Source: Gemmatimonadota bacterium
GTDB lineage: Bacteria > Gemmatimonadota > Gemmatimonadetes > Gemmatimonadales > Gemmatimonadaceae
Reading direction: 5' to 3'
Length of the DNA stretch: 64,000 bases
Assembly (NCBI GenBank): GCA_040389905.1
Contig: JAZJZK010000011.1
Coordinates: 1-64,000, forward strand
Shown here: one piece after another, positions 1 through 64,000 of the stretch
Layout: every line of letters begins with the position of its first letter
Position numbering within the stretch: the stretch's first letter is position 1
Notes under the pieces: model-generated
Databases searched by the model: none
What the model saw: only the letters and a program-made list of their open reading frames with translations
Told to the model about the DNA's origin: nothing
Translations under genes and position numbers: made by a program

Positions 1-89
1 CCCCCGGTGTCAGGATAGATGTCGCACGACCGCAGTAGCTTAAGCGGTCAAACGAACATCGCTCTTGGGGGTCACAGGTGGGTAGTGCT

Positions 90-587
90 ATGCCGCAGTA
101 CAGTCCCGCATTCAAGTCCCGCATGCTCCGCCGGCTGGTCGGGCCGTCCGCGATCAGTGCCAATGCCCTCGCAAAGGAAGTGGGCGTCAATCAGCCCCTC
201 CTCTCGCGATGGCTGCGTGAATCGCGTAACGTCGAGGACATGGGCGCCTCGAAGAAGACGAAGAAATGGACCGGGGCCGAGAAGCTCCGCGTCGTGATCG
301 CCGCGCGCGGGCTGAGCGAGACCGAGCTCGGCGCGCTGCTGCGGCGCGAAGGCCTCCACGCGGCCGAGCTGACCGCCTGGCAAGCGGCCGCAGAAGCGGC
401 GCTCAGTGACGCGAGCCGTCGCCCACCGCGCTCGGCCGATGCGCAGCGCATTCACGAGCTCGAGCGCGAGCTCCGCCGGAAGGATGCGGCGTTAGCGGAG
501 ACGGCGGCGCTCCTGGTGCTGAAAAAAAAAGTCCAGGCGATCTGGGGGGACGGGGACGATACCACGGACCCGAGACGCGGACGATGA
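90..587 (+). CDS. IS3-family transposase OrfA (HTH)
   Basis: HTH-like N-terminus; C-terminal 'ELRRKDAALAETAALLVLKKK' typical of IS3 OrfA; ATG at 90 preferred over GTG at 78. Confidence 0.85.
   Translation: MPQYSPAFKSRMLRRLVGPSAISANALAKEVGVNQPLLSRWLRESRNVEDMGASKKTKKWTGAEKLRVVIAARGLSETELGALLRREGLHAAELTAWQAAAEAALSDASRRPPRSADAQRIHELERELRRKDAALAETAALLVLKKKVQAIWGDGDDTTDPRRGR
522..531 (+). promoter_or_regulatory. Probable -1 programmed frameshift site (A9G) joining OrfA and OrfB
   Basis: AAAAAAAAAG run near the end of orfA; orfB is in the -1 frame relative to orfA. Confidence 0.7.
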
Positions 588-1609
588 TTCGCGCCTTGAT
601 CGAGGCGGCCGTCGTCGCCGGCGCGCGCCGTGCGGCGGCGTGCAAGCTGCTCGGGCTCAGCGTGCGCACGGTCGAACGCTGGCGTGCCGCGCCTGAGGCC
701 GACGATGCCCGCCACGGGCCGCATCATCCGCCGGCCAATGCGCTGACGCCCGGCGAGCGGCGCACCATCCTCGCGACGGTCACCTCGGCGGCATATCGCG
801 ACCTGTCGCCCCATCAGATCGTCCCGTTGCTCGCGGCCGCCGGGCGCTATCTCGCGTCCGAATCCACCATGTATCGCATTCTGCGCGCGGAGGCGTTGCT
901 GCAGTATCGCGGCCGCGCCAAGGCGCCGGAACGCCGACCGCCGCGCTCACACGTCGCCACCGGGCCGAACCAGCTCTGGACGTGGGACATCACCTATCTC
1001 AAGACGCCCGTGCGCGGCGTGTTCGATTACCTGTATCTGTTGCTCGATGTCTGGAGTCGGAAGATCGTCGGCTGGGCCGTGCATGACGTCGAATCGGCCG
1101 AGCATGCCGCGGCCCTCTTCCGGGCGACCTGCGTCGCCCAGCAGGTGGATCCGCGTGGTCTGGTGCTGCACGCCGATAACGGGGGGCCGATGAAAGGGGC
1201 GACCATGGCCGCCACGCTCGAGCGGTTGGGCGTCCTCGCGTCTTACAGTCGGCCCAGCGTGAGCAACGATAACGCCTACTCCGAATCCCTGTTCCGCACG
1301 ATGAAGTATTGTCCGGCCTATCCGCGGCAGCCCTTTGCCGACCGCGAGGCCGCGCGGGCGTGGGTCGAGGCGTTCGTGCACTGGTATAACACGCAGCATC
1401 TGCACAGCGCCATTCGGTTCGTGACGCCGGACGACCGGCACGCGGGACGTGATACGGCGCTACTGCTCGCGCGTCGCGCCGTGTACCTCCGGGCGCGCCG
1501 CCGCACGCCCGAACGTTGGAGCGGGACCATCCGCACGTGGGAGCCGATCAACGCGGTGCACTTGAATCCGGATCATGATGAGGTTGCAGCACCCGCGCGC
1601 GTCGCATGA
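584..1609 (+). CDS. IS3-family transposase OrfB (rve/DDE integrase core)
   Basis: WTWDITY, HADNG, NAYSESLF DDE motifs. Confidence 0.93.
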   Translation: MIRALIEAAVVAGARRAAACKLLGLSVRTVERWRAAPEADDARHGPHHPPANALTPGERRTILATVTSAAYRDLSPHQIVPLLAAAGRYLASESTMYRILRAEALLQYRGRAKAPERRPPRSHVATGPNQLWTWDITYLKTPVRGVFDYLYLLLDVWSRKIVGWAVHDVESAEHAAALFRATCVAQQVDPRGLVLHADNGGPMKGATMAATLERLGVLASYSRPSVSNDNAYSESLFRTMKYCPAYPRQPFADREAARAWVEAFVHWYNTQHLHSAIRFVTPDDRHAGRDTALLLARRAVYLRARRRTPERWSGTIRTWEPINAVHLNPDHDEVAAPARVA

Positions 1610-1640
1610 CGCGTCATGCGACATCTATCTTGACACTCAC

Positions 1641-1705
1641 CGATTGATGGAACGCGCTGCGCGTTCTTTTATTGATCGCCTTGCAGCAGAACTTGGGCGT
1701 TACAC
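1641..1705 (+). repeat. attC-like site, right half (cut by the IS3 element)
   Basis: Central palindrome GAACGCGC-T-GCGCGTTC (1650-1666), flanking arms CGATTGAT/ATTGATCG, ending TGCAGCAGAACTTGGGCGTTACAC. Confidence 0.55.
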
Positions 1706-2547
1706 AACAACAGGCATCCATTGGACGTCGAGCATCATCGGGTCATTCCGTTTGCGCGCCTGACGCCAGCCAACTGCTCCGTCCATGCAGATGCCGGCCG
1801 ACAGGCGATAGCTAAGCTCGCATCGTGGGGGCTGGATCGCATTATCCGAAGCAGGCTACATGATGCCGTGCAGACTCTGGACGACGTCGTCCGTTCTGAT
1901 AGCTACGGAACGACCCGAGATGAGCTTGAAGAGACACTGGATGCCATCCACCTGTGCGCCGACTTCTTTCAGGTGGCGGCCTCTCTCCCTGAGGACCCGA
2001 TTGGTCCGGCGGTATCGGAACTAGCCATGTCGCTGCAAGGCAGCATCACCGGAACCAACTCGGCTCGGCGAGCACGCGAATACCTTAGCCAATACTGGGT
2101 AGGCACCCTTCTAACTCTAGCGAACGTCGAGCCTCGTATTCTTCCGGAGAACCTAGGGAGCAAACGTCCCGACTTTCTCGTAGACATCGGCGGGCTTGAC
2201 TGCGCGATTGAGATCAAGCGCCCCGAGAGCTTCAACTCCATGCGAGATGCGCTGGATCGCGCGGCTGGTCAATTGCGGTCGTTCGGCCGACCTGGAGTCA
2301 TCTGCCTTGATCTCACCGACTGTATCTGCATCAATGGGTTCGCTACTGCTTTCATCGACAGTCCGGTTCCAATAGCAGATCGTGTATCCTCGGTATTCAA
2401 GCGGAAGACCGAGTGGTTGGCCGCTAGGCCGGCGCACTACAATCAATCCGACAAATACGCGCGGGTCATGTAAGCGTCCGGCCTTCCCATGTTGATTTGT
2501 TGGCGTGAACTGGGTAGAGCGGACGCCGCCGTGACGCGCGAGGCGGT

Positions 2548-4278
2548 TTAGCGGATCGCGGTTGCGAGCGCGGGCGGAGTGGGCTCATCGCCGGTGCCCG
2601 TTTCCTGTGCGGCGAGCCAGCGATCCGGCAGCAGCTCTGCGAGACGGGCCGCGTCGTCGCCCGTCGCGATCGTCCGCAGGACGTCCGTCAGGTACGGGAG
2701 CGGCGGCACGCCGTGCAGCGCGCAGGTGCGGACAAGGCTGTAGAGCGCCGCCGCCCGGCGCGCCGCCTCGTGCGAGCCCGCGAACAAATAGTTCTTCCGC
2801 CCCAACGCGATATCGCGGAGTTGCTGCTCACAGCGATTGTTGTCGAGCGCCAATCGGCCGTCCTCGACGTAGCGCGTCAGCGCGGTCCACTGGTTGACCA
2901 GGTAGCGCCCCGCCTTCGCCAAGTCACTGCTCGGCGGTTCGGCGGCGAGCGTCGCCACGAGCCAGCGTTGCAACTTGTCTAAGAGGGGAGGCGCGCGGTC
3001 TTGCCGAAGGGCCGTGCGCCCCGCCACGTCGAGTTGTTGCGCGTCGGCCAGTCGTTCGATGCGATAGAGGCGCGCGATCAGCTTGATCGGATACGCCACC
3101 CGACAGTCGGTGGCCTCGAGCGCGACCAGCCGGCGGCGGCCGTGCGCCCAGCACCCGACCTCGGTCGCTGAGGCGACGTCCCCGGTGTAGAGGCGATCAA
3201 ACACGCTCGCCGCATCGGCCTGGATGTACCCGCGCCGCCCCGCGAGAAAGGCCCACGGCCCCGTCGCGCCGTCGCCGTCCGGCGTGTAGCGAAACACCAC
3301 ATCGCAATCCCCGACGTAACACCACATCGTCCCCCACGCGATGTGCGCCGGGCTCGTGGGATCGAGCACCCTGAGGCCGGTGGCATCCGTGTTGACCACC
3401 GTCGCGCCCCGGACGCGCGCAGCTAACAGGTCGACTAACGGCGTGACGAGCGCGCCGACCTCGCCCACCCAGTCCGCGAGGGTCGACACCGGGATCGTCG
3501 CCCCGCTCCGCGCATACACCCGCTGCAGGCGATGCAGCGGACAGTGATCGACGTACTTGCTCACGACAACGTGGGCGAGGAGCGAGGCATCGGCGGCGCG
3601 GCGCGGGAGCACCTTCGCCGGGGCCGCCGCCGTCGTAATCGCATCTTTACAGGTACCGCAGGCGTACTTCGCCCGCTGGTGCTCGTGCTCCACGAAATGG
3701 CCGGGCACAAATGCCAAGACATGCGTTACGTCGGCGCCCATCGGCCGGCGCGCGCCCCCGCAGGTCGGACAGGGGCGGTCCGCGAGCGGCACCTCGTGCA
3801 CATGGACCTGGCGCTCGACCGCGTCCGTGGTCCGCCACCGCCGTCGCACCGGTGCGGGTGAACCGGCCGCCTCTCGTGCGGCCTCTGCGGCGGCGCGGGC
3901 GCGTTCGGCGGCCGCGATCTCCTGCTCCATCGCCGCGTCCTCGCGGGCCTCGGCCTCAGGATCGAGTGGAGGACCGTCGTCGTCCCCGAGCGCGAGGAGT
4001 TGCTCGAAGAGTAACGCCAGTTGTCCCGGATCGGTGCGTTCCGACCGTGTGCCGGCGCGCCGGAGCCTGGCGACGAGCAACTCCAGCTCCGCACTCTGCT
4101 CCAGGACGGCGGCTAACGCGGCGAGCAGGAACTCCACGGCTTCGTCCGGCCGGCCTTGCGCCACGAAGCCCCGGACCGCCTCGCGGGCTTGGGCGAGGGC
4201 CACGCGGCGCAGGGGACGGCCGCCGCCCGGCGGGACGACCGTGGGCTCGGGCGGGCGGGGCGCGGCGGCCGTACGCAT
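2548..4278 (-). CDS. tnpC: IS66 transposase TnpC
   Basis: Zn finger CPTC...CGTC, KYVDHCPLHR, GCWAHGRR, DNNRCEQQLR, GRKNYLFAGS; start could be 4314. Confidence 0.93.
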   Translation of the reverse strand: MRTAAAPRPPEPTVVPPGGGRPLRRVALAQAREAVRGFVAQGRPDEAVEFLLAALAAVLEQSAELELLVARLRRAGTRSERTDPGQLALLFEQLLALGDDDGPPLDPEAEAREDAAMEQEIAAAERARAAAEAAREAAGSPAPVRRRWRTTDAVERQVHVHEVPLADRPCPTCGGARRPMGADVTHVLAFVPGHFVEHEHQRAKYACGTCKDAITTAAAPAKVLPRRAADASLLAHVVVSKYVDHCPLHRLQRVYARSGATIPVSTLADWVGEVGALVTPLVDLLAARVRGATVVNTDATGLRVLDPTSPAHIAWGTMWCYVGDCDVVFRYTPDGDGATGPWAFLAGRRGYIQADAASVFDRLYTGDVASATEVGCWAHGRRRLVALEATDCRVAYPIKLIARLYRIERLADAQQLDVAGRTALRQDRAPPLLDKLQRWLVATLAAEPPSSDLAKAGRYLVNQWTALTRYVEDGRLALDNNRCEQQLRDIALGRKNYLFAGSHEAARRAAALYSLVRTCALHGVPPLPYLTDVLRTIATGDDAARLAELLPDRWLAAQETGTGDEPTPPALATAIR

Positions 4279-4378
4279 GCCCGCGAATCTACCATCATGC
4301 CCTGTCCAGCGCAAGCATGTGTTATGACGATACTAAGTGCGATGTCCGAGCGATCACTCTGGCTATATGCGGACGATG

Positions 4379-5206
4379 TTATGGTGCTGTTAGCGCGATC
4401 AGGGCACGGAATGGGGCAGGCGGCGCCACCGCGGCCGGCGCCGCGCCCCCCGGAGGTCCAGCCCCTCGAGCAGCAGGCCCAACTCGCCCGCGTCGAGTTC
4501 CACATGCCGGCGGCCGGGCGCGGGCGCGCTCGCCAGCCGGAACGTGCCGCGCTCGAGGCGCTTGTAGAGTAACAGATACCCGGTCCGATCCCAGACCAGC
4601 AGCTTGATCCGGTTCCGCCGGCGATTGAGAAACACGAACACGTGTCCACTCAGTGGGTCGGCGCCGATCACGCTCCGCGTCAGCGCGCTCAAGCCGTCGA
4701 AGCCCCGGCGGAGGTCCACCGCCTCCGCCGCGACGTAGATCCGCACCGAGGCGGGAAGCGTCACAGCATGGCGACCGCTCGCCGTGTGGTCCCGACCGCC
4801 CCGCGGCCTCGACGACCGCCAGCACGCGTGCCAAGTCCGCGGCCGCGAATCCCGGGGGCACGCGAATCGACCGGCCATCGCCGAGCACCACTTCGATCCC
4901 ATGCGTCGCCGGGCCGGGCGAGGGCGTGACCGCTTCCGCGCCCTCCACCACGTGGACGGGATGGAATTGCACGGACGTCGGGCCGGCGCGCCGCCGCGCC
5001 GATCGCCTCGTCGCGGACGCCGTCGCGCGCGCAAGGCGCACGATCCACCGTCGGAGTCGCTTGGGATCAATCCCGTGCCGCGCGGCAAAGCGGAGCCGCG
5101 ACTCCCCACTGCGACGCCACGCCTCGACCACGAGGCGTGCCTCGTCTTCCCGCCAATGTGATTGCCGTGTCACCCGCGCGACATCGGCCACTGTCCTCTG
5201 CGCCAT
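4379..5206 (-). CDS. tnpA: IS66 TnpA-like HTH protein; homologous part about 4770-5206, then reads through over tnpB
   Basis: WRRSGES..FAARHG HTH and C-terminal [14 protein letters not shown]; the expected stop at the tnpB start is absent. Confidence 0.75.
4399..4764 (-). CDS. tnpB: IS66 accessory protein TnpB (Orf2)
   Basis: [10 protein letters not shown]...[20 protein letters not shown]...KRLERGTF; in-frame GTG start at 4764. Confidence 0.9.
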
Positions 5207-5585
5207 CGTCTCCTCCTGTCGTCTCTCAGAGAGAAAAGGCAGAAGGATCGTCCGCTACATCACAAGCTCAACATGGGCAGGCCGGACGCTTACCGGGTCA
5301 TTGCACTCGTCCTATTTGCTCGCATTGCTGGTTGGCGCGGGCTAACTGATCTCCAGCCTGAGGCAAGATACCTGCTTCAGTTGCCCACTTACCCATCTGC
5401 GTGCCAGGGTCTCGTCACGGACTTCACTGAGAGGTTGAAGCGGCTGGTGCTAACCGGCTTCGAGCGCCTCACCGGCTCTGACAGTCGGCCGTTATAGCCA
5501 AATCGTCGCTGTTGTGTAGTTAGGCAATGGCGAGCATTGTCATCTCGTACGTTTCGCTGATTGTCGCGCCGTCATACCTTTAGGC

Positions 5586-6371
5586 GTGGCTCCCAATGAT
5601 TGGCGTGCGTCACTCCGCCTTGTTCTGAGTATGGCCGGCGAGGTCGAAGCCCATTCGCGTTCCGTGGGACAGATCCGGCCTATTCAAGCGGTCGCTTTCG
5701 GTACGCTCGTCCGCATGCGTCGTCTCGGCGAGGCGGTGTATGAGCTTGACGAGGCGCATGGATACGAAGCTCGCGTGTTGGTCCGTAGCATTCTGGAGAT
5801 CTATTACAACTATGCATGGATGCGCCTTCGCCGCCCCCACCAGCGCGCAAACCGTTTCCTCGCCTTTGGTGTGTTGGATACAATTCGGATTATGGAAAAC
5901 TGGCCGGAGTCGGATTGGGGCACCGACCATCACTCAGAACTTGCGAAGCTCAAGCGATCGCGTCGTCGGCACCGCCATTTGTTCCGAAAGAAAGACAGCA
6001 AGGGGGTGCTCCGTTGGGCACGGACTTGGGCCGATGTCTCATCCCTTGAGGCTAGGATCGCCGAGGTACACCGAACTGCGCGCGCTGGTCTGATGTATGC
6101 CTTTTACGGCGCGTTCAGCGGTACCGCGCACGGCAGCCCGTATTCGTTTACTGAGGTTTTGACGCGAGGTAGCAAAGGTCCGCGCGCTCGGACGAAGGCC
6201 GAGATGTCTACGCGTCAAGCTCTATCTGGCGCCGGCATGGCACTGCTTGCAGCGATGGTGAGCGTCTGTACCGATCTTGATCGGCCGGAATCTCTCCGCC
6301 TGCGGGTGCAATCGGAATTCGATGCCTATCGCGTTCGTGCTGAGTCTGAGTTCGATGGGCGGATTGTCTAA
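5586..6371 (+). CDS. DUF5677-like hypothetical protein (cassette-like)
   Basis: LVRSILE and Y..FS..AH motifs; stop codon lies inside GTCTAAC (attC inverse-core-like). Confidence 0.6.
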   Translation: MAPNDWRASLRLVLSMAGEVEAHSRSVGQIRPIQAVAFGTLVRMRRLGEAVYELDEAHGYEARVLVRSILEIYYNYAWMRLRRPHQRANRFLAFGVLDTIRIMENWPESDWGTDHHSELAKLKRSRRRHRHLFRKKDSKGVLRWARTWADVSSLEARIAEVHRTARAGLMYAFYGAFSGTAHGSPYSFTEVLTRGSKGPRARTKAEMSTRQALSGAGMALLAAMVSVCTDLDRPESLRLRVQSEFDAYRVRAESEFDGRIV

Positions 6372-6405
6372 CGCGTGGCGCTGCAACTGAACTTGGGCGT
6401 TGATG
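6366..6405 (+). repeat. attC-like site, internally deleted
   Basis: GTCTAAC (RYYYAAC) at 6366-6372 followed directly by TGCAACTGAACTTGGGCGTTGATG. Confidence 0.55.
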
Positions 6406-6506
6406 CAGTGACAACGATCTCGCCTCAGCGACTCTGCTCCTTCCGGGCTGCTTGTCCGGACACCATGGCCAAGGAACGTCCGACGTGCTAACTTAACTAG
6501 GGTCTC

Positions 6507-6959
6507 ATGACAAACAAGATCCTGCACATCATTCTTGGGATCACAGCACTCTTTGTGCTCCCCTTCCAGATCGTAACGACATTCGTCTTGGGCCTCCTCG
6601 TGTCGCGGACGTTCGGCCTGCTCCTGGTGCCAATAAGCGCGGTTTGGATGGTCTTGTTTCTTGGGCCCCTCATCGGACTCTCGTACGCATTCGAACGTGT
6701 GCCCCAGTCCCGTCTTTTCATCGCAATTGTCGGCATTCCCTTGGCATTTCTGGCCGATACGTATGTCGCTCTGATGCCTTCCATGGGTGAGGCCGACAAC
6801 CGATATGCCAAGATGGTGTTGTGCCAGACCTTTCCCTACACGTGGCGATTCATGCGCTACCAGCGCGGCCAGTTGAACATCGGCCACCTCGATGCGTTGA
6901 GGGCGGACGTTTACTCGCGGCCAGAGTATCGCAATGGTACCTATCGGCTAGACTGGTAG
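6507..6959 (+). CDS. Hypothetical membrane protein
   Basis: ATG start, about three hydrophobic segments. Confidence 0.65.
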   Translation: MTNKILHIILGITALFVLPFQIVTTFVLGLLVSRTFGLLLVPISAVWMVLFLGPLIGLSYAFERVPQSRLFIAIVGIPLAFLADTYVALMPSMGEADNRYAKMVLCQTFPYTWRFMRYQRGQLNIGHLDALRADVYSRPEYRNGTYRLDW

Positions 6960-6989
6960 AGTGCTGTTGGGCTGGGCCTATCGCGCCCG

Positions 6990-7087
6990 ACGACATAGTG
7001 TGCGTTTCGGCAGTCAGCGGATTCAAATGGGTTGCTCGCTTCGCTCGCTTCATTGATTTGGTGCAGCGGTACTTGGGCGTTTCGGCT
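6990..7087 (+). repeat. Degenerate attC-like site
   Basis: CGCTTCGCTCGC centre and TGCAGCGGTACTTGGGCGTT end (7062-7081), matching the sites ending near 1701 and 6401. Confidence 0.45.
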
Positions 7088-7099
7088 TAGCACCAACAC

Positions 7100-7576
7100 A
7101 TTCTCTGGGACGGGCCCTTTGGTCCTATTCAAGGCTTCCGGCAAGACATACTCTCGGGTAATCGCGCAGCAGAGGCATGCATTCCCGTTTGGCCCGGCAG
7201 AGGTTCGCAAGGACGAATTTGTCCTGCTGAGCAAGAATCGAGAGGATTGCGCGAGCACGGAGGCTCAAATTCAGTACGTCGCGAAGATGGGAGAGGTACG
7301 CGAGGCAACGGCGGACGAGTTGGAGCGGTTCTTTCCGCATGTCGCCGCGGCAAACCGCTGGGGTGTGTTGGTGCGGCTGTATTGGTCTCGTCGCCTCGAT
7401 CGTCCTTTCAACCTTCCCAAGTGAAGGGACTGAAAGCCAGCCGGTACGACCCGGTCCAAGAGTTTGCGCGCCTGGACGAGTCGGATGCGGAAGCTCTTTT
7501 TCGCTTCCTATGCGACACGAACCCCCGCATTATCATGGACTTCGTCAACTATGCGGAGGACCCGGTTGCGCAATAG
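7100..7576 (+). pseudogene. Frameshifted hypothetical gene
   Basis: Protein-like frame to ...RLDRPFNL, then a switch near 7415 to SQVKGLKASRYDPVQEFARL...; start uncertain. Confidence 0.45.
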
Positions 7577-7726
7577 GACCGGACTCCAACATCCAGATGG
7601 GCCGTCCGTGCGCCCAAACAGGAACGCGCTCCTGTCCGAGTAACGAAGTTCCCGCCAGCGTGCTAAAATAGCTGCGCTACCAGCGCGGCGGAGAGCACGC
7701 CGCACTCACGTCACCCGGAGAGTGTC

Positions 7727-9373
7727 ATGACCATGCCCCGCCGTGCGGCATCACTGTTCTTATTCACCCTTCTCTGCGCCCCCTCTGCCCGGGCGCAGCG
7801 CGGCGGTGGAGCGGGCGTCGCCGACTCAATCAAGTATAAGTACCCGACTACGGCGCAGATCGACGCCCTCAAGGCGGAGGTCTCCAAGGAGATCGACGCC
7901 AAGGCCAAGATGATCCAGGTCATGGTCGATCAGGTGTTCTCGTACGGTGAGCTCGGGTTCCAGGAATTCGAAACCTCGAAGTACCTGACGGGTTTACTCG
8001 AAGAGAACGGCTTCAAGGTCGAGCGTGGCGTCGGGGGGTTGCCCACCGCCTTCGTCGCAAAGTGGGGTTCCGGCAAGCCCGTCATTTCGCTCGGCAGCGA
8101 TATCGATGACATCCCGCAAGCTGGCCAGAAGCCCGGTGTCGGCTACAAGGATCCGATGATCGTTGGCGCCCCGGGTCACGGGGAAGGGCACAACTCCGGC
8201 ATGCCGCTGAACATCGCGGCAGCGCTCGTCGTCAAGAAAATCATGGAGCGCGACAAGATTCCAGGCACGCTCGTGTTGTGGCCCGGTGTCGCCGAGGAGC
8301 TCATGTCGGGCAAGGCATGGCTTGTTCGCGCCGGCGTTTTCAAGGACGTCGACATCACCCTCTTCACGCACGTCGGCAACAATCTCGGGGTGAGCTGGGG
8401 CCAGTCCGGTTCGAACGCGCTGATCTCCGCCATCTTCAAGTTCAAGGGGTCCAGCGCGCACGCAGCGGGAGCGCCCTGGCGCGGCAAGAGCGCGCTCGAC
8501 GCCGTGATGCTCATGGGCACATCGTGGGAGTTCCACCGCGAGCACATGGACCTGCCGCAGCGCTCGCACTACGTGATCCCCGACGGCGGCGACCAACCGA
8601 ACGTCGTGCCGAGCACGGCGAGCATCTGGTTCTTCTTCCGTCATCTCGATTACGACCGAACGCGCGCCATGTTCGACGAGGCGAAGAAGATGGCTGCTGG
8701 CGCGGCGATGATGACCGGTACGCAGGTGGACACCGTCATGATGGTCGGGTCAGGCTGGAGTGGTCACTTCTCGCGCCCGGTCGCCGAGGCAATGTACGAG
8801 AACATCAAGAAGGTCGGCACACCAGCGTGGGACGAAAAGGATCAGGCGCTCGCACGGGGAATTCAGCGCGAGTTGGCGGTGGCTGACAGCGGCCTTTCGA
8901 CCCGTCCCGGCCGACTCGGCGGGCCGGCGAACGAGGCCACGCGCACGGGAGGCGGTTCGGACGATATCGGCGACGTGGCGTGGAACGTCCCGACGATCAC
9001 GCTGAACTATCCCTCGAACATTCCCGGACTGCCCGGCCACAACTGGGCCAACGCGATCTCGATGGCCACGCCAATCGCCCACAAGGGTGTGGTTGCCGGC
9101 GCGAAGGTTCAGGCCATGACGATGATCGACATCCTGCTCACGCCGCAGATCGTCACCGACGCGTGGGATTACTTCAACAACGTGCAGACGAAGACGGTCA
9201 AGTATCGTCCGTTCTTCGCGCCAACCGACCAGCCGCCGATCTGGCTCAATGAGGCCACGATGGCGAAGTACCGTCCGGAGATGAAGAAGTTCTACTACGA
9301 TCCGAAAAAGTACGACAGCTACCTCAAGCAGCTGGGGATCGAGTATCCGACGGTCAGAAAGATCGTTCCGTAG
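7727..9373 (+). CDS. Secreted M20-family amidohydrolase (AbgB-like)
   Basis: Signal peptide; ELGFQEFETS, GHGEGHN, PGVAEE, AHAAGAPWRGKSALDA, GGDQPNVVP. Confidence 0.9.
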   Translation: MTMPRRAASLFLFTLLCAPSARAQRGGGAGVADSIKYKYPTTAQIDALKAEVSKEIDAKAKMIQVMVDQVFSYGELGFQEFETSKYLTGLLEENGFKVERGVGGLPTAFVAKWGSGKPVISLGSDIDDIPQAGQKPGVGYKDPMIVGAPGHGEGHNSGMPLNIAAALVVKKIMERDKIPGTLVLWPGVAEELMSGKAWLVRAGVFKDVDITLFTHVGNNLGVSWGQSGSNALISAIFKFKGSSAHAAGAPWRGKSALDAVMLMGTSWEFHREHMDLPQRSHYVIPDGGDQPNVVPSTASIWFFFRHLDYDRTRAMFDEAKKMAAGAAMMTGTQVDTVMMVGSGWSGHFSRPVAEAMYENIKKVGTPAWDEKDQALARGIQRELAVADSGLSTRPGRLGGPANEATRTGGGSDDIGDVAWNVPTITLNYPSNIPGLPGHNWANAISMATPIAHKGVVAGAKVQAMTMIDILLTPQIVTDAWDYFNNVQTKTVKYRPFFAPTDQPPIWLNEATMAKYRPEMKKFYYDPKKYDSYLKQLGIEYPTVRKIVP

Positions 9374-9445
9374 TCTCCGAACCGGCGCGGGAGGAGCGGC
9401 GAGATTCTTGCCTTTTCCTCCCGCAACCTGATGCGAGGATGAGCC

Positions 9446-10285
9446 ATGTTATGGAAGGACAATGGGCGCAGCTCCAATCTCGAAGATCGCCGTGGATTCG
9501 GTGGACGCGCAGGACTGGGCATCGGTGGGACTGCCGTCCTGCTCATCTTGAGCCTGGTATTCGGCCGCAATTTCTTCGATGACGTCGGCGCGGGTACCGG
9601 TTCCGGCGTTATCACAGAGTCCAATGGGCGGCTCGCTCCCGAGGATTCGGCGAGAGAAGAGCCGGAGGTGCGGTTCGTTTCGTTCGTCTTCGACGACGTC
9701 CAGAGCACGTGGGCGAAGGTGCTTCCGCAGTTCAACCAGCAGTATCACGACGCCCGAATCGTTCTGTTTCGCAATGCCACGGATACGGGGTGCGGGACCG
9801 GCCAGAGCGCGATGGGGCCATTCTATTGCCCTACCGATGAGAAGGTGTACATCGATCTTGCGTTCTACGAGGAGCTGAAATCGAAGTTCGCCGCCGCCGG
9901 TGACTTCGCGCAGGCGTACGTCATCGCACACGAGCTCGGTCATCATGTGCAGCACATCCTCGGCACCGACAGGCAGGTGCAGCGGGCAGCGCAGCAAGGC
10001 GGCGCTTCGGCGAATCAGATGTCCGTGAAGCTGGAACTCCAAGCCGACTGTTTTGCTGGCGTGTGGGCGCATTCGACCGAGCAGCGACGGATCCTGCAAG
10101 CCGGTGATGTGGACGAAGCGCTGACTGCGGCCGCGTCGGTTGGCGACGATCGCATTCAGGCGCGCACGAGCGGCCGCGTCAATCCGGATTCCTTCACGCA
10201 CGGTTCGGCTGAGCAGCGCGCGTCGTGGTTCAAGCGCGGATTACAGAGTGGCGATCCCCGGAGCTGCAATACCTTCGGCAGCTAG
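9446..10285 (+). CDS. Neutral zinc metallopeptidase (YpfJ-like)
   Basis: SSNLEDRR, GPFYCP, AHELGHHVQ, ELQADCFAG, FTHGS. Confidence 0.92.
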   Translation: MLWKDNGRSSNLEDRRGFGGRAGLGIGGTAVLLILSLVFGRNFFDDVGAGTGSGVITESNGRLAPEDSAREEPEVRFVSFVFDDVQSTWAKVLPQFNQQYHDARIVLFRNATDTGCGTGQSAMGPFYCPTDEKVYIDLAFYEELKSKFAAAGDFAQAYVIAHELGHHVQHILGTDRQVQRAAQQGGASANQMSVKLELQADCFAGVWAHSTEQRRILQAGDVDEALTAAASVGDDRIQARTSGRVNPDSFTHGSAEQRASWFKRGLQSGDPRSCNTFGS

Positions 10286-10354
10286 GGTAGGAGCTTCGGC
10301 TCAGGTGAGCCTCGCTGGCCTCTTTCGCCCGGTGAGAGGAGTCCTCATTTGAAA

Positions 10355-10444
10355 CGCAGAGGGCGCAGAGGAGCAGAGGTTCGCAGAGGACTTCGGAACG
10401 GCTTCGCTGTTCCTGCGAACCTCTGCTCCTCTGCGTCCTCCGCG
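10355..10444. repeat. Intergenic palindromic REP-like element (GCAGAGG family)
   Basis: Arms of about 32 bp at 10355-10386 and 10413-10444; a half copy at 28622-28657. Confidence 0.8.
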
Positions 10445-10514
10445 GTAAAGTTGACAACGCCTCTCATCCCGGCCTGGCAGCAAGCGATGCGGTCCAGATC
10501 CCTGAATAACCCGC

Positions 10515-10552
10515 AAATAGAAATCCCCCGTCCTGCCACCGGACGGGGGATT
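10515..10552 (-). terminator. Rho-independent terminator-like hairpin
   Basis: 12-bp stem AATCCCCCGTCC/GGACGGGGGATT just after the stop at 10570, T-rich tail on the minus strand. Confidence 0.7.
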
Positions 10553-10569
10553 CCATCATTGAGCCCAAT

Positions 10570-11928
10570 CTACGGACGAATCGGGAACGATCCGTACGGC
10601 AGGTTCGGGATGGTCGGACTCGTGAACGCGAAGAACACGGTGCCGGCTGTCGTGAATGTGGGGATGGAGAAGATCAGTTGGCCATTCGCATCGCTCGTCG
10701 CGGACGACGTGTACGTGGCATTGCCGGGCGTGACTACCGCCGTCGCCGTGACTGAGACGCCCGCCAACTTGACGTGATTGCCTTCCACATCGGCCAGCTG
10801 CGCGACGAAGTTGCTGCTGGGAACCCCGACCTGGTACGACTGCGGAATATTGCTGATCGCGAGAATTTGCGTTGGCGGAACGACAGGTGGTGTCGTCGCC
10901 GTCGCCGAAATCGTCACCGGTGCCAACCCCGGGAACGACGCCTCGAAGTTGTACAGGCCGGGGGTGCGGCCCGGCTTGATCAAGGTGCTCGCGCGACCAT
11001 CCGTCGCTTGCGTCGAACCGACCGCAATGCCAACCGAGCCCTCGTTCAACGCCCGGAAGTTGATCAGCTGGCCACCCATGACCTTGCCATCGGTCGCAAC
11101 CAGTTCCACCGTGAACTGGACAGGTAGATTTTGGCCACCCGGCCCCGTCTGGCCGCCCCCCGCGACGAGCGAGAGGCGAAGGGGCGTTGGGAGAATCGTC
11201 ACCCTCGCCGACCCTGAAATCCCGGACGTCGACGTGGCCGTAATGGTCACCGTACCACGCGGACCGCGCGGCGTCACACGCGCGTTACCAGCGCCTGCGG
11301 TTGGAGCAACGGTCGCGATGTTCGGGTCGCTCGATGACCACGTCACGGCGACGTCGTTGACACCGCGCCCGCCGTCATCGAACGCCGTCATGATGACGTC
11401 CTGGACTCGCCCTGGCTCCAACACGGCGTCTCCGGGCGACACGGAAATGCTCTTCACCGTGAAGCCGGGGCCGACATACTTCAGGGTGACCGTCTGCGGC
11501 GGATTCGACGAGGACGTTGGCGAATCGGAATCCTTCGCCGTCACACGTTGGAACGACGCAAACTGGAGCAGCCCATTGGAGTCGCGCAGCTCGATGTTCG
11601 CGTCCATCTGCTCGTCCTTCGTGGACGCGTTGACGAACACATCGATGGAAATCTCGCTCTGTCCGTCGGGGAACGTGACGGTCGTGTCCGCGGCGATCTC
11701 GCCGCTGAGCGTGTAGATCTTGATCTTGATCGTCAGGGCAGCGAGGAGGCCACGAGACTCCAGCGCCTTGTAGGCAGTGACTGCTTCCGGCGACCATTGC
11801 GGAGCGAACGAGAGCCGTGCCCTGAATGGACGCATGGTGCTCGTTACGCGCGTGCCGGTATCAGAGCAGGCGAGGGCCGCGCACGCGAGGGCGGCGGCCA
11901 GCAGCGAACGGGAGTATGTGCGCATCAA
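10570..11928 (-). CDS. Lipoprotein with bacterial Ig-like (Big_2/invasin-type) domains
   Basis: Lipobox ALAC; ISVSPG, VTWSSSDPNIATV, GTVTITAT. Confidence 0.8.
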   Translation of the reverse strand: MMRTYSRSLLAAALACAALACSDTGTRVTSTMRPFRARLSFAPQWSPEAVTAYKALESRGLLAALTIKIKIYTLSGEIAADTTVTFPDGQSEISIDVFVNASTKDEQMDANIELRDSNGLLQFASFQRVTAKDSDSPTSSSNPPQTVTLKYVGPGFTVKSISVSPGDAVLEPGRVQDVIMTAFDDGGRGVNDVAVTWSSSDPNIATVAPTAGAGNARVTPRGPRGTVTITATSTSGISGSARVTILPTPLRLSLVAGGGQTGPGGQNLPVQFTVELVATDGKVMGGQLINFRALNEGSVGIAVGSTQATDGRASTLIKPGRTPGLYNFEASFPGLAPVTISATATTPPVVPPTQILAISNIPQSYQVGVPSSNFVAQLADVEGNHVKLAGVSVTATAVVTPGNATYTSSATSDANGQLIFSIPTFTTAGTVFFAFTSPTIPNLPYGSFPIRP

Positions 11929-12045
11929 CGGAAGGAGAGTGATTCGACGCGGCGAATTTGGGGTACGAAGGACGCCGACATATGAATGATATGTCTATTA
12001 ATGGCGAATGCCAGCTTTTTTTCCGTGCGCTAGGGCACAGTGCGG

Positions 12046-15000
12046 CTAGCGGGAATCGAGTTTTCGGCCGGCGTTCAGGTTGTCGAAATTCAGCATCGCG
12101 TTGAACACCAGGAAGTAGCTCCCGACGGTCATTCCCCGGTAGATCGGGTTATTCGCGAACAGCACCACGTGGCCCTTGTCGTACGGCGCGTCGACCACCA
12201 CGGGCCGCTGCGCGACGTCGGTGCCGTCCAGTAGCCCCGATGCCAGAAGGTCCCGCTGCTCCGTGAAGCGAAGCGCCACTCGTGGCCGTTGCTCGATGGG
12301 AATGATGTTGAGCGGGTTCCGGAGCTGATCTTCGGAAATCGGCGCCGCTTGCCACGGCTGGACGGTGACCGGAGCTGGGGCGACGTTCTTGGGATCGAGG
12401 CTCGGAAAGCCCGGCACGAAGTCCGGATCGTCGGCCAACCCTCGGCCCGTTGGACGCCCGCCACCACCCCCACGTCCGCCGCCACGACCGCCGAAGGTGT
12501 TGCTCACATTGAAGCTCTCGCCCTCACTGCTGTAGACCGCCAGGTTGTCCTGAATGCCATAGACGATCGGGCTCGCATCGTCCACCACCTTCGTACGCAG
12601 AAGACTCCCCACCACATGCAGCCGAGGTGGGGTGTTCTGGCTGACACCTCGCCCAAACCCGCGCTGGATGGCGAAGTCCGTCGCGTTCTCGGAGGTGATG
12701 AAGACACCGCCTTTCGACACGAAGTCCTGAAGGTTCGCCAAGCCGGTCAGTCCCATCCCGGGCCGAATGTCGTCCGTTTGCGCATAACTCCCGAAGTTCG
12801 GAGTCTCCGTGCTGCCCTTCCAGGGCATGGCATTCCGCCACATCGGAAGCCCGTTGACGATTTGCTCCGAGGAGCCTCCCGTTGGAGGGAAGATGATGAC
12901 GTCGTACTTCGTATTGAGGTTCGCGACCTTGGCGAGATCCTGATTGCTGATGTAGTCGTATGGGATCTGGAGGAAGTCGAACGCCTGACGCCACCAGCCC
13001 TCGGTCTGCGTCGAGATCCAGGTGTGCATCAGCGCGACGCGCGGCGCGCGCGTCGGATGCATCTTCACCGTCGGCGCGCTGCCGAGCGCGTAGGCCTTGA
13101 TGCCCAGCTCCTTCGTCACGCGATCCAGCTCGCCACTCGCGATGCCGCGAATGATGAACGAGCCGCGATTGAACTTCTGGCCCGCAGCCTCGAACGGCTC
13201 TTCCGCCGCTTGCATATCGACCGTCGCGAGCTTGTAGCGCAACGTTACCAGGGCGTTGTCCGCGTTATGATTGATCGCGAACACGGTTCCTGTGCCATTC
13301 ACGCCGCCACGCGGATCGACCGACTGCACGCGCTCCATGGGCGTGTCGAGCACCTTCGCATCGACCACGCGCGTCGTCATCACGTTGAAGTTTTCCGGGA
13401 ATGACCACCCCGTATCGTCGTAGGGTGTTTTCTGCGGATCGTTCGGGCTCCAGTACTGGTGATCGAGCAGTGCGTCCGCGATGCGTGAGTACGGCTGGTC
13501 CATGCGGATGATGTAGCTACCCGCAGGAAATTGCCGAGTCTCGGTCGCGGTGCTTGCCGCGGAGTCCGATCCGGCCGCGCCGGCTCCGCCGCGTCCGCCC
13601 GCGGGCCGGCGCACTGGCAGTGAGACGCTGAAGGGCGCCGTCGCGCGCGAGATCTCAACACGCTGCTTCAACAGCACCTTCAACAGGTCCGCCTGCGCAC
13701 CGGGCCGAGGATCATTCGCCGTCAGAACGTACGCGGCTGGCCCTTCGATCTTGGCTCGGGTAACCGACCGCTTGCTCTTCTCGTAGAAGTTCTGGAGGAG
13801 TTGGTGACGGTTGTTCGCGAAGTAGAAGAGCGAGACGAGCAATCCCGTTTGCTCGTAGTTGTTGTTGTTGCGGAGCGACCACATGACGCGCGGGAGGGGC
13901 GGGTTCTGCCGCCACCATGTGCGCGACGTCTGATCGGGCGAGAGCGTACGTTCGATCGTCTCCGCGGAGCCACCATTGCCGAGCGTCTCGTACAGGCGGC
14001 TGATGCCGTTGTGAGTCGCGGCGATGAACATCAGATAGCCCGGCGACCATGTGTCGAAATTCCCGTGCGCGTACACCCCCGGCATGCCGAGCCGCGTCAT
14101 CTCCTGCACGTTGTTCCAGCCCATCATCTGCCACTCGTTGGTGAGCAGGGGATCGACCCACGCGTTGTACGGGCCGTCGCCGATGGTGTTGTCGTAGAGG
14201 TACTGACCGGATTCATGCAGGTCGTGCAGCACCTGCGCCTTCCAGTCGACGTATGTGTTCAGCACGTTCTGCGTGAGCTTGAGCGTCACGCCCATCGCGT
14301 CGCGATTGTTGTCGTGCGCCACGTACTTGCCCCAGTACAGCAGGCCGGGATACGTCTCGCCTGGGTGCGCCATGTGCCACTTGAACAGGTCGACGACGCG
14401 GTCGCGACCATCGACTTCGACGATCGGCGTGATCAGCGTGATGACCTTGCTGCGGATGTGCTTGATGTATGGGCTCTCGTCAACGGCGAGCCGGTACGCG
14501 AGCTCCATCAACGCTGTCGGGGCGCCTGACTCCGTCGAGTGAATCGAGCCAGTGATGTAGTAGACCGGTGTCACGTCCTTCACGATCGCTTCGGCCTGAC
14601 GATCATCCATGTTGATCGTGCGCGGATCGGCGAGCTTTGCGAGCTTTTCGCGGTTGCTCTCCAGCTTCGCCAGAATCGCCTCGTCCGCGACGGCGACGGC
14701 GATCATCTCGCGCCCTTCCTCCGTCGTGCCGATCGACACGACCTTCACGCGTGGGGAACTCTTCGCCAACAGCCGCATGTACGCGTAGACGTCTTTCGAA
14801 TACGGCAGGTTGTTCTTCGCGCCCGCAATGTCGCCGAGCACAGCCATCGGCGTCGGCACCGACTTTGACGCGGGCAGGTAGTCCACGAGCGGAGACAGGA
14901 AGAACTTCTCGGTGGTGTACTCGAGAATCTTCTTCGTGTAGGCCTCGTCGATCGGCTGGTTGGGGGAGCGACCCGGTTTGGCAGTGGAGAGGTCGGCGGC

Positions 15001-15081
15001 TGACTGCGCCGTCGCGGTGGCTGCGGCGAGGGAAAGCAGGACGATCAACGAGAGGCCGAGACGCTCGGTCAGACGCTGCAT
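12046..15081 (-). CDS. Secreted M14-family zinc carboxypeptidase
   Basis: Signal peptide; HSTE, DNNRD, HDLHE motifs; C-terminal glutamine-amidotransferase-like region. Confidence 0.88.
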   Translation of the reverse strand: MQRLTERLGLSLIVLLSLAAATATAQSAADLSTAKPGRSPNQPIDEAYTKKILEYTTEKFFLSPLVDYLPASKSVPTPMAVLGDIAGAKNNLPYSKDVYAYMRLLAKSSPRVKVVSIGTTEEGREMIAVAVADEAILAKLESNREKLAKLADPRTINMDDRQAEAIVKDVTPVYYITGSIHSTESGAPTALMELAYRLAVDESPYIKHIRSKVITLITPIVEVDGRDRVVDLFKWHMAHPGETYPGLLYWGKYVAHDNNRDAMGVTLKLTQNVLNTYVDWKAQVLHDLHESGQYLYDNTIGDGPYNAWVDPLLTNEWQMMGWNNVQEMTRLGMPGVYAHGNFDTWSPGYLMFIAATHNGISRLYETLGNGGSAETIERTLSPDQTSRTWWRQNPPLPRVMWSLRNNNNYEQTGLLVSLFYFANNRHQLLQNFYEKSKRSVTRAKIEGPAAYVLTANDPRPGAQADLLKVLLKQRVEISRATAPFSVSLPVRRPAGGRGGAGAAGSDSAASTATETRQFPAGSYIIRMDQPYSRIADALLDHQYWSPNDPQKTPYDDTGWSFPENFNVMTTRVVDAKVLDTPMERVQSVDPRGGVNGTGTVFAINHNADNALVTLRYKLATVDMQAAEEPFEAAGQKFNRGSFIIRGIASGELDRVTKELGIKAYALGSAPTVKMHPTRAPRVALMHTWISTQTEGWWRQAFDFLQIPYDYISNQDLAKVANLNTKYDVIIFPPTGGSSEQIVNGLPMWRNAMPWKGSTETPNFGSYAQTDDIRPGMGLTGLANLQDFVSKGGVFITSENATDFAIQRGFGRGVSQNTPPRLHVVGSLLRTKVVDDASPIVYGIQDNLAVYSSEGESFNVSNTFGGRGGGRGGGGGRPTGRGLADDPDFVPGFPSLDPKNVAPAPVTVQPWQAAPISEDQLRNPLNIIPIEQRPRVALRFTEQRDLLASGLLDGTDVAQRPVVVDAPYDKGHVVLFANNPIYRGMTVGSYFLVFNAMLNFDNLNAGRKLDSR

Positions 15082-15193
15082 TGGCGACTGGGATTTGGGG
15101 GAACGCTCAAGGGAAGGACAGCGAGGATCATCGGGCGTGGGGCAGGGGGAGTCAAGGGTTCCCCACGCCGAGTCGGCACTGCATTTCAGATAT

Positions 15194-15379
15194 CAGATTC
15201 TCAGGTGCTCAGCTCGCAGCCGCAGCACACAGATTGTCAGGGGGTGTTGCGTCCGCTCGTTTGTCGCCCTGCAAAGCGAAGGGCCTGAAGCTCGGCCCGG
15301 TGATGGGAATCGACACCTGATCGCCACACCCCCTGGTACTCTGACAGCTGCGGCGGATGGCTGAGCACCTGTAAATCTG
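15194..15379. repeat. Long intergenic palindromic element, copy 1
   Basis: CAGATTCTCAGGTGCTCAG...CAGGGGGTGT / ACACCCCCTG...CTGAGCACCTG; homologous to 19432-19570. Confidence 0.75.
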
Positions 15380-15462
15380 TCAGTCTGACGTGTCTTTGCG
15401 CAGTCTGACGTGCCGTTGCTGCGAAGTTTGCAACAGCTGCGTCCTCCCCCACATTTCTGATC

Positions 15463-16311
15463 ATGAACGTCCACCTCATCCTCGTCCCCTACGACTCCGG
15501 CCACCGCGATCTTCGCATGGGTCGTGGCCCCTCCCGATTGTACGAGGCTGGCATTTCCTCGGCTCTCGAGCAGACTGGCGCGAAGGTCACGGTTACCACG
15601 ATCGACCTCCCTTCCGACTCCTTTCCAGCGGAGGTCGGCGCGGCGTTCGCGCTCAACCGCTTGCTCGCGAGCACCGTTGCTGAGGCGAAGGCGGCGGGTG
15701 CGCTTCCAATTGTTCTCGCCGGCAACTGCAATACAGCGATTGGCACCGTCACCGGTCTGCATGCCACAAACGGACGCATCCCCGCGGTCTGCTGGCTCGA
15801 TGCGCATGCGGACTTCAACACGCCGGAGACATCGAGTAGCGGCTTCCTCGACGGAATGGCCGTCGCGATTCTCACGGGCAGGGCGTGGCGCGCCATGACA
15901 CAAACGGTCGAGAGCTTTCAGCCCGTACCCGAGTCGCGTGTCGTGCTGGTGGGCACTCGCGACTATGATCCGATCGAGGAGGCGTTGCTGGTCAGCTCGC
16001 CCATTCGCCGAGTGCCCGTAGGAGAACTGGGTGTGGGATTCGATGAGGCACTCGACGCGATTCATGCAGAAGCGCCGACGATGTATTTCCACCTCGATCT
16101 CGATGTCGTGGACATCTCCGAGGGCTCGGCGAACACGTTCGCGTGCGCCGGCGGACTCTCCCGCACGAACGTGCTCGATGTGTTCGAGCGCGCGACGAAG
16201 AAACTCGAACTCGGCGCGTTGGCGATTACGGCGTATGATCCGACCAACGGGCCGGATTTGCACATCGAAGCGCTGGCGTTCGCGGTCGCGTCAGCTGCGG
16301 TGCGCAAGTAA
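15463..16311 (+). CDS. Arginase/agmatinase-family protein
   Basis: DAHADFNTP and HLDLDV metal motifs; AGNC in place of GGDH. Confidence 0.88.
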   Translation: MNVHLILVPYDSGHRDLRMGRGPSRLYEAGISSALEQTGAKVTVTTIDLPSDSFPAEVGAAFALNRLLASTVAEAKAAGALPIVLAGNCNTAIGTVTGLHATNGRIPAVCWLDAHADFNTPETSSSGFLDGMAVAILTGRAWRAMTQTVESFQPVPESRVVLVGTRDYDPIEEALLVSSPIRRVPVGELGVGFDEALDAIHAEAPTMYFHLDLDVVDISEGSANTFACAGGLSRTNVLDVFERATKKLELGALAITAYDPTNGPDLHIEALAFAVASAAVRK

Positions 16312-16330
16312 GGGGTGGGGTCGAGCCGGT

Positions 16331-16411
16331 GGGGTCGGAGTCGTTGAAAAATGGTACGCTGCGGCGGCGGGGTCGTTTCCGGGGGTCGGAGTCGTTGAAA
16401 AATGGTACGCT
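16331..16411 (+). repeat. 30-bp direct repeat, two copies
   Basis: GGGGTCGGAGTCGTTGAAAAATGGTACGCT at 16331-16360 and 16382-16411. Confidence 0.85.
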
Positions 16412-16432
16412 ACCTGTGAGGAGCGGAAATAC

Positions 16433-16501
16433 CGGATGCAACGGATAACAGCCGGATCAAACCCTGAGGGTTCTTGATCCGGCTGTTATCCGTTGCATCC
16501 G
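16433..16501. repeat. Perfect 28-bp inverted repeat between convergent genes
   Basis: CGGATGCAACGGATAACAGCCGGATCAA (16433-16460) and its reverse complement at 16474-16501. Confidence 0.9.
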
Positions 16502-16566
16502 TTTAATCCGTTCCTAAAGCTGATCGATCCGCCCCGCCGCGATTCGACAGACGCGGCGAAACGATC

Positions 16567-18807
16567 TCACCCCCACTTGAGATCCTGACCCGACAACGGC
16601 AACGTCCGAATCCGCTTGCCCGTCGCCGCAAAGATGGCGTTACAAAGGGCCGGCGGAGCAGGCGGCAACGCCGGCTCGCCGAGTCCGGTCGGCGCGATCG
16701 AATTACTGACGAAGTGCACCTCGACTGGCACTGCTTCCGCAAAGCGCAGGAGCGGGAAGTCGTCGAAGTTCTGCTGCACGACACGACCCTTGTCGATCGT
16801 GATCTCCTGGCCCAGCGCCTGTGCGAGACCATCGAGCACGGAGCCCTGGACCTGATTCTCGGCGTTCAGCGGGTTGATGACCTGGCTTCCGATGTCGCCC
16901 GCGACCCACACCTTCTCGATCGTCAGCTTGCCGTCCTTGCTCACGCTCGCCTTTGCCACCTCCGCGAAGTAGCCGCGGTGGCTGAAGTGGAATGCGACGC
17001 CCATGCCGGTGCCCTTGGGGAGCGCTGTCTTGCCCCAACCAGACTTTTCGCGGACGAGTTCCAGGACCGCGATCGCGCGTGCGGCGTCGTACGGTGCAGG
17101 CTGCGGCCCGTTTGCTCCAGCGGCGGGCGGTGCGTCCGGAATCGGGCTCTTGAGCAGGTCGATCCGGAACTGCAGGGGATCCTTGCCCGCCGCGTGCGCC
17201 AACTCGTCGACAAACGACTGCGTCGCGAATGCGATGCCATTGCTGCCGGGCGCGCGCAGGAAACCGGTCGGTACGCCAAGTGGCATGACCGACTGGTCGA
17301 TCGCGAAGTTCGGGACGAAGCGCGCGGGGAACTCGGTTGCGCCAAGGCTCGCGCCCGGCGCAGAGGCTTGTCCGTTCTCGCCGAAGGAGACGAAGTGATT
17401 GCGCCACGCGATGATCTTGCCCGCCGCATCGACGCCACCGGAGAAGTGGTGGAAGCCCGCCGGACGGTAAAAGTCGTGCTGGATGTCGTCTTCGCGTGTC
17501 CAGAGGAGCTTGACCGGCGCGCCGGCGACTTTCGCGATCCACGCGGCCTCGACCATGTAGTCATTGCTCAACCGGCGACCGAATCCGCCACCGCCGCGCG
17601 TGAGATGCACCGTGATGTTCGCTGCATCCAACCCCAGCGTTCTCGCAACCAGCGTTCGGCCGCCATCGGGCGCCTGTGACGGCGCCCAGATTTCCATCTT
17701 GCCATCGGCCTGCATGTGCGCGGTGCAGTTCTGCGGCTCGAGCGACGCATGTGCGATGAACGGATAGAAGTAGTCGCCCTTCACGGTCTTCGCGGCATTC
17801 GCAAGCGCGGCGTCGACATCGCCATCCTTGCGAACATTTCGCTGCGGCGCCGCCTTCGAGAATGCCGCCGCCTGCGCGGCGAACCCGGTGCTGCTCTGCT
17901 GCGCCGTCGTTCCCTCGTCCCACGTGACCTTGAGCTTTGAACGCGCGCTCCTTGCCTGCCACCAACTATCGGCAACGATGGCGACGCCCGGCTGCAGCCC
18001 GGCCAGTCCGGGGGTGCCGTCGACGACGAACGCGTGCGTCACACCAGGGAGTGCCTTGATCGCCTCGACGTTCGCGCTCGCGACCTTGCCGGCGAACACG
18101 GGACATTTCACGAACGTCGCGTACAACATGCCTGGCACCGTCACATCGATGCCGAACATCGGCTTGCCGCGTACGATATTCGGCACATCGACACCACGGA
18201 TGCGCTGGCCGATGATCTTGAAATCCTTCGGCTCCTTCAGCTTGACCGTCGCGAGGTCTGGCGCTGGAATCGCCACCGCCTTTGCTGCGAGATCGCCGTA
18301 CGATGCGGAGCGCTTGCTCGCGCGATGCCACACAACACCCTTTTCAGTTTCCAACTCGGCGGCCGGAACGCTCCACTGTGCCGCGGCGGCGCCGACCAGC
18401 ATGCCACGCGCTGCCGCGCCGACGCGCCGCATCGACAGCCAGTTGCCTGGCGTCGCACTGCTGCCGCCCGCCACCTGGCCTGGATAGTTCTTGGGGTCGA
18501 GATCACCCTGCTCGACGCGCACCTTGCTCCAATCGGCGTCGAGCTCTTCGGCGATCAGCATCGGCAGCATCGTCTTGACGCCCTGGCCGACCTCCGGGTT
18601 CTTCCCGATGATCGTGATCAGGCCGTCCGCGGTAATGCGGATGTACGCATTCAGCGTCGCATCGGCAGGAAGTGCGCTGCCGAGTGTTTCCATTGCGCCA
18701 AGTGGCTCGATGTAGCTGGCGAGTAGGATTCCACCGCCAGCGATTGCCGAGACGCGGAGGAAGTCGCGGCGCGAAACCGGCGTGGCCATCTTCTCGGACG
18801 CGCTCAT
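16567..18807 (-). CDS. Xanthine dehydrogenase-family molybdopterin-binding subunit (isoquinoline 1-oxidoreductase beta-like), Tat-exported
   Basis: SRRDFL twin-arginine; [22 protein letters not shown] motifs; ATG at 18807 overlaps the upstream stop (ATGA). Confidence 0.92.
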
Positions 18808-19307
18808 TGTCCCCTCCCGTTGCCCTTGCTCGCCCCGCCGTCCGCGGCTTGCGACTGCAGTTCGGCGGCGCGGTGAATTGCGGCGCGAATGCGGAGATAC
18901 GTTGCGCAGCGGCAGAGATTCTCGTTCATCGCATCGTCGATGTTCGAGTCGCTCGGCTTGGGGTTCCGCGCGAGCAACGCCGAGGCGGACATCATCTGGC
19001 CGGCCTGGCAGTATCCGCACTGCGGGACATCGAGCTCTTCCCACGCACGTTGAACGGGGTGTGTCCCGTTGGCGGACAGCCCTTCGATGGTCGTGATGTT
19101 CGCGCCTTGAACCGATGAGATCGGCGTCATGCAGGAGCGCTGCGCGGCGCCATTGAGGTGCACGGTACAGGCGCCACATTGCGAGAGGCCACAGCCGAAT
19201 TTGGTGCCCTTGAGGTCCAGCGTGTCGCGAATCGTCCAGAGCAGGGGCATGTCGCCCGGGACATCCACGGTCTTTTGCTGGCCGTTGATCTTGAAGCTGA
19301 CCTTCAT
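18804..19307 (-). CDS. (2Fe-2S)-binding small subunit (IorA-like)
   Basis: [29 protein letters not shown]. Confidence 0.95.
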
Positions 19308-19431
19308 GTGGGGACCTCGAGGAGGTGCGAGGCGGGTGGGGCAGGCGTGCCCGAATCAAAACAATCTGGGGAGTCCCCGCGGGGGAGTCCAGAGAATTCT
19401 ACGCGACAGTCCGGTAAAGCGTTTCCGATGC

Positions 19432-19570
19432 CAGATTCTCAGGGGCTCAGCTTGCCGCCACAGCCAAACAGATCTTCAGGGGGTGTGGCGTAGGGGGTGC
19501 GACGCACCCAAGCGCCACACCCCCTGAGAATCTGCTAGCTGTGGCTGACCTCTGAGCACCTGAAACCCTG
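19432..19570. repeat. Long intergenic palindromic element, copy 2
   Basis: Same arms as 15194-15379 with a shorter centre. Confidence 0.75.
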
Positions 19571-19603
19571 CAGCCTGAACCGCAGTTCAGCCTCAACGGT
19601 AGC

Positions 19604-19933
19604 TCAAACGTCGATGTAGATCGCCCCATCTTCTATGCTCAACCCAACCCCCGCCGCGGTCGCGGCCTCCTGGAGCGCCGCCTCGAGCATCACGACAGGA
19701 TCCGGACTCACGTCGAGCCGACGCATGATGCCCTCACCCTTCTTGCCCGCCGCGGTCAGCGTGACCTTGAGCCCACGACGCTTGCATTTCACGCTGGCGC
19801 CGTCAGGAAGCGTCGCATTCATGGGCTTCACGAACGCGTCGATGTAGTGCACCCCGATGCCTGACTTGTCGAGCATCACCGATGGCAGCTTGTCCTTCGC
19901 TGCTGGATTCACGTCGCAAAGCTTCTGTTTCAT
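19604..19933 (-). CDS. Hypothetical protein (109 aa), last gene of the methyl-transfer operon
   Basis: ATG at 19933 overlaps the upstream stop (ATGA). Confidence 0.7.
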   Translation of the reverse strand: MKQKLCDVNPAAKDKLPSVMLDKSGIGVHYIDAFVKPMNATLPDGASVKCKRRGLKVTLTAAGKKGEGIMRRLDVSPDPVVMLEAALQEAATAAGVGLSIEDGAIYIDV

Positions 19934-20841
19934 GCGTGTGTGCTCATGTATTGGTCCATGGCCTGCCGAAATGCGCGAATGTGATCGGGTGTGCTTCCGC
20001 AGCACCCCCCGATGATGTTTGCCCCGGCCTCGAGGAGCGGGATCACCCCCCGCACCATCTGCTCGGGTGTTTCGTCGTATACGACCTTGAGGTTCTCGAG
20101 TCGCGGCAGGCCGGCATTCGGCTGCGCCATCACGGGAAGATCCGTCGCGCCCTTGTAGCGCTGTACCGCCTCGCGCGCCCACACCATGTCCATGCCTGTT
20201 CCGCAGTTGAGCGCCACGATGTTGGCGCCCGCGTCCTGCATGAACTCGGCGGCGCGTTCCGGATCGACCCCCATCATGGTGCGAAAGGTCGAGCCGTCGA
20301 GCGTGACATCGTACGCCAGCGAGCCGATGATGCACTTGGCACCCGCGGCTTTTGCCGCGCCGATCGCCAGCCCAAGTTCCTCGAGGCCCGTCTGCGTCTC
20401 GACGATGATCGCGTCGGCGCCGGCGTCGACGAGCGCCGACGTCTGTTCCTCGAACGCTTCACGAACCTGGTCCTCCGTGAAGTCGCCATACGGTTCCATC
20501 AGTCCACCGAACGGTCCGACGTCGCCCAGGACGTAGCCCTCACGCCCGCCAAACGCGTCCCGCGCAATGCGCACGGCCGCTGCATTGATCTCCCGGACAT
20601 CGCCGGCGTATCCATGCCGGTTGAGCATGATGCGCGAACCGCCGAACGTGTTGGTGATGATGCAGTCGGCACCCGCATCCGCATAGCGCTTCTGAATGGC
20701 CAGCACGCGCTCGGGATGTGTGAGGTTCCATGCCTCACCGCACGCACCCTGCTCGAGACCGGCGAACATGAGTTGCGTGCCCATGGCGCCATCACAGAGG
20801 AGCGGGCGTTCCGCGAGTACGTCGAGGAGCAATCGGGTCAT
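19930..20841 (-). CDS. Homocysteine S-methyltransferase-family protein (stand-alone MetH Hcy domain)
   Basis: DGAMGT, TNTFG, ALNCG and GGCCG Zn ligands, QPNAGLP. Confidence 0.93.
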   Translation of the reverse strand: MTRLLLDVLAERPLLCDGAMGTQLMFAGLEQGACGEAWNLTHPERVLAIQKRYADAGADCIITNTFGGSRIMLNRHGYAGDVREINAAAVRIARDAFGGREGYVLGDVGPFGGLMEPYGDFTEDQVREAFEEQTSALVDAGADAIIVETQTGLEELGLAIGAAKAAGAKCIIGSLAYDVTLDGSTFRTMMGVDPERAAEFMQDAGANIVALNCGTGMDMVWAREAVQRYKGATDLPVMAQPNAGLPRLENLKVVYDETPEQMVRGVIPLLEAGANIIGGCCGSTPDHIRAFRQAMDQYMSTHA

Positions 20842-21383
20842 GCCGTTTCGTCAATCCGTGTAGTCGCGGCCGCGCGCTGAACTTTTTCCTGCTGCGCGAG
20901 CGCATAGTGAATCGTTTCGAGGACGAGCCCCCACTTGTGGTCTCGGCTCTCACCCTCACAATAGCAACCAGCGCCGATATCCGGTCGTTCCCATGACAGG
21001 ACATCGTCAAGCGGGTGACGAAGGAGGGGATGCTCGTGCTCGATGGCGGCCATGAGTTGAACGGGCGCCGCGCGGAAGCGGCACATGAAGCGGTGGCCCT
21101 CGTCATTCGGCGCAGGTGCGCAGCGCTCTTCGAGGATGCGGTACCCGTCAGCGCGCGGTCCGACGACAACTTCGTAATGGAATTCGAGTGCGCGGCCGGT
21201 GTTGCTGCACGTCGTGCCGTCGTAACGGAAGCGCGCGATCGTCGACCCGTCGGACTGCGGCATCAGCGTGAGTCGCTCGCTCGACCAGCGGCGAAGTGCC
21301 TTCCCGTTGACCGAGTAGCTCGCGTCGAGGCGCAACGGCTCGTCGACGCGCTCGGCGCTCGACATTTCGGCAGCGTGCGTCAT
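20838..21383 (-). CDS. Cys-rich hypothetical protein
   Basis: Translationally coupled at both ends (ATGA); TTCSN, FMC, GCYCE...HKW. Confidence 0.7.
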   Translation of the reverse strand: MTHAAEMSSAERVDEPLRLDASYSVNGKALRRWSSERLTLMPQSDGSTIARFRYDGTTCSNTGRALEFHYEVVVGPRADGYRILEERCAPAPNDEGHRFMCRFRAAPVQLMAAIEHEHPLLRHPLDDVLSWERPDIGAGCYCEGESRDHKWGLVLETIHYALAQQEKVQRAAATTRIDETA

Positions 21384-22120
21384 GACGCCACTCGGGTGCG
21401 CACGCCGGAGCGACCGTAAGCGCTCCGCCGATATTGACAGCGCGGCAGCGAGCAGCGCTCGCACGGAATGAGGTCCGTGAGTTTCGACACGCGCTCAGTT
21501 TCTCGCGTGACCCCGAATACCGCCAGCAAAGATTTCTTTGGGCGGAGCATGCCCGATTCGAGTACGCTGAGCGCGCCTGGCAACTCGCCGTCTCGACTGA
21601 AGAGCTCGAGCAATCGACCCTGCTCGGCAATGTCCCAGCCGGGATAGCCGGGGCTGTAGTGCGGGAGCACCGCGAGTCCGCGCGCGTCCGCATCCGCACA
21701 GAGCCGAGCACCGGCGAGCGTCACGAGATACTCGACGACGGCGGCGCCGTACACTTCGAGGAAGAAGTACTCGTCGGGCTTGTCGTCCATCCAGCGACGG
21801 TTCGCTTCTGCCTCGAGCTCCGGTCCCGCACTCACCGCGACGAGAATCGCGCGGTCCGCCATGGCGTCCGACAGTGTGGCGCGGAGCCGGCCACTTCGGA
21901 AGAAGGTGCCATCGACGGCCACTGCGCCATCACTCATGCGCAAGTCGCCCGTCTCGCGGGCGTAGATCCATGGGCGGCCGTGCGCCGCGTACCATACCCG
22001 CGACTCGTCGATCAGCTCGACGGCGCGATCATCGAGCTCGTGGTCGCGTGGATAGCCGAGCAGCCGATGATACTCGGCCGCCTGGACATCGATCTCCGGG
22101 GCAAAATCGACGAACGGCAT
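21380..22120 (-). CDS. MetH-type AdoMet reactivation-domain protein
   Basis: HYSPGYPGWDIAEQ, SGMLRPKKS motifs; C-terminal CxxCxxxxC. Confidence 0.8.
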   Translation of the reverse strand: MPFVDFAPEIDVQAAEYHRLLGYPRDHELDDRAVELIDESRVWYAAHGRPWIYARETGDLRMSDGAVAVDGTFFRSGRLRATLSDAMADRAILVAVSAGPELEAEANRRWMDDKPDEYFFLEVYGAAVVEYLVTLAGARLCADADARGLAVLPHYSPGYPGWDIAEQGRLLELFSRDGELPGALSVLESGMLRPKKSLLAVFGVTRETERVSKLTDLIPCERCSLPRCQYRRSAYGRSGVRTRVAS

Positions 22121-23772
22121 CAACCCTCCGCGCCCAGCGGCTGCGGGGATTCGATGCGCTTGAACTGGCATCCATCCACGAAGTAGTCGAAGAACTGCGG
22201 ATGCGTCTCGAGGCGGCAATGCTCGACTCGGCGCACGGCGTCTTCCAACTCGCGACGTTTCGCCATCGAGAGCAGTGCGATGCATGCACCTTCGATGGCG
22301 GCGTTTCCGGCTTGCACGATCTTCACGTCAGGCAAATCCGGAATCAGGCCGATTCGTTTCGCCGCGTCGAGCTTGAGATGACGGCCAAATCCGCCAGCGA
22401 GATAGAAAACGTCGACGTCATCGAACGCGATGCCGTACTGGTTGAAGATCACCTGGAGGCCAGCGACGTTCGCGCCCTTTGCCTGCGCGAGTTCGTTGAC
22501 GTCACTCTCGTTGAAGGTGATGTCGTGGGCGGCGTCAATGTCGAAGCTCGACACACCGTCGTCGAAACGACCCATATCATTCATGCGGCCCGTGCGGAGC
22601 AACTCGCTCATGATGTCGACGAGCCCCGATCCGCAGATGCCTTCAGGCGTTGTCTCGCCAATGACGCCGATCTCGAACGATCCGTCGTCGGTAACGCGCA
22701 CGTCTTCAATTGCGCCATCGAGACCAGGCATCCCGCAGACAATTGCTCCGCCCTCGAACGCCGGGCCGGCGGGGCAGGAGGCCGCGAGGATGCGATGCTT
22801 GTTGCCGAGTATCAGCTCGGTATTCGTGCCGATATCCATGACCGCGACGAGACGATCTTCGTTGGCGACGTCGACGGCGAGCATGCATGCGGCGGCGTCT
22901 GCGCCCACGTGACCGCTCACGATCGGTGCACCGTAGACCCGAGCTTCCGGATGAATGGGCAAGAGCGCGCGGCGTCCCGTCTGCACGAGACTGGTCGTCG
23001 TCCGCTTTCCTTCGGCCATCTCGATTTCCGTGATCGACTGATAGGGATTCTGCCCGATCGAATACACGCTTTGGCGAAAGAAGATGTCGCGCATGGTCGA
23101 GTTGCCGACGACCACCATTTCGTAGATCGTCCGAGGATCCACCGGCAGCGCATCGATGGCGTGCGTCAGATAGCCTGCCAGCGTCCGCATCAGCAGGTTG
23201 CCGCGATGCTCGGTGTCGTAATGAATGCGCGACATGACGTCCGACCCGCCGAAGCGCTGCGGATTCTCGAACGAGGAATCGGCAATCAGCTCGCCGCTTT
23301 CGAGGTCGAACAGTCGCAGAACCACGGTGGTCGTACCAAGGTCCATCGCCAACCCGTGAATCGGCCCAGTGGAGCGCTCGATCTCGCGACCATCGAGCAG
23401 GATGCGGTCGCCATCACGTGTGATTGCCGGCTCGAGCCGGAACGATTCATCTCGCACGGGCAGGCCGTAGGCCTGCCGCTCGATGCGCATCTGTCCGCGC
23501 CGCATCGTGTGACACTTCACCTCGCCGTCGTCGCCGACGGGCCGTGCCTGACAGGAGAGCCGGAATGCGCCGGACAAATGTGATTCGGGCGGAGTGCGCG
23601 CGGACAGCGCGTCCATCCCTTGCGTCACCTCGACCATGCATTCCTTGCACTTCCCATTCATCACACACGACGTCGGCACCTGTATGCCCAACTGCTCGGC
23701 ATACTCGAAAAGCGACAGACCATGATCTGTCGCTTCCGTGGTGGCGCCGTTGATCGTGAGCGTCAGCGCCAT
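22120..23772 (-). CDS. Reductive activator of corrinoid proteins (RACo/ASKHA ATPase with N-terminal 2Fe-2S)
   Basis: CVMNGKCKEC...RLSCQ; DLGTTT, GHVGAD, DIGTNTE, AGPAFEG, GICGSG, LAGGFG, GNAAIEG. Confidence 0.92.
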   Translation of the reverse strand: MALTLTINGATTEATDHGLSLFEYAEQLGIQVPTSCVMNGKCKECMVEVTQGMDALSARTPPESHLSGAFRLSCQARPVGDDGEVKCHTMRRGQMRIERQAYGLPVRDESFRLEPAITRDGDRILLDGREIERSTGPIHGLAMDLGTTTVVLRLFDLESGELIADSSFENPQRFGGSDVMSRIHYDTEHRGNLLMRTLAGYLTHAIDALPVDPRTIYEMVVVGNSTMRDIFFRQSVYSIGQNPYQSITEIEMAEGKRTTTSLVQTGRRALLPIHPEARVYGAPIVSGHVGADAAACMLAVDVANEDRLVAVMDIGTNTELILGNKHRILAASCPAGPAFEGGAIVCGMPGLDGAIEDVRVTDDGSFEIGVIGETTPEGICGSGLVDIMSELLRTGRMNDMGRFDDGVSSFDIDAAHDITFNESDVNELAQAKGANVAGLQVIFNQYGIAFDDVDVFYLAGGFGRHLKLDAAKRIGLIPDLPDVKIVQAGNAAIEGACIALLSMAKRRELEDAVRRVEHCRLETHPQFFDYFVDGCQFKRIESPQPLGAEG

Positions 23773-23773
23773 C

Positions 23774-24760
23774 CTACCAGCTCTTGGCCTCGAACTCCGA
23801 CTTGAGAGCGGCAGCGACTGCGGTCGCCGAGCCCTCGCGATCTTCTTCTTCGCTCCACTTGAACTGCTCGGTGTACGCATCGGCTCCCGTGAAGCCTCGC
23901 TCCTGTGCGGCCGCATCGATGCGCGCAGCGAACGCCGACGGCAGTTCGATACTGATCACATTGCCCGCGTCGTCCTCGACGCGGATCTGCGAGGGTAGCT
24001 CCTGCCAGTAGAGCACCTTGTACGTGGACTTCGTGCCTTCGACGACCGGTTCGTTCGACGCCGCTTCTGCAGCCGTGGCGGCGGCTGACGCAGCTAGCGC
24101 GTCCTCCGCGTCGTGCGCCGCGCCAGCGAGCTTGAGGAAGAGATCCACGGCCGACGATGCATTCTGCCCATACCCATCGGCACCGATTTCGTCCGCGAAC
24201 ATCTGGCTGATCGGCGCGCCGCCAATGGCCATCTTGATGTGTCCGCGCCCCGCGGCCTCGAAGCCGTCGATGACCGTCTTCATGTAAGTCATGGTCGTCG
24301 TCAGCAGCGCGCTCATGCCGATGATCGTCGGGTTCACGCGATCTGCCGCGGCCATGAACTTTTCTACGCTCTGGTCGACGCCGATGTCATGCACCTCGAA
24401 GCCGGCACCTTCGGCCATCATGCACACGAGGTTCTTGCCGATGTCGTGCAGATCGCCGCGAACGGTGCCCATCAGCAGCGTGCCGACTTGCCGCGTCGTA
24501 TTGTCCTTCGCGCTGAGCAGCGGCTTGAGCACCGCCATGCCCGCCTTCATCGCGCGTGCGGCGATGAGGACTTCCGGCACGTAGAGCACGTTGTGCTTGA
24601 AGTCCTCGCCGACGACGCTCATGCCGGCAATCAGCCCTTCATTCATGACTTCCTGGAAGTGCCGGCCCTCGGCCAGTGCGTCCTTCGTCATCTGCTCGAC
24701 TTCCTTCGCCTTTCCCTCGTAGAGGTACTGGTTCATCAACGCGTAATCAGGCATGGCCAT
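23774..24760 (-). CDS. Corrinoid (B12-binding) protein with an extra C-terminal Virulence_fact-like domain
   Basis: Cap domain GLIAGMSVVG; DLHDIG (DxHxxG); SALLTTT; Ala-rich linker then YWQELPSQI...IDAAA. Confidence 0.9.
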   Translation of the reverse strand: MAMPDYALMNQYLYEGKAKEVEQMTKDALAEGRHFQEVMNEGLIAGMSVVGEDFKHNVLYVPEVLIAARAMKAGMAVLKPLLSAKDNTTRQVGTLLMGTVRGDLHDIGKNLVCMMAEGAGFEVHDIGVDQSVEKFMAAADRVNPTIIGMSALLTTTMTYMKTVIDGFEAAGRGHIKMAIGGAPISQMFADEIGADGYGQNASSAVDLFLKLAGAAHDAEDALAASAAATAAEAASNEPVVEGTKSTYKVLYWQELPSQIRVEDDAGNVISIELPSAFAARIDAAAQERGFTGADAYTEQFKWSEEEDREGSATAVAAALKSEFEAKSW

Positions 24761-24761
24761 T

Positions 24762-25823
24762 CTAGCTCCGTCGCTTGGCGTTGAACTCGTCGAGCGCCTG
24801 ACGCATGGCAATGATGTTTTCTCTGGGCATTCCCGGGCTGGTTCCGCCGCCGACGGACAAAATCATGCCGCTGCCGTCTGGATTCGTCCCCGCGGCCAGG
24901 ATCTCCAGCGTCGCTTCGCGCACTTCCTCGGGGGTGCCACGCACGCCGATCTCGAGCGGATTCACGTTCCCCAGCAAGCACATGCGCTTGCCAACCCGCT
25001 CCTTGACCTCGCTGATGTCGGTCTGCTTGCCCCAGTTGAGGACGTTGAAACCCGCATCCGGCAGATGGTCGAGGCACGCCTGCACTTCCGCGTCATTGTG
25101 GTAGAGCTTGACCCAGTCTTTCGGGAATGCGTCGCAGATGCGCTTCAGGTAGGGGTGCGCGAACTCGAGGTAGTGCTCCTCGTTCACGAAGCCGACGATG
25201 TCATCAAGGATGAAGATCCCCTCGACCTGGTCGCCGATCACCTTGTGCTGCGCCTTGAGCCAGTCGATGATGACGTTCGTGCAGAGATCGATCAACCGGT
25301 GCGTCTCTTCCGGCTTCTCGACGATCTCGATCATCAGGTGCGTCGTGCTCCGAACGAAGCCGGCGGTGCAGAGAGGTCCGCGCGCGGTGACGAACGGGAT
25401 GACCTCGCCGAGCGCCTTGATGCGCGGAAGGGCCATCTTGTAGCGGTGGAGCGTCATGGCCGCGAACGCGTCTGCCTCGACCTCGTATTCGGGGAATTCG
25501 TCGATGTCCTCGAGCCGATAAAGCGTGTGATACTCACTCGGCGTGTTGTCTTCCCAGAACTTGATCTTGGCGCCCAGGATCGACGGTTCGGCGGCCATTC
25601 CGTACTCCATCCACCAGGATGGAACCATGATGATGTCCTTGAACTCCTCATTGATCTGCTTGTTCGATTCGAACCAGAGATCGGGGTTCAGATAGTAGTC
25701 CATGTGCTTGATGCCCAGATACCCTGGGATCCACGGACTGTCGACGATGAGCGCCATCGGCACTTCGTCTTGCGGCTCGAGCCGAGCGGCACGCTTGAAA
25801 GTTTCCCACTGCTCCGGACGCAT
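24762..25823 (-). CDS. Uroporphyrinogen decarboxylase-family methyltransferase (MtaA/CmuA-like)
   Basis: GPL, YLEFAHPYLKRI, LYHND, LLGNVNP, GTPEEV, ILSVG; adjacent to a corrinoid protein. Confidence 0.85.
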   Translation of the reverse strand: MRPEQWETFKRAARLEPQDEVPMALIVDSPWIPGYLGIKHMDYYLNPDLWFESNKQINEEFKDIIMVPSWWMEYGMAAEPSILGAKIKFWEDNTPSEYHTLYRLEDIDEFPEYEVEADAFAAMTLHRYKMALPRIKALGEVIPFVTARGPLCTAGFVRSTTHLMIEIVEKPEETHRLIDLCTNVIIDWLKAQHKVIGDQVEGIFILDDIVGFVNEEHYLEFAHPYLKRICDAFPKDWVKLYHNDAEVQACLDHLPDAGFNVLNWGKQTDISEVKERVGKRMCLLGNVNPLEIGVRGTPEEVREATLEILAAGTNPDGSGMILSVGGGTSPGMPRENIIAMRQALDEFNAKRRS

Positions 25824-26064
25824 GGCGATCCTCAGGAATGGACGGCTGGCGCGCGAATCCGCGCCTGGTTGGCGAATCTAAGGCGGTGTGGTAGCTGACG
25901 TTACCACGATAGCTGGCTTTCGCACTTTTGGCGAACAAAAAAGAGGTTGCCCTCAACGAGGCAGGCTTCCGCTCCGTTCTACCGGAAGGTATGATGACCA
26001 GAGGACTTTGAAAGAATGAGAGTTTGGAGAGTCCTTGTCAAGCGTGATCGCAGCCGAGGGGTGA

Positions 26065-27669
26065 ATGGATACTCTGCGTGAAAAGCTGGAGGGTTCGAGC
26101 CGCTTCCTGATAGGAAGCGAACTTGTGTCCGTGCGCGGCGGCATGGCCGAGCGAAGTGCGGTGAAGGCGCGTGACTTTGCGAACCAGATGGTGGCGTGCA
26201 AGGAAATCGACTGGATCTCGATCACGGATAACGCCGGTGGCAATCCGCAGCTCGCCCCGATGGCGCTCGGGAAGCCCATCCTGTACGCGGGCAAGGAGGT
26301 CGTCATCCACCTCACGTGCAAGGACTTGAACCGAAACGGCCTCGAGAGCGAGGCGTGGCTCCTCCATAGCGAGGGCTTCAACAACGTCCTCGCCATGACC
26401 GGCGACTATCCCAACACGCGCGGCGGCGGCACGGCGAAGCCGGTTTTCGACATCGACTCCGTGGCACTCGTCGCCAAACTGAACGAGATGAACCATGGTC
26501 TCGTTCCCAAGGACGCCAGTGGAGCCCCCTCCGGCACGCCGCTCGGCAAAACAAATTTTACGATCGGCGCTGTCACGACGAACTACAAGTTCCACGAAGG
26601 CGAGGTGATGCCGCAGTACCTCAAGCTCGAAAAGAAGGTGGCGAGCGGCGCGCGATTCATCATCAATCAGGTCGGCTACGACTCCCGAAAGGCGCACGAA
26701 CTCCGCCTCTACATGGATTGCCATGCGATGGAGCGGGTTCCGCTCATTGGCAATGTGTATGTGCTCAATGCCCGCGTCGCGAAGATTTTCAGCGAATCTC
26801 GCGTACCGGGCATCGTCGTCTCCGAGCCGCTCCTGCGGCTGTGCGAGGAGCGCGGAAAGGGTCCCGACAAGGGACGCGAGTTCTTCCTCGAACTCGCCGC
26901 GAAGCAGATGGCCATCTTCCGCGGACTCGGTTACCGCGGTGTGTACCTCGGCGGTATTTACGGCTTCGCCGCCACGGAACGCATTCTCGAAATCGAACGG
27001 AGCTTCGCTCCCGACGATTGGCGCTATTTCGCGCGTGAGATTTCCTTCTCGCGCTCGGGTGAGTTCTTCTACTACGCACACGACGCGGCCACCGGTCTCG
27101 CCGACCCCAGCCGTCGCGGCCCCGACACGCCACCGCGACGACGCGGTCTGCATCCTATCTATCGCATTTCGAAGTGGACGCACAAAGCCATCTTCGCGTC
27201 GGACAGCCCGCTCGCCCCGTGGGGCGCCAGGTTGAGTGCCAATGCGAAAGACCCGATGCAGGGGCCATCCGCGCTTCGGGTCGTCGAGCATCTGAGCAAA
27301 TCGGCCATGTTTGGCTGCAAGGATTGCGGCGACTGCTCGCTCCCGGAAATCGCGTACCTCTGTCCCGAATCACAGTGCGCCAAGAACCAGCGGAACGGTC
27401 CCTGCGGCGGGACGCGTGACGGACGCTGTGAGGTTGACGGTTTCGGGGACTGCATCTGGTTGCGCGCGTACGAGCGCGAGAAGCCCGATGGCACGGCGGA
27501 GGGCCTGCTCGCGCACTCGCCCGTGGTCCAGAATCAGGCGCTTCGCGGGACCTCTTCCTGGGCAAACCATTGGCTGGGACGGGATCACACGGCGGCACGA
27601 CTGACTGCCGTCACGCACGACGACGCGCGCACCGCGCGGCCGCAAACGACGAAGGGGACATCCGAATGA
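26065..27669 (+). CDS. metF: Methylenetetrahydrofolate reductase with a fused C-terminal Cys-rich MetV/MTHFR_C-like domain
   Basis: ITDN, HLTCKDLN, MTGDYP, KKVASGARFIINQ; CKDCGDC...CP...CAK...GPCGG...C...CIW. Confidence 0.85.
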   Translation: MDTLREKLEGSSRFLIGSELVSVRGGMAERSAVKARDFANQMVACKEIDWISITDNAGGNPQLAPMALGKPILYAGKEVVIHLTCKDLNRNGLESEAWLLHSEGFNNVLAMTGDYPNTRGGGTAKPVFDIDSVALVAKLNEMNHGLVPKDASGAPSGTPLGKTNFTIGAVTTNYKFHEGEVMPQYLKLEKKVASGARFIINQVGYDSRKAHELRLYMDCHAMERVPLIGNVYVLNARVAKIFSESRVPGIVVSEPLLRLCEERGKGPDKGREFFLELAAKQMAIFRGLGYRGVYLGGIYGFAATERILEIERSFAPDDWRYFAREISFSRSGEFFYYAHDAATGLADPSRRGPDTPPRRRGLHPIYRISKWTHKAIFASDSPLAPWGARLSANAKDPMQGPSALRVVEHLSKSAMFGCKDCGDCSLPEIAYLCPESQCAKNQRNGPCGGTRDGRCEVDGFGDCIWLRAYEREKPDGTAEGLLAHSPVVQNQALRGTSSWANHWLGRDHTAARLTAVTHDDARTARPQTTKGTSE

Positions 27670-28595
27670 CGCAGACCGTCAAGATCATCGGCGACCAGAT
27701 CAACAACGCATATGGTCGCGCGCGCCGAGCGTGGGAGGCGCGCGATCCTGCCGGCTATCAGGAGCTTGCCCGCATGCAGGCTGACAAGGGCGCCGAAGCA
27801 ATCGATCTCAATGTCGACGGCACTGCGCGGCTGTCGGTACGCGTCGAGGAGATGCTGGCGTTTCTGCCGATCGTCGTGCCGGCCATCCAGGACGCGACTG
27901 ACGTCGCGATCTGCTTCGACAATCCGGGGCTGCAGTATCATCAGGTCGGGCTCAAGGCACTCGACCGGAGCCGCTGCCGCACCAAGCCGATTCTCAATTC
28001 CCTGGCGGCGTCGCGTGAGCAGCTCGACGAAATGATCGAGCTGGTGAAGGAGTACGACATGCGCCCGATCGTCATGGCGTCGGAGCGCTTTCTTCCCGAG
28101 GGCGGCGGCGCGCAGTGCTTCGACCCGCAGGACTGCTACAAGACGGTCCTTCAGTTCGTGGACATGCTCGTGACGAAAGCCGATCGGACGGTCGATGACA
28201 TCATCATCGATCCCGGACTGGCTCCCGTTGGCGCGGACACGTACGGCCTGGTCAATATCGGACTCGATGCGATGAAGCTCATCACGGCGGATCCGAACCT
28301 CAAGGGCATTCATTTCTCGGTTGGACTCACGAACTTCGCGTGGGGCACGCCGAAGGGCGTGCGCGACCTGTTGGAGCAGGCGTACCTGACCATTGCCAGC
28401 GAGATTGGACTGGACATGGCGCTTGCGAACATCGAGCGAGCGCCGCAGCCGTTGCCGGCGGACCACGAGATCGTGGCGAGCTTGCGCGAGGCGCTCGAGG
28501 GTGGTCGCGCGGGTGAGGGAGAAAGCCAGGAAGACGCGGGCTTCCGTCAGGCGACGATGATCATGGATATTTGTCGGCCGTATACCGAAGAATAG
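27666..28595 (+). CDS. Pterin-binding methyltetrahydrofolate:corrinoid methyltransferase (AcsE/MetH folate-domain-like)
   Basis: IIGDQIN, GAEAIDLN, ILNS, IIIDP, GLTNFAWG; ATGA overlap with metF. Confidence 0.85.
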   Translation: MTQTVKIIGDQINNAYGRARRAWEARDPAGYQELARMQADKGAEAIDLNVDGTARLSVRVEEMLAFLPIVVPAIQDATDVAICFDNPGLQYHQVGLKALDRSRCRTKPILNSLAASREQLDEMIELVKEYDMRPIVMASERFLPEGGGAQCFDPQDCYKTVLQFVDMLVTKADRTVDDIIIDPGLAPVGADTYGLVNIGLDAMKLITADPNLKGIHFSVGLTNFAWGTPKGVRDLLEQAYLTIASEIGLDMALANIERAPQPLPADHEIVASLREALEGGRAGEGESQEDAGFRQATMIMDICRPYTEE

Positions 28596-28621
28596 ATGGC
28601 CAGTCCGGGCGCGTTCTTCAC

Positions 28622-28761
28622 CGCAGAGGACGCAGAGGAGCAGAGGAACGCAGAGGAAAAGCAACAGCGGGTGCAGACCACTCGCTGCGCTACGGGCGAT
28701 AAACCAGGCATCGTCATCTGCACTTCCGCTCGTTTTGTCGCCCTGAGCGAAGCGAAGGGCC
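28622..28761 (+). repeat. Two REP-like half elements
   Basis: GCAGAGG-family arm (28622-28657) and TTTGTCGCCCTGAGCGAAGCGAAGGGCC (ending at about 28761; a similar sequence is at about 15256-15285). Confidence 0.65.
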
Positions 28762-28786
28762 CGCACCTTCTGTTGGCGCTGTTCGA

Positions 28787-30058
28787 ATGACAAGCGAACC
28801 GATTGACCCGTCGCGCCTCGCTGCCGCAAACGGCCCCGTGTGGCTGCACGTCGGCACGCTGATCGACGGCGCCAGTACGTCGGCGGCGCACGATGTTCAT
28901 GTCGTCTACAATGCATCGTCGGTCCTGTTTATCGGACGCGCGGGGCTTACGCCGCCACGCGCGCTGCTCCGCGAGGGTCAGTCAACGCCAGACGTCGTCG
29001 CGCCTGAGAGCACGCTGCTGCCAGGATTGACCGACGCGCACGTGCACCTCTTCCTCGACGGCGCAGAGCTCGACCTCGGACGGCGCGCTGAACAAGTGCG
29101 TCGCCCGCTCGCGGAGCTCTTGCCAGCAGCCACGAAACGTCTCGAAAAACTACTGGATAGCGGCGTGATCGCGGTCAGGGATGCCGGCGACAAGCAGGGC
29201 GTTGGGCTCGCGTTGAATCGTCTCTCCCGATCGGCGGCCGCCCCGATGCCGTATCTCGACAGTCCCGGTGCAGGGATTCACCGAAAGGGACGGTACGGCT
29301 CGTTCATGGGTGGTGCGCTCGACGACTTCGACTCGCCGGAGGCGTGCGTTGCATCGCGCATCGAGGCGGGTGCCGCTCGCATCAAGATCATCGCCACGGG
29401 GATCATCGACTTTCGTGCAGGGACCATCACGTCCGAGCCGCAGATGCGTACCGACGAACTCGCGCGGATCGTGGCTGCGGCGCGCGCTGCGGGGCTCCAG
29501 ACGCTGGCGCACGCCTCGGGCGACGCGGGCATCGAGCGCGTGATCGACGCCGGTGTGGACTCCGTCGAGCACGGCTACTTCGTCCGCGACGACCAGCTCG
29601 CACGAATGCGCGATTTGGGGATCGCGTGGGTGCCGACCTTTGCTCCGCTGCACCAGCAGATCGCGCATGCGGATGTGATGGGATGGGACTCCCGCACCGT
29701 CGACAACATCCGGCGGATTCTCGACGGCCATGCGGCGAGCTTGCGCCGCGCGCACGAGTTGGGGGTGATCATCGTAGCCGGGAGCGATGCCGGATCATTC
29801 GGCGTGGCGCACGGCTCGGGGCTGCATCTGGAGCTTGAACTCATGGTGGCGGCTGGGCTTCCAGATCTGGCCGTGATCAACTCTGCCACCGGAGCGGGAG
29901 CGGCGCGATTCGAGTACCGGGAGCGGTTTGGACTGATCGCCGAAGGCTACCGACCACGGTTCATCCTTTCGCACGGTTCGGGTACCACCGTTCCAGAGAC
30001 GGGGACGCCTCTTTTCGACGGCCAGGTGCGGGGCCTGGGCTCGCAGGCATCCAACTAG
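28787..30058 (+). CDS. Metal-dependent amidohydrolase
   Basis: DAHVHL, AHA, EHG, GSDAG. Confidence 0.88.
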   Translation: MTSEPIDPSRLAAANGPVWLHVGTLIDGASTSAAHDVHVVYNASSVLFIGRAGLTPPRALLREGQSTPDVVAPESTLLPGLTDAHVHLFLDGAELDLGRRAEQVRRPLAELLPAATKRLEKLLDSGVIAVRDAGDKQGVGLALNRLSRSAAAPMPYLDSPGAGIHRKGRYGSFMGGALDDFDSPEACVASRIEAGAARIKIIATGIIDFRAGTITSEPQMRTDELARIVAAARAAGLQTLAHASGDAGIERVIDAGVDSVEHGYFVRDDQLARMRDLGIAWVPTFAPLHQQIAHADVMGWDSRTVDNIRRILDGHAASLRRAHELGVIIVAGSDAGSFGVAHGSGLHLELELMVAAGLPDLAVINSATGAGAARFEYRERFGLIAEGYRPRFILSHGSGTTVPETGTPLFDGQVRGLGSQASN

Positions 30059-30070
30059 GGATGGGGGAGC

Positions 30071-30380
30071 GGGCTCGGGCCCGGGCCAACCGCAGGCTTG
30101 GGCGCGGGCTTGGGCCAGGGCTGGGGCTTGGGCTGACCTTCAGGCGGGGGCAGGGGCTTGGGCCGCGGGCCGGGGCCTGTCCCGACCATGACGGGCGAGC
30201 CCTCTCCCCGGCCCCCTCCCGAGCCCCGAGCCTGCGGGCAAGCCCGGGCTCGGGCCCTAGCCCCGGCCCGCGGCCAAGCCCGCGGTTGGCCCGGGCCCGA
30301 GCCCCAGCCCGCGGTTGGCCCGGGCCCGAGCCCCGGCCCGCGGCCAAGCCCGCGGTTGGCCCGGGCCCGAGCCCCAGCCC
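30071..30380. repeat. Very GC-rich direct/inverted repeat tract
   Basis: 52-bp direct repeat (30259-30310, 30329-30380); GGGCTCGGGCCCGGGCCAACCGC at 30071 is the inverse of the internal unit. Confidence 0.8.
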
Positions 30381-30484
30381 CATCGTGACCCAGCGGTCGG
30401 TTTTCAGTGGCGGCCGGCGTCCCTTAACATGTGCGCGAACTGTTCGTCTGGTATGTTGGATCCTTATTCCCTTGGAGATCACCA

Positions 30485-30793
30485 ATGAAAGTTCTGACCG
30501 TAGCCGCACTCGCGCTCGTGATGTCGGCCAGCGTCGCGCAGGCGCAGGCAAGGACCCGTCCAGCCGCTGGCGAAGGCCGCAAGGCTCCCACGGAAGAGCA
30601 GCGCGCCGCCCGCAAGGCCAAAGCTGAGGCGGCGACGCCCGCGCAGCGCGAGGCGGCGAAGGAGGCGATGAAGGCCTATCAGGAAGAGCGGAAGGCGTTG
30701 ATGGAGCAGGTGAAGGCCGGAAAGATCGACAGGAAGACTGCCGCCGAGCAGCTCAAGGCGTGGCGCGAAGCGCACAAGCCGGCGAAGCCCTGA
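30485..30793 (+). CDS. Small secreted helical protein
   Basis: GGAG RBS, signal peptide ending AQA, Ala/Lys/Glu-rich. Confidence 0.75.
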   Translation: MKVLTVAALALVMSASVAQAQARTRPAAGEGRKAPTEEQRAARKAKAEAATPAQREAAKEAMKAYQEERKALMEQVKAGKIDRKTAAEQLKAWREAHKPAKP

Positions 30794-31965
30794 TCGCGCG
30801 TCCGTTCCGCGTGGTGGGTGGCAGTGCAGGCGCCGTAGCGATTCTCGCTGCGGCGCTCTGCGCGTTCCCCGCCGGCGCGCAGGGCAGAGTCACGCTCACC
30901 GGCACCAACCGGTCGTACAGCGTCGGCGATTCCACGGTCTCCGAAAACGTCGCGAATGCTCGCCTTGAGCTCTTCGGGCCCCGCATTCGCTTTCGTCTCG
31001 ATGGGTCGGCGCTTCGCTTCACGGCACCGACCGACAGTATCAAAGGGAACCTGCCGCTCAGCGCTCACCTCTCGTTCGCTCGCCGTCCCGGAGACACCGT
31101 CGCCGTCTTTGCGCGGTCGTCCAGCATCCCTCTGGACCTGTCTACGCGGCAGACCAGCGCCTTGTCCATCGCCGGAGCGTCGACGATCGACCTCGAGAGT
31201 TCAGGATTCGGTACGCCGGCCGTTGGCGGAACGCGCGCGACGTTCGCCTTTCCCGTGGGGGACGCGATTCTCGCCGCCCGTGGAGGGTTCGAGTACGAAC
31301 CGCGTCCGGCGGGAACCCAGCCAGTGTACTGGCGCGGCTCGACCATCCGTGGCGGTGTGGCCCTGACCAATACCCTCGGCGAGGGCTCGTGGACCGCGTC
31401 GCTCGACGTCAGCCGCAGCACCGGCGACTCACTCGGTGGCCGCAACCTGTTTCCGGGCGGTGGCAACGCGTCCGCGCAGGTCATCCTCGATGCGTCCGTC
31501 CTGAATCCATTCGATCCGCTCGAAGACGAGCAGTGGCCGTTCCGTGCAGTCGCGTTCTATGTGCGGCCGTTCGGCAATGACCGTGCGGATCAGCCGAACC
31601 TCATCATCCCACAGGGCGACCTCTTTGGCGCGATCACCACGATGCTCATTCCGGTGAACGAGCTTTCGCTTGCCCCGTCGCTTCAGTTGCTCAGGGAATC
31701 GAGCCGCAGCAGCTACACGTCGGGTCTCCTCGTCAACGAAGTGACGGGGAGTTCCTGGACCATGCAGGCCGGGCTCGATCTTTCGATCCCAATCGGGAAT
31801 GTGTTCGAACTGACGCCGCAGCTCGGCTACACGTTCGGCACCGTGTCGTCGGCGTCATCGCAGGCGGCAGCGGTGCGGCGCGGGCGGGGCATCGTGCGCA
31901 CGAGCGGTTTCAGCGACGCGATTCGCGGACGATGGTTCTCGATCCAGTTGTCGGCGTCGATGTAG
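30760..31965 (+). CDS. Hypothetical exported protein, possibly an outer-membrane beta-barrel
   Basis: Signal-like N-terminus, alternating beta-strand pattern; start uncertain. Confidence 0.6.
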   Translation: MARSAQAGEALIARPFRVVGGSAGAVAILAAALCAFPAGAQGRVTLTGTNRSYSVGDSTVSENVANARLELFGPRIRFRLDGSALRFTAPTDSIKGNLPLSAHLSFARRPGDTVAVFARSSSIPLDLSTRQTSALSIAGASTIDLESSGFGTPAVGGTRATFAFPVGDAILAARGGFEYEPRPAGTQPVYWRGSTIRGGVALTNTLGEGSWTASLDVSRSTGDSLGGRNLFPGGGNASAQVILDASVLNPFDPLEDEQWPFRAVAFYVRPFGNDRADQPNLIIPQGDLFGAITTMLIPVNELSLAPSLQLLRESSRSSYTSGLLVNEVTGSSWTMQAGLDLSIPIGNVFELTPQLGYTFGTVSSASSQAAAVRRGRGIVRTSGFSDAIRGRWFSIQLSASM

Positions 31966-32542
31966 GTCGGGGATCGACTGCGTTAGAGCTGCGTTGTTCG
32001 TAGGGATTTGCGGATTTGAACTGAGATACCTCGGATATCCACGGATCGATCCCAGACGCAGCAAATTGGTGTCTCGGCGGGATGCTCCTCCACCGTTTGG
32101 ACGACCTGCGGAATACCCGTCGTGCGCAGCACTGAAATATCCCTGTCAATCAGTCAAATCCGTCAAATCTGCTTCATGGAACACGCTCGACGCAGTTTTC
32201 CGACGCAGTTGCAGACGCACGCGACGATCCACAAAACAAACAGGGCCGCCCCGAAGGACGACCCTGTTTTGCCGCACTTGGTGTGAGCGCGAAGGCTCAA
32301 CGACCGTGGCGTCTGGCGTGATGTAAGGCAAAGTCGGTGCCATAGCCGCCGAGCGTCAGATTGTCGCGGCGATTCCGACGCGACTGGACCGCTCACCCGA
32401 GTATTCGGTCCCTCTGCCCGAGCAGGCCGTACAATCGCCCGAACGCATCGGTCCGATCCCAACCGCAGAATGAGGTGTTCCACGCAATCCGCGGCATTCG
32501 TAGCGGAGTACCGTCGCCGCCACACGCGATAAATTGCGGGAC

Positions 32543-33358
32543 ATGACATCACCATCGCTCGACCTCACGGGCCGAATCGCTGTTGTGAGCGGCGGCTACG
32601 GCGTCCTTGGCTCGTCTCTCGCCTCCGGCCTCGCGGCAGCCGGCGCCCGCGTCGCCATTCTCGGCCGCCGCCGCGAGGCGGCCGAGGAGAAAGCGGAGGA
32701 AATACGCGCGACGGGCGCGGAGGCGGTCGTACTCGTCGCCGATGTCCTCGACGACGCGGGGCTGCGCGTCGCACGCGATGAGCTCCTCGCCACATGGGGG
32801 CGCGTCGACATCCTGATCAATGCGGCGGGCGGCAACGTCATGCGCGCGCGCAACGACAACAGCAGCATCTTCGACGTTCCCCTCGACGCGTTCGACGAAG
32901 TGCTTCGCCTGAACCTTCATGGCACCACGATTCCGTCGCTCGTCTTCGCCGAGGCGATGGCGCAGCAGCGCTCGGGGTGCCTGGTGAACATTTCATCGAT
33001 GGCGGCCAGCCGAGTACTGAGCGGCGTGCTGGGGTACTCCATCGCCAAGACGGGCATTGATAGCTTCACCCGGTGGATGTCGGTCGAGCTGGCGCGAAAG
33101 CATGGCGATGGCCTGCGCGTGAACGCGATCGTCCCCGGCTTCTTCGTCTCGACGCAGAACAGAAAGGTGCTCATCAACGACGACGGGTCATACACCGAAC
33201 GAGCGGTCAACATCATTGCGCATACGCCCATGGGGCGTTTTGGCCGGCCGGAGGAACTGATCGGCGCGGTGCAGTGGTTGTGTAGCGACGCGGCGTCGTT
33301 CGTGACAGGCGCGGTCATACCGGTAGACGGCGGGTACAGCCTGTTCAGTGGGGTCTAG
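32543..33358 (+). CDS. SDR-family oxidoreductase (D-mannonate oxidoreductase-like)
   Basis: SGGYGVLG, NAAGGN, YSIAK, VNAIVPGFF, TPMGRFG. Confidence 0.9.
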   Translation: MTSPSLDLTGRIAVVSGGYGVLGSSLASGLAAAGARVAILGRRREAAEEKAEEIRATGAEAVVLVADVLDDAGLRVARDELLATWGRVDILINAAGGNVMRARNDNSSIFDVPLDAFDEVLRLNLHGTTIPSLVFAEAMAQQRSGCLVNISSMAASRVLSGVLGYSIAKTGIDSFTRWMSVELARKHGDGLRVNAIVPGFFVSTQNRKVLINDDGSYTERAVNIIAHTPMGRFGRPEELIGAVQWLCSDAASFVTGAVIPVDGGYSLFSGV

Positions 33359-33360
33359 CG

Positions 33361-34815
33361 CTAGCGAGCGGGCTGTTTGACCGTCATCCCGGCGCGACCA
33401 GCCGCTTCCGCGCGGACCACCATGCCATCGCGCGTCACGAACACGCTACGCACCGCGACAGAGTCTACCGTTCCGGAGAGCGTCACCGCATCACCGATCT
33501 TGCGGTTGAGCCCTTCGAGCAACAGCGCGCGACCCTTCGAGAGCGCGCCCGCGGTGGAAATCCGCGCGCGGTTCCGAAGCTCGTCGCGGAGGCCGGAGGA
33601 CTTGAGCCATGAGTAGGTCTGAACGAGCTTGCTGTCAGTGCGCACATCGAAATCGAGGTCCGGTACGGTGATGATGTAGCGCACATGATCGATGCGGGGA
33701 GTACCGAGAAACTGGACCGTGCCGTTCGCGTCTCCCGTGAAGCTCACGGACAGCGCGAGGCGTCCCTTCGCCTGCGGGATTACCGAGACACTCTTGAGGG
33801 TGATCGAATGTCCGGACGCAGAAATCGATTTCGCCGACAGGGCGCTCGTCAGTTCGCGTGAAGCAGTGCCGTAATCGATCAGCCCATCCATGACGACCCG
33901 AAATCCATTCGACGTCGTGTCGCGTCCCAACGGCGGCAACTTGGCGGCGACGACCTCGGGCTCGGAGGTTCCGGTGACGATGCGCGGCCGCGCGTCGAGA
34001 CTCACGGGCACGACGAGAATCTTGCTGCGGCCACCGACGCGGCCCACGCGCAGGCGTTCGGGGCCGAGAATGAGCCAGACGGCATCGGCGAGCCTGATCG
34101 GCCGACTGAGAAGGCCCCACCATTCAGTCACGCGTTCCGTGAGATCGACGCCGGCAATCTTCCTATCGATGCCTGGCAACTGACTGGTGAGCCCTGCGCG
34201 CGCCGCTTCCACCACCTGCGCCGTGACGTCCTTCCTGAGGAAACTGACGTCGCAATGATCACGCTGTTCGGACGACGCGGGTTCCAGGCGCACCACATGT
34301 GCCTTGGACGCGAGATGCCAGTTTGGCGTCAATGTGATCGGTGTCGCCAACTCGACAACCAGGCGCGGTTGCTCGCTGCCGAAGCCACAGCCGGCACTGA
34401 TCGTCGGCGCGAGGGGAGGTTTGTAATAGCCGCGCGCCTTGTACGAAATCGTCGCGCGCAGGTGCAAGTGGTTCTCGTCGGCGAAGGCGCTAAAGGGGCC
34501 GCGCACCGCCTCGAACGCGTAGTGCTTCCGTTGGTCATCGCCAATGACGCGCGCGCTGTCCATGGAGCCGAACGTCCGTGGCACGATCTGCTCGACGAGT
34601 TTAAGAACCGCCGAGAAGTCGTACTCGAGTGGGACGCTGAAGCGCGAGACAGCCGCGGGGGCCGGCATCGGCGCAGCGACATCCGGCGGTTCCGGCAACG
34701 TCGCAGGCGCCTCGCGCGAACACGCCGAGAGCATAACGAACACCGCCGCCCGGGGCACGACCGACATCCTCCACGTCATGACGAGGAATCTACCCGCGAT
34801 TCCCGCTTTCGACAT
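33361..34815 (-). CDS. DUF4403-like lipoprotein
   Basis: LSAC lipobox; SRFSVP...; the start may be about 36-45 nt downstream. Confidence 0.65.
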   Translation of the reverse strand: MSKAGIAGRFLVMTWRMSVVPRAAVFVMLSACSREAPATLPEPPDVAAPMPAPAAVSRFSVPLEYDFSAVLKLVEQIVPRTFGSMDSARVIGDDQRKHYAFEAVRGPFSAFADENHLHLRATISYKARGYYKPPLAPTISAGCGFGSEQPRLVVELATPITLTPNWHLASKAHVVRLEPASSEQRDHCDVSFLRKDVTAQVVEAARAGLTSQLPGIDRKIAGVDLTERVTEWWGLLSRPIRLADAVWLILGPERLRVGRVGGRSKILVVPVSLDARPRIVTGTSEPEVVAAKLPPLGRDTTSNGFRVVMDGLIDYGTASRELTSALSAKSISASGHSITLKSVSVIPQAKGRLALSVSFTGDANGTVQFLGTPRIDHVRYIITVPDLDFDVRTDSKLVQTYSWLKSSGLRDELRNRARISTAGALSKGRALLLEGLNRKIGDAVTLSGTVDSVAVRSVFVTRDGMVVRAEAAGRAGMTVKQPAR

Positions 34816-34909
34816 GTAGGGTGGTTCGCAGGTCGTGTGTCTCAGTTACTGGAACCTACGGCGGCGACCGTTTCGCCGAACCGGGCTCCTGTGTGGGGAA
34901 GGAACAGAG

Positions 34910-34948
34910 TCGGGCATACACATTCCGGTGGGGTGTGTGTATGCCCGA
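34910..34948. other. 13-bp perfect hairpin at the island boundary
   Basis: TCGGGCATACACA / TGTGTATGCCCGA. Confidence 0.75.
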
Positions 34949-34996
34949 TTCTCGTTTTCGAAACTGAGTTGTAAGGTGTTGAACACCATCGCCTTA

Positions 34997-35052
34997 GCGA
35001 ACGGGCATTTCCGAAGCATGGTCCACACTGTCCGTTCCTACTGTCCGTTCGC
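34997..35052. repeat. Putative integrase arm-type sites
   Basis: ACTGTCCGTTC twice (35027-35037, 35040-35050) and an inverted near-copy GCGAACGGGCA (34997-35007). Confidence 0.55.
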
Positions 35053-35060
35053 GGCTGGTT

Positions 35061-36227
35061 CTACCGTCGACGAGTTGAAAATGCCTCTCGCATAGTCTCG
35101 CGGTCGGGCTGCTGATAACTCTCCACAAGAGTTCGTTCGTTCTTCCACCCGCCGTAGTACGCGAGGTCCTTCAGCGGCATATGCCTGAAGTCATTGGAGA
35201 GTTTCCTACGGAGCGAATGCAGTCCCATGCCCTTTTCCCTCCGCAGGCCCGCAAGCAACTCGGCCTTCTTCCACCATTTGATAAGGGTCCCACGACTCAG
35301 GGGGCGCTTACCATCGCGCGGACTTGGGAAGAGCCATTCAGAGGTTGTGGCTGAGTCAGTACTCCGCATGAGCTTAAGAACGCACATGCCCTCTGGAGTT
35401 ACGGGTGTTGTATGCTCGAACCGCACCTTATCGAACTCCGGAACCCACGTGATTGTGTTGGCGGCGAAGTCAACATCACGAAGCTTTAGATGTCGAAGTG
35501 AATGCGTTCGGTGACCGGTTTCGTGTGCGAGTACTAGAAACGCAGCGAACGACGGATGCACCTTTTCTGCCACTGCGAGGAGAGCCTCGTAGTCTTCGGT
35601 GCTGGCGATAGGCCGACGAGGAGTCGGCTTTGGCAACTTGAATTCAAGAAGAGGATTTCGTGTGAGCAATCTGCCGCGCTTTCCATTGCCGGTCGCCATT
35701 GCCCAATTGAACACTGCGCGGAGAACCCGCAGTTCGCAGTGAATTGTCGCGTCCTCAACAGCGCCCTTCTGCTCTCCAACCAACAATCGACCTGTACTTC
35801 GCCCACTCACGAAGTCATCGAAGTCTCTCTTCTCCAAGTCGAGCGGCTTTCGCCCAAGCCCGAACGACTTCCTGAAAAGCAACACGCAACGCGCGACTTC
35901 CTTTCTCCGTGCATCAGTCATCCTGCTGTTGTTCGATGCGTACTGGAGATACATGTCAAACAGCTTGTCCAGGCTCAGTTCTTCAGTCTGGATCTCATTC
36001 TTGCGGAGCGCGACAGCCATCTCCGCCGCTTGATCCGCCGCCTTCTCGCGGTCGGCATGACGCAGACTTGTCCGGCGCTTTGTGCCTCCGCCAGCTTCGT
36101 CCAGCTCTTGGTACTCGAGCAAAATGTGCCCCGACTTCTTGTCGAGATACGCTCGGACCCTGTTGCGTCCCTTCAGTCCGGCGTAGCAACTCCAAGCCTT
36201 CTTTCGTTTCTTGGCCATCGTCGTCAA
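35061..36227 (-). CDS. Tyrosine recombinase / phage-type integrase
   Basis: TGHR, K, HSLRR, GW, SY catalytic pattern; LRAVFNWA core-binding region. Confidence 0.92.
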   Translation of the reverse strand: MTTMAKKRKKAWSCYAGLKGRNRVRAYLDKKSGHILLEYQELDEAGGGTKRRTSLRHADREKAADQAAEMAVALRKNEIQTEELSLDKLFDMYLQYASNNSRMTDARRKEVARCVLLFRKSFGLGRKPLDLEKRDFDDFVSGRSTGRLLVGEQKGAVEDATIHCELRVLRAVFNWAMATGNGKRGRLLTRNPLLEFKLPKPTPRRPIASTEDYEALLAVAEKVHPSFAAFLVLAHETGHRTHSLRHLKLRDVDFAANTITWVPEFDKVRFEHTTPVTPEGMCVLKLMRSTDSATTSEWLFPSPRDGKRPLSRGTLIKWWKKAELLAGLRREKGMGLHSLRRKLSNDFRHMPLKDLAYYGGWKNERTLVESYQQPDRETMREAFSTRRR

Positions 36228-36571
36228 GCTCCGGCGATGGACCGCGCGATCTGCGATGCGGTACGTCCCGCAATCTGCTGAGCGCGTGGCTTCTGTGGAA
36301 GATCCCGCCGGCGGATACCGGGGCTGTGTTTACGTCCAGCATTCGGGATGCTCCCGCTTGCGACAAGCCGGGAGAGATGAGCCGCTGAGAATCCGGATTC
36401 CTCTGCAGCTGCTGCGACGGAGAGCACCGTCTCACGCTGAGTCGCGAAGGCTGCCTCGAGTTCGTCAGCCACAATGTGTAGGATGCGGGCGCCCCTGTCG
36501 TCCGCGAGGCGGTGACGCGCATTCTCTGCGGTCTCACGCCATTTGTTGGGGAGGTCGGTCGGAGTGTTCAT
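36224..36571 (-). CDS. Excisionase-like HTH protein
   Basis: LSVAAAAEESGFSAAHLSRLVASGSIP; stop overlaps the integrase start. Confidence 0.75.
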   Translation of the reverse strand: MNTPTDLPNKWRETAENARHRLADDRGARILHIVADELEAAFATQRETVLSVAAAAEESGFSAAHLSRLVASGSIPNAGRKHSPGIRRRDLPQKPRAQQIAGRTASQIARSIAGA

Positions 36572-36900
36572 ACTAGACAGCCACCGCGCGCAGCCGAACC
36601 TTACAGGCGAGAATTGCCTTGGTCTCTCCGACCAAGCCCCTGAGGCGATCTCATCAGGGCTCAGGCGTCGATCTACGACGCGGGTGCAGACACAAAACGC
36701 CAGTTGCGACATGAGCACGCATCCCAACGGGGTCAAGCATGCCTCTCTGCTCAGAGGTGAATAAATGCGAGAGCCCAGCCAGCCGGTTCCGGCTAGCGTA
36801 GACGTCGCTCGCTTCGCCGTGAATTGCTGACCGCCGTGCTCAGACCATCAAGGTTCCGAGGCATGCGGAGACGTGCGCATCCACTGTCGGCCAGCGGACG

Positions 36901-37731
36901 CTACCGCGAATGACGAGCGGCGATGTCGTCGGAGACCTTGCGCATCGCTCCAATAGCGACGTGCGCATCTCCGCGTGAAGCCTCCGTTCCGAGCCGGAGC
37001 ACCCGGCCGGGGTGGATGAGATTGCGAAAATTGCCCGCGAGGAGGGACGCGTCCCTGGTGCCCTTCGTGATCTCCATGAGATGGAAGGCCATCGCGACAT
37101 ACTCGCGGATATGCCATTCGTCGGGCGCCTTGGAGCGCACGGACTGACTGAATGGAACAGACTGACTGGACGCCGCGAGTTCCCAGGCCTTGGCAGCCGC
37201 CTCCACATCAGCGGCGGATCGTTGCGTGATCGCCCACAGCAAAAGAGCCTCGATCACCGCGCCGGCAAGCACCGTTGCAGCCTTCCACTCACCATTGCCA
37301 AGGGCTCGGTCAGCGTTGCTCATGTCGGTGCGAATCGAGTGTCGAATTCGCGCGTCAGCTATGAAGGGGAGTTCCGACTCGGCAGTAGCGGGCGCCTCAT
37401 CCGGGAGTTCACAGAGAATATCGTGCACGACTGCTAGGGGATGGCCAGACACCGCTGATAAGTTCCCCAGCTTCGGTAGCTGGGAGAGAGTGCCGCTGTT
37501 GCTGGTCCAGTGTTGCGCCGCGATGCGTACCGCCGCCACGGCTGTGGCGAACCGTGTGCGCTCGGCGCCCAGAGGCAAGAGTTCGTCGGGAATGCCGTCA
37601 ACTGCGGCTACAATCGCACCGACCATCACGAGGCTCGCGCTCGGTACGTCCTGACTTCCGTCACGATTGGCGGCCCACGGAAACGCGTCCGCGATCATCT
37701 TCGCGGCATCTCTCGGAAGTACTCGAAGCAT
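36901..37731 (-). CDS. Hypothetical protein with a C-terminal HEPN-like domain
   Basis: AGAVIEALL and FRNLIHP (RxxxH-type HEPN-like motif). Confidence 0.65.
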   Translation of the reverse strand: MLRVLPRDAAKMIADAFPWAANRDGSQDVPSASLVMVGAIVAAVDGIPDELLPLGAERTRFATAVAAVRIAAQHWTSNSGTLSQLPKLGNLSAVSGHPLAVVHDILCELPDEAPATAESELPFIADARIRHSIRTDMSNADRALGNGEWKAATVLAGAVIEALLLWAITQRSAADVEAAAKAWELAASSQSVPFSQSVRSKAPDEWHIREYVAMAFHLMEITKGTRDASLLAGNFRNLIHPGRVLRLGTEASRGDAHVAIGAMRKVSDDIAARHSR

Positions 37732-37928
37732 GGCTCGGTTGCGCTAAGTTCAGATACAAACCGTGTGTCCGGACCACCCCTGTGGGCTCGTTCGGCGCTG
37801 CCCGCCCTGCGAGCGCCTGTCGCGCGCACAGGAGTACTGCGGCGACAGTGAAGGTGTTCAACAGAGTGACGACTAAATCCCGCGTCCACCGCTCCTGGCA
37901 GACGCGAGCCACTTCCGTCGCCGATACC

Positions 37929-40490
37929 TCAAGAGGCTGGCAACCGAGACACGAGTTCTTCGAACTGTTTGCCGACCTCCGGCCCCCACTGGCGTCGGGC
38001 GAATGGACTGGTGCGGTAGTCGTCCGCAGCGCGCCCCATGTTCTTCCACTTCAGTGGATCAGTGCCTTTTCGGAGGCCCTTGCCGTCCACCAACTGACGG
38101 ATCTTGTTGGACAATTCGATGCTCGTTCCGAGTGCGTCCGGCGAGAATAGGAAGTCCGCGCCCGATGTTGTCCGCCAATTGTGGTTGGCTGATGCTTCGT
38201 GCAGGTCCTCGAGAGCAGCCGGCGCCTTGACGACTCTGGCGTTGGAGACGTCGACGTATTCGGCCCACGTAGCTTCCAGAAGTTGATCCCCTCGACCTTT
38301 GACGAAGACCGAGGGGGCACCGGACCAGGATAGCACGAGGTCGGTCTTCGCTCTCGTCATGGCGACATAGAACCGAGCCAGATCGCGAAAGAGTTCGGAG
38401 TCTGGGGCACTCCCGTCTGGGATGATCCCAAATGAGCAATTGACGATGCATACCAAATCAAACTCGAATCCTTTTGTCTGTTCGAGATCAGACAGGAAGA
38501 TACTGCCTTCATCAATGTCGATCGATCCGTCCAGTACTTGAAGACCAATATCGGCACCGTACTGACAAAGCTCGTAATACGAATGGCCACACACAGCGAT
38601 ACAAATCTTGGCGTCAGGCGTCGTCGCGAGTCTTTCCTCGGACAGTTGAATGGCGGCTGTTAGTTCGTTGGACAGTGAAGACCCTTCGAGAAGAAGCGGT
38701 GTTCCGCCATTGAATTGCGAATACTCCGGATCGAGAATGGGCAAGTCCTCACGGTCCTGCATTTCTTCCGTCATGTGATCCGTCAAAATCGAATGCGCGA
38801 TCGCGAGAATCTCGCGACTATTCCGGTAGTTCAGATCAAGGCGACGTGATCGAGCACTCGGGATGTCGATGCCAATCTCACGAAAGTGTTGGTACTTCGA
38901 TGTTACGGCCTGTGCGGCATCTCCGGTGAAGAAGAGGTCGTTGGCGTCTGGCTTCACGAGTGCTCGGACAATCCGCAACTCTACGTTGCCGAGATCCTGT
39001 ACCTCATCCACCAATGCGCAGCGATACTGCGGTGACACCGACGCGATCCTTTGGGACACGGCCTGAGCCAACGCTAGTAGATCCCTGACGCCCACGGCGT
39101 CCATCTTCGCGGCCCAACCCTCCGCTCCCTCGAGAACGACTTGTCGGAAAGGCGTGGAAAGCGGAACTGTACGTCCCCTCCGTTTGACTCGTTCCGGATC
39201 GAGATAGGTGTCGCGCTCTGACTCCGGCAGCGCAGAGCGCAGCCAGTCAATTTCTTCGCGTATGTACGCGTCCGGAGTCCATCCCCGCGCTAGGAGGTGA
39301 TCGTGAAGAGGTTGAAGAACTGACGCATCGGGATTGTTGTTCTCGCAACGGTAATACTCAAGCCAGATCTCATCGACGTGTTCGTCGTGCTTCCAGGTAG
39401 TCTCCCGATACTTCCGGCTTCCGCGCGGATCGAATGTCAGCATCAGGTCACGGCACAACTCATAGAACGGCTTCACTGTGATTCGCTCGGCCTCCGCCGA
39501 ATCGCAGGACTCTGCGATGAGCATACGAATGAGCCGAGCCAATGCTGGATTCAGAGTGAGGACGAGAATGCTTTCGCCGGGATAGGCTCTCGCCAAGCGA
39601 ACGGCGCGCCGGACAACCACGCACGTCTTGCCCGAACCAGATACTCCCACGAGCTTCGCGGAACCGGCGAAGTCCTCGTCCGCGACGGCGTCCTGTGCCG
39701 GGTGCATGAAGAGCATCCAATCACGGTACCGTGCCGTGCGCATGAACCGAGAAAGGGCTTCCTTGTAGACGGTTGAGGTAGGGTCAATTCTTCGAATGAC
39801 CTCACTGTCAACCAAAGCGGGCAAGTCCTCGATGCGTATCGATTCAAGGGGCTTCGCAATTCCGAGGAACAGCTGTGCTCGGAGGGAGGCCTCGGCGGCC
39901 TTGCCAGACCGCAGGAGCGCTAAGACATCAAACAGGGCCAGTCTCAGGGCATCGCTGTCAACCCGCGCGAGAATCTCCCACATCTCACCGTCCGTGACGT
40001 GAGCCTCGAGTGCCTCGAGCTCGCGCACCTTGCTGCGATGCAGTCCGGCAATGAGCTGATCAAATAGCGCCTCTGGCAGCCTTTGATAGAGTTTCCCTGC
40101 CGCACGAGAACTTGCCAAACCGAGGCCACTCTCGTCGATGGATTCCCACGTTGCCGTGACTACGCCAGTCTCCGATACCACGGGCAGCAGTCCGCGATTC
40201 GTATCAAGCCAGCTGTCGCACTCCTCGTGACTGCCGCAGAACAGAAGTATCCACGTATCGCCAACCCTGACCGTGACGAGTCGGCAAAAGTTCTCGAGAT
40301 CGAATTTCACGCAGTTCTTGATGCGCTTTTCGCCCTTCTTCGTTTGACGAAGTGAGGCGAACGGGTCATCACCGAGGTATGCGCCGCCGACCACACCACG
40401 GACCTCCTCTGCGGCCTTTTGAAAACGACCGCCCTTGCGCCACAGCGCATTCAGTGCGCGACCAAAGTCACGATAGCAGCGAACGGTCAT
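37929..40490 (-). CDS. SF1 UvrD-like helicase with an N-terminal RelE-like domain
   Basis: GVSGSGKT, DEVQD, GDAAQ, NYRN, KGFEFD, YVAMTRAK; N-terminal KFDL...RLV...LLFCGSH. Confidence 0.85.
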   Translation of the reverse strand: MTVRCYRDFGRALNALWRKGGRFQKAAEEVRGVVGGAYLGDDPFASLRQTKKGEKRIKNCVKFDLENFCRLVTVRVGDTWILLFCGSHEECDSWLDTNRGLLPVVSETGVVTATWESIDESGLGLASSRAAGKLYQRLPEALFDQLIAGLHRSKVRELEALEAHVTDGEMWEILARVDSDALRLALFDVLALLRSGKAAEASLRAQLFLGIAKPLESIRIEDLPALVDSEVIRRIDPTSTVYKEALSRFMRTARYRDWMLFMHPAQDAVADEDFAGSAKLVGVSGSGKTCVVVRRAVRLARAYPGESILVLTLNPALARLIRMLIAESCDSAEAERITVKPFYELCRDLMLTFDPRGSRKYRETTWKHDEHVDEIWLEYYRCENNNPDASVLQPLHDHLLARGWTPDAYIREEIDWLRSALPESERDTYLDPERVKRRGRTVPLSTPFRQVVLEGAEGWAAKMDAVGVRDLLALAQAVSQRIASVSPQYRCALVDEVQDLGNVELRIVRALVKPDANDLFFTGDAAQAVTSKYQHFREIGIDIPSARSRRLDLNYRNSREILAIAHSILTDHMTEEMQDREDLPILDPEYSQFNGGTPLLLEGSSLSNELTAAIQLSEERLATTPDAKICIAVCGHSYYELCQYGADIGLQVLDGSIDIDEGSIFLSDLEQTKGFEFDLVCIVNCSFGIIPDGSAPDSELFRDLARFYVAMTRAKTDLVLSWSGAPSVFVKGRGDQLLEATWAEYVDVSNARVVKAPAALEDLHEASANHNWRTTSGADFLFSPDALGTSIELSNKIRQLVDGKGLRKGTDPLKWKNMGRAADDYRTSPFARRQWGPEVGKQFEELVSRLPAS

Positions 40491-40642
40491 TTAATCACCG
40501 ACGGGGTTGGCAGATGACGACGACACTCTTCGCGCAGAAGGCTCCAAGTCCGATCGAGACGGTATGCGAAGACAGGAAACGCGCAGCGATGAGAAACGGC
40601 CAAGAAATAGGGTTTATCAGCTGCGACTCGGGCATGCCGGCA

Positions 40643-41278
40643 TTAGTCCCATTTCACACGCACCCACTCGCGCAGCCAGAGGCTTGCGCCGTCAGAGCTG
40701 TCTTCGATGCATCTCAGGCGACGGAGCGTCGTCAAACTTCGCTGAAGCCTCGCCGGAGTAACCCCAGGATGATTGAAGCGACTGACGACGTCGTTTACCC
40801 GACTAGGCAGTTTGGCAATGGCAACAAGGTTATCGGGAGTGCGCAACGTCCAAAGCGCCCAGAGAACGATTGCATCCTCCTCCTCAATATTCGTGTCGAG
40901 CAATGCCCACATCTTGTTCCAAATTATTAGGCCAGCCAAAGGAGCCGTCCAAGGCACTTGGGCCACGCCGAGCGCTGCGAGCGTCGATTCACTCAGGTCG
41001 ACGATCAGGCGGCGCCAGCTCAACACGATATTACCGGCCTTCCTGCTCGTTGCGCCGCCTACTCCGCCACTGCGCATGACGATGAGTTCCATGCGCAGCG
41101 GCGCCATGGATGTTGAGTACTCTGGTGGCGTAATAGTGCAAAACGCGTCAACCACCGCCTCTACGAGGCGGGACTGAGCTCCGCTTGCTAACGGGATGCC
41201 ATCGCAGAGCCTGACCAACTCGGCGCGTTTCGCTGTAGTCATGCCAGATCTCTGCTGGGGTTGTGATTGGGGCTGCAT
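40643..41278 (-). CDS. Hypothetical protein, possible C-terminal winged HTH
   Basis: Open 211-aa frame; C-terminal LQRSLTTLRRLRCIE...LWLREWV. Confidence 0.6.
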   Translation of the reverse strand: MQPQSQPQQRSGMTTAKRAELVRLCDGIPLASGAQSRLVEAVVDAFCTITPPEYSTSMAPLRMELIVMRSGGVGGATSRKAGNIVLSWRRLIVDLSESTLAALGVAQVPWTAPLAGLIIWNKMWALLDTNIEEEDAIVLWALWTLRTPDNLVAIAKLPSRVNDVVSRFNHPGVTPARLQRSLTTLRRLRCIEDSSDGASLWLREWVRVKWD

Positions 41279-41850
41279 GAGGGCTGGCCGCTATAGTCTG
41301 CTGTCCGGCGCCACCAGCGGACTGCGAACTCAGTTATTAGCCTGGACTTTCTTGGGCAAACGGCTGTAAAGCATAGCAGCCGCCGCGCCACAGTCAACCG
41401 AAAGGGCACGGCACAACCCACGCGAGCGAACGGCTCACGGCAGGGTAGACGACTAGCTTTGCACTGCGACCGCTCGATCAGAGCGACACCACCATGAGCA
41501 GGCGTGGTGACGCCAGGATCGCACGGCGCTGGGCAGCGCGAAACCGGCCTCTGTCGGCGCATTGCGCGCGTACCGGCATCGGGAGCATTGGCGCCTGAAT
41601 GAGTGCGGCCGAAACAAGCCTCGGCATGGTGGTCCAGCGCTTCTGTCCCCTAAGTGGTTTTAGGAGACAGAAGTGGAACTAGGGGACGACATGCCGGGCA
41701 TGACGCACCATCTGACCCATGTATTGGGCCGAATCCGCTTTCGATTCGGTGGAGGCGTGAAGTGATCGTCCAATCAGCTCCAGAAAGCACCCCTCTTGGT
41801 TTACTTCCCGAGAACGTGGATCTAAAAAAAAGTAGTTCTGCCCTCCCTTG

Positions 41851-41893
41851 CTCCAACCATCCCCCCTTACAGGGGGAGTAGTTTGGATTGGAG
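41851..41893. promoter_or_regulatory. Palindrome downstream of the primase (candidate origin)
   Basis: CTCCAA...CCCCCTTACAGGGGG...TTGGAG. Confidence 0.4.
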
Positions 41894-41918
41894 CTACGAG
41901 TGTGTGGCCCCCCGGAGT

Positions 41919-43691
41919 CTACGCAGCCGCTTCGCTCAACTCCCCGAAGGAATCTCCGGTGTCGGACGAAGCTGTTGATCGGAAGAGCTTGCCGTCCTGT
42001 CGCACAAGCTGATTCCGAAGAAGCCGTTTCTTGCTCTCGTGGTATGAACTGGGGCGCAGGTGACAGGCGGCGAGCCATGCTGCGGAGCTCGCACCCTCAG
42101 GGGCCAACGCGAGAAGCGCTTTGTGATCGTTCGTTGAAAGCGTACTGCGCTTTTGCGGCTTGCCGGCTGGAATGAGCACCGCGCTCGACGCCACGTCGGT
42201 AATCTGAAGCATGAAATCTTCAAATTCTGCGGCGTCCTTCTGCTTCGTACAGCTGACGGTGACGACGGCGGCGTTGTTCGATCGCCGGAGAGCAATGGTC
42301 GTGTCGGCTGCAGCCTCGAGGGCGCTTGACCCACGGATCTGCGAATCGTTCTTGCGCGCGTGATGGACGAGCAGCACAAGGCCTCCGGCGGCCTCCCGAA
42401 TGCGGTCGGCTGCCTGAATGACGCGCCCCATGTCCGCTGACCGATTCTCGTCGAGACCAGGCGCGCATCGGGCCAACGTATCGATTACCACGATGGCCGA
42501 ACGACTCGGAAGCTCCCGGATGAAGTCGGCGATCGCGTGTTCGGAACCGAGCTCCACCATGGAAGGAACAACTGTAAATGGAAGCGAGCTTGGATCTACG
42601 CCATGGTGGGTGCACCACGCCGATACCCGCTTCGCCATCTGTCCCACGTTGCCTTCGGCAGCGACATAGACTGCCGCCCCCTGTCGGACGGCCCGCCCGT
42701 TCCATGGAATCCCGGCTGCGACACAGAGCGCAATATCGAGCGCGAGAAAGCTTTTGTACGACGCCGGCGGCGCGTACATGATCGCCAACGACTCGCAAAC
42801 CAGTAGCTCTTCCACGAGCCACTCGGTTGGCGGGAACGTGGCCAGCTCGTCCATCGTGTGGAATTGGTAGCGACGAGGTGGTGTTGGTGAAGAGAACAGA
42901 CTTGGTTGAAGCTCAAAAAGCGCCGCGTTCGCCACGAGCACCTCAAGCTCTTCTCGTCTCCCTCCCGCAGCAATCCAGTCCGAAACGTCTCCCTTCTCTG
43001 GCAAGCCGGGAAGCTGCACGATGCGAATCTCTCGTGCGACCCCGATCAACGCTGTCGCGACCGCCAGCGCGTGTCGTTGCCCGGTCTCGTCGTTGTCCGG
43101 AAGAATTGTCACCACCGCATGGCGCAGGGCATCGGAGTACTCGGGTCGCCATCTTCCTGCGCCTCCGCAATTCGTTGTGGCCGTCAACCCGAGGCCTGCG
43201 ACGTTCTCGGCGTCCTTTTCCCCCTCGACAATGAAGATCTGTCGCCCGAGCGCAACCGCTTCAATGACTGCTGGCAGGCGATACAGCACGTGACGAACAC
43301 CTTGTGTGTTCCACACAGTCTTCCCATTTGGACCGAGGTGTCTTTGCATGAAACGGTTGCCGGCGTACCGAAGCACCTCATGTTGCAGGACGTCGTTCTC
43401 ATCTACGTAGGGGTAGACGGCGGAAGGCTCCTCGTGGCGTGAGTAGGTTCCTTGCTCCTGAGCTGGATAGAGATCCGACATCGTGCATTGCACGGCTGCA
43501 ACGATCGCTTCAGTGGAGCAGTTGGCATGGCAACGGAGTAGAATCGTTCCCTCATGCGTCAGCTTGACACTGAGACTGGGCTTCGTGTCCGCATGCGCGG
43601 GACAGAGCACCGACCACGAGGGACCGGACCCTTCTACTTGTAGGGCGCTGAGAACGGGCGAACGGAGCGCTTGTGCGATTTCGAGTTGCAT
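41919..43691 (-). CDS. Primase-helicase (Zn-binding + TOPRIM + AAA_25/RepA-like helicase)
   Basis: CPAHAD...CHANC; VEGEKD, PDND, KGDVSDW; APPASYKS, YVAAEG, VIDTL, VHHARK, RGSSAL. Confidence 0.92.
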   Translation of the reverse strand: MQLEIAQALRSPVLSALQVEGSGPSWSVLCPAHADTKPSLSVKLTHEGTILLRCHANCSTEAIVAAVQCTMSDLYPAQEQGTYSRHEEPSAVYPYVDENDVLQHEVLRYAGNRFMQRHLGPNGKTVWNTQGVRHVLYRLPAVIEAVALGRQIFIVEGEKDAENVAGLGLTATTNCGGAGRWRPEYSDALRHAVVTILPDNDETGQRHALAVATALIGVAREIRIVQLPGLPEKGDVSDWIAAGGRREELEVLVANAALFELQPSLFSSPTPPRRYQFHTMDELATFPPTEWLVEELLVCESLAIMYAPPASYKSFLALDIALCVAAGIPWNGRAVRQGAAVYVAAEGNVGQMAKRVSAWCTHHGVDPSSLPFTVVPSMVELGSEHAIADFIRELPSRSAIVVIDTLARCAPGLDENRSADMGRVIQAADRIREAAGGLVLLVHHARKNDSQIRGSSALEAAADTTIALRRSNNAAVVTVSCTKQKDAAEFEDFMLQITDVASSAVLIPAGKPQKRSTLSTNDHKALLALAPEGASSAAWLAACHLRPSSYHESKKRLLRNQLVRQDGKLFRSTASSDTGDSFGELSEAAA

Positions 43692-43949
43692 GTGTTCCTG
43701 GGACGAGCCCTGCCGTGAGGCAGAGCTGGTGGCTTGCGTAGTTTCGATTGCAATCGCGAAATTGCATCGCTACGTATTAGAGCCACCGCCGCCCTGAGAA
43801 CCTTACACTACTCGCGTCAACAAGGCCGACAGTGAGCTTTGTCGCTCGGCCTCGCGGGACCCAGGAACGCCTGCGTTGGTTGGAATCCGCCGCAACTCCA
43901 CGGCAAGCGATCGGCGCGTACCCACGTCCGAATTCGTGAGTCCAGCGAT

Positions 43950-44189
43950 CTAGGTCTGCTGCTCCTCATCGAGCGCAACCCCGAACTCAGTCCAACTCAC
44001 CCGAAGAGCGGCCAGCCACCGGCTGAGCGACTCGAAGCTTGGATTTCGTTCACCGCGTTCGACGCCTCCGATGTAGTTCCGGTGGAGCTCGGCGGAAAAC
44101 CCGAGTGTTTCCTGGGAAAGCTGTTGTCGCTCTCGAAAAGCGCGCAGTACAGCGCCGAGTGCCCTGCGATGGTTCCGGTCGGATTGCAC
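43950..44189 (-). CDS. XRE-family (C-protein-like) transcriptional regulator
   Basis: LSQETLG...LHRNYIGGVERGERNPS; GTG start inferred. Confidence 0.88.
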   Translation of the reverse strand: MQSDRNHRRALGAVLRAFRERQQLSQETLGFSAELHRNYIGGVERGERNPSFESLSRWLAALRVSWTEFGVALDEEQQT

Positions 44190-44225
44190 CCGACACGGAT
44201 CGCATCTTGCCCAGTATGAAGTCCA

Positions 44226-44240
44226 CACACTATGAGTGTG
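44226..44240. promoter_or_regulatory. C-box-like operator palindrome
   Basis: CACACT-ATG-AGTGTG about 35 bp upstream of the XRE gene. Confidence 0.55.
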
Positions 44241-44365
44241 ATCCACCGACAGACGTCCGTGAACCCGAGCCGCAGGATCGCAAGCGATTTCGAGACGCCG
44301 GCTGAGCGACCCTTCCAACCACCTGCGAATCAAACGGCAATTCAGTTGAACGAACGTGTTTCGAT

Positions 44366-44980
44366 ATGAGCCCTCCCGGCCGCACTCCTCGGCCTTGGCC
44401 GGACGTACCGAGGCTACTCAGGAAACGACGGGACTTCCTTGAGCTCGGGGATCGCAACTTGGCGACCTCCGTGACGGCGTTCTTGGCTTGGAAAGCCTAC
44501 CTGATTGTGGCGCGGGGCAGTGTCAACGGCCCCGAGAAGGTGCAGTGCGGGCGCCTCGCGACCTTGATGCTGGGCAAGTTCGACGAGCTATGGCCCACTG
44601 CGGCAGCATTCGCCAAAGCGCTCAAGCCGCTGACCGTAGCGTCCGCCGTTGAACTCACTGACTGGTACGCGGACCCATCACTCCCAGCAAAGACAATTGA
44701 CAAGCGCGTGCGGTGGGCGAAACGGTCAATCGCGAGCGTGAACGCCGCTGTGGAGAGGCAGGCTCGCGGCGACGCTCTGGCGGAGGAGCTGGCGGACCAC
44801 GCGTATGCGATTCGGAGCGCTGTACTGGCGCACGGGGCGATTCACTCGACTGGAAACCGATTTCAAGTGATCGTCCCCCTTTTCGAGGAATTCACGAGTC
44901 GCATTGCATGTGCCGGCTATGCAGACCGTGCGGAAATATCCCTGCAGGATGCATTCGAGGAGTGTCGTGTCGTCACCTAG
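44366..44980 (+). CDS. Hypothetical protein, possible HEPN
   Basis: All-helical; YAIRSAVLAHG (Rx5H). Confidence 0.55.
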   Translation: MSPPGRTPRPWPDVPRLLRKRRDFLELGDRNLATSVTAFLAWKAYLIVARGSVNGPEKVQCGRLATLMLGKFDELWPTAAAFAKALKPLTVASAVELTDWYADPSLPAKTIDKRVRWAKRSIASVNAAVERQARGDALAEELADHAYAIRSAVLAHGAIHSTGNRFQVIVPLFEEFTSRIACAGYADRAEISLQDAFEECRVVT

Positions 44981-46043
44981 GCGCAAGTCAGTGGGCCGCT
45001 TCACCCTTGAGAGCATTCTCGGTCGTGGCGCCCAGGGCGAAGTATGGCGGGCGAAATCCGATGATGGCGATTTCGTCGCACTCAAGTTGTTCCCGCTTGG
45101 ATTCGACGAAGATCGCGTCAACGACTTGCGGCGCCGTGTCAGTCGGGAGGTGACCGCATTGAAAGGCGTGGAGAATGCGGCGATTGTCAAAGCACTGGAG
45201 ATGGGAGAGGACGGCGACCAGCTGTTTGTCGCGTACGAATTGATCGACGGCGAGGATCTTCATGTAGCGCTTCGCGCACCCATGCCTCCGAGCACGGCCG
45301 ATTGCTTGTCCCTGCTCAAGGGACTTGCTCCTGGGCTCGACGCGATCCATTCAGCAGGCCTGCTCCATCGCGATCTGAAACCGAGCAACATCGTTCTGCG
45401 GGGAAGAAGCTGGTCCGCGCCGGTGATTGTAGACTTCGGCTATGTGAAGCAGGTGGCGGCGTCCAGACTGACGATGACGGGATTTGCCGTCGGAACATCT
45501 GGATACTTGGCTCCCGAGGTATCAGCAGATCCCAAGAACTGCTCGGTCGCTTCAGATCAGTGGAGTCTCGCGCAGGTGATCACGGAAGTACTGACAGTTG
45601 CCTTGGCCATGAATCTGACGGACTTCACCACGTCCGAAGAGATGCGGACGGCATGTGAGGACGATGCTCCGAATGCCTCTGCGATCCTCGCAACCGCTGG
45701 TCATAGCCAGCCCACTCAACGGTTCTCAAGCGTGGTAGCGTTTGCGGATGCGTTCCGGGCCGCCCTCATCCGCGACGAACTGATCGAGTTGTCCAGCGAA
45801 CCTGCGACCTCCGTGTCGGACTGGAGCGAGGAGGAGTCGCTGGTCGCGTATTTCTCGCGACTCGGCTGTCAAATTGCCGCCGACAAGAGGCCCAGTGGAT
45901 CATTGTGGATCATCGGTGACTTCGAGACGTTGAACGCCGCCGCTAATCAGCTCGCGCCACGTGGCGTTGCGCTTCGGTTTGCCTCGGGCGGAGGGCGCGC
46001 CACGAAGTACACATCTGGCTGGTGGACACAGTCGGCCAAGTAG
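44967..46043 (+). CDS. Ser/Thr protein kinase with a small C-terminal domain
   Basis: GRGAQG, VALK, HRDLKPSN, DFG, APE, DQWS; GAGGAG RBS before the GTG at 44967. Confidence 0.92.
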   Translation: MSSPRRKSVGRFTLESILGRGAQGEVWRAKSDDGDFVALKLFPLGFDEDRVNDLRRRVSREVTALKGVENAAIVKALEMGEDGDQLFVAYELIDGEDLHVALRAPMPPSTADCLSLLKGLAPGLDAIHSAGLLHRDLKPSNIVLRGRSWSAPVIVDFGYVKQVAASRLTMTGFAVGTSGYLAPEVSADPKNCSVASDQWSLAQVITEVLTVALAMNLTDFTTSEEMRTACEDDAPNASAILATAGHSQPTQRFSSVVAFADAFRAALIRDELIELSSEPATSVSDWSEEESLVAYFSRLGCQIAADKRPSGSLWIIGDFETLNAAANQLAPRGVALRFASGGGRATKYTSGWWTQSAK

Positions 46044-46348
46044 CGCACCGAGAGAGTGGACCGACAGTCGAGCATTTACCCGTACGGCTACCCCAACGCT
46101 CACCATAAGCCGTCGCGCAAGGCTGCTAACACGATAGCCATATCGAGGTTCCTCGAATTTATCCGCGAGCCTGTGATCGCCGCCAACGCTCTCGACGCAG
46201 GACGCCGAGCCCCTACCGCTCATCCTGCTAGACAGCACTGCCCGGCGTCTGCTCGCGCAGCACCAGTACTTCTAGCACGCGAGGGCGCACGGCCGGAGGA
46301 ACTCCTCGATCTCGACTAGCGTCGGCACCGGCACTGGATCGCGACAAC

Positions 46349-46537
46349 GTGTCAAACGGTGAGTATGGACAGAAGGTCGACGTCGTGCGCGCATTTGTAA
46401 GTCGCGAGTTTGATCACGAAGCCTTGCATGCCCTCGCCGTCGCGCTCGGAGCAAGCGTGGCGTACTGGGAGATCGAGTTTCCCGAGGATGAGGCCGACGT
46501 CGTCGACCCAGACTTCGACGACATCGAGTACGCCTGA
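46349..46537 (+). CDS. Small acidic hypothetical protein
   Basis: 62-aa ORF with protein-like composition. Confidence 0.35.
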   Translation: MSNGEYGQKVDVVRAFVSREFDHEALHALAVALGASVAYWEIEFPEDEADVVDPDFDDIEYA

Positions 46538-47133
46538 TCACAATACAAGTCGGCGATCGCGGCATCATGGACAAGTTCATCCACCCACGCGGCCCCGTCT
46601 GCCACCCGCTTTTTCAGGGCAGAGGGCGCCGACCTACCGCATAGCGCCTGGACGCGGTGTGTAGCAGCTGCAGCTCGCACCACCCTCTGCTGAGGCCGTC
46701 ATGATTCGCAGTTGTTCCATCGGCGAGGTGTAAGGTTTCGGTGCGCCCGGTAGCTATAAGATGAACGCGCTTGCGTTCCGATTGTCCATAATACGACCTA
46801 CATAGTTGGACGGCTTACACTCCGGAAGCCGGCAGTACGGGCGCTACACGATTGTGTACGTCGGTGCAGGCCGCTACCGGGAGTTGTACGACGTATTTGC
46901 GTGTCAACGCTTGGAGTGAACGCACACTTCAGCCGACTGACGACGTCGCTCCGTACCTCCACGCCACTGCAGCGAGAAAAACACTCTCGAGCTGCTGGGC
47001 GGACGCACGTCCTTCATCCTCTCGGCGGGAGAAAACCTCTGAGGGGGGCAGTTCCAAGAGGGGGGAGTGTTGTTCTCCTTCCGGATTGACCAGCGGTCCT
47101 AGACTGCTCCGGATTGCTTAAGTACGTCAGTTC

Positions 47134-47186
47134 GTAGTTCAGTTTGCGAACTGAGTACAGCAGTAGGTAGTTCAGTATGCGAACTG
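47134..47186 (+). repeat. 20-bp direct repeat (iteron-like)
   Basis: GTAGTTCAGT(T/A)TGCGAACTG at 47134-47153 and 47167-47186. Confidence 0.75.
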
Positions 47187-47549
47187 CAAGAAGAAGTGAA
47201 GAAAACGACTCAAACGACCCGATGGCCGCCAACCTCATGCAGTGAACCGCACCAGTTGACCATGAAGGCGCCGCTGCTAGGCGGGCGATATGCGAGCGTG
47301 TACGCCGGGCTGGACAGCGCTTCAGGTTCCATCGATTCGGCAGACGAGGTGGCCCTGCTCCTGGGCACGTCACCGGAGCATTGTCGGCACCGCGTGGCAG
47401 TGCTCGATCAGCTGGGCCTCGTTACAGCGGTTGGTGTAACCCGTCAGTTGAGTCGGTGGAGTGTAACGAACCCTCCGGAGCGTGCCGCGCGAAGACATCG
47501 CGGTGGACCGCCAGCGACCCGCCGTCGTACCTAAATCCGGCAATACCAT

Positions 47550-48388
47550 CACGATATGGTACAGCGTCAACACCTTCTTGTACCCGTACCCATCACTCCA
47601 CTCGTACGTCGACCCCGACCGCACGATGTGCATCATGCTGAAGCCCTGCATCACCAACTCGGTGGGCGCGGGGTAATGCTTGCCGCGAATCGCGGGCAGC
47701 CCATGGGCTTTGAATTTCGCGCGTTGCTCGTCTGAGATGAGTGTTCGGGCCAGCAGCCAGCGGTAGATGTTGAATTGCCACACGTGATCGTCCTGCAGGT
47801 GCTTCGAGAATGTGCCGTCCTTCGTGCCTTTGACGGTCATCTCGGCCTTCTTGTCGGCCATGCTCTTCTGGTCGACGTATTGGCGCCGGTAGGGGTTATA
47901 CGCGTCGGCGGTGCCGTTGATCGTCACCTCGAGACACCGCGTACTGTCCCATTCCCCATGAACTCCTGTACCGTTTGCCCGTCCTCGAGCACACGCGCTG
48001 CGAACACCGGTGCGGGGTGGTCGGGATACTGGAGCGTCGCGCTCATCTTGAGCTCTTGAATCCAGCCGAACTTGTCGATGAACCCGGCCGCGTCTTCGCA
48101 GAGACGGTGGGCCAGCGTGCCTCGGAACGGCCAGAACTTCTTCTGCGGCAGCTCGTAGTACGGCTCGAAGCGCTCCAGCACCGTCTGCCGCATGCAGTTC
48201 GTGCCGGCGATCATCGAGGCGCTGATGTAATCGGTCTTGTGGTAATTGTCCTGGTCCGCTTGCCACAGCGCGCCAAGTAGAGGAGCGGTGACACAGGGGT
48301 GTTTGCAGCCCTCGAGACAGTACTCGATCTTGTTCTGCCGGCCGGGGCTCTCACCGCCAGGCGGGCAGACGAATCCAGCGAGAGGCAT
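47550..48388 (-). pseudogene. Phage-type Cas4/RecB-like PD-(D/E)XK exonuclease, frameshifted near 47945 and 3'-truncated
   Basis: ISAS...CMRQ, RGTLAH in one frame; GTAD, DQKS, QFNIY in another. Confidence 0.7.
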
Positions 48389-48630
48389 TAGAGCATCTCC
48401 TTGATCAGTACTGCCCAGCGGGGTCCAAGGCGACGCTTCAGCCGGCGGCGCGCGCGCAGCAGCCACTGGTTCACCGTCCCCTCGGCCGTCTTCACCGGTA
48501 TGCCCCGCACGATCGCGAGCTGCTTCGCGATCACGATCTGCGGCACCTGCTGGAAGTAGTGCCGTGTGATCAGGTCGAGATCCTTGGCGCTCAGCGTGTG
48601 CGCCAGCTCAGCACCGAGCTCCTGCAGCAT
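48388..48630 (-). pseudogene. Sigma-70 region 4-like HTH fragment
   Basis: LSAKD...HYF...IAKQL...GTVNQWLLRARRRL; TAATG coupling to the nuclease gene. Confidence 0.55.
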
Positions 48631-48862
48631 CGTCTCGGCGAACTGGTGCTCCTGGGGTAGATGCGAGGTCAGAGAACAACCGTCGGCACGATTCGAGATG
48701 AACGCCGTTTCAGCTCACGTCATCGCGGGCGGCAACGACCTGGAGATCGTCAAAGGAATCTAGCCCCGAAAACCAATTCACTTTGCGTTTTGATCCCTCC
48801 TCCTACGACCTACATCGGAGGGGTCGCGATCCCCTCAACGTCACTGTCGAAGGGAGCACGCT

Positions 48863-49408
48863 ATGGAAAACAATGATCAGGATCGTCGCGCAGAACTTCT
48901 CGCGCATCCGTTCTACTGCAACGACATCCGGGCCGCGCGGGGTCGCCCGAAGCGCTCCATGATCCAGATCGATGACGGCGGCTGCTTTGTGTGGCAAGGC
49001 TGCTTGACGTCAAAGAAGTACCCTTGTCGTGGCCCGCTTGTGCACCGGCTCGCGTGGGCAGCGTTCTTTGGCCCGATTCCTCACGAGTACGAAATTCACC
49101 ACATCTGCAGGAACAAGCAGTGTATCAACATTGATCACCTACAGTGTCTGAGTATCCGGGAGCATCGGTTGCTCGGGCACCGACCGCTGAAGCTTGACGC
49201 GGAGAAGGTTTTGGCGATCCTTTCGCTGATCGTGGAAGGCGTTCCACGTCGGGAGATTGCAGCGCGCTTCGGAATAGCCCGGCATTATGTCACCGACCTG
49301 AAAAACGGCCGAGCGTGGAAGTCGTTGGTTCAAGGCTTCTGGAAGCGTCAAGAATCGCAGGACGTCTCCGACATACCGAGCGCGCAAGACATGCGACGCG
49401 CCGCATAG
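48863..49408 (+). CDS. HNH endonuclease (HNH_3-like) with a C-terminal HTH
   Basis: CFVWQG, VHRLAW, HHICRNKQCINIDHL; REIAARFGI. Confidence 0.88.
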   Translation: MENNDQDRRAELLAHPFYCNDIRAARGRPKRSMIQIDDGGCFVWQGCLTSKKYPCRGPLVHRLAWAAFFGPIPHEYEIHHICRNKQCINIDHLQCLSIREHRLLGHRPLKLDAEKVLAILSLIVEGVPRREIAARFGIARHYVTDLKNGRAWKSLVQGFWKRQESQDVSDIPSAQDMRRAA

Positions 49409-49822
49409 CGCCGATTCATTGGTGCGCCTCTCCCCCTGAAGCATCGCTGCTTTTGGATGGCATTTCGGAGTAGGCACGACTAGGATGATGAATCTAACAC
49501 ATTGCCACATAGGGCGTTACGCCGTGTGGTAGTCTGGAAGGGGATGTGCTTCACATCGTGAATTGTCCTATCCCATTAGGCCGCTGGCCCACCCCTCCGG
49601 CAGCGAGGGGCGCCACCGCGCACGAGCGCACTTGGATGCTCACTGCAGGTTCTGACACCTGTGCCACGCGGCCTCGAATTCCTTCCTTGACTGGGATGGG
49701 AGATCGGCGCTATGCACGTCCATCTCCCGAACGAGCGTAAAGCTGGCGCAGGCGTCGTTACTGATCGTATGATGCGGGGGACAGGCAATCCCTCGTAACA
49801 TCCCTCGCCCGACGCCCCCAGC

Positions 49823-52800
49823 GTGTCATCAGACGCCATCCCCGCTCCGGGGCAGATCGTTCGTGTCCGTACTCGGCGCCACCTAGTCGAGGCCGTCACC
49901 CCGCCTGGACCAGGCGGTCGAGACACTCTGGTCGCCCTTAGTTGCATCGACGACGACGCCTCGGGTGAGTCGCTTCGCGTGCTGTGGGAGAAGGAAGTCG
50001 ACGCTGAGGTCCTCAGGGACGAGGGCTGGACCCGCATCGGCGATCGCGGATTCGATGCCCCAGGCCTGTTCAGCGCGTACCTGAACACGCTCCGCTGGAA
50101 CACCGTCACAGCAACCGATCCCACGCTCTTCCAGGCACCGTTCCGCGCTGGCATTGAGGTGATGGCGTACCAGCTCGAGCCGCTACGAAAAGCTCTTCTT
50201 TTGCCGCGCGTCAATCTGTTCATCGCCGACGACGTCGGGCTTGGCAAGACAATCGAAGCAGGGCTCATTGTGCGCGAGTTGATGCTGCGCCAGCGCGTGC
50301 AGCGCATCGTCGTCGCAGCACCTCCAGCAGTCGTACAGCAGTGGCGCGAAGAACTCGAAGAGCGATTCGGGCTCACTTTTGTCATCTACGATCGTGAGTA
50401 CGTTCGCCAGAAGCGAGTCGAGCGCGGACACGGCGTGAACCCGTGGACGACCCACAGCCGTTTCATCATCTCACATGCCCTCCTGCGCGATCCCGCGTAT
50501 GCGATCGGCCTTCAGGACTGGCTTGGGACCTCGGCACCGGGCTCTCTGCTCATCCTCGACGAAGCACATCACGCGGCGCCGGCGAGCGGGGCGCGATATG
50601 CGATCGATTCGCGGTTCACCAAGACGATTCGCGAACTCGCGAACCGATTCGAACACCGCTTGTTCCTTTCTGCCACACCGCACAACGGACACTCGAACAG
50701 TTTCGCATCGCTCCTCGAGCTCCTCGATCCACAGCGGTTCACACGCGGTGTCGAGGTCAAGAGCGCGAAGGAGCTCGACGCCGTCATGGTGCGGCGGCTG
50801 AAAGAGGACCTCCGTCGCATGCAGGGCGGGTTCGCGGTCCGAAAGGTTCCTGCGATCCGGATCAGCGGCCTTCCGCTGGATGCGCCCGAGCTCACGCTCG
50901 CGACCCTGATGAGCGAGCTCCGCGACGTCCGTACGCAGCGTTTGGCTGCCTCGCAGCACGCAGCAAGGTCGGCGGGCCGTCTCACAATTATCGGGCTTCA
51001 AAAGCGACTGTGGTCAAGTATTGACGCCTTCGCGCGAACCCTGGCGGTCCATGAGCGCACACTTGAGCGCTTGCGCGCACAGGAAACGCGGGAGTCCATC
51101 GTTGCCGAGCAGACGCTCGACTTGCTGCGGCAGGCTCCGGGGGTCGACGACGAAGATGCTGAGGCGTCAGAAGACGCGAACGACGCACTTCACGATGCAG
51201 CGATGGAGCGAGCGACTGCGGCAGCTGCGGGCGGGTCGACCGAGTTTTTCGAGCGTGAGCTCGCGATCGTCAAACAGATGCGAACGATCGCGGAGGAGCA
51301 TCGACACTCCGCCGACGCCCGTGTGGAGCGCCTGGTCGATTGGATTCGCGAGAATCTCTGTCCGGGTTTGAGAACGGATGGCGCGCCCTCCGAATCTGCA
51401 GCATGGCTCCCTCGTCGCGTCATCATCTTCACCGAATACGCAGACACCAAGCGGTACCTCGAGGAGCAGCTCCGTTCCGCGATTTCGGGAAGTGACCGAG
51501 AAGACGAAAGAATCGCTGTTTATCATGGCGGAATGGGCGAAGAAGCGCGCGAAGAGGTGAAACGAGCGTTCAATGAGGATCCGACGCAGCATCCGCTTCG
51601 CATCCTCATTGCGACCGATGCCGCGCGCGAGGGATTGAACCTGCAGCAGCACTGCGCCGATCTCTTCCACTTCGATCTTCCGTGGAACCCAGCCCGGCTC
51701 GAGCAACGCAACGGCCGTATCGATCGCAAAGGCCAGCGCGCGCCAGAGGTCCGCTGCCACTACTTCGTCCTGGAGCAGAGGCCGGAGGACCGCGTGCTTG
51801 ACACCTTGGTTCGCAAGACGGAGACGATTCGTCAGCAGCTCGGTAGTCTCGCGCCAGTTCTGCAACGCGACGTTGAAGCGCTGCTCGCTGATGGAATTGC
51901 GCGCGATGATGCCGATGCGCTCCGTGCTAGGATTGAATCCGCCGAGCTTGATGCGAAGAAAAAGGCGACCGTCGTGGAACAGCTCGAGGCTGCCCGCGAG
52001 CGTGGCCAAGACCTCGAACGGCAGCTCGACCGCCTGCAATCACTAATGGGCAAAGCGAAGGAGTGGCTCAACTTCGATGCCGACCGATTCCGACACGTGC
52101 TCGACAAAGCGCTCTCCTTGTCAAGCGCGCCGCCGCTGGCACCCGTCGAACACATGGGGCGAGATGCTTGGCGCGTTTCAATCCCGAGCAATGATGCGGC
52201 ATGGACTGACACAGCGGACACGCTGCGAAAGCCGAAGGATCGCCGCACCACTCGCGAGGAGTGGCGCAGAACGAGCGCCATCCGACCTGTCGTTTTCGAG
52301 GACAACGGTCATCTCGACGGCGAAGCCGTACATCTCCATCTCGAGCACCGGCTAGCGCAACGTCTTCTCGGCCGCTTTACTGCCCAGGGGCTCGTTCACT
52401 ACGACCTTGCCCGCGCCTGTGTCGGTCACACGCGCGACAGCCAGCCAAGGGTCATTCTCTTGGGGCGCCTTGGCCTGCTCGGACCACGTGCCGGTCGACT
52501 GCACGACGAGATCATTGCCGTTGCAGCGCGTTGGCGCCCAGCCGCCGCGCGCACGAATCCACTCGAGCCATACGCTGAAGGAGGAAAGGCGGAAGCGCAG
52601 ACACTCGCTCTGCTCGACGCCGCGCTACCGGAGGCGGATGCTAACCGAGTTGGGCCGGAGATCGAGCGTCGACTGACTGACACAATCGCTCGCGACGTGG
52701 AGGAACTGCGTCCGCACCTTCAGCAGCGAGCGGAAGTCGCGATGACTGCGGCAGAGGCGCTGCTGAGGGAGCGAGCCGAGAAGGAAGCACTCGATCTCGC

Positions 52801-53047
52801 GACGCTGATTCGCGAACGCACCAATCGCATTCGCGCCGCGCAGAAGCAGGCTCCCCAGTTGGAGCTCGAGTTCGCGGCCGAGGAGTTGAAGCAGTTGCGC
52901 GCCGAGCAGAAGCACTGGGAACAGCGCCTTCACAGCCTAGAGCGAGAGCTGCGAGAGGAGCCGGAACGGCTGCGTAAGTCGTACGAGGTGCAGAGCGCAC
53001 GCGTCGAGCCCGTGGGTCTCGTATATCTCTGGCCAGTGAGTGGCTGA
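49823..53047 (+). CDS. drmD: DISARM SNF2-like helicase DrmD
   Basis: IADDVGLGKT, DEAHH, LSATPHNG, TDAAREGLNLQ, EQRNGRIDR; operon context. Confidence 0.93.
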   Translation: MSSDAIPAPGQIVRVRTRRHLVEAVTPPGPGGRDTLVALSCIDDDASGESLRVLWEKEVDAEVLRDEGWTRIGDRGFDAPGLFSAYLNTLRWNTVTATDPTLFQAPFRAGIEVMAYQLEPLRKALLLPRVNLFIADDVGLGKTIEAGLIVRELMLRQRVQRIVVAAPPAVVQQWREELEERFGLTFVIYDREYVRQKRVERGHGVNPWTTHSRFIISHALLRDPAYAIGLQDWLGTSAPGSLLILDEAHHAAPASGARYAIDSRFTKTIRELANRFEHRLFLSATPHNGHSNSFASLLELLDPQRFTRGVEVKSAKELDAVMVRRLKEDLRRMQGGFAVRKVPAIRISGLPLDAPELTLATLMSELRDVRTQRLAASQHAARSAGRLTIIGLQKRLWSSIDAFARTLAVHERTLERLRAQETRESIVAEQTLDLLRQAPGVDDEDAEASEDANDALHDAAMERATAAAAGGSTEFFERELAIVKQMRTIAEEHRHSADARVERLVDWIRENLCPGLRTDGAPSESAAWLPRRVIIFTEYADTKRYLEEQLRSAISGSDREDERIAVYHGGMGEEAREEVKRAFNEDPTQHPLRILIATDAAREGLNLQQHCADLFHFDLPWNPARLEQRNGRIDRKGQRAPEVRCHYFVLEQRPEDRVLDTLVRKTETIRQQLGSLAPVLQRDVEALLADGIARDDADALRARIESAELDAKKKATVVEQLEAARERGQDLERQLDRLQSLMGKAKEWLNFDADRFRHVLDKALSLSSAPPLAPVEHMGRDAWRVSIPSNDAAWTDTADTLRKPKDRRTTREEWRRTSAIRPVVFEDNGHLDGEAVHLHLEHRLAQRLLGRFTAQGLVHYDLARACVGHTRDSQPRVILLGRLGLLGPRAGRLHDEIIAVAARWRPAAARTNPLEPYAEGGKAEAQTLALLDAALPEADANRVGPEIERRLTDTIARDVEELRPHLQQRAEVAMTAAEALLRERAEKEALDLATLIRERTNRIRAAQKQAPQLELEFAAEELKQLRAEQKHWEQRLHSLERELREEPERLRKSYEVQSARVEPVGLVYLWPVSG

Positions 53048-53050
53048 CGA

Positions 53051-56000
53051 ATGACCGATCCCGGAATCCGCGCGCACCAGGAGTGGCTCGGTCTCATTCA
53101 ACCTGTCGGTCTCGTCGTTGTGCCGTCGGCGCTCGTCGCTGCCCAAGTGGAGCTGGACCGCTCGCAGAGCAGCAAGTGGCTTGACTACGACGCGCTGCTC
53201 GTGCTCCGCGACAATGAACAGGTCCTGCCGGAATGGCCAACGTTCGCCCGCGCGTTTCTCGAGTGGACGCCTTCACAGCTGGCAGGTGCCGAGGGAGGCC
53301 CAACACTCCCGGCCGAATTGAGCGTTGTGCTCCCCGAGCTCGATGCGACGATTCAACCGACCTATGCGGTGCCTGATCCACATCGCGACGGTGAATGGTT
53401 GCTGCTGGTGTCCGTGCAGGCCGATGACGTCGCACTCGATCGTTCAGCTTCGGCGCATGGCACCGGATGGAACGCGAGCCCACACGACCGTTTCGAGCGT
53501 CTCCTTCGTGAAACGGGAGTGCCGGCGGGTTTGCTCGTCAGCGGGGACGTGATCCGCTTCATCTACGCGCCGCGTGGTGAGTCTTCAGGTTGGCTGAACT
53601 TTCCGGTTGAAAGCATGGCGACGCCGAGCGGGCGTCCCATGCTTTCGGCGTTGTATGAGTTGTTGAAGGGATGGCGGCTCAGTCGCGCGTGTCCAGAGGC
53701 ACGGGGACTACGGCGCCTGCTCGAAGAGTCACGAAAATATCAGAATGAGGTCTCGACACGTCTTTCCGAGCAGGTGCTCGCGTCCCTGTACGAAATGGCC
53801 CGTGGGTTTCAGGCCGCCGATGACGCTGCTCCGGGTACTGTCCTGCATGACACGTTGCGCCAAGCGCCCAGTGAGGTGTACGGCGGCCTGCTCACGACCA
53901 TCATGCGTCTCGTGTTCGTGCTCTACGCCGAGGAGCGCGGAATGCTCCCGCAGGATGCAGTGTGGGTCGAGCACTACGGAGTCGGCTCGCTGCTCGAGCG
54001 TCTGCGCGGAGACAGGTCGCGGTATCCGGACACCATGGATCAGCGGTACGGCGCGTGGCCTCGGCTACTGTCGTTGTTCCGCATTCTGCATGACGGCGCG
54101 AACCATGACTCGATGGTGATCCCATCACGCGCCGGCGAGCTGTTCGATCCCGATCGGTATCCATTCCTCGAAGGGCGTCCGTTCGGTACGCACCGTGTGA
54201 TGGGCGAGCGGTTGACAAACCTCCCGCGTGTTTCCGACGGTACGATGCTCCGTGTGCTGGAACGTCTGCTGATGCTTGACGAGGAGCGCCTATCCTACCG
54301 CGCGCTTGACGTAGAGCAGATTGGTTCCGTCTACGAAGCCATGATGGGTTTCGAAGCGTTGGCTGCGCGAGGAGCATCCATCGCCGTGAGGCCGAAGACG
54401 AAGAAGGCGGGAAGCCCGAGTCATTCGATAGTCGATCTCGACCGGCTGCTCGCGCAGCCTGCCGCCGACCGCATCAAGTGGCTCAAGGAGGACGCAGATT
54501 GTGAGCTGCCACCCGCCGATGCAGCGGCCCTGAACGCGGCAACGAGCATCGATGCTTTGCTCGCGGCACTCGGCAAACGCATCTCCCCATTCACGCCGCA
54601 GCCGATTCGGCAGGGTGGTTTGGTTTTATCGCCAACGGAGGAACGGCGTCGTTCCGGCTCACACTACACGCCACGCGAACTTACCGAGCCGATTGTCGCG
54701 ACAACGCTGCGGCCAGTGTTGGAAGCGTTCGGTGAGACGCCCACGCCCGAGCAGCTACTCGAATTGCGCATCTGCGATCCTGCGATGGGATCAGGAGCAT
54801 TTTTGGTTGGCGCCTGTCGCTATCTCGGCGACAAGCTCGTGGAGTCATGGCAGCGTACGAATACAATGCCGGCCATCCCGCCGGACGAGGATCCACAGCT
54901 CTATGCGCGACGGATTGTTGCGCAACGCTGCCTCTACGGTGTGGATCGCAATCCATTTGCAGTGCAGCTTGCGAAACTGTCGCTCTGGCTTGTGACGCTG
55001 GCGCGAGAGCACCCATTCACCTTCTTGGATCATGCACTGCGGGGAGGCGACTCGCTGGTTGGGCTGAGTGCGAAACAGATCGCTGCATTTCATTGGAGTA
55101 CGAAAGCACAGATCAGTCTATGGGGACCGACGGTCGCGACGCTCGTAGGCGCCGCCGTGAAACGGCGTTCGCAGATCGAATCGCTGGCAGGAACAGACGA
55201 CACGGCGCTGAAGCTGCGCCTGTTAGGTGAATCAGACGACGCACTTCAGTTCGTCCGGCTGGTCGGCGACGCTGTTATTGCAGCATACTTTTCGGAGGAA
55301 AAAGAGAAGAAACGGGAGCAGTTGCGGCAACAGTACGAGCAGAGCGCGCAGGATTCCGTTGGAAAGGAACTGAATGGGGGGTCGTTGGAGGCGATCTCGG
55401 AGCGGTTACGCAATGCCGATCAACCCATCACGCCGTTTCATTGGGATGTGGAATTCGCCGAAGTGTTCGGGCGCCCCAATCCCGGATTCGATGCGATCGT
55501 GGGAAACCCGCCATTCCTCGGCGGGAAGCGAATCAGCACAGCGAATGGAGGGCCATACAGGGACTGGCTGTCCACCATTCATGAAGGTGCCAGCGGCAAC
55601 ACGGACTTGGTTGCGCACTTCTTCCGGCGGGCATTTTCGTTGCTCAATCGTGGCGGCACTTTCGGGCTGATCGCAACGAACACGATCGCTCAGGGTGACA
55701 CGCGCGTCGGTGGACTGGCATGGTTGTGCGAACATGGGTGTACGGTCTACGAAGCACGCAAGCGGCTCGCATGGCCGGGACATGCTGCCGTAGTTGTGAG
55801 TGTTGTTTACGGTTCGAAGAGCGCGCTGCGGGGCCCGTTCCGGCTTAACGGGAAATTGGTCGATCGAATCTCCGCCTTCTTGTTTCACGCCGGTGGAAAT
55901 GTCAGCCCCCAACGTTTGGTCGAGAACGCAGGAAAGAGCTTCAACGGCTCGTTCTTCAATGGTGTGGGATTCACCTTCGACGACGCCAATCCGGATGCGA

Positions 56001-56920
56001 CGCCGATTTCCGATATCGAGCGACTGTGTGCGCTGAATCCAAGAAACAGGGAAGTGATCGTGCCGTTCATCGGTGGAGAGGAACTGAATGAGAGTCCGCG
56101 ACAGATGTATCACCGCTACGTCATCAACTTCGCGGATATGGAGGAAAGCGAAGCGCGAATGTGGCCAGAATTATTGGCCATCGTCGAAGCGAAAGTTCGA
56201 CCGCATCGGATGGAGGTAAAGCGCGAGTCTCATCGACAAAGATGGTGGCAGTTCGGCGAGAAGCGCCTGGAGTTGTACTCCGCTCTCCGGAGGATGGAGA
56301 GAGTTCTTGTGAACTCGCAGGTCAGCACCCACTTCGCGTTTGCGTTTCAGCCAACGGATCGAATCTTCTCACACGCGCTCAACGTTCTCTTGTTCGATAA
56401 GAGCGCCGGTTTTGCCGTTCTCCAATCGCGCGCCCACGAGATATGGGCTCGTTTTCTCGGCTCTTCCATGAAGGACGACCTTCGCTACACACCATCAGAA
56501 TGTTTCGAAACATTTCCGTTCCCGGTCGATTGGGAGTTCTCGAAGGAACTTGACCGCGCGGGTATCGAATACTACGACTATCGCGCCCGATTCATGTCCA
56601 CGAATCATCAGGGCCTGACCGCTACATACAACCGTTTCCATGACCGCGACGAACAGGACCCAGGCATTCGCCGTCTCAGGGAAGTCCACGACGAAATGGA
56701 TCGGGCTGTCCTCACGGCTTATGGTTGGACCGACCTACAACCTACCTGCGAGTTTCTGCTTGACTACGACGACGACGAAGAAGACACGAATAGTCGGCGT
56801 CGCAAGCCGTGGCGCTACCGTTGGCCCGACGAAATTCGTGACGAAGTCCTCGCACGTCTCATGGAGCTGAATCGCCAGCGCTCGACACAGCCTCCTGCAC
56901 GGCAGCAATCGCTGTTTTGA
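53051..56920 (+). CDS. drmMI: DISARM N6-adenine DNA methyltransferase DrmMI
   Basis: GSHYTP, DPAMGSGAF, GNPPF; C-terminal TRD-like region. Confidence 0.9.
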   Translation: MTDPGIRAHQEWLGLIQPVGLVVVPSALVAAQVELDRSQSSKWLDYDALLVLRDNEQVLPEWPTFARAFLEWTPSQLAGAEGGPTLPAELSVVLPELDATIQPTYAVPDPHRDGEWLLLVSVQADDVALDRSASAHGTGWNASPHDRFERLLRETGVPAGLLVSGDVIRFIYAPRGESSGWLNFPVESMATPSGRPMLSALYELLKGWRLSRACPEARGLRRLLEESRKYQNEVSTRLSEQVLASLYEMARGFQAADDAAPGTVLHDTLRQAPSEVYGGLLTTIMRLVFVLYAEERGMLPQDAVWVEHYGVGSLLERLRGDRSRYPDTMDQRYGAWPRLLSLFRILHDGANHDSMVIPSRAGELFDPDRYPFLEGRPFGTHRVMGERLTNLPRVSDGTMLRVLERLLMLDEERLSYRALDVEQIGSVYEAMMGFEALAARGASIAVRPKTKKAGSPSHSIVDLDRLLAQPAADRIKWLKEDADCELPPADAAALNAATSIDALLAALGKRISPFTPQPIRQGGLVLSPTEERRRSGSHYTPRELTEPIVATTLRPVLEAFGETPTPEQLLELRICDPAMGSGAFLVGACRYLGDKLVESWQRTNTMPAIPPDEDPQLYARRIVAQRCLYGVDRNPFAVQLAKLSLWLVTLAREHPFTFLDHALRGGDSLVGLSAKQIAAFHWSTKAQISLWGPTVATLVGAAVKRRSQIESLAGTDDTALKLRLLGESDDALQFVRLVGDAVIAAYFSEEKEKKREQLRQQYEQSAQDSVGKELNGGSLEAISERLRNADQPITPFHWDVEFAEVFGRPNPGFDAIVGNPPFLGGKRISTANGGPYRDWLSTIHEGASGNTDLVAHFFRRAFSLLNRGGTFGLIATNTIAQGDTRVGGLAWLCEHGCTVYEARKRLAWPGHAAVVVSVVYGSKSALRGPFRLNGKLVDRISAFLFHAGGNVSPQRLVENAGKSFNGSFFNGVGFTFDDANPDATPISDIERLCALNPRNREVIVPFIGGEELNESPRQMYHRYVINFADMEESEARMWPELLAIVEAKVRPHRMEVKRESHRQRWWQFGEKRLELYSALRRMERVLVNSQVSTHFAFAFQPTDRIFSHALNVLLFDKSAGFAVLQSRAHEIWARFLGSSMKDDLRYTPSECFETFPFPVDWEFSKELDRAGIEYYDYRARFMSTNHQGLTATYNRFHDRDEQDPGIRRLREVHDEMDRAVLTAYGWTDLQPTCEFLLDYDDDEEDTNSRRRKPWRYRWPDEIRDEVLARLMELNRQRSTQPPARQQSLF

Positions 56921-57110
56921 ACAACCGCATGCTCCGGACTGACCGCATCCTCTGACTCCTTATTACTAACTTTCGCTCGTGCGTCAAGTCAGCCGACGGA
57001 ACGGCAAGACTTCCAAGTCCGACAGCAATCCAGGACAACATGAACATCAACCCTAGTCTTCGAAGTCTGATGACCGATTGCTTGAGCCTCGCCGGCGCAA
57101 TCACGAGACC

Positions 57111-60100
57111 ATGACGCAGACTTCTGTCGAAGTACGTGACGATGTGGTACGTGCTCTCAGGCTCGATCTCGTGGGCCCGATGGCGAATCTCGAGTCGGAT
57201 GCCAAGTACGCGAGTGAACGCCTGCCGATGAGTCCCTCGCGTTGGTATCTCACAGGATTCCTTGTGCCGTCGAACGCACCCGACGAGCAACGCTCCGACG
57301 AAGCGAGTCAGGAAGAGATGGATCTCGCTGGCGATTCGGATATCGACGGGGATGAGGACGTCGCGCCCGAGAAGGGCGCCGCGAAACGCCTGATCTTCCC
57401 AGCGTCGATCGGATTGAGCGTACTGATTCCGGAGGGCACCGATGGACTCGATGCCGTCATTACATGGGGAGACTACGTCCCTGAGCCCAAGGCGTCTGCC
57501 GCGACTGAGGGTGGAGAAGTCGACGCCGCAGTAGGTGCCGTACCCATACCACGAGACCAAGTCTGGGTTCGCACGCCGCGCTCCCAGTCCGTTCGTGTTC
57601 CAATCAGCGCGCCGGGATCAAAGTCGAAAGCAGTTGATGTGCCCGGCTCCGGTGGAATCAAGCTCTATTCGAGTGCACGCAACACAGGCGGTGGCGCAAC
57701 CGGCCTGAAGAAGGGCACACAGTCAGTTGCCGTCTTCCTGGTAAACGAGCGCACACCAGAGCCGACCGACGAAAAGGACCGAGCGTTCATCTTTCAGGCA
57801 AAGCTCGAGCTCACATGCAACGACGGCTTCGTGCCGCGTCCTGATCCGCGTCGTGGATCCGAGGATGACTGGGACGACAAGGTCGCCGATGTGCAGTACG
57901 CCGATGTCTTCGAGTATGCGACCGGCCACGGTGTGTCCGCTGACTGGTCTGTAGGAGCCAAGACATGTACGCGCGCATGGACCACGTGGACGCCCTGCGC
58001 AAACGTGCCGTTTGTCGAGCCGGCAGACATGCCCGAAGCGATGCTTGAAATGCAGCGGCTGGCGACCGTTAGTGGTGACGAGCTGACTGCCGGACTCACG
58101 CCGTTGGTGCAGGGATACAGCAAGTGGATCGAACTGCAGCGGTCACACCTGCCAGAAGACGAGAAGCGCAAGGCAACCGCGACTAACCTGCTGTCTCGTG
58201 CGACGACGGCGCGTGATCGGATGCAGCGCGGCATTTCACTCCTCGACGACGACACCATTCGTCGTGCTTTTCAACTCGCGAATCTCGCGATGGACGAGGC
58301 ATCGCGCCGTCGAGTTGCGCAACGCTCGGGCCAGGCTCCTGGCGACGTTAAAGCGCCTGCATGGAGACCCTTCCAGCTCGCGTTCGTTCTGCTCAACATG
58401 GCTGGCATCGCGAATCCCGCCGACACTGATCGAGAGATTGTCGATCTACTGTTTTTTCCCACAGGTGGCGGCAAAACCGAGGCGTACCTGGGGCTCGCCG
58501 CGTTCACCCTGATCCTGCGACGTCTTCGCCAACCGACCGTTGCATCGGCGGGCGTGACGGTGCTCATGCGGTACACATTGCGTCTGCTCACGCTCGATCA
58601 GCTAGGGCGAGCGGCATCGCTGATCTGTGCGCTCGAACGGATACGCTGGACGAACACGGATTCTCTCGGGCCGTGGCCATTCGAGATCGGGCTGTGGGTT
58701 GGCCGCGCGGCCACGCCAAACAGGATGGGAAAGACTGGCGATCAGGATGAGAGCACGGCGCGGAAGCGTGTACAGGCGTACCAACAGAACAGCAGGCGCA
58801 AGCCTGCGCCGATTCCGATTGAGTCGTGTCCGTGGTGCGGCACAGCGTTTACGAGAGACTCGTACGATCTGCGGCCGAATGCGAACCACCCCATCGACCT
58901 GCGAATCCTCTGCGTGAACACGTCGTGCGAGTTCTCCGGAGAACGCGCGCTCCCGATCGTCGCAGTGGACGAACCGCTGTATCGCCGTTTGCCCTGCTTC
59001 GTGATCGCGACAGTGGACAAGTTCGCGTCACTGCCATTCGAGGCACGCGCAGGTGCGTTGTTCGGACTGGTAGATCGTCACGATCAGAATGGTTTCTATG
59101 GGGCGGCCGATCCGGGCGTCGGCAATCCCATTCCTGGCGGTCGTCTTCAGCCGCCGGAGCTGATCATTCAGGACGAGTTGCATCTCATCTCGGGCCCTCT
59201 GGGGACCATCGCGGGACTGTACGAGGCAGCGATCGACCGGCTGGCAACTCGCGAGCAGAATGGCGCTATGATCAGGCCGAAGATCGTCGCATCGACAGCG
59301 ACCGTACGCCGGGCAGAAAAGCAGGTGCGGGCGCTGTTTGCTCGCCGTGGAGTGGAGCTTTTCCCGCCGGCGAGCGCCAATCGCGATGACTCGTTCTTCG
59401 CACTGACCGCCCCGACTGATCGACACGCGCCGCGCCAGTACATCGGACTCGCCGCGCCAGGTCGAAGCCTGAAGGTCGTGATGCTTCGTGCGTACATCGC
59501 GCTCTTGGGCGCATCATATCGCGCATACAAAGCCAACGGCGCCGATCGATTCGGATCGAATCCAGCAGATCCATATCTCACGCTGCTGGGCTATTTCAGC
59601 GCGCTTCGAGAGTTGGGCGGTGCCAGGCGCATCATCGAGGATGAAGTCAACAGCCGGCTCCGCATATACGGCGATCGCAAACGTGTTGGCGAGCAGCAGG
59701 GGCTCTTCGAGGATCGCGACATTGAGTATGAAGTGCTCGAGTTGACGTCTCGAAAATCAACCAGTGACGTCGCTCGGGCGAAGCAGCGTCTCGAACATGA
59801 ATGGCGCCTCGATAACAAGGGAGAGCGCGTTGACGTGGCAATCGCAACAAACATGATCTCCGTCGGCCTCGACATTTCGAGACTCGGCTTGATGGTCGTC
59901 GCCGGTCAGCCACGAGGGAGCGCGGAATACATTCAGTCCACTAGCCGGGTCGGTCGCCTTCCGACCAGACCCGGATTGGTGGTGACGCTACTGACGACGA
60001 ACAAGCCTCGAGATCGCTCACATTACGAGCGCTTCGGATTCTACCACCGCACGTTTTATCGATCGGTAGAAGCAACTAGTGTGACGCCGTTTGCGCCGCG

Positions 60101-60551
60101 CGCGGTGGATCGCGTGTTGCCTGCGCTGGTAGTTGCACTCGCGCGGCACATGGTCAAGCAGATGACGCCTGCGCGAGCAGCGATCGATATCGACGCTGCG
60201 CGTCCGCAGTTAGGGTTCATTCTCGACACGCTTGCAGAGCGCGTTGAGGCCTATGACCACGATCTCGATGCGGCAACTCGCGAAGAGATGCGGTTGAAGC
60301 TGCGCGGACTGGCGAGCGAGTTGCTGGACGATTGGAGCAGAATCGCGAAGGAACAGCACGACACTGGGTCTGAATTGAAGTACCAGCAATACGAGCGAGT
60401 CGAGCGCGCCCAGCCGCTACTCTGGGATCCGCTCGACCCAAGACTCGCCGAGTTGTCCGCGCCTCGCGGCCGATTCAAGGCGGCGCGTTCGATGCGCGAC
60501 GTAGAACCCGAAGTACTCCTGCTCAAGCGAGGCTCGCGCGATGGCACGTAA
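57111..60551 (+). CDS. drmA: DISARM helicase DrmA
   Basis: FPTGGGKTEAY, RYTLRLLT, QDELH, ATNMISVGLD, QSTSRVGR, PRDRSHYE. Confidence 0.94.
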   Translation: MTQTSVEVRDDVVRALRLDLVGPMANLESDAKYASERLPMSPSRWYLTGFLVPSNAPDEQRSDEASQEEMDLAGDSDIDGDEDVAPEKGAAKRLIFPASIGLSVLIPEGTDGLDAVITWGDYVPEPKASAATEGGEVDAAVGAVPIPRDQVWVRTPRSQSVRVPISAPGSKSKAVDVPGSGGIKLYSSARNTGGGATGLKKGTQSVAVFLVNERTPEPTDEKDRAFIFQAKLELTCNDGFVPRPDPRRGSEDDWDDKVADVQYADVFEYATGHGVSADWSVGAKTCTRAWTTWTPCANVPFVEPADMPEAMLEMQRLATVSGDELTAGLTPLVQGYSKWIELQRSHLPEDEKRKATATNLLSRATTARDRMQRGISLLDDDTIRRAFQLANLAMDEASRRRVAQRSGQAPGDVKAPAWRPFQLAFVLLNMAGIANPADTDREIVDLLFFPTGGGKTEAYLGLAAFTLILRRLRQPTVASAGVTVLMRYTLRLLTLDQLGRAASLICALERIRWTNTDSLGPWPFEIGLWVGRAATPNRMGKTGDQDESTARKRVQAYQQNSRRKPAPIPIESCPWCGTAFTRDSYDLRPNANHPIDLRILCVNTSCEFSGERALPIVAVDEPLYRRLPCFVIATVDKFASLPFEARAGALFGLVDRHDQNGFYGAADPGVGNPIPGGRLQPPELIIQDELHLISGPLGTIAGLYEAAIDRLATREQNGAMIRPKIVASTATVRRAEKQVRALFARRGVELFPPASANRDDSFFALTAPTDRHAPRQYIGLAAPGRSLKVVMLRAYIALLGASYRAYKANGADRFGSNPADPYLTLLGYFSALRELGGARRIIEDEVNSRLRIYGDRKRVGEQQGLFEDRDIEYEVLELTSRKSTSDVARAKQRLEHEWRLDNKGERVDVAIATNMISVGLDISRLGLMVVAGQPRGSAEYIQSTSRVGRLPTRPGLVVTLLTTNKPRDRSHYERFGFYHRTFYRSVEATSVTPFAPRAVDRVLPALVVALARHMVKQMTPARAAIDIDAARPQLGFILDTLAERVEAYDHDLDAATREEMRLKLRGLASELLDDWSRIAKEQHDTGSELKYQQYERVERAQPLLWDPLDPRLAELSAPRGRFKAARSMRDVEPEVLLLKRGSRDGT

Positions 60552-62325
60552 AGGCGTTGGGTCGCTCCGCCGAGGACAAGTGGTATCGTCGTTTGGTCCT
60601 GGCGCGACAATCGACCTGCCCGACATCTCCGTAGTGATTGGAGGGTTGGACTGGTGGAAGGGATATGACCAGGAGCGCATACTCGAGCCACGCCTTGAAG
60701 AGAAGGTCGCCCAGGCGCTCAAGGTCCCTCGGATCACGCTCTACGCACCTCCCGCTGAGGTGAAGGAACCTCACGGTCCGATGTTCGGCATTCCTGTCGA
60801 CGAGTTTCCACTGTGGTTCGTTGCCGACGTTGAACAGAAGAAGGGACGCGCGCGCACGAGGCCACTTCTTCATCAGAGAAGTCTGGTTAAAGGCGAGTAC
60901 GAACATGAGCGAAAGAAGTATCCCGTCACCCCCGTTCGTTTCGTCCAGGCGTGCAGCAACGGGCATATCGCCGACATCGAATGGTACGAGTTCACCCATT
61001 CGGGCCGTACTTCCTGTCACCGTCCGTTGTGGATCGATGAGTATGGCACCAGCGGCGATCTGACCGACGCGCTTGTTCGATGCGAGTGCGGCGAGCAGCG
61101 CGCGCTTGCTCAGGCGACTCGCCGGGATGTGTTGGGGCAGTGCAAGGGTCAGCGGCCTTGGCTTCCGAAGGGTGAGTTGTGCGGCGGTGTAGGTGGGAAG
61201 CCGGAGATGATGCGGTTGCTGATCCGCACGGCGAGTAACGCGTACTTCCCGCAGAAACTGTCTGTGCTCTCGTTGCCGGAGGCGGGCGACAAGATCCGCG
61301 CTGCCGTCCGAGGACTCTGGTCGATGCTGAAGGATGCGGACTCCGTCGAGAAGCTGGCGGCCTTCCGATCGATGCTGAGCGCGGTGCGAGATGGGCTTCA
61401 AGGCATCGATGATGCGACCGCGTTCGGGTACATCGTGGCCGAGCGCGAAGGCAGGACCCCGGTGCGACGGCCCATCAAGGTGGACGAGTTCGAGGCACTC
61501 ACGCAGGCCGCAGAGAGCCTCGGAGAGGATCGTCCCGACGGTGACTTCTATGCGCGCCGTCTTGCTTTGCCCAATCCGCAGGTGGGTGTGCTTGCCCCTA
61601 TCGAACGTGTCGTGCTCGTTCATCGGCTGCGCGAAGTCACCGCGCAACTCGGCTTCACACGCTTCGAATCGGTTGTCCCCGATGTCCAGGGTGAGCTCGA
61701 TCTTAACGTTCGACGAGCGGCCTTGGCGATGGAGCCGACGTGGATGCCTGCTGTCGAGACGCGAGGAGAAGGGGTATTCATTTCCTTCAAGAAGTCGGCA
61801 CTCGAAGAGTGGCGCGCGCGGCCTGAGGTGCGTGCGCGTGACGACGCCTTCAAACGCGCGTTCGATGCGCAACGAGGTCCGGCAGAGCGTCCAGACGCCA
61901 CCTACGTCATGCTGCATTCTCTGGCGCACCTGCTGATTACCGCCGTCGCGCTGGACTGTGGCTACAACACCGCCTCGATTCGAGAACGCATTTACGTCGG
62001 CGCGGACGGCTGCGGCATTCTTCTCTACACGGGGACATCGGACGCCGAGGGCACACTGGGCGGTCTCGTGCAATCGGGCAGGAAGATCGGACGGTACCTG
62101 CGCCTTGCACTCGACCTTGGGCGCCTGTGCGCGAATGATCCGGTCTGTGCGCAGCGGCCACCGGACTCACAGCATGACGACCGGAATTCGTTGGGCGCGG
62201 CATGTCACGGCTGCCTTTTGATCAGCGAGACATGCTGCGAACGGCGCAATGAGTACTTGGATCGCTCGCTTGTTGTCGCGACGGTTCAGAACCTTGGCTG
62301 CGAGTTCTTCGTCGAGCCGGCATGA
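60541..62325 (+). CDS. drmB: DISARM DUF1998 protein DrmB
   Basis: FGPGA, HSLAHLL, GTLGGL, C.NDPVC...ACHGC...C. Confidence 0.94.
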   Translation: MARKGVGSLRRGQVVSSFGPGATIDLPDISVVIGGLDWWKGYDQERILEPRLEEKVAQALKVPRITLYAPPAEVKEPHGPMFGIPVDEFPLWFVADVEQKKGRARTRPLLHQRSLVKGEYEHERKKYPVTPVRFVQACSNGHIADIEWYEFTHSGRTSCHRPLWIDEYGTSGDLTDALVRCECGEQRALAQATRRDVLGQCKGQRPWLPKGELCGGVGGKPEMMRLLIRTASNAYFPQKLSVLSLPEAGDKIRAAVRGLWSMLKDADSVEKLAAFRSMLSAVRDGLQGIDDATAFGYIVAEREGRTPVRRPIKVDEFEALTQAAESLGEDRPDGDFYARRLALPNPQVGVLAPIERVVLVHRLREVTAQLGFTRFESVVPDVQGELDLNVRRAALAMEPTWMPAVETRGEGVFISFKKSALEEWRARPEVRARDDAFKRAFDAQRGPAERPDATYVMLHSLAHLLITAVALDCGYNTASIRERIYVGADGCGILLYTGTSDAEGTLGGLVQSGRKIGRYLRLALDLGRLCANDPVCAQRPPDSQHDDRNSLGAACHGCLLISETCCERRNEYLDRSLVVATVQNLGCEFFVEPA

Positions 62326-63104
62326 ACGTCGTGCTGCCGGGGGTTGCACCTGTGCAACTCGAGAGGATCGCGGATGCCTTGGATCGTCCCGCATTTGCTG
62401 GCGACGTTGAAGTGCTCCTTCGCGAGCTAGATGTTAGTGACCCTTCGTCGGTCGCGCGGGAGTTGCGCGCACATCTCGCGCAGTCGACTGCAGCGAGCCT
62501 GTCTGACGTTCTGAGAGCTGTGGCAGCGGAGCGACGCGCGGCAACGCAAGCCGCAGACCGCCGGCTTGAACTTGTTTGGACGGGGCCAGAGCGAGATGGA
62601 ACGGCGACGCGCGACACTGCGGTCGTCGTTCGCGAGCTGTTTCAGTCAGCCGAGCATGACGTGCTGGTGGCCGGCTATGCCCTATACAATGCTCGGTCCA
62701 TACTTGAACCGCTTGCACAGCGTATGCTCGCGCGCGCAGCGCTTCGAGTGCGCCTCATTCTGAACATCGCACGTGATGAGGCCGCGCTCAGCGATGAGGA
62801 CTCACTCCGCGAGTTCGCGCGCAAGTTCAGGAAGCATCATTGGCCGTCGTCTCCGTATCCTACCTTGTACTACGACCGAAGAGCATTCGACAGGAGGCCG
62901 GAATGTCGCGCAGTAATGCACGCGAAGTGCGTCCTCGTGGATGCGAAGCGGAGCTTTCTCACGTCCGCGAATCTGACTGAGGCTGCACAGACACGAAACA
63001 TAGAGCTTGGAGTCGTAATCAACGACGCTGCGTGGTGCAGGGGGGTGAAGGAGCAGTTTGACGATCTTATCGCGCGCGGAGCCCTCTCCGAGCTGCGCTC
63101 TTAA
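62322..63104 (+). CDS. drmC: DISARM phospholipase D-like nuclease DrmC
   Basis: LVWTGP, HAKCVLVD (HKD), SANLT...NIELG; ATGA overlap with drmB. Confidence 0.93.
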   Translation: MNVVLPGVAPVQLERIADALDRPAFAGDVEVLLRELDVSDPSSVARELRAHLAQSTAASLSDVLRAVAAERRAATQAADRRLELVWTGPERDGTATRDTAVVVRELFQSAEHDVLVAGYALYNARSILEPLAQRMLARAALRVRLILNIARDEAALSDEDSLREFARKFRKHHWPSSPYPTLYYDRRAFDRRPECRAVMHAKCVLVDAKRSFLTSANLTEAAQTRNIELGVVINDAAWCRGVKEQFDDLIARGALSELRS

Positions 63105-63144
63105 GGCCAAGACGCGGGAGCCTTCGCGAGTGAGGTAAGCCAGA

Positions 63145-63777
63145 ATGCGACGCGAGAACAACGAAAGACTGGTGTGTAGTGCTTGTGCAAGCGTGTATGA
63201 AATGCGTAGGATCGACCTCAAAGACGCAAGGACGTTGGGGCAGCCGTGGCACTGTCCCAAGGGTCATCCGCAATTTCCCCCTACGGTGGCGGCGTTGAAG
63301 GTCGCGACACAACTGCTAGTGAAGGAAACCAAAAGAGCCGAAGCAGCGGCGACAGAAGTAGGGAAGCTAAGACGCAGGCTGGCCGGCCTGCTGCGTCTTC
63401 CAAAGAAGGAGCGCGAGAAAGCCAAAGCGATCGCGGTGAGAGACCGACAAGTTGTCGCACTGCAGGCGAAAGCAAAAACCGCCGCCGGCGAGATACGGCT
63501 ACTCCGCGAAGCAGCCCGGCTGACAAGCCGTGAGCTGCGAGCTCGTGAGTCAGAGCTGCGGACGCACGCACGAGATCGGGCGACCTTCTTGGCCAACAAG
63601 GAAGCGAGTGTAGCGAAAGCCGAGAAGGCTGCCCAAATCAAGGGATTTCAAACTGGTCTCGCACTTCTGTTTGATGACCTGCTACTTCGCGATTGTCCCT
63701 TTCATTCCTGCAAGGTGAGTGTCGCGTCCCTGAGTGAACTGCTAGATCATGTCCGAAGTCAGCATCTCAGGCCGTGA
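63145..63777 (+). CDS. Coiled-coil protein with an N-terminal Zn ribbon and a C-terminal C2H2-like finger
   Basis: CSAC...CPKGH; long heptad region; CPFHSC...HVRSQH. Confidence 0.65.
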   Translation: MRRENNERLVCSACASVYEMRRIDLKDARTLGQPWHCPKGHPQFPPTVAALKVATQLLVKETKRAEAAATEVGKLRRRLAGLLRLPKKEREKAKAIAVRDRQVVALQAKAKTAAGEIRLLREAARLTSRELRARESELRTHARDRATFLANKEASVAKAEKAAQIKGFQTGLALLFDDLLLRDCPFHSCKVSVASLSELLDHVRSQHLRP

Positions 63778-64000
63778 GACATAGAGAGTCTCATCATTCC
63801 CTTCCTCGCACGGTCCATGCTGCTTTGCGCTTTGATGGAGAAGTGGGCGACGGCGTCGAATACCGCCGACGCGGGCGTCCAGGTCACAAGCCTACATTGA
63901 TCCGGCGTGCAGCGCGTCCGTCGCGCGTTCTGGCATCAAACAACAGGCCGATGCAGCGTGGTGCAGGGGAGGAAGGAGCGGTTTGAGTCGGGACAGGCCA

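Follow-up and report, generated by a model that had tools for sequence, protein, structure and literature searches.

A one-corrinoid methyl-transfer cluster with a URO-D-fold donor enzyme in a Gemmatimonadota bacterium, and its putative link to methyl-glucuronate from xylan

A gene cluster in a 64,000-nucleotide stretch of a Gemmatimonadota genome (the window) matches, by its predicted domains, the MtgBCDE hub architecture, apart from the donor enzyme, which is an uncharacterised URO-D-fold methyltransferase (MT1). Very probably the cluster has the architecture of a methyl-transfer hub built on one corrinoid protein. The donor methyl probably comes from the methyl-glucuronate route of xylan use. 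We give about even chances to the narrower prediction that MT1 directly O-demethylates 4-O-methyl-glucuronate or a close derivative, feeding methionine and folate. If true, this would tie the decay of wood to one-carbon metabolism. A literature search found no paper on this cluster.

Layout and conservation of the cluster

A sequence-only reading had described two divergent, tightly coupled operons with named domains. All ten ORFs and both operons were confirmed at 19604-30058, with Pfam matches over cut-off for seven of the ORFs, and the features of the region are as follows.

19604..19933, minus strand: 109-aa conserved protein without known family, likely accessory to corrinoid reactivation
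19930..20841, minus strand: homocysteine S-methyltransferase module (Hcy-MT, MtgE/Bmt-like); S-methyl_trans PF02574, 213 bits
20838..21383, minus strand: Cys-rich domain corresponding to the C-terminal half of an activation protein, its own ORF in the host and fused in most homologues
21380..22120, minus strand: MetH-type (TM0269-like) SAM-dependent activation domain, then a C-x2-C-x4-C motif; profile match 1j6r
22120..23772, minus strand: RACo/RamA-like ATP-dependent corrinoid reductive activator with N-terminal 2Fe-2S ferredoxin; PF00111, PF17651 and PF14574 over cut-off (Fer2, RACo middle, RACo C-terminal)
23774..24754, minus strand: corrinoid protein (hub) with fused C-terminal PF13769 domain; PF02607, PF02310, PF13769 (B12-binding and cap)
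24762..25823, minus strand: URO-D-fold methyltransferase (MT1), predicted donor-specific enzyme; URO-D PF01208
25824..26064, no strand: divergent intergenic region, 241 bp, single copy in the genome
26065..27669, plus strand: MetF-MetV fusion, predicted methyl-THF oxidation; MTHFR PF02219 and MTHFR C-terminal (Cys-rich) PF12225 over cut-off
27666..28595, plus strand: pterin-binding methyl-corrinoid:THF methyltransferase (MT2, AcsE/MtgD-like); Pterin_bind PF00809
28596..28786, no strand: intergenic gap with short genome-wide repeats (REP-like); 263 blastn hits in the genome, depth spike
28787..30058, plus strand: metal-dependent amidohydrolase (prolidase/ochratoxinase-like subgroup); Amidohydro_1 PF01979, best PDB match 2qs8, E 1e-25
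32543..33358, plus strand: UxuB, D-mannonate oxidoreductase (fructuronate reductase), glucuronate-specific step; NF006132 342.9 bits, cut-off 281

Neighbouring genes are separated by -4, -4, -4, -1, 1 and 7 bp on the left, by the 241-bp divergent region, and by -4 and 191 bp on the right. The tight coupling therefore stands for most junctions (-4 to 7 bp) but not for the amidohydrolase, which is loosely coupled across its 191-bp gap and has a genome-wide repeat in front of its gene. No sigma-70 consensus was found in the divergent region, and no Rfam family in the window, this region included. The suggested profile assignments were recovered for URO-D, B12-binding, RACo, S-methyl_trans, Pterin_bind and MTHFR/MTHFR C-terminal, but the Pfam search gave no PF02965 hit for the activation ORF; for this ORF, the Cys-rich ORF and the 109-aa ORF, neither Pfam nor NCBIfam gave a match at E ≤ 0.01.

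The cluster is common to soil bacteria of six phyla. For comparison, the best 80 of at least 579 loci were used, near kin included and many cut by contig ends, with MT1 at 77-91% identity. URO-D was present in 80/80 of these best loci, the corrinoid protein in 78, RACo in 65, the activation protein in 55, Hcy-MT in 52 and the 109-aa protein in 51; since the gene set recurs in this way, its grouping is not due to chance, and the genes are conserved together as had been supposed. The right operon is optional: MetF-MetV was present in 21 of the 80 best loci and occurred together with MT2 and the amidohydrolase in 19, the amidohydrolase never standing alone. The THF branch was not found in any of 151 genomes of one order, nine carriers among them, or in genomes G030 and G201, which contradicts the description of the cluster as a self-contained fixed unit.

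The corrinoid hub, its reactivation and its acceptors

The corrinoid protein has a D-x-H-x-x-G motif at 101, and its best NCBIfam models, those for MtgC, scored 164-177 bits, below cut-off. When the 80 best loci were scored by one script for PF13769, the domain was fused to the corrinoid protein in 18 and separate in 41, the other 21 being unscorable or without the domain. The RACo ORF reached 285 bits with the AcsV model, also below cut-off. A MetH-type reactivation domain had been proposed for the ORF at 21380..22120, and two lines of evidence agree with it: a profile match to Thermotoga maritima TM0269 (1j6r, E 0.0054), and the fold of a fused homologue from G030 (65% identical), which matched 1j6r with TM 0.85 over 197 residues (E 5.8e-11). 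TM0269 is a stand-alone MetH activation domain, whereas here the C-x2-C-x4-C motif and a Cys-rich domain without PDB match follow, and the RACo gene lies beside it.

Although the reactivation domain and the Cys-rich protein are separate ORFs in the host, as first read, they form a single protein of 400-440 aa in 45 of 50 loci scored among the best 80 of at least 579. The host split sits in a variable linker and was seen again in an independent assembly, possibly from the same reads. Five Cys residues are conserved in the Cys-rich domain, which in the fused homologue has a confident predicted fold with no PDB fold match below E 0.08.

On the acceptor side, Hcy-MT retains the zinc motifs Cys213 and Cys280-Cys281. 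MT2 found AcsE (2e7f, E 6e-18) as its best PDB match and scored below cut-off with AcsE models. In locus L069 the split parts are replaced by a full metH behind MT1 and the corrinoid gene, supporting homocysteine as an acceptor. The 109-aa protein gave no Atlas hit and is 63-74% identical across 40 aligned homologues. Its gene stands directly behind Hcy-MT in 37 of 51 loci, behind the activation protein in 10 and behind neither in 4, and accompanies the reactivation module where the cluster is rearranged; the protein is likely an accessory to corrinoid reactivation.

One corrinoid protein is thus present with a URO-D donor enzyme, Hcy-MT, pterin methyltransferase, RACo and activation domain, as the sequence-only reading had it. 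The hybrid hub design that it proposed is not new, since MtgBCDE (PMC12478193) and a split MetH (PMC5764234) precede it. As excerpted there, MtgBCDE is the glycine-betaine demethylase/split methionine synthase of marine Roseobacters (Ruegeria pomeroyi, Phaeobacter inhibens), in which one corrinoid protein likewise joins donor methyltransferase, MtgE and MtgD modules, with a metF paralogue beside the pterin module, a RamA-like activator and aerobic heterotroph hosts. Its donor enzyme MtgB is of the MttB family (PF06253), whereas MT1 has the URO-D fold (PF01208). Unlike the excerpted MtgBCDE, the present cluster has a MetH-type activation domain, an extra Cys-rich domain and the 109-aa protein. 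It also differs in that no DUF1638 was seen, that its host retains a full metH beside it, that its pterin branch is dispensable in other loci, and that the context is xylan/glucuronate instead of betaine.

A search elsewhere in the genome returned a full-length metH over cut-off and a yitJ-type gene on contig C32, so the cluster does not replace MetH. It is improbable that the cluster is a second split methionine synthase, with the URO-D protein a methyl acceptor or Mlp-type S/Se-methyltransferase and the sugar genes bystanders. All four MetH modules do lie in the window, the top fold match of MT1 is MtaA, an MT2, and MtgD is proposed to be bidirectional in the excerpt of PMC12478193. However, the pterin module is missing in many carriers, which leaves the core unable to draw methyl from THF; the host already has metH, and the sugar-acid context described below is far above chance. 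Type 1 mlp clusters, as excerpted in PMC10418091, also combine a URO-D methyltransferase, a corrinoid protein and Ram/RACE in non-methanogens, but have two or more methyltransferases with a His-Cys-Cys site in strict anaerobic Firmicutes. Here a THF methyltransferase lies within 2 kb, and a single URO-D gene with His-x-Asp and no third Cys places the cluster outside that definition.

The donor enzyme MT1

The top fold match of MT1 was MtaA 4ay7 at 20% identity, with His242-x-Asp244 and Gly326 aligned to the His-x-Cys and Cys of MtaA. Among wider representatives His242 was found in 65/65 and Asp or Glu at 244 in 62/65. By the criterion excerpted from PMC10418091, the predicted metal site is O-type, not S-type. 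Many Trp, Tyr, Arg, Lys and acidic residues of MT1 are also invariant, which suggests a larger polar substrate.

That MT1 is the host's HemE is extremely unlikely and has been largely refuted. MT1 is the sole PF01208 match in the host genome, and databases label its homologues 'uroporphyrinogen decarboxylase'. Against this, it scored 64 bits with the hemE model (cut-off 303) and 89 bits with the MtaA/CmuA model, both below cut-off; a separate hemE over cut-off was present in each of the four other carriers tested; neither gene occurs in a 97% complete genome from the host's genus; and MT1 sits on a long branch away from HemE. The N-terminal motif of HemE is absent.

CE15 enzymes, present in the host, cleave lignin-carbohydrate esters. 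A lignin- or ferulate-derived methoxy-aromatic donor, as for OdmB/VdmB/MtvB, would suit the O-type metal site of MT1, and the characterised URO-D O-demethylases in the excerpt of PMC13222342 all act on methoxy-aromatics. Such a donor is nevertheless improbable: no recurring family for aromatic ring cleavage or for aromatic transport appeared among the scanned neighbours (a single P450, in L021), and MT1 is related only distantly to CdmB (E 4e-10), which the same excerpt places near the O-demethylases. For URO-D methyltransferases overall, that text lists methoxy-aromatics and haloalkanes as substrates and no aliphatic sugar ether, which counts against 4-O-methyl-glucuronate as well. The acetogen four-component O-demethylases and Cdm share with the present cluster a URO-D MT1, corrinoid protein, THF MT2 and ATP-dependent activator (PMC13222342, as excerpted). 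Here, unlike in those systems, a homocysteine module and SAM-type reactivation are added, MT1 shares about 20% identity with solved members, the predicted substrate is a sugar acid, and the cluster is carried by soil Acidobacteriota, Planctomycetota, Gemmatimonadota and others. A search for fhs in this host found none, in keeping with the absence of acetogen context noted before.

Xylan and glucuronate context

GH67, GH115 and CE15 are families acting on the (4-O-methyl)glucuronate side chain of xylan. They were found in 22, 7 and 11 of the 80 best loci, respectively; any of them occurred in 28/80, and in 16 of 39 full-length loci, with 1.5-3.2 expected under random placement. The 28 loci come from five phyla and are dispersed across the MT1 tree, while the other 52 of the 80 best, which lack all three families, speak against a methyl-glucuronate donor. 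Among these best loci, the same-strand gene immediately upstream of MT1 is GH115 in three (with one in-frame join besides), a glucarate-dehydratase-like enolase in five, GH67 in two and uxuA in one. In five related Acidobacteriota loci MT1 heads a hexuronate transporter-GH43-GH67 run, with the corrinoid genes about 9 kb off. Four loci reached by drawing genomes at random rather than through their neighbourhood are each surrounded by genes for sugar acids or xylan; in G303 MT1 lies without corrinoid genes amid xylonate dehydratase, GH3, GH115 and GH67. In G030 uxuB-uxuA-MT1-corrinoid-RACo-activation-HcyMT-109aa run in one direction, uxuB-uxuA-methyltransferase being the order in the host family's other carrier, and uxuB orthologues adjoin the cluster in L009, L011 and G030. 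For the methyl substrate, to which the sequence-only reading gave no name, this context points to the (4-O-methyl)glucuronate branch of xylan use as the probable source.

Across genomes, alpha-glucuronidase was found in 2/2 carriers of the host's family (background 21/201), in 8/9 carriers of one order of 151 genomes (GH67 in 36/151) and in 8/9 carriers of a second order of 86 genomes (GH115 in 26/86; GH67 alone in just 4/9 carriers). The tested alpha-glucuronidase family was absent from carriers G261 and G377. Since the pectin controls GH28 (7/9 carriers, 26/151 genomes) and CE8 (6/9 carriers, 29/86 genomes) are enriched too, genome-wide co-occurrence is not xylan-specific.

This pectin signal would fit a different donor, either some other O-methyl sugar of plants or a methyl uronate derived from pectin or arabinogalactan, for example 2-O-methyl-fucose, 2-O-methyl-xylose or methyl-galacturonate. 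Some Vicinamibacterales loci adjoin galacturonate genes (kduI, uxaA, kdgK, eda, GH28), the kduI-uxaA-kdgK-eda set adjoining 3-4 loci; GH28 lies 9 kb from MT1 in G249, and the host carries a complete galacturonate locus on contig C59. We regard this source as unlikely, because the 80 best loci favour glucuronate by 28 to 1 (GH28 0, PL10 0, CE8 1), the linked catabolic genes are uxuB/uxuA with uxaB in 0/80, and no rhamnogalacturonan-II enzyme family appeared in 154 further neighbours (E ≤ 1e-12).

The main rival, slightly less doubtful yet still unlikely, is methanol capture. The linked dehydratase, either UxuA on 3-O-methyl-mannonate or the glucarate-dehydratase-like enolase on 4-O-methyl-glucarate, could release the methoxy group as methanol by elimination, so that no sugar demethylase would be needed, and MT1 would be a new type of methanol:corrinoid methyltransferase salvaging that methanol. 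The methoxy carbon is the leaving position in both reactions, uxuA or the enolase lies directly upstream of MT1 in six of the 80 best loci and in G030, and Enterobacter asburiae JDR-1 reportedly releases methanol from methyl-glucuronate. However, CE8, the main plant methanol source, occurs in one of the 80 best loci; the methanol methyltransferases known to us are MtaB-family, not URO-D; the invariant residues of MT1 suggest a larger substrate; and the host is without uxuA and encodes a PQQ alcohol dehydrogenase that might be an alternative methanol sink.

The host encodes two GH67, GH115, three CE15, GH10, uxaC, kdgK, eda, xylA and xylB, with no GH67, GH115 or CE15 in its own 64-kb window. 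At E < 1e-20 tblastn gave one uxuB hit in the genome, and this gene sits 2.5 kb away from the cluster, outside 19604-30058. Neither uxuA nor another mannonate dehydratase was found in the genome (84.6% complete), nor a close homologue of the cluster-linked enolase; these gaps count against the methyl-glucuronate reading.

With methyl-glucuronate as donor, GH67, GH115 and CE15, whose activities are known for the families, would free (4-O-methyl)glucuronate. RACo (ATP, 2Fe-2S) and the SAM-dependent activation protein would hold the corrinoid at Co(I), two repair routes that may suit an oxygen-exposed host. MT1 would bind the ether oxygen at its His-x-Asp metal site and methylate Co(I). Hcy-MT, part of the conserved core, would then form methionine, judging by its family; MT2 would form methyl-THF, to be converted by MetF-MetV to methylene-THF and by FolD and GlyA passed to the C1 pool, a direction suggested by the MetF2/MtgD precedent. 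The demethylated uronate would proceed through UxaC, UxuB, mannonate dehydratase, KdgK and Eda. Cytochrome P450 enzymes acting on O-methyl sugars of algae likewise remove an O-methyl group that blocks sugar catabolism, but that route is oxidative and oxygen-dependent (PMC6292453, as excerpted), whereas here the methyl would be conserved on B12.

Organization of the cluster and identity of its predicted donor methyltransferase

All ten ORFs of the cluster (19604–30058) were recovered where the sequence-only reading had placed them, and named Pfam domains scored over cut-off in 7 of the 10. The left operon (minus strand) encodes a 109-aa protein, a homocysteine methyltransferase (Hcy-MT), a Cys-rich ORF, an activation ORF, RACo, a corrinoid protein, and MT1, a URO-D-fold (PF01208) predicted donor methyltransferase (24762–25823). 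The right operon (plus strand) encodes a MetF–MetV fusion, MT2 (a pterin-binding, PF00809, THF methyltransferase), and an amidohydrolase, and 241 bases separate the two. The tight coupling claimed for both operons was seen in the left one (gaps of −4, −4, −4, −1, 1, and 7 bases) and once in the right (−4), but not before the amidohydrolase, where the gap is 191 bases. GC content was equal in cluster and genome (63.1 and 63.4%, respectively).

Matches over cut-off to PF02310/PF02607, PF00809, and PF02574 correspond to stand-alone corrinoid, pterin, and homocysteine modules. A D-x-H-x-x-G motif is present in the corrinoid protein and three zinc cysteines in the homocysteine module, presumably in their customary roles. 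The corrinoid protein also carries a fused domain:

23774–24754, residues about 243–326: PF13769 ("Virulence_fact") as the C-terminal domain

In most homologous loci this domain is a separate 84-aa gene; corrinoid accessory domain seems a more fitting description than the family name.

The activation ORF, which had been called a reactivation domain, had no match in Pfam, PF02965 included. The call was nonetheless upheld by a profile of 32 homologues, which matched T. maritima TM0269 over the length of the ORF (E 0.0054). An AlphaFold model (pLDDT 89) of the fused homologue from G030, the other carrier of the cluster in the host's family, aligned to TM0269 (1j6r) with a TM score of 0.85; this homologue has the fold of the AdoMet-binding reactivation domain, matching 1j6r, 8sse, and 6bm5. 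By the modelled fold of this homologue, the activation protein is a MetH-type reactivation domain, predicted to bind SAM and to remethylate Co(II). The Cys-rich ORF is not the separate protein it was first taken for: it forms one polypeptide with the activation ORF in 45 of 50 loci, and the split in the window sits in a variable linker. Assembly error at the split was rejected on the basis of an independent contig, identical letter for letter though possibly from the same reads. Searches of Pfam, NCBIfam, and the Atlas returned nothing usable for the 109-aa protein or the Cys-rich domain, nor did Foldseek for the latter. No riboswitch match to Rfam was found in the window or in 8 other loci, the host's metH region among them, and therefore no inference is made on regulation; promoter and terminator scans gave matches at chance level.

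HemE was rejected as an identity for MT1, which scored 64 bits against the TIGR01464 cut-off of 303 and in which the N-terminal Arg motif is absent. The score with the MtaA/CmuA family model TIGR01463 was likewise below cut-off (88.6 versus 235.4 bits). For the MT1 model (pLDDT 82), MtaA (20% identity) gave the top fold match, followed closely by structures of HemE. Alignment to MtaA places His242, Asp244, and Gly326 of MT1 opposite His, Cys, and Cys; His242 is kept in all 65 wider full-length representatives, and Asp/Glu244 in 62. According to Kountz and Balskus (PMC10418091), His-Cys-Cys denotes S/Se-methyltransferases, and carboxylate or non-ligand substitutions denote O-methyltransferases. 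By that rule MT1 is of the O-type, with a metal site predicted from its sequence. The rule is only a guide because CdmB, of the same family, works without a metal (PMC13222342). The MT1 tree, made by a quick method, held only the clade and four HemE sequences. A separate hemE was present in 4 of 4 other carriers tested, and G022, a genome of the host's genus (97% complete), contains neither MT1 nor hemE. Canonical hemE was not found in either the host or G022, for which an alternative haem route is possible.

Distribution and conserved core

At least 579 relatives of MT1 were detected in one scan, and the best 80, 76–91% identical, define the loci analysed here; judged by record title, these 80 belong to Gemmatimonadota, Planctomycetota, Acidobacteriota, Verrucomicrobiota, Bacteroidota, and Ignavibacteriota. 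The family is tight, with one of 65 full-length representatives at 73% identity and the next at 40% or less. Its distribution is patchy: it occurs in 2 of 201 genomes of the host's family and in 9 of 151 and 9 of 86 genomes of two other orders.

Conservation of the gene set, as the sequence-only reading had anticipated, was apparent across the 80 loci, many of them cut by contig ends: corrinoid protein in 78, RACo in 65, activation protein in 55, Hcy-MT in 52 (one match being a domain of the full metH of locus L069), and 109-aa protein in 51. For the right operon, these same truncated loci gave MetF–MetV in 21, MT2 in 21 (again counting one domain of that metH), and the amidohydrolase in 19. 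All three were found together in 19 loci, and divergent from MT1, as in the window, in 11. The description of the set as self-contained, THF branch included, could not be sustained, with MT2 absent from many carriers. Searches for MT2 were negative in G030 (100% complete), in G201, and in all 151 genomes of one order, nine carriers among them (a set without a positive control); MT2 was found in G202–G204. It follows from the absence of MT2 from many carriers that the conserved core runs from donor to corrinoid to homocysteine, with the folate branch an add-on. A minimal run, MT1–corrinoid–Hcy-MT, is present in G310.

Several variants were also observed. At L069:10052–16137, MT1 and a corrinoid gene are followed by a full-length metH over cut-off, replacing the split Hcy/pterin modules. 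Genome G204 has the cluster twice (L051 and L081, contigs C12 and C19), one copy with many frame breaks and possibly a strain duplicate in the bin. In L044, L068, L078, and L082, where no amidohydrolase was seen, purU, for formyl-THF deformylase, is located within the cassette or next to it. The amidohydrolase may have a similar formate-releasing role; no close purU was found in the host.

The host genome (5.08 Mb, 84.6% complete) contains a full metH (1123 bits; cut-off 1011), and the cluster is therefore not a replacement for one. A yitJ-type gene on contig C32, folD, and glyA are also present. In agreement with the lack of acetogen context noted earlier, fhs was not found in this 84.6% complete genome; nor were uxuA and cobS.

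Genomic context of the methyl donor

Hardwood and grass xylan is decorated by 4-O-methyl-glucuronic acid, and three enzyme families, GH67, GH115, and CE15, act on xylan's (4-O-methyl)glucuronate side chain. Genes were called in the 80 loci with a codon model, giving 1152 genes in 410 families; annotation covered 43 recurring families and 154 more proteins, and 188 further families of at least 230 aa were listed, obvious housekeeping being skipped. GH67 was found in 22 loci (one a 66-aa edge fragment), GH115 in 7, and CE15 in 11 (one 29% identical). At least one of the three was present in 28 of the 80 loci and 16 of the 39 full-length ones, counts that near kin inflate, as against 1.5–3.2 expected from random placement of 6–10 such genes. 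When uronate reductase-like SDRs (16), a glucarate-dehydratase-like enolase (9), kdgK, and uxuA were counted as well, the total rose to 41 of 80. The pectin controls GH28 and PL10 were found in none of the 80 loci and CE8 in 1; neither uxaB nor uxaC was found in any. No aromatic-degradation or methylamine family recurred among the annotated neighbours. Loci without GH67, GH115, or CE15 number 52 of 80, the window itself also lacks them, and galacturonate genes adjoin some loci.

In 11 loci, and in one in-frame join, a GH115, GH67, enolase, or uxuA gene lies directly before MT1 on the same strand. The join, an apparent GH115–MT1 fusion (L050:7265–11074, one 1269-aa frame), was given no weight; the two are separate genes in three related loci, and the frame may be a long-read error. 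Five related loci have MT1 at the head of a hexuronate transporter–GH43–GH67 run and the corrinoid genes about 9 kb off, and in G303, where 19.5 kb of sequence contains no corrinoid gene, it lies within a xylan locus. Where MT1 is apart from the corrinoid genes, then, the gene predicted to set substrate specificity remains beside those for xylan use.

At the level of whole genomes, alpha-glucuronidase was present in 2 of 2 carriers versus 21 of 201 genomes in the host's family, and in 8 of 9 versus 36 of 151 in one order; GH115 was present in 8 of 9 carriers of the second order versus 26 of 86 (a background that includes the unpublished genome G395), where GH67 alone was in 4 of 9. Pectin controls were likewise enriched in carriers (GH28, 7 of 9 versus 26 of 151; CE8, 6 of 9 versus 29 of 86). 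Genome-level co-occurrence thus failed as a test of xylan specificity and shows plant-polysaccharide use, not xylan. Fisher values exaggerate the associations, because related genomes and loci are not independent of one another. In the host itself, GH67 is present twice and CE15 three times, a GH115 belongs to a GH3/GH10/GH43 xylan locus, and xylA and xylB were found, as was a galacturonate locus (uxaC, uxaB, kduI, kdgK, eda, and GH28). The host's only close copy of uxuB, for D-mannonate oxidoreductase (NF006132, 342.9 bits; cut-off 281), lies within the window at 32543–33358 (plus strand), 2.5 kb beyond the amidohydrolase. For the host's uronate route, no mannonate dehydratase was found.

UxuA eliminates at C3 of mannonate, and glucarate dehydratase at C4 of glucarate. 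Passage through UxaC and UxuB would bring the 4-methoxy carbon to C3 of mannonate, and oxidation to glucarate would leave it at C4, in each case the position of elimination. UxuA or a glucarate dehydratase-like enzyme might expel methanol from the methylated sugar acid, for MT1 then to capture; E. asburiae JDR-1 reportedly releases methanol from methyl-glucuronate. CE8, however, is almost missing from the loci (1 of 80), which speaks against a role of free methanol as the donor. In G030, uxuB–uxuA lies immediately before MT1. The enolase (L047:3822–5066 and 8 other loci, 75–98% identical) is linked to MT1, SDR, and GH67, and is a candidate mannonate or methyl-uronate dehydratase.

Direct removal of the O-methyl group by MT1, from 4-O-methyl-glucuronate or a derivative, is the reading we prefer. 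We give an even chance to the cluster being the first corrinoid-dependent sugar O-demethylase, widespread in soil bacteria, which would convert the 4-O-methyl of xylan glucuronic acid to methionine or to carbon bound to folate. On this reading two reactivation devices would protect the enzyme in air, and one of them would have a Cys-rich domain not described before and its own 109-aa partner. The cluster is real, widespread, and uncharacterized, a B12 hub whose specific and testable substrate prediction could about equally hold or fail. With a highly conserved candidate in abundant soil phyla, the question is directly testable with three purified proteins. If correct, demethylation by MT1 would add sugar ethers to the aromatic ethers, amines, and halides used by B12 methyltransferases, and would link the decay of plant cell walls with methionine synthesis and the demand for B12 in soil; it would also offer a means of using hemicellulose hydrolysates in full. 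Methylated sugars are described as resistant to bacterial degradation (PMC6292453). Capture of methanol would still make MT1 a new methanol methyltransferase family.

Known systems and surroundings in the window

The hub design is itself already known. In the MtgBCDE system, MtgC is a hub between MtgB, MtgD, and MtgE, and metF2 downstream of mtgD oxidises methyl-THF (Mausz et al., PMC12478193); a split synthase accompanied by a RamA-like protein and DUF1638 has also been described (Price et al., PMC5764234). As in MtgBCDE, the corrinoid, pterin, and homocysteine modules of the window cluster are separate proteins. The donor enzyme of MtgBCDE, MtgB, is of the MttB family (PF06253), whereas the gene in the donor position here is PF01208. 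No PF06253 protein was found among the ten cluster proteins or the neighbours scanned, and the corrinoid protein fell below the MtgC cut-offs (NF047996, 177 versus 370 bits; NF047995, 164 versus 310 bits). MtgBCDE is needed for methionine in P. inhibens and R. pomeroyi, in which MetH is absent, whereas the present host has metH. For these three reasons the cluster is not a member of the MtgBCDE system, although it appears to work like that hub.

With the four-component O-demethylases of acetogens (Odm/Vdm/Mtv) the cluster shares a URO-D superfamily MT1, corrinoid protein, THF MT2, and activator encoded together, and a predicted metal site in which a carboxylate or a non-ligand takes the place of the Cys ligands. 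It differs in adding the homocysteine module and a second reactivation device. The Odm/Vdm/Mtv enzymes demethylate methoxy-aromatics; no aromatic genes were found among the neighbours scanned here. A type 1 mlp cluster, defined by at least two Mlps, a His-Cys-Cys site, and no THF methyltransferase within 20 kb (PMC10418091), was rejected, as the genome has one PF01208 gene, the site reads His-x-Asp/Gly, and a PF00809 gene lies 1.8 kb away. The sugar demethylases found in print are P450s (PMC6292453). Open-access PMC and bioRxiv yielded no paper on a corrinoid sugar demethylase or this gene set, and no enzyme assigned to removing the 4-O-methyl of methyl-glucuronate, supplements aside; clade members may be included in Supplementary Data 3 of PMC13222342, which lists homologues of CdmB, and in the SI of PMC12478193.

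Other features of the window are as follows.

78–4649: transposase-like ORFs from two or more insertion sequences, where the contig begins (translations only)
16567–19307, minus strand: molybdopterin oxidoreductase pair (2Fe-2S small subunit with large subunit), adjoining the cluster on its left
19308–19603: intergenic repeat, 55 blastn hits in the genome
28596–28786: intergenic repeat, 263 blastn hits
30059–30430: intergenic repeat, 103 blastn hits
49823–63104, plus strand: complete class I DISARM operon, drmD-drmMI-drmA-drmB-drmC (all best PADLOC hits)

The three repeats, each different, flank or interrupt the cluster; that at 28596–28786 consists of short repeats in the 191-base gap before the amidohydrolase, and that at 30059–30430 is a low-complexity GC-rich array. 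The region around DISARM has a lower GC content and begins with an integrase-like ORF (35061–36218); it also holds ORFs for a UvrD-like helicase, a primase-like protein, and a Ser/Thr kinase. The same molybdopterin oxidoreductase pair flanks the cluster in loci L008, L046, and L047.
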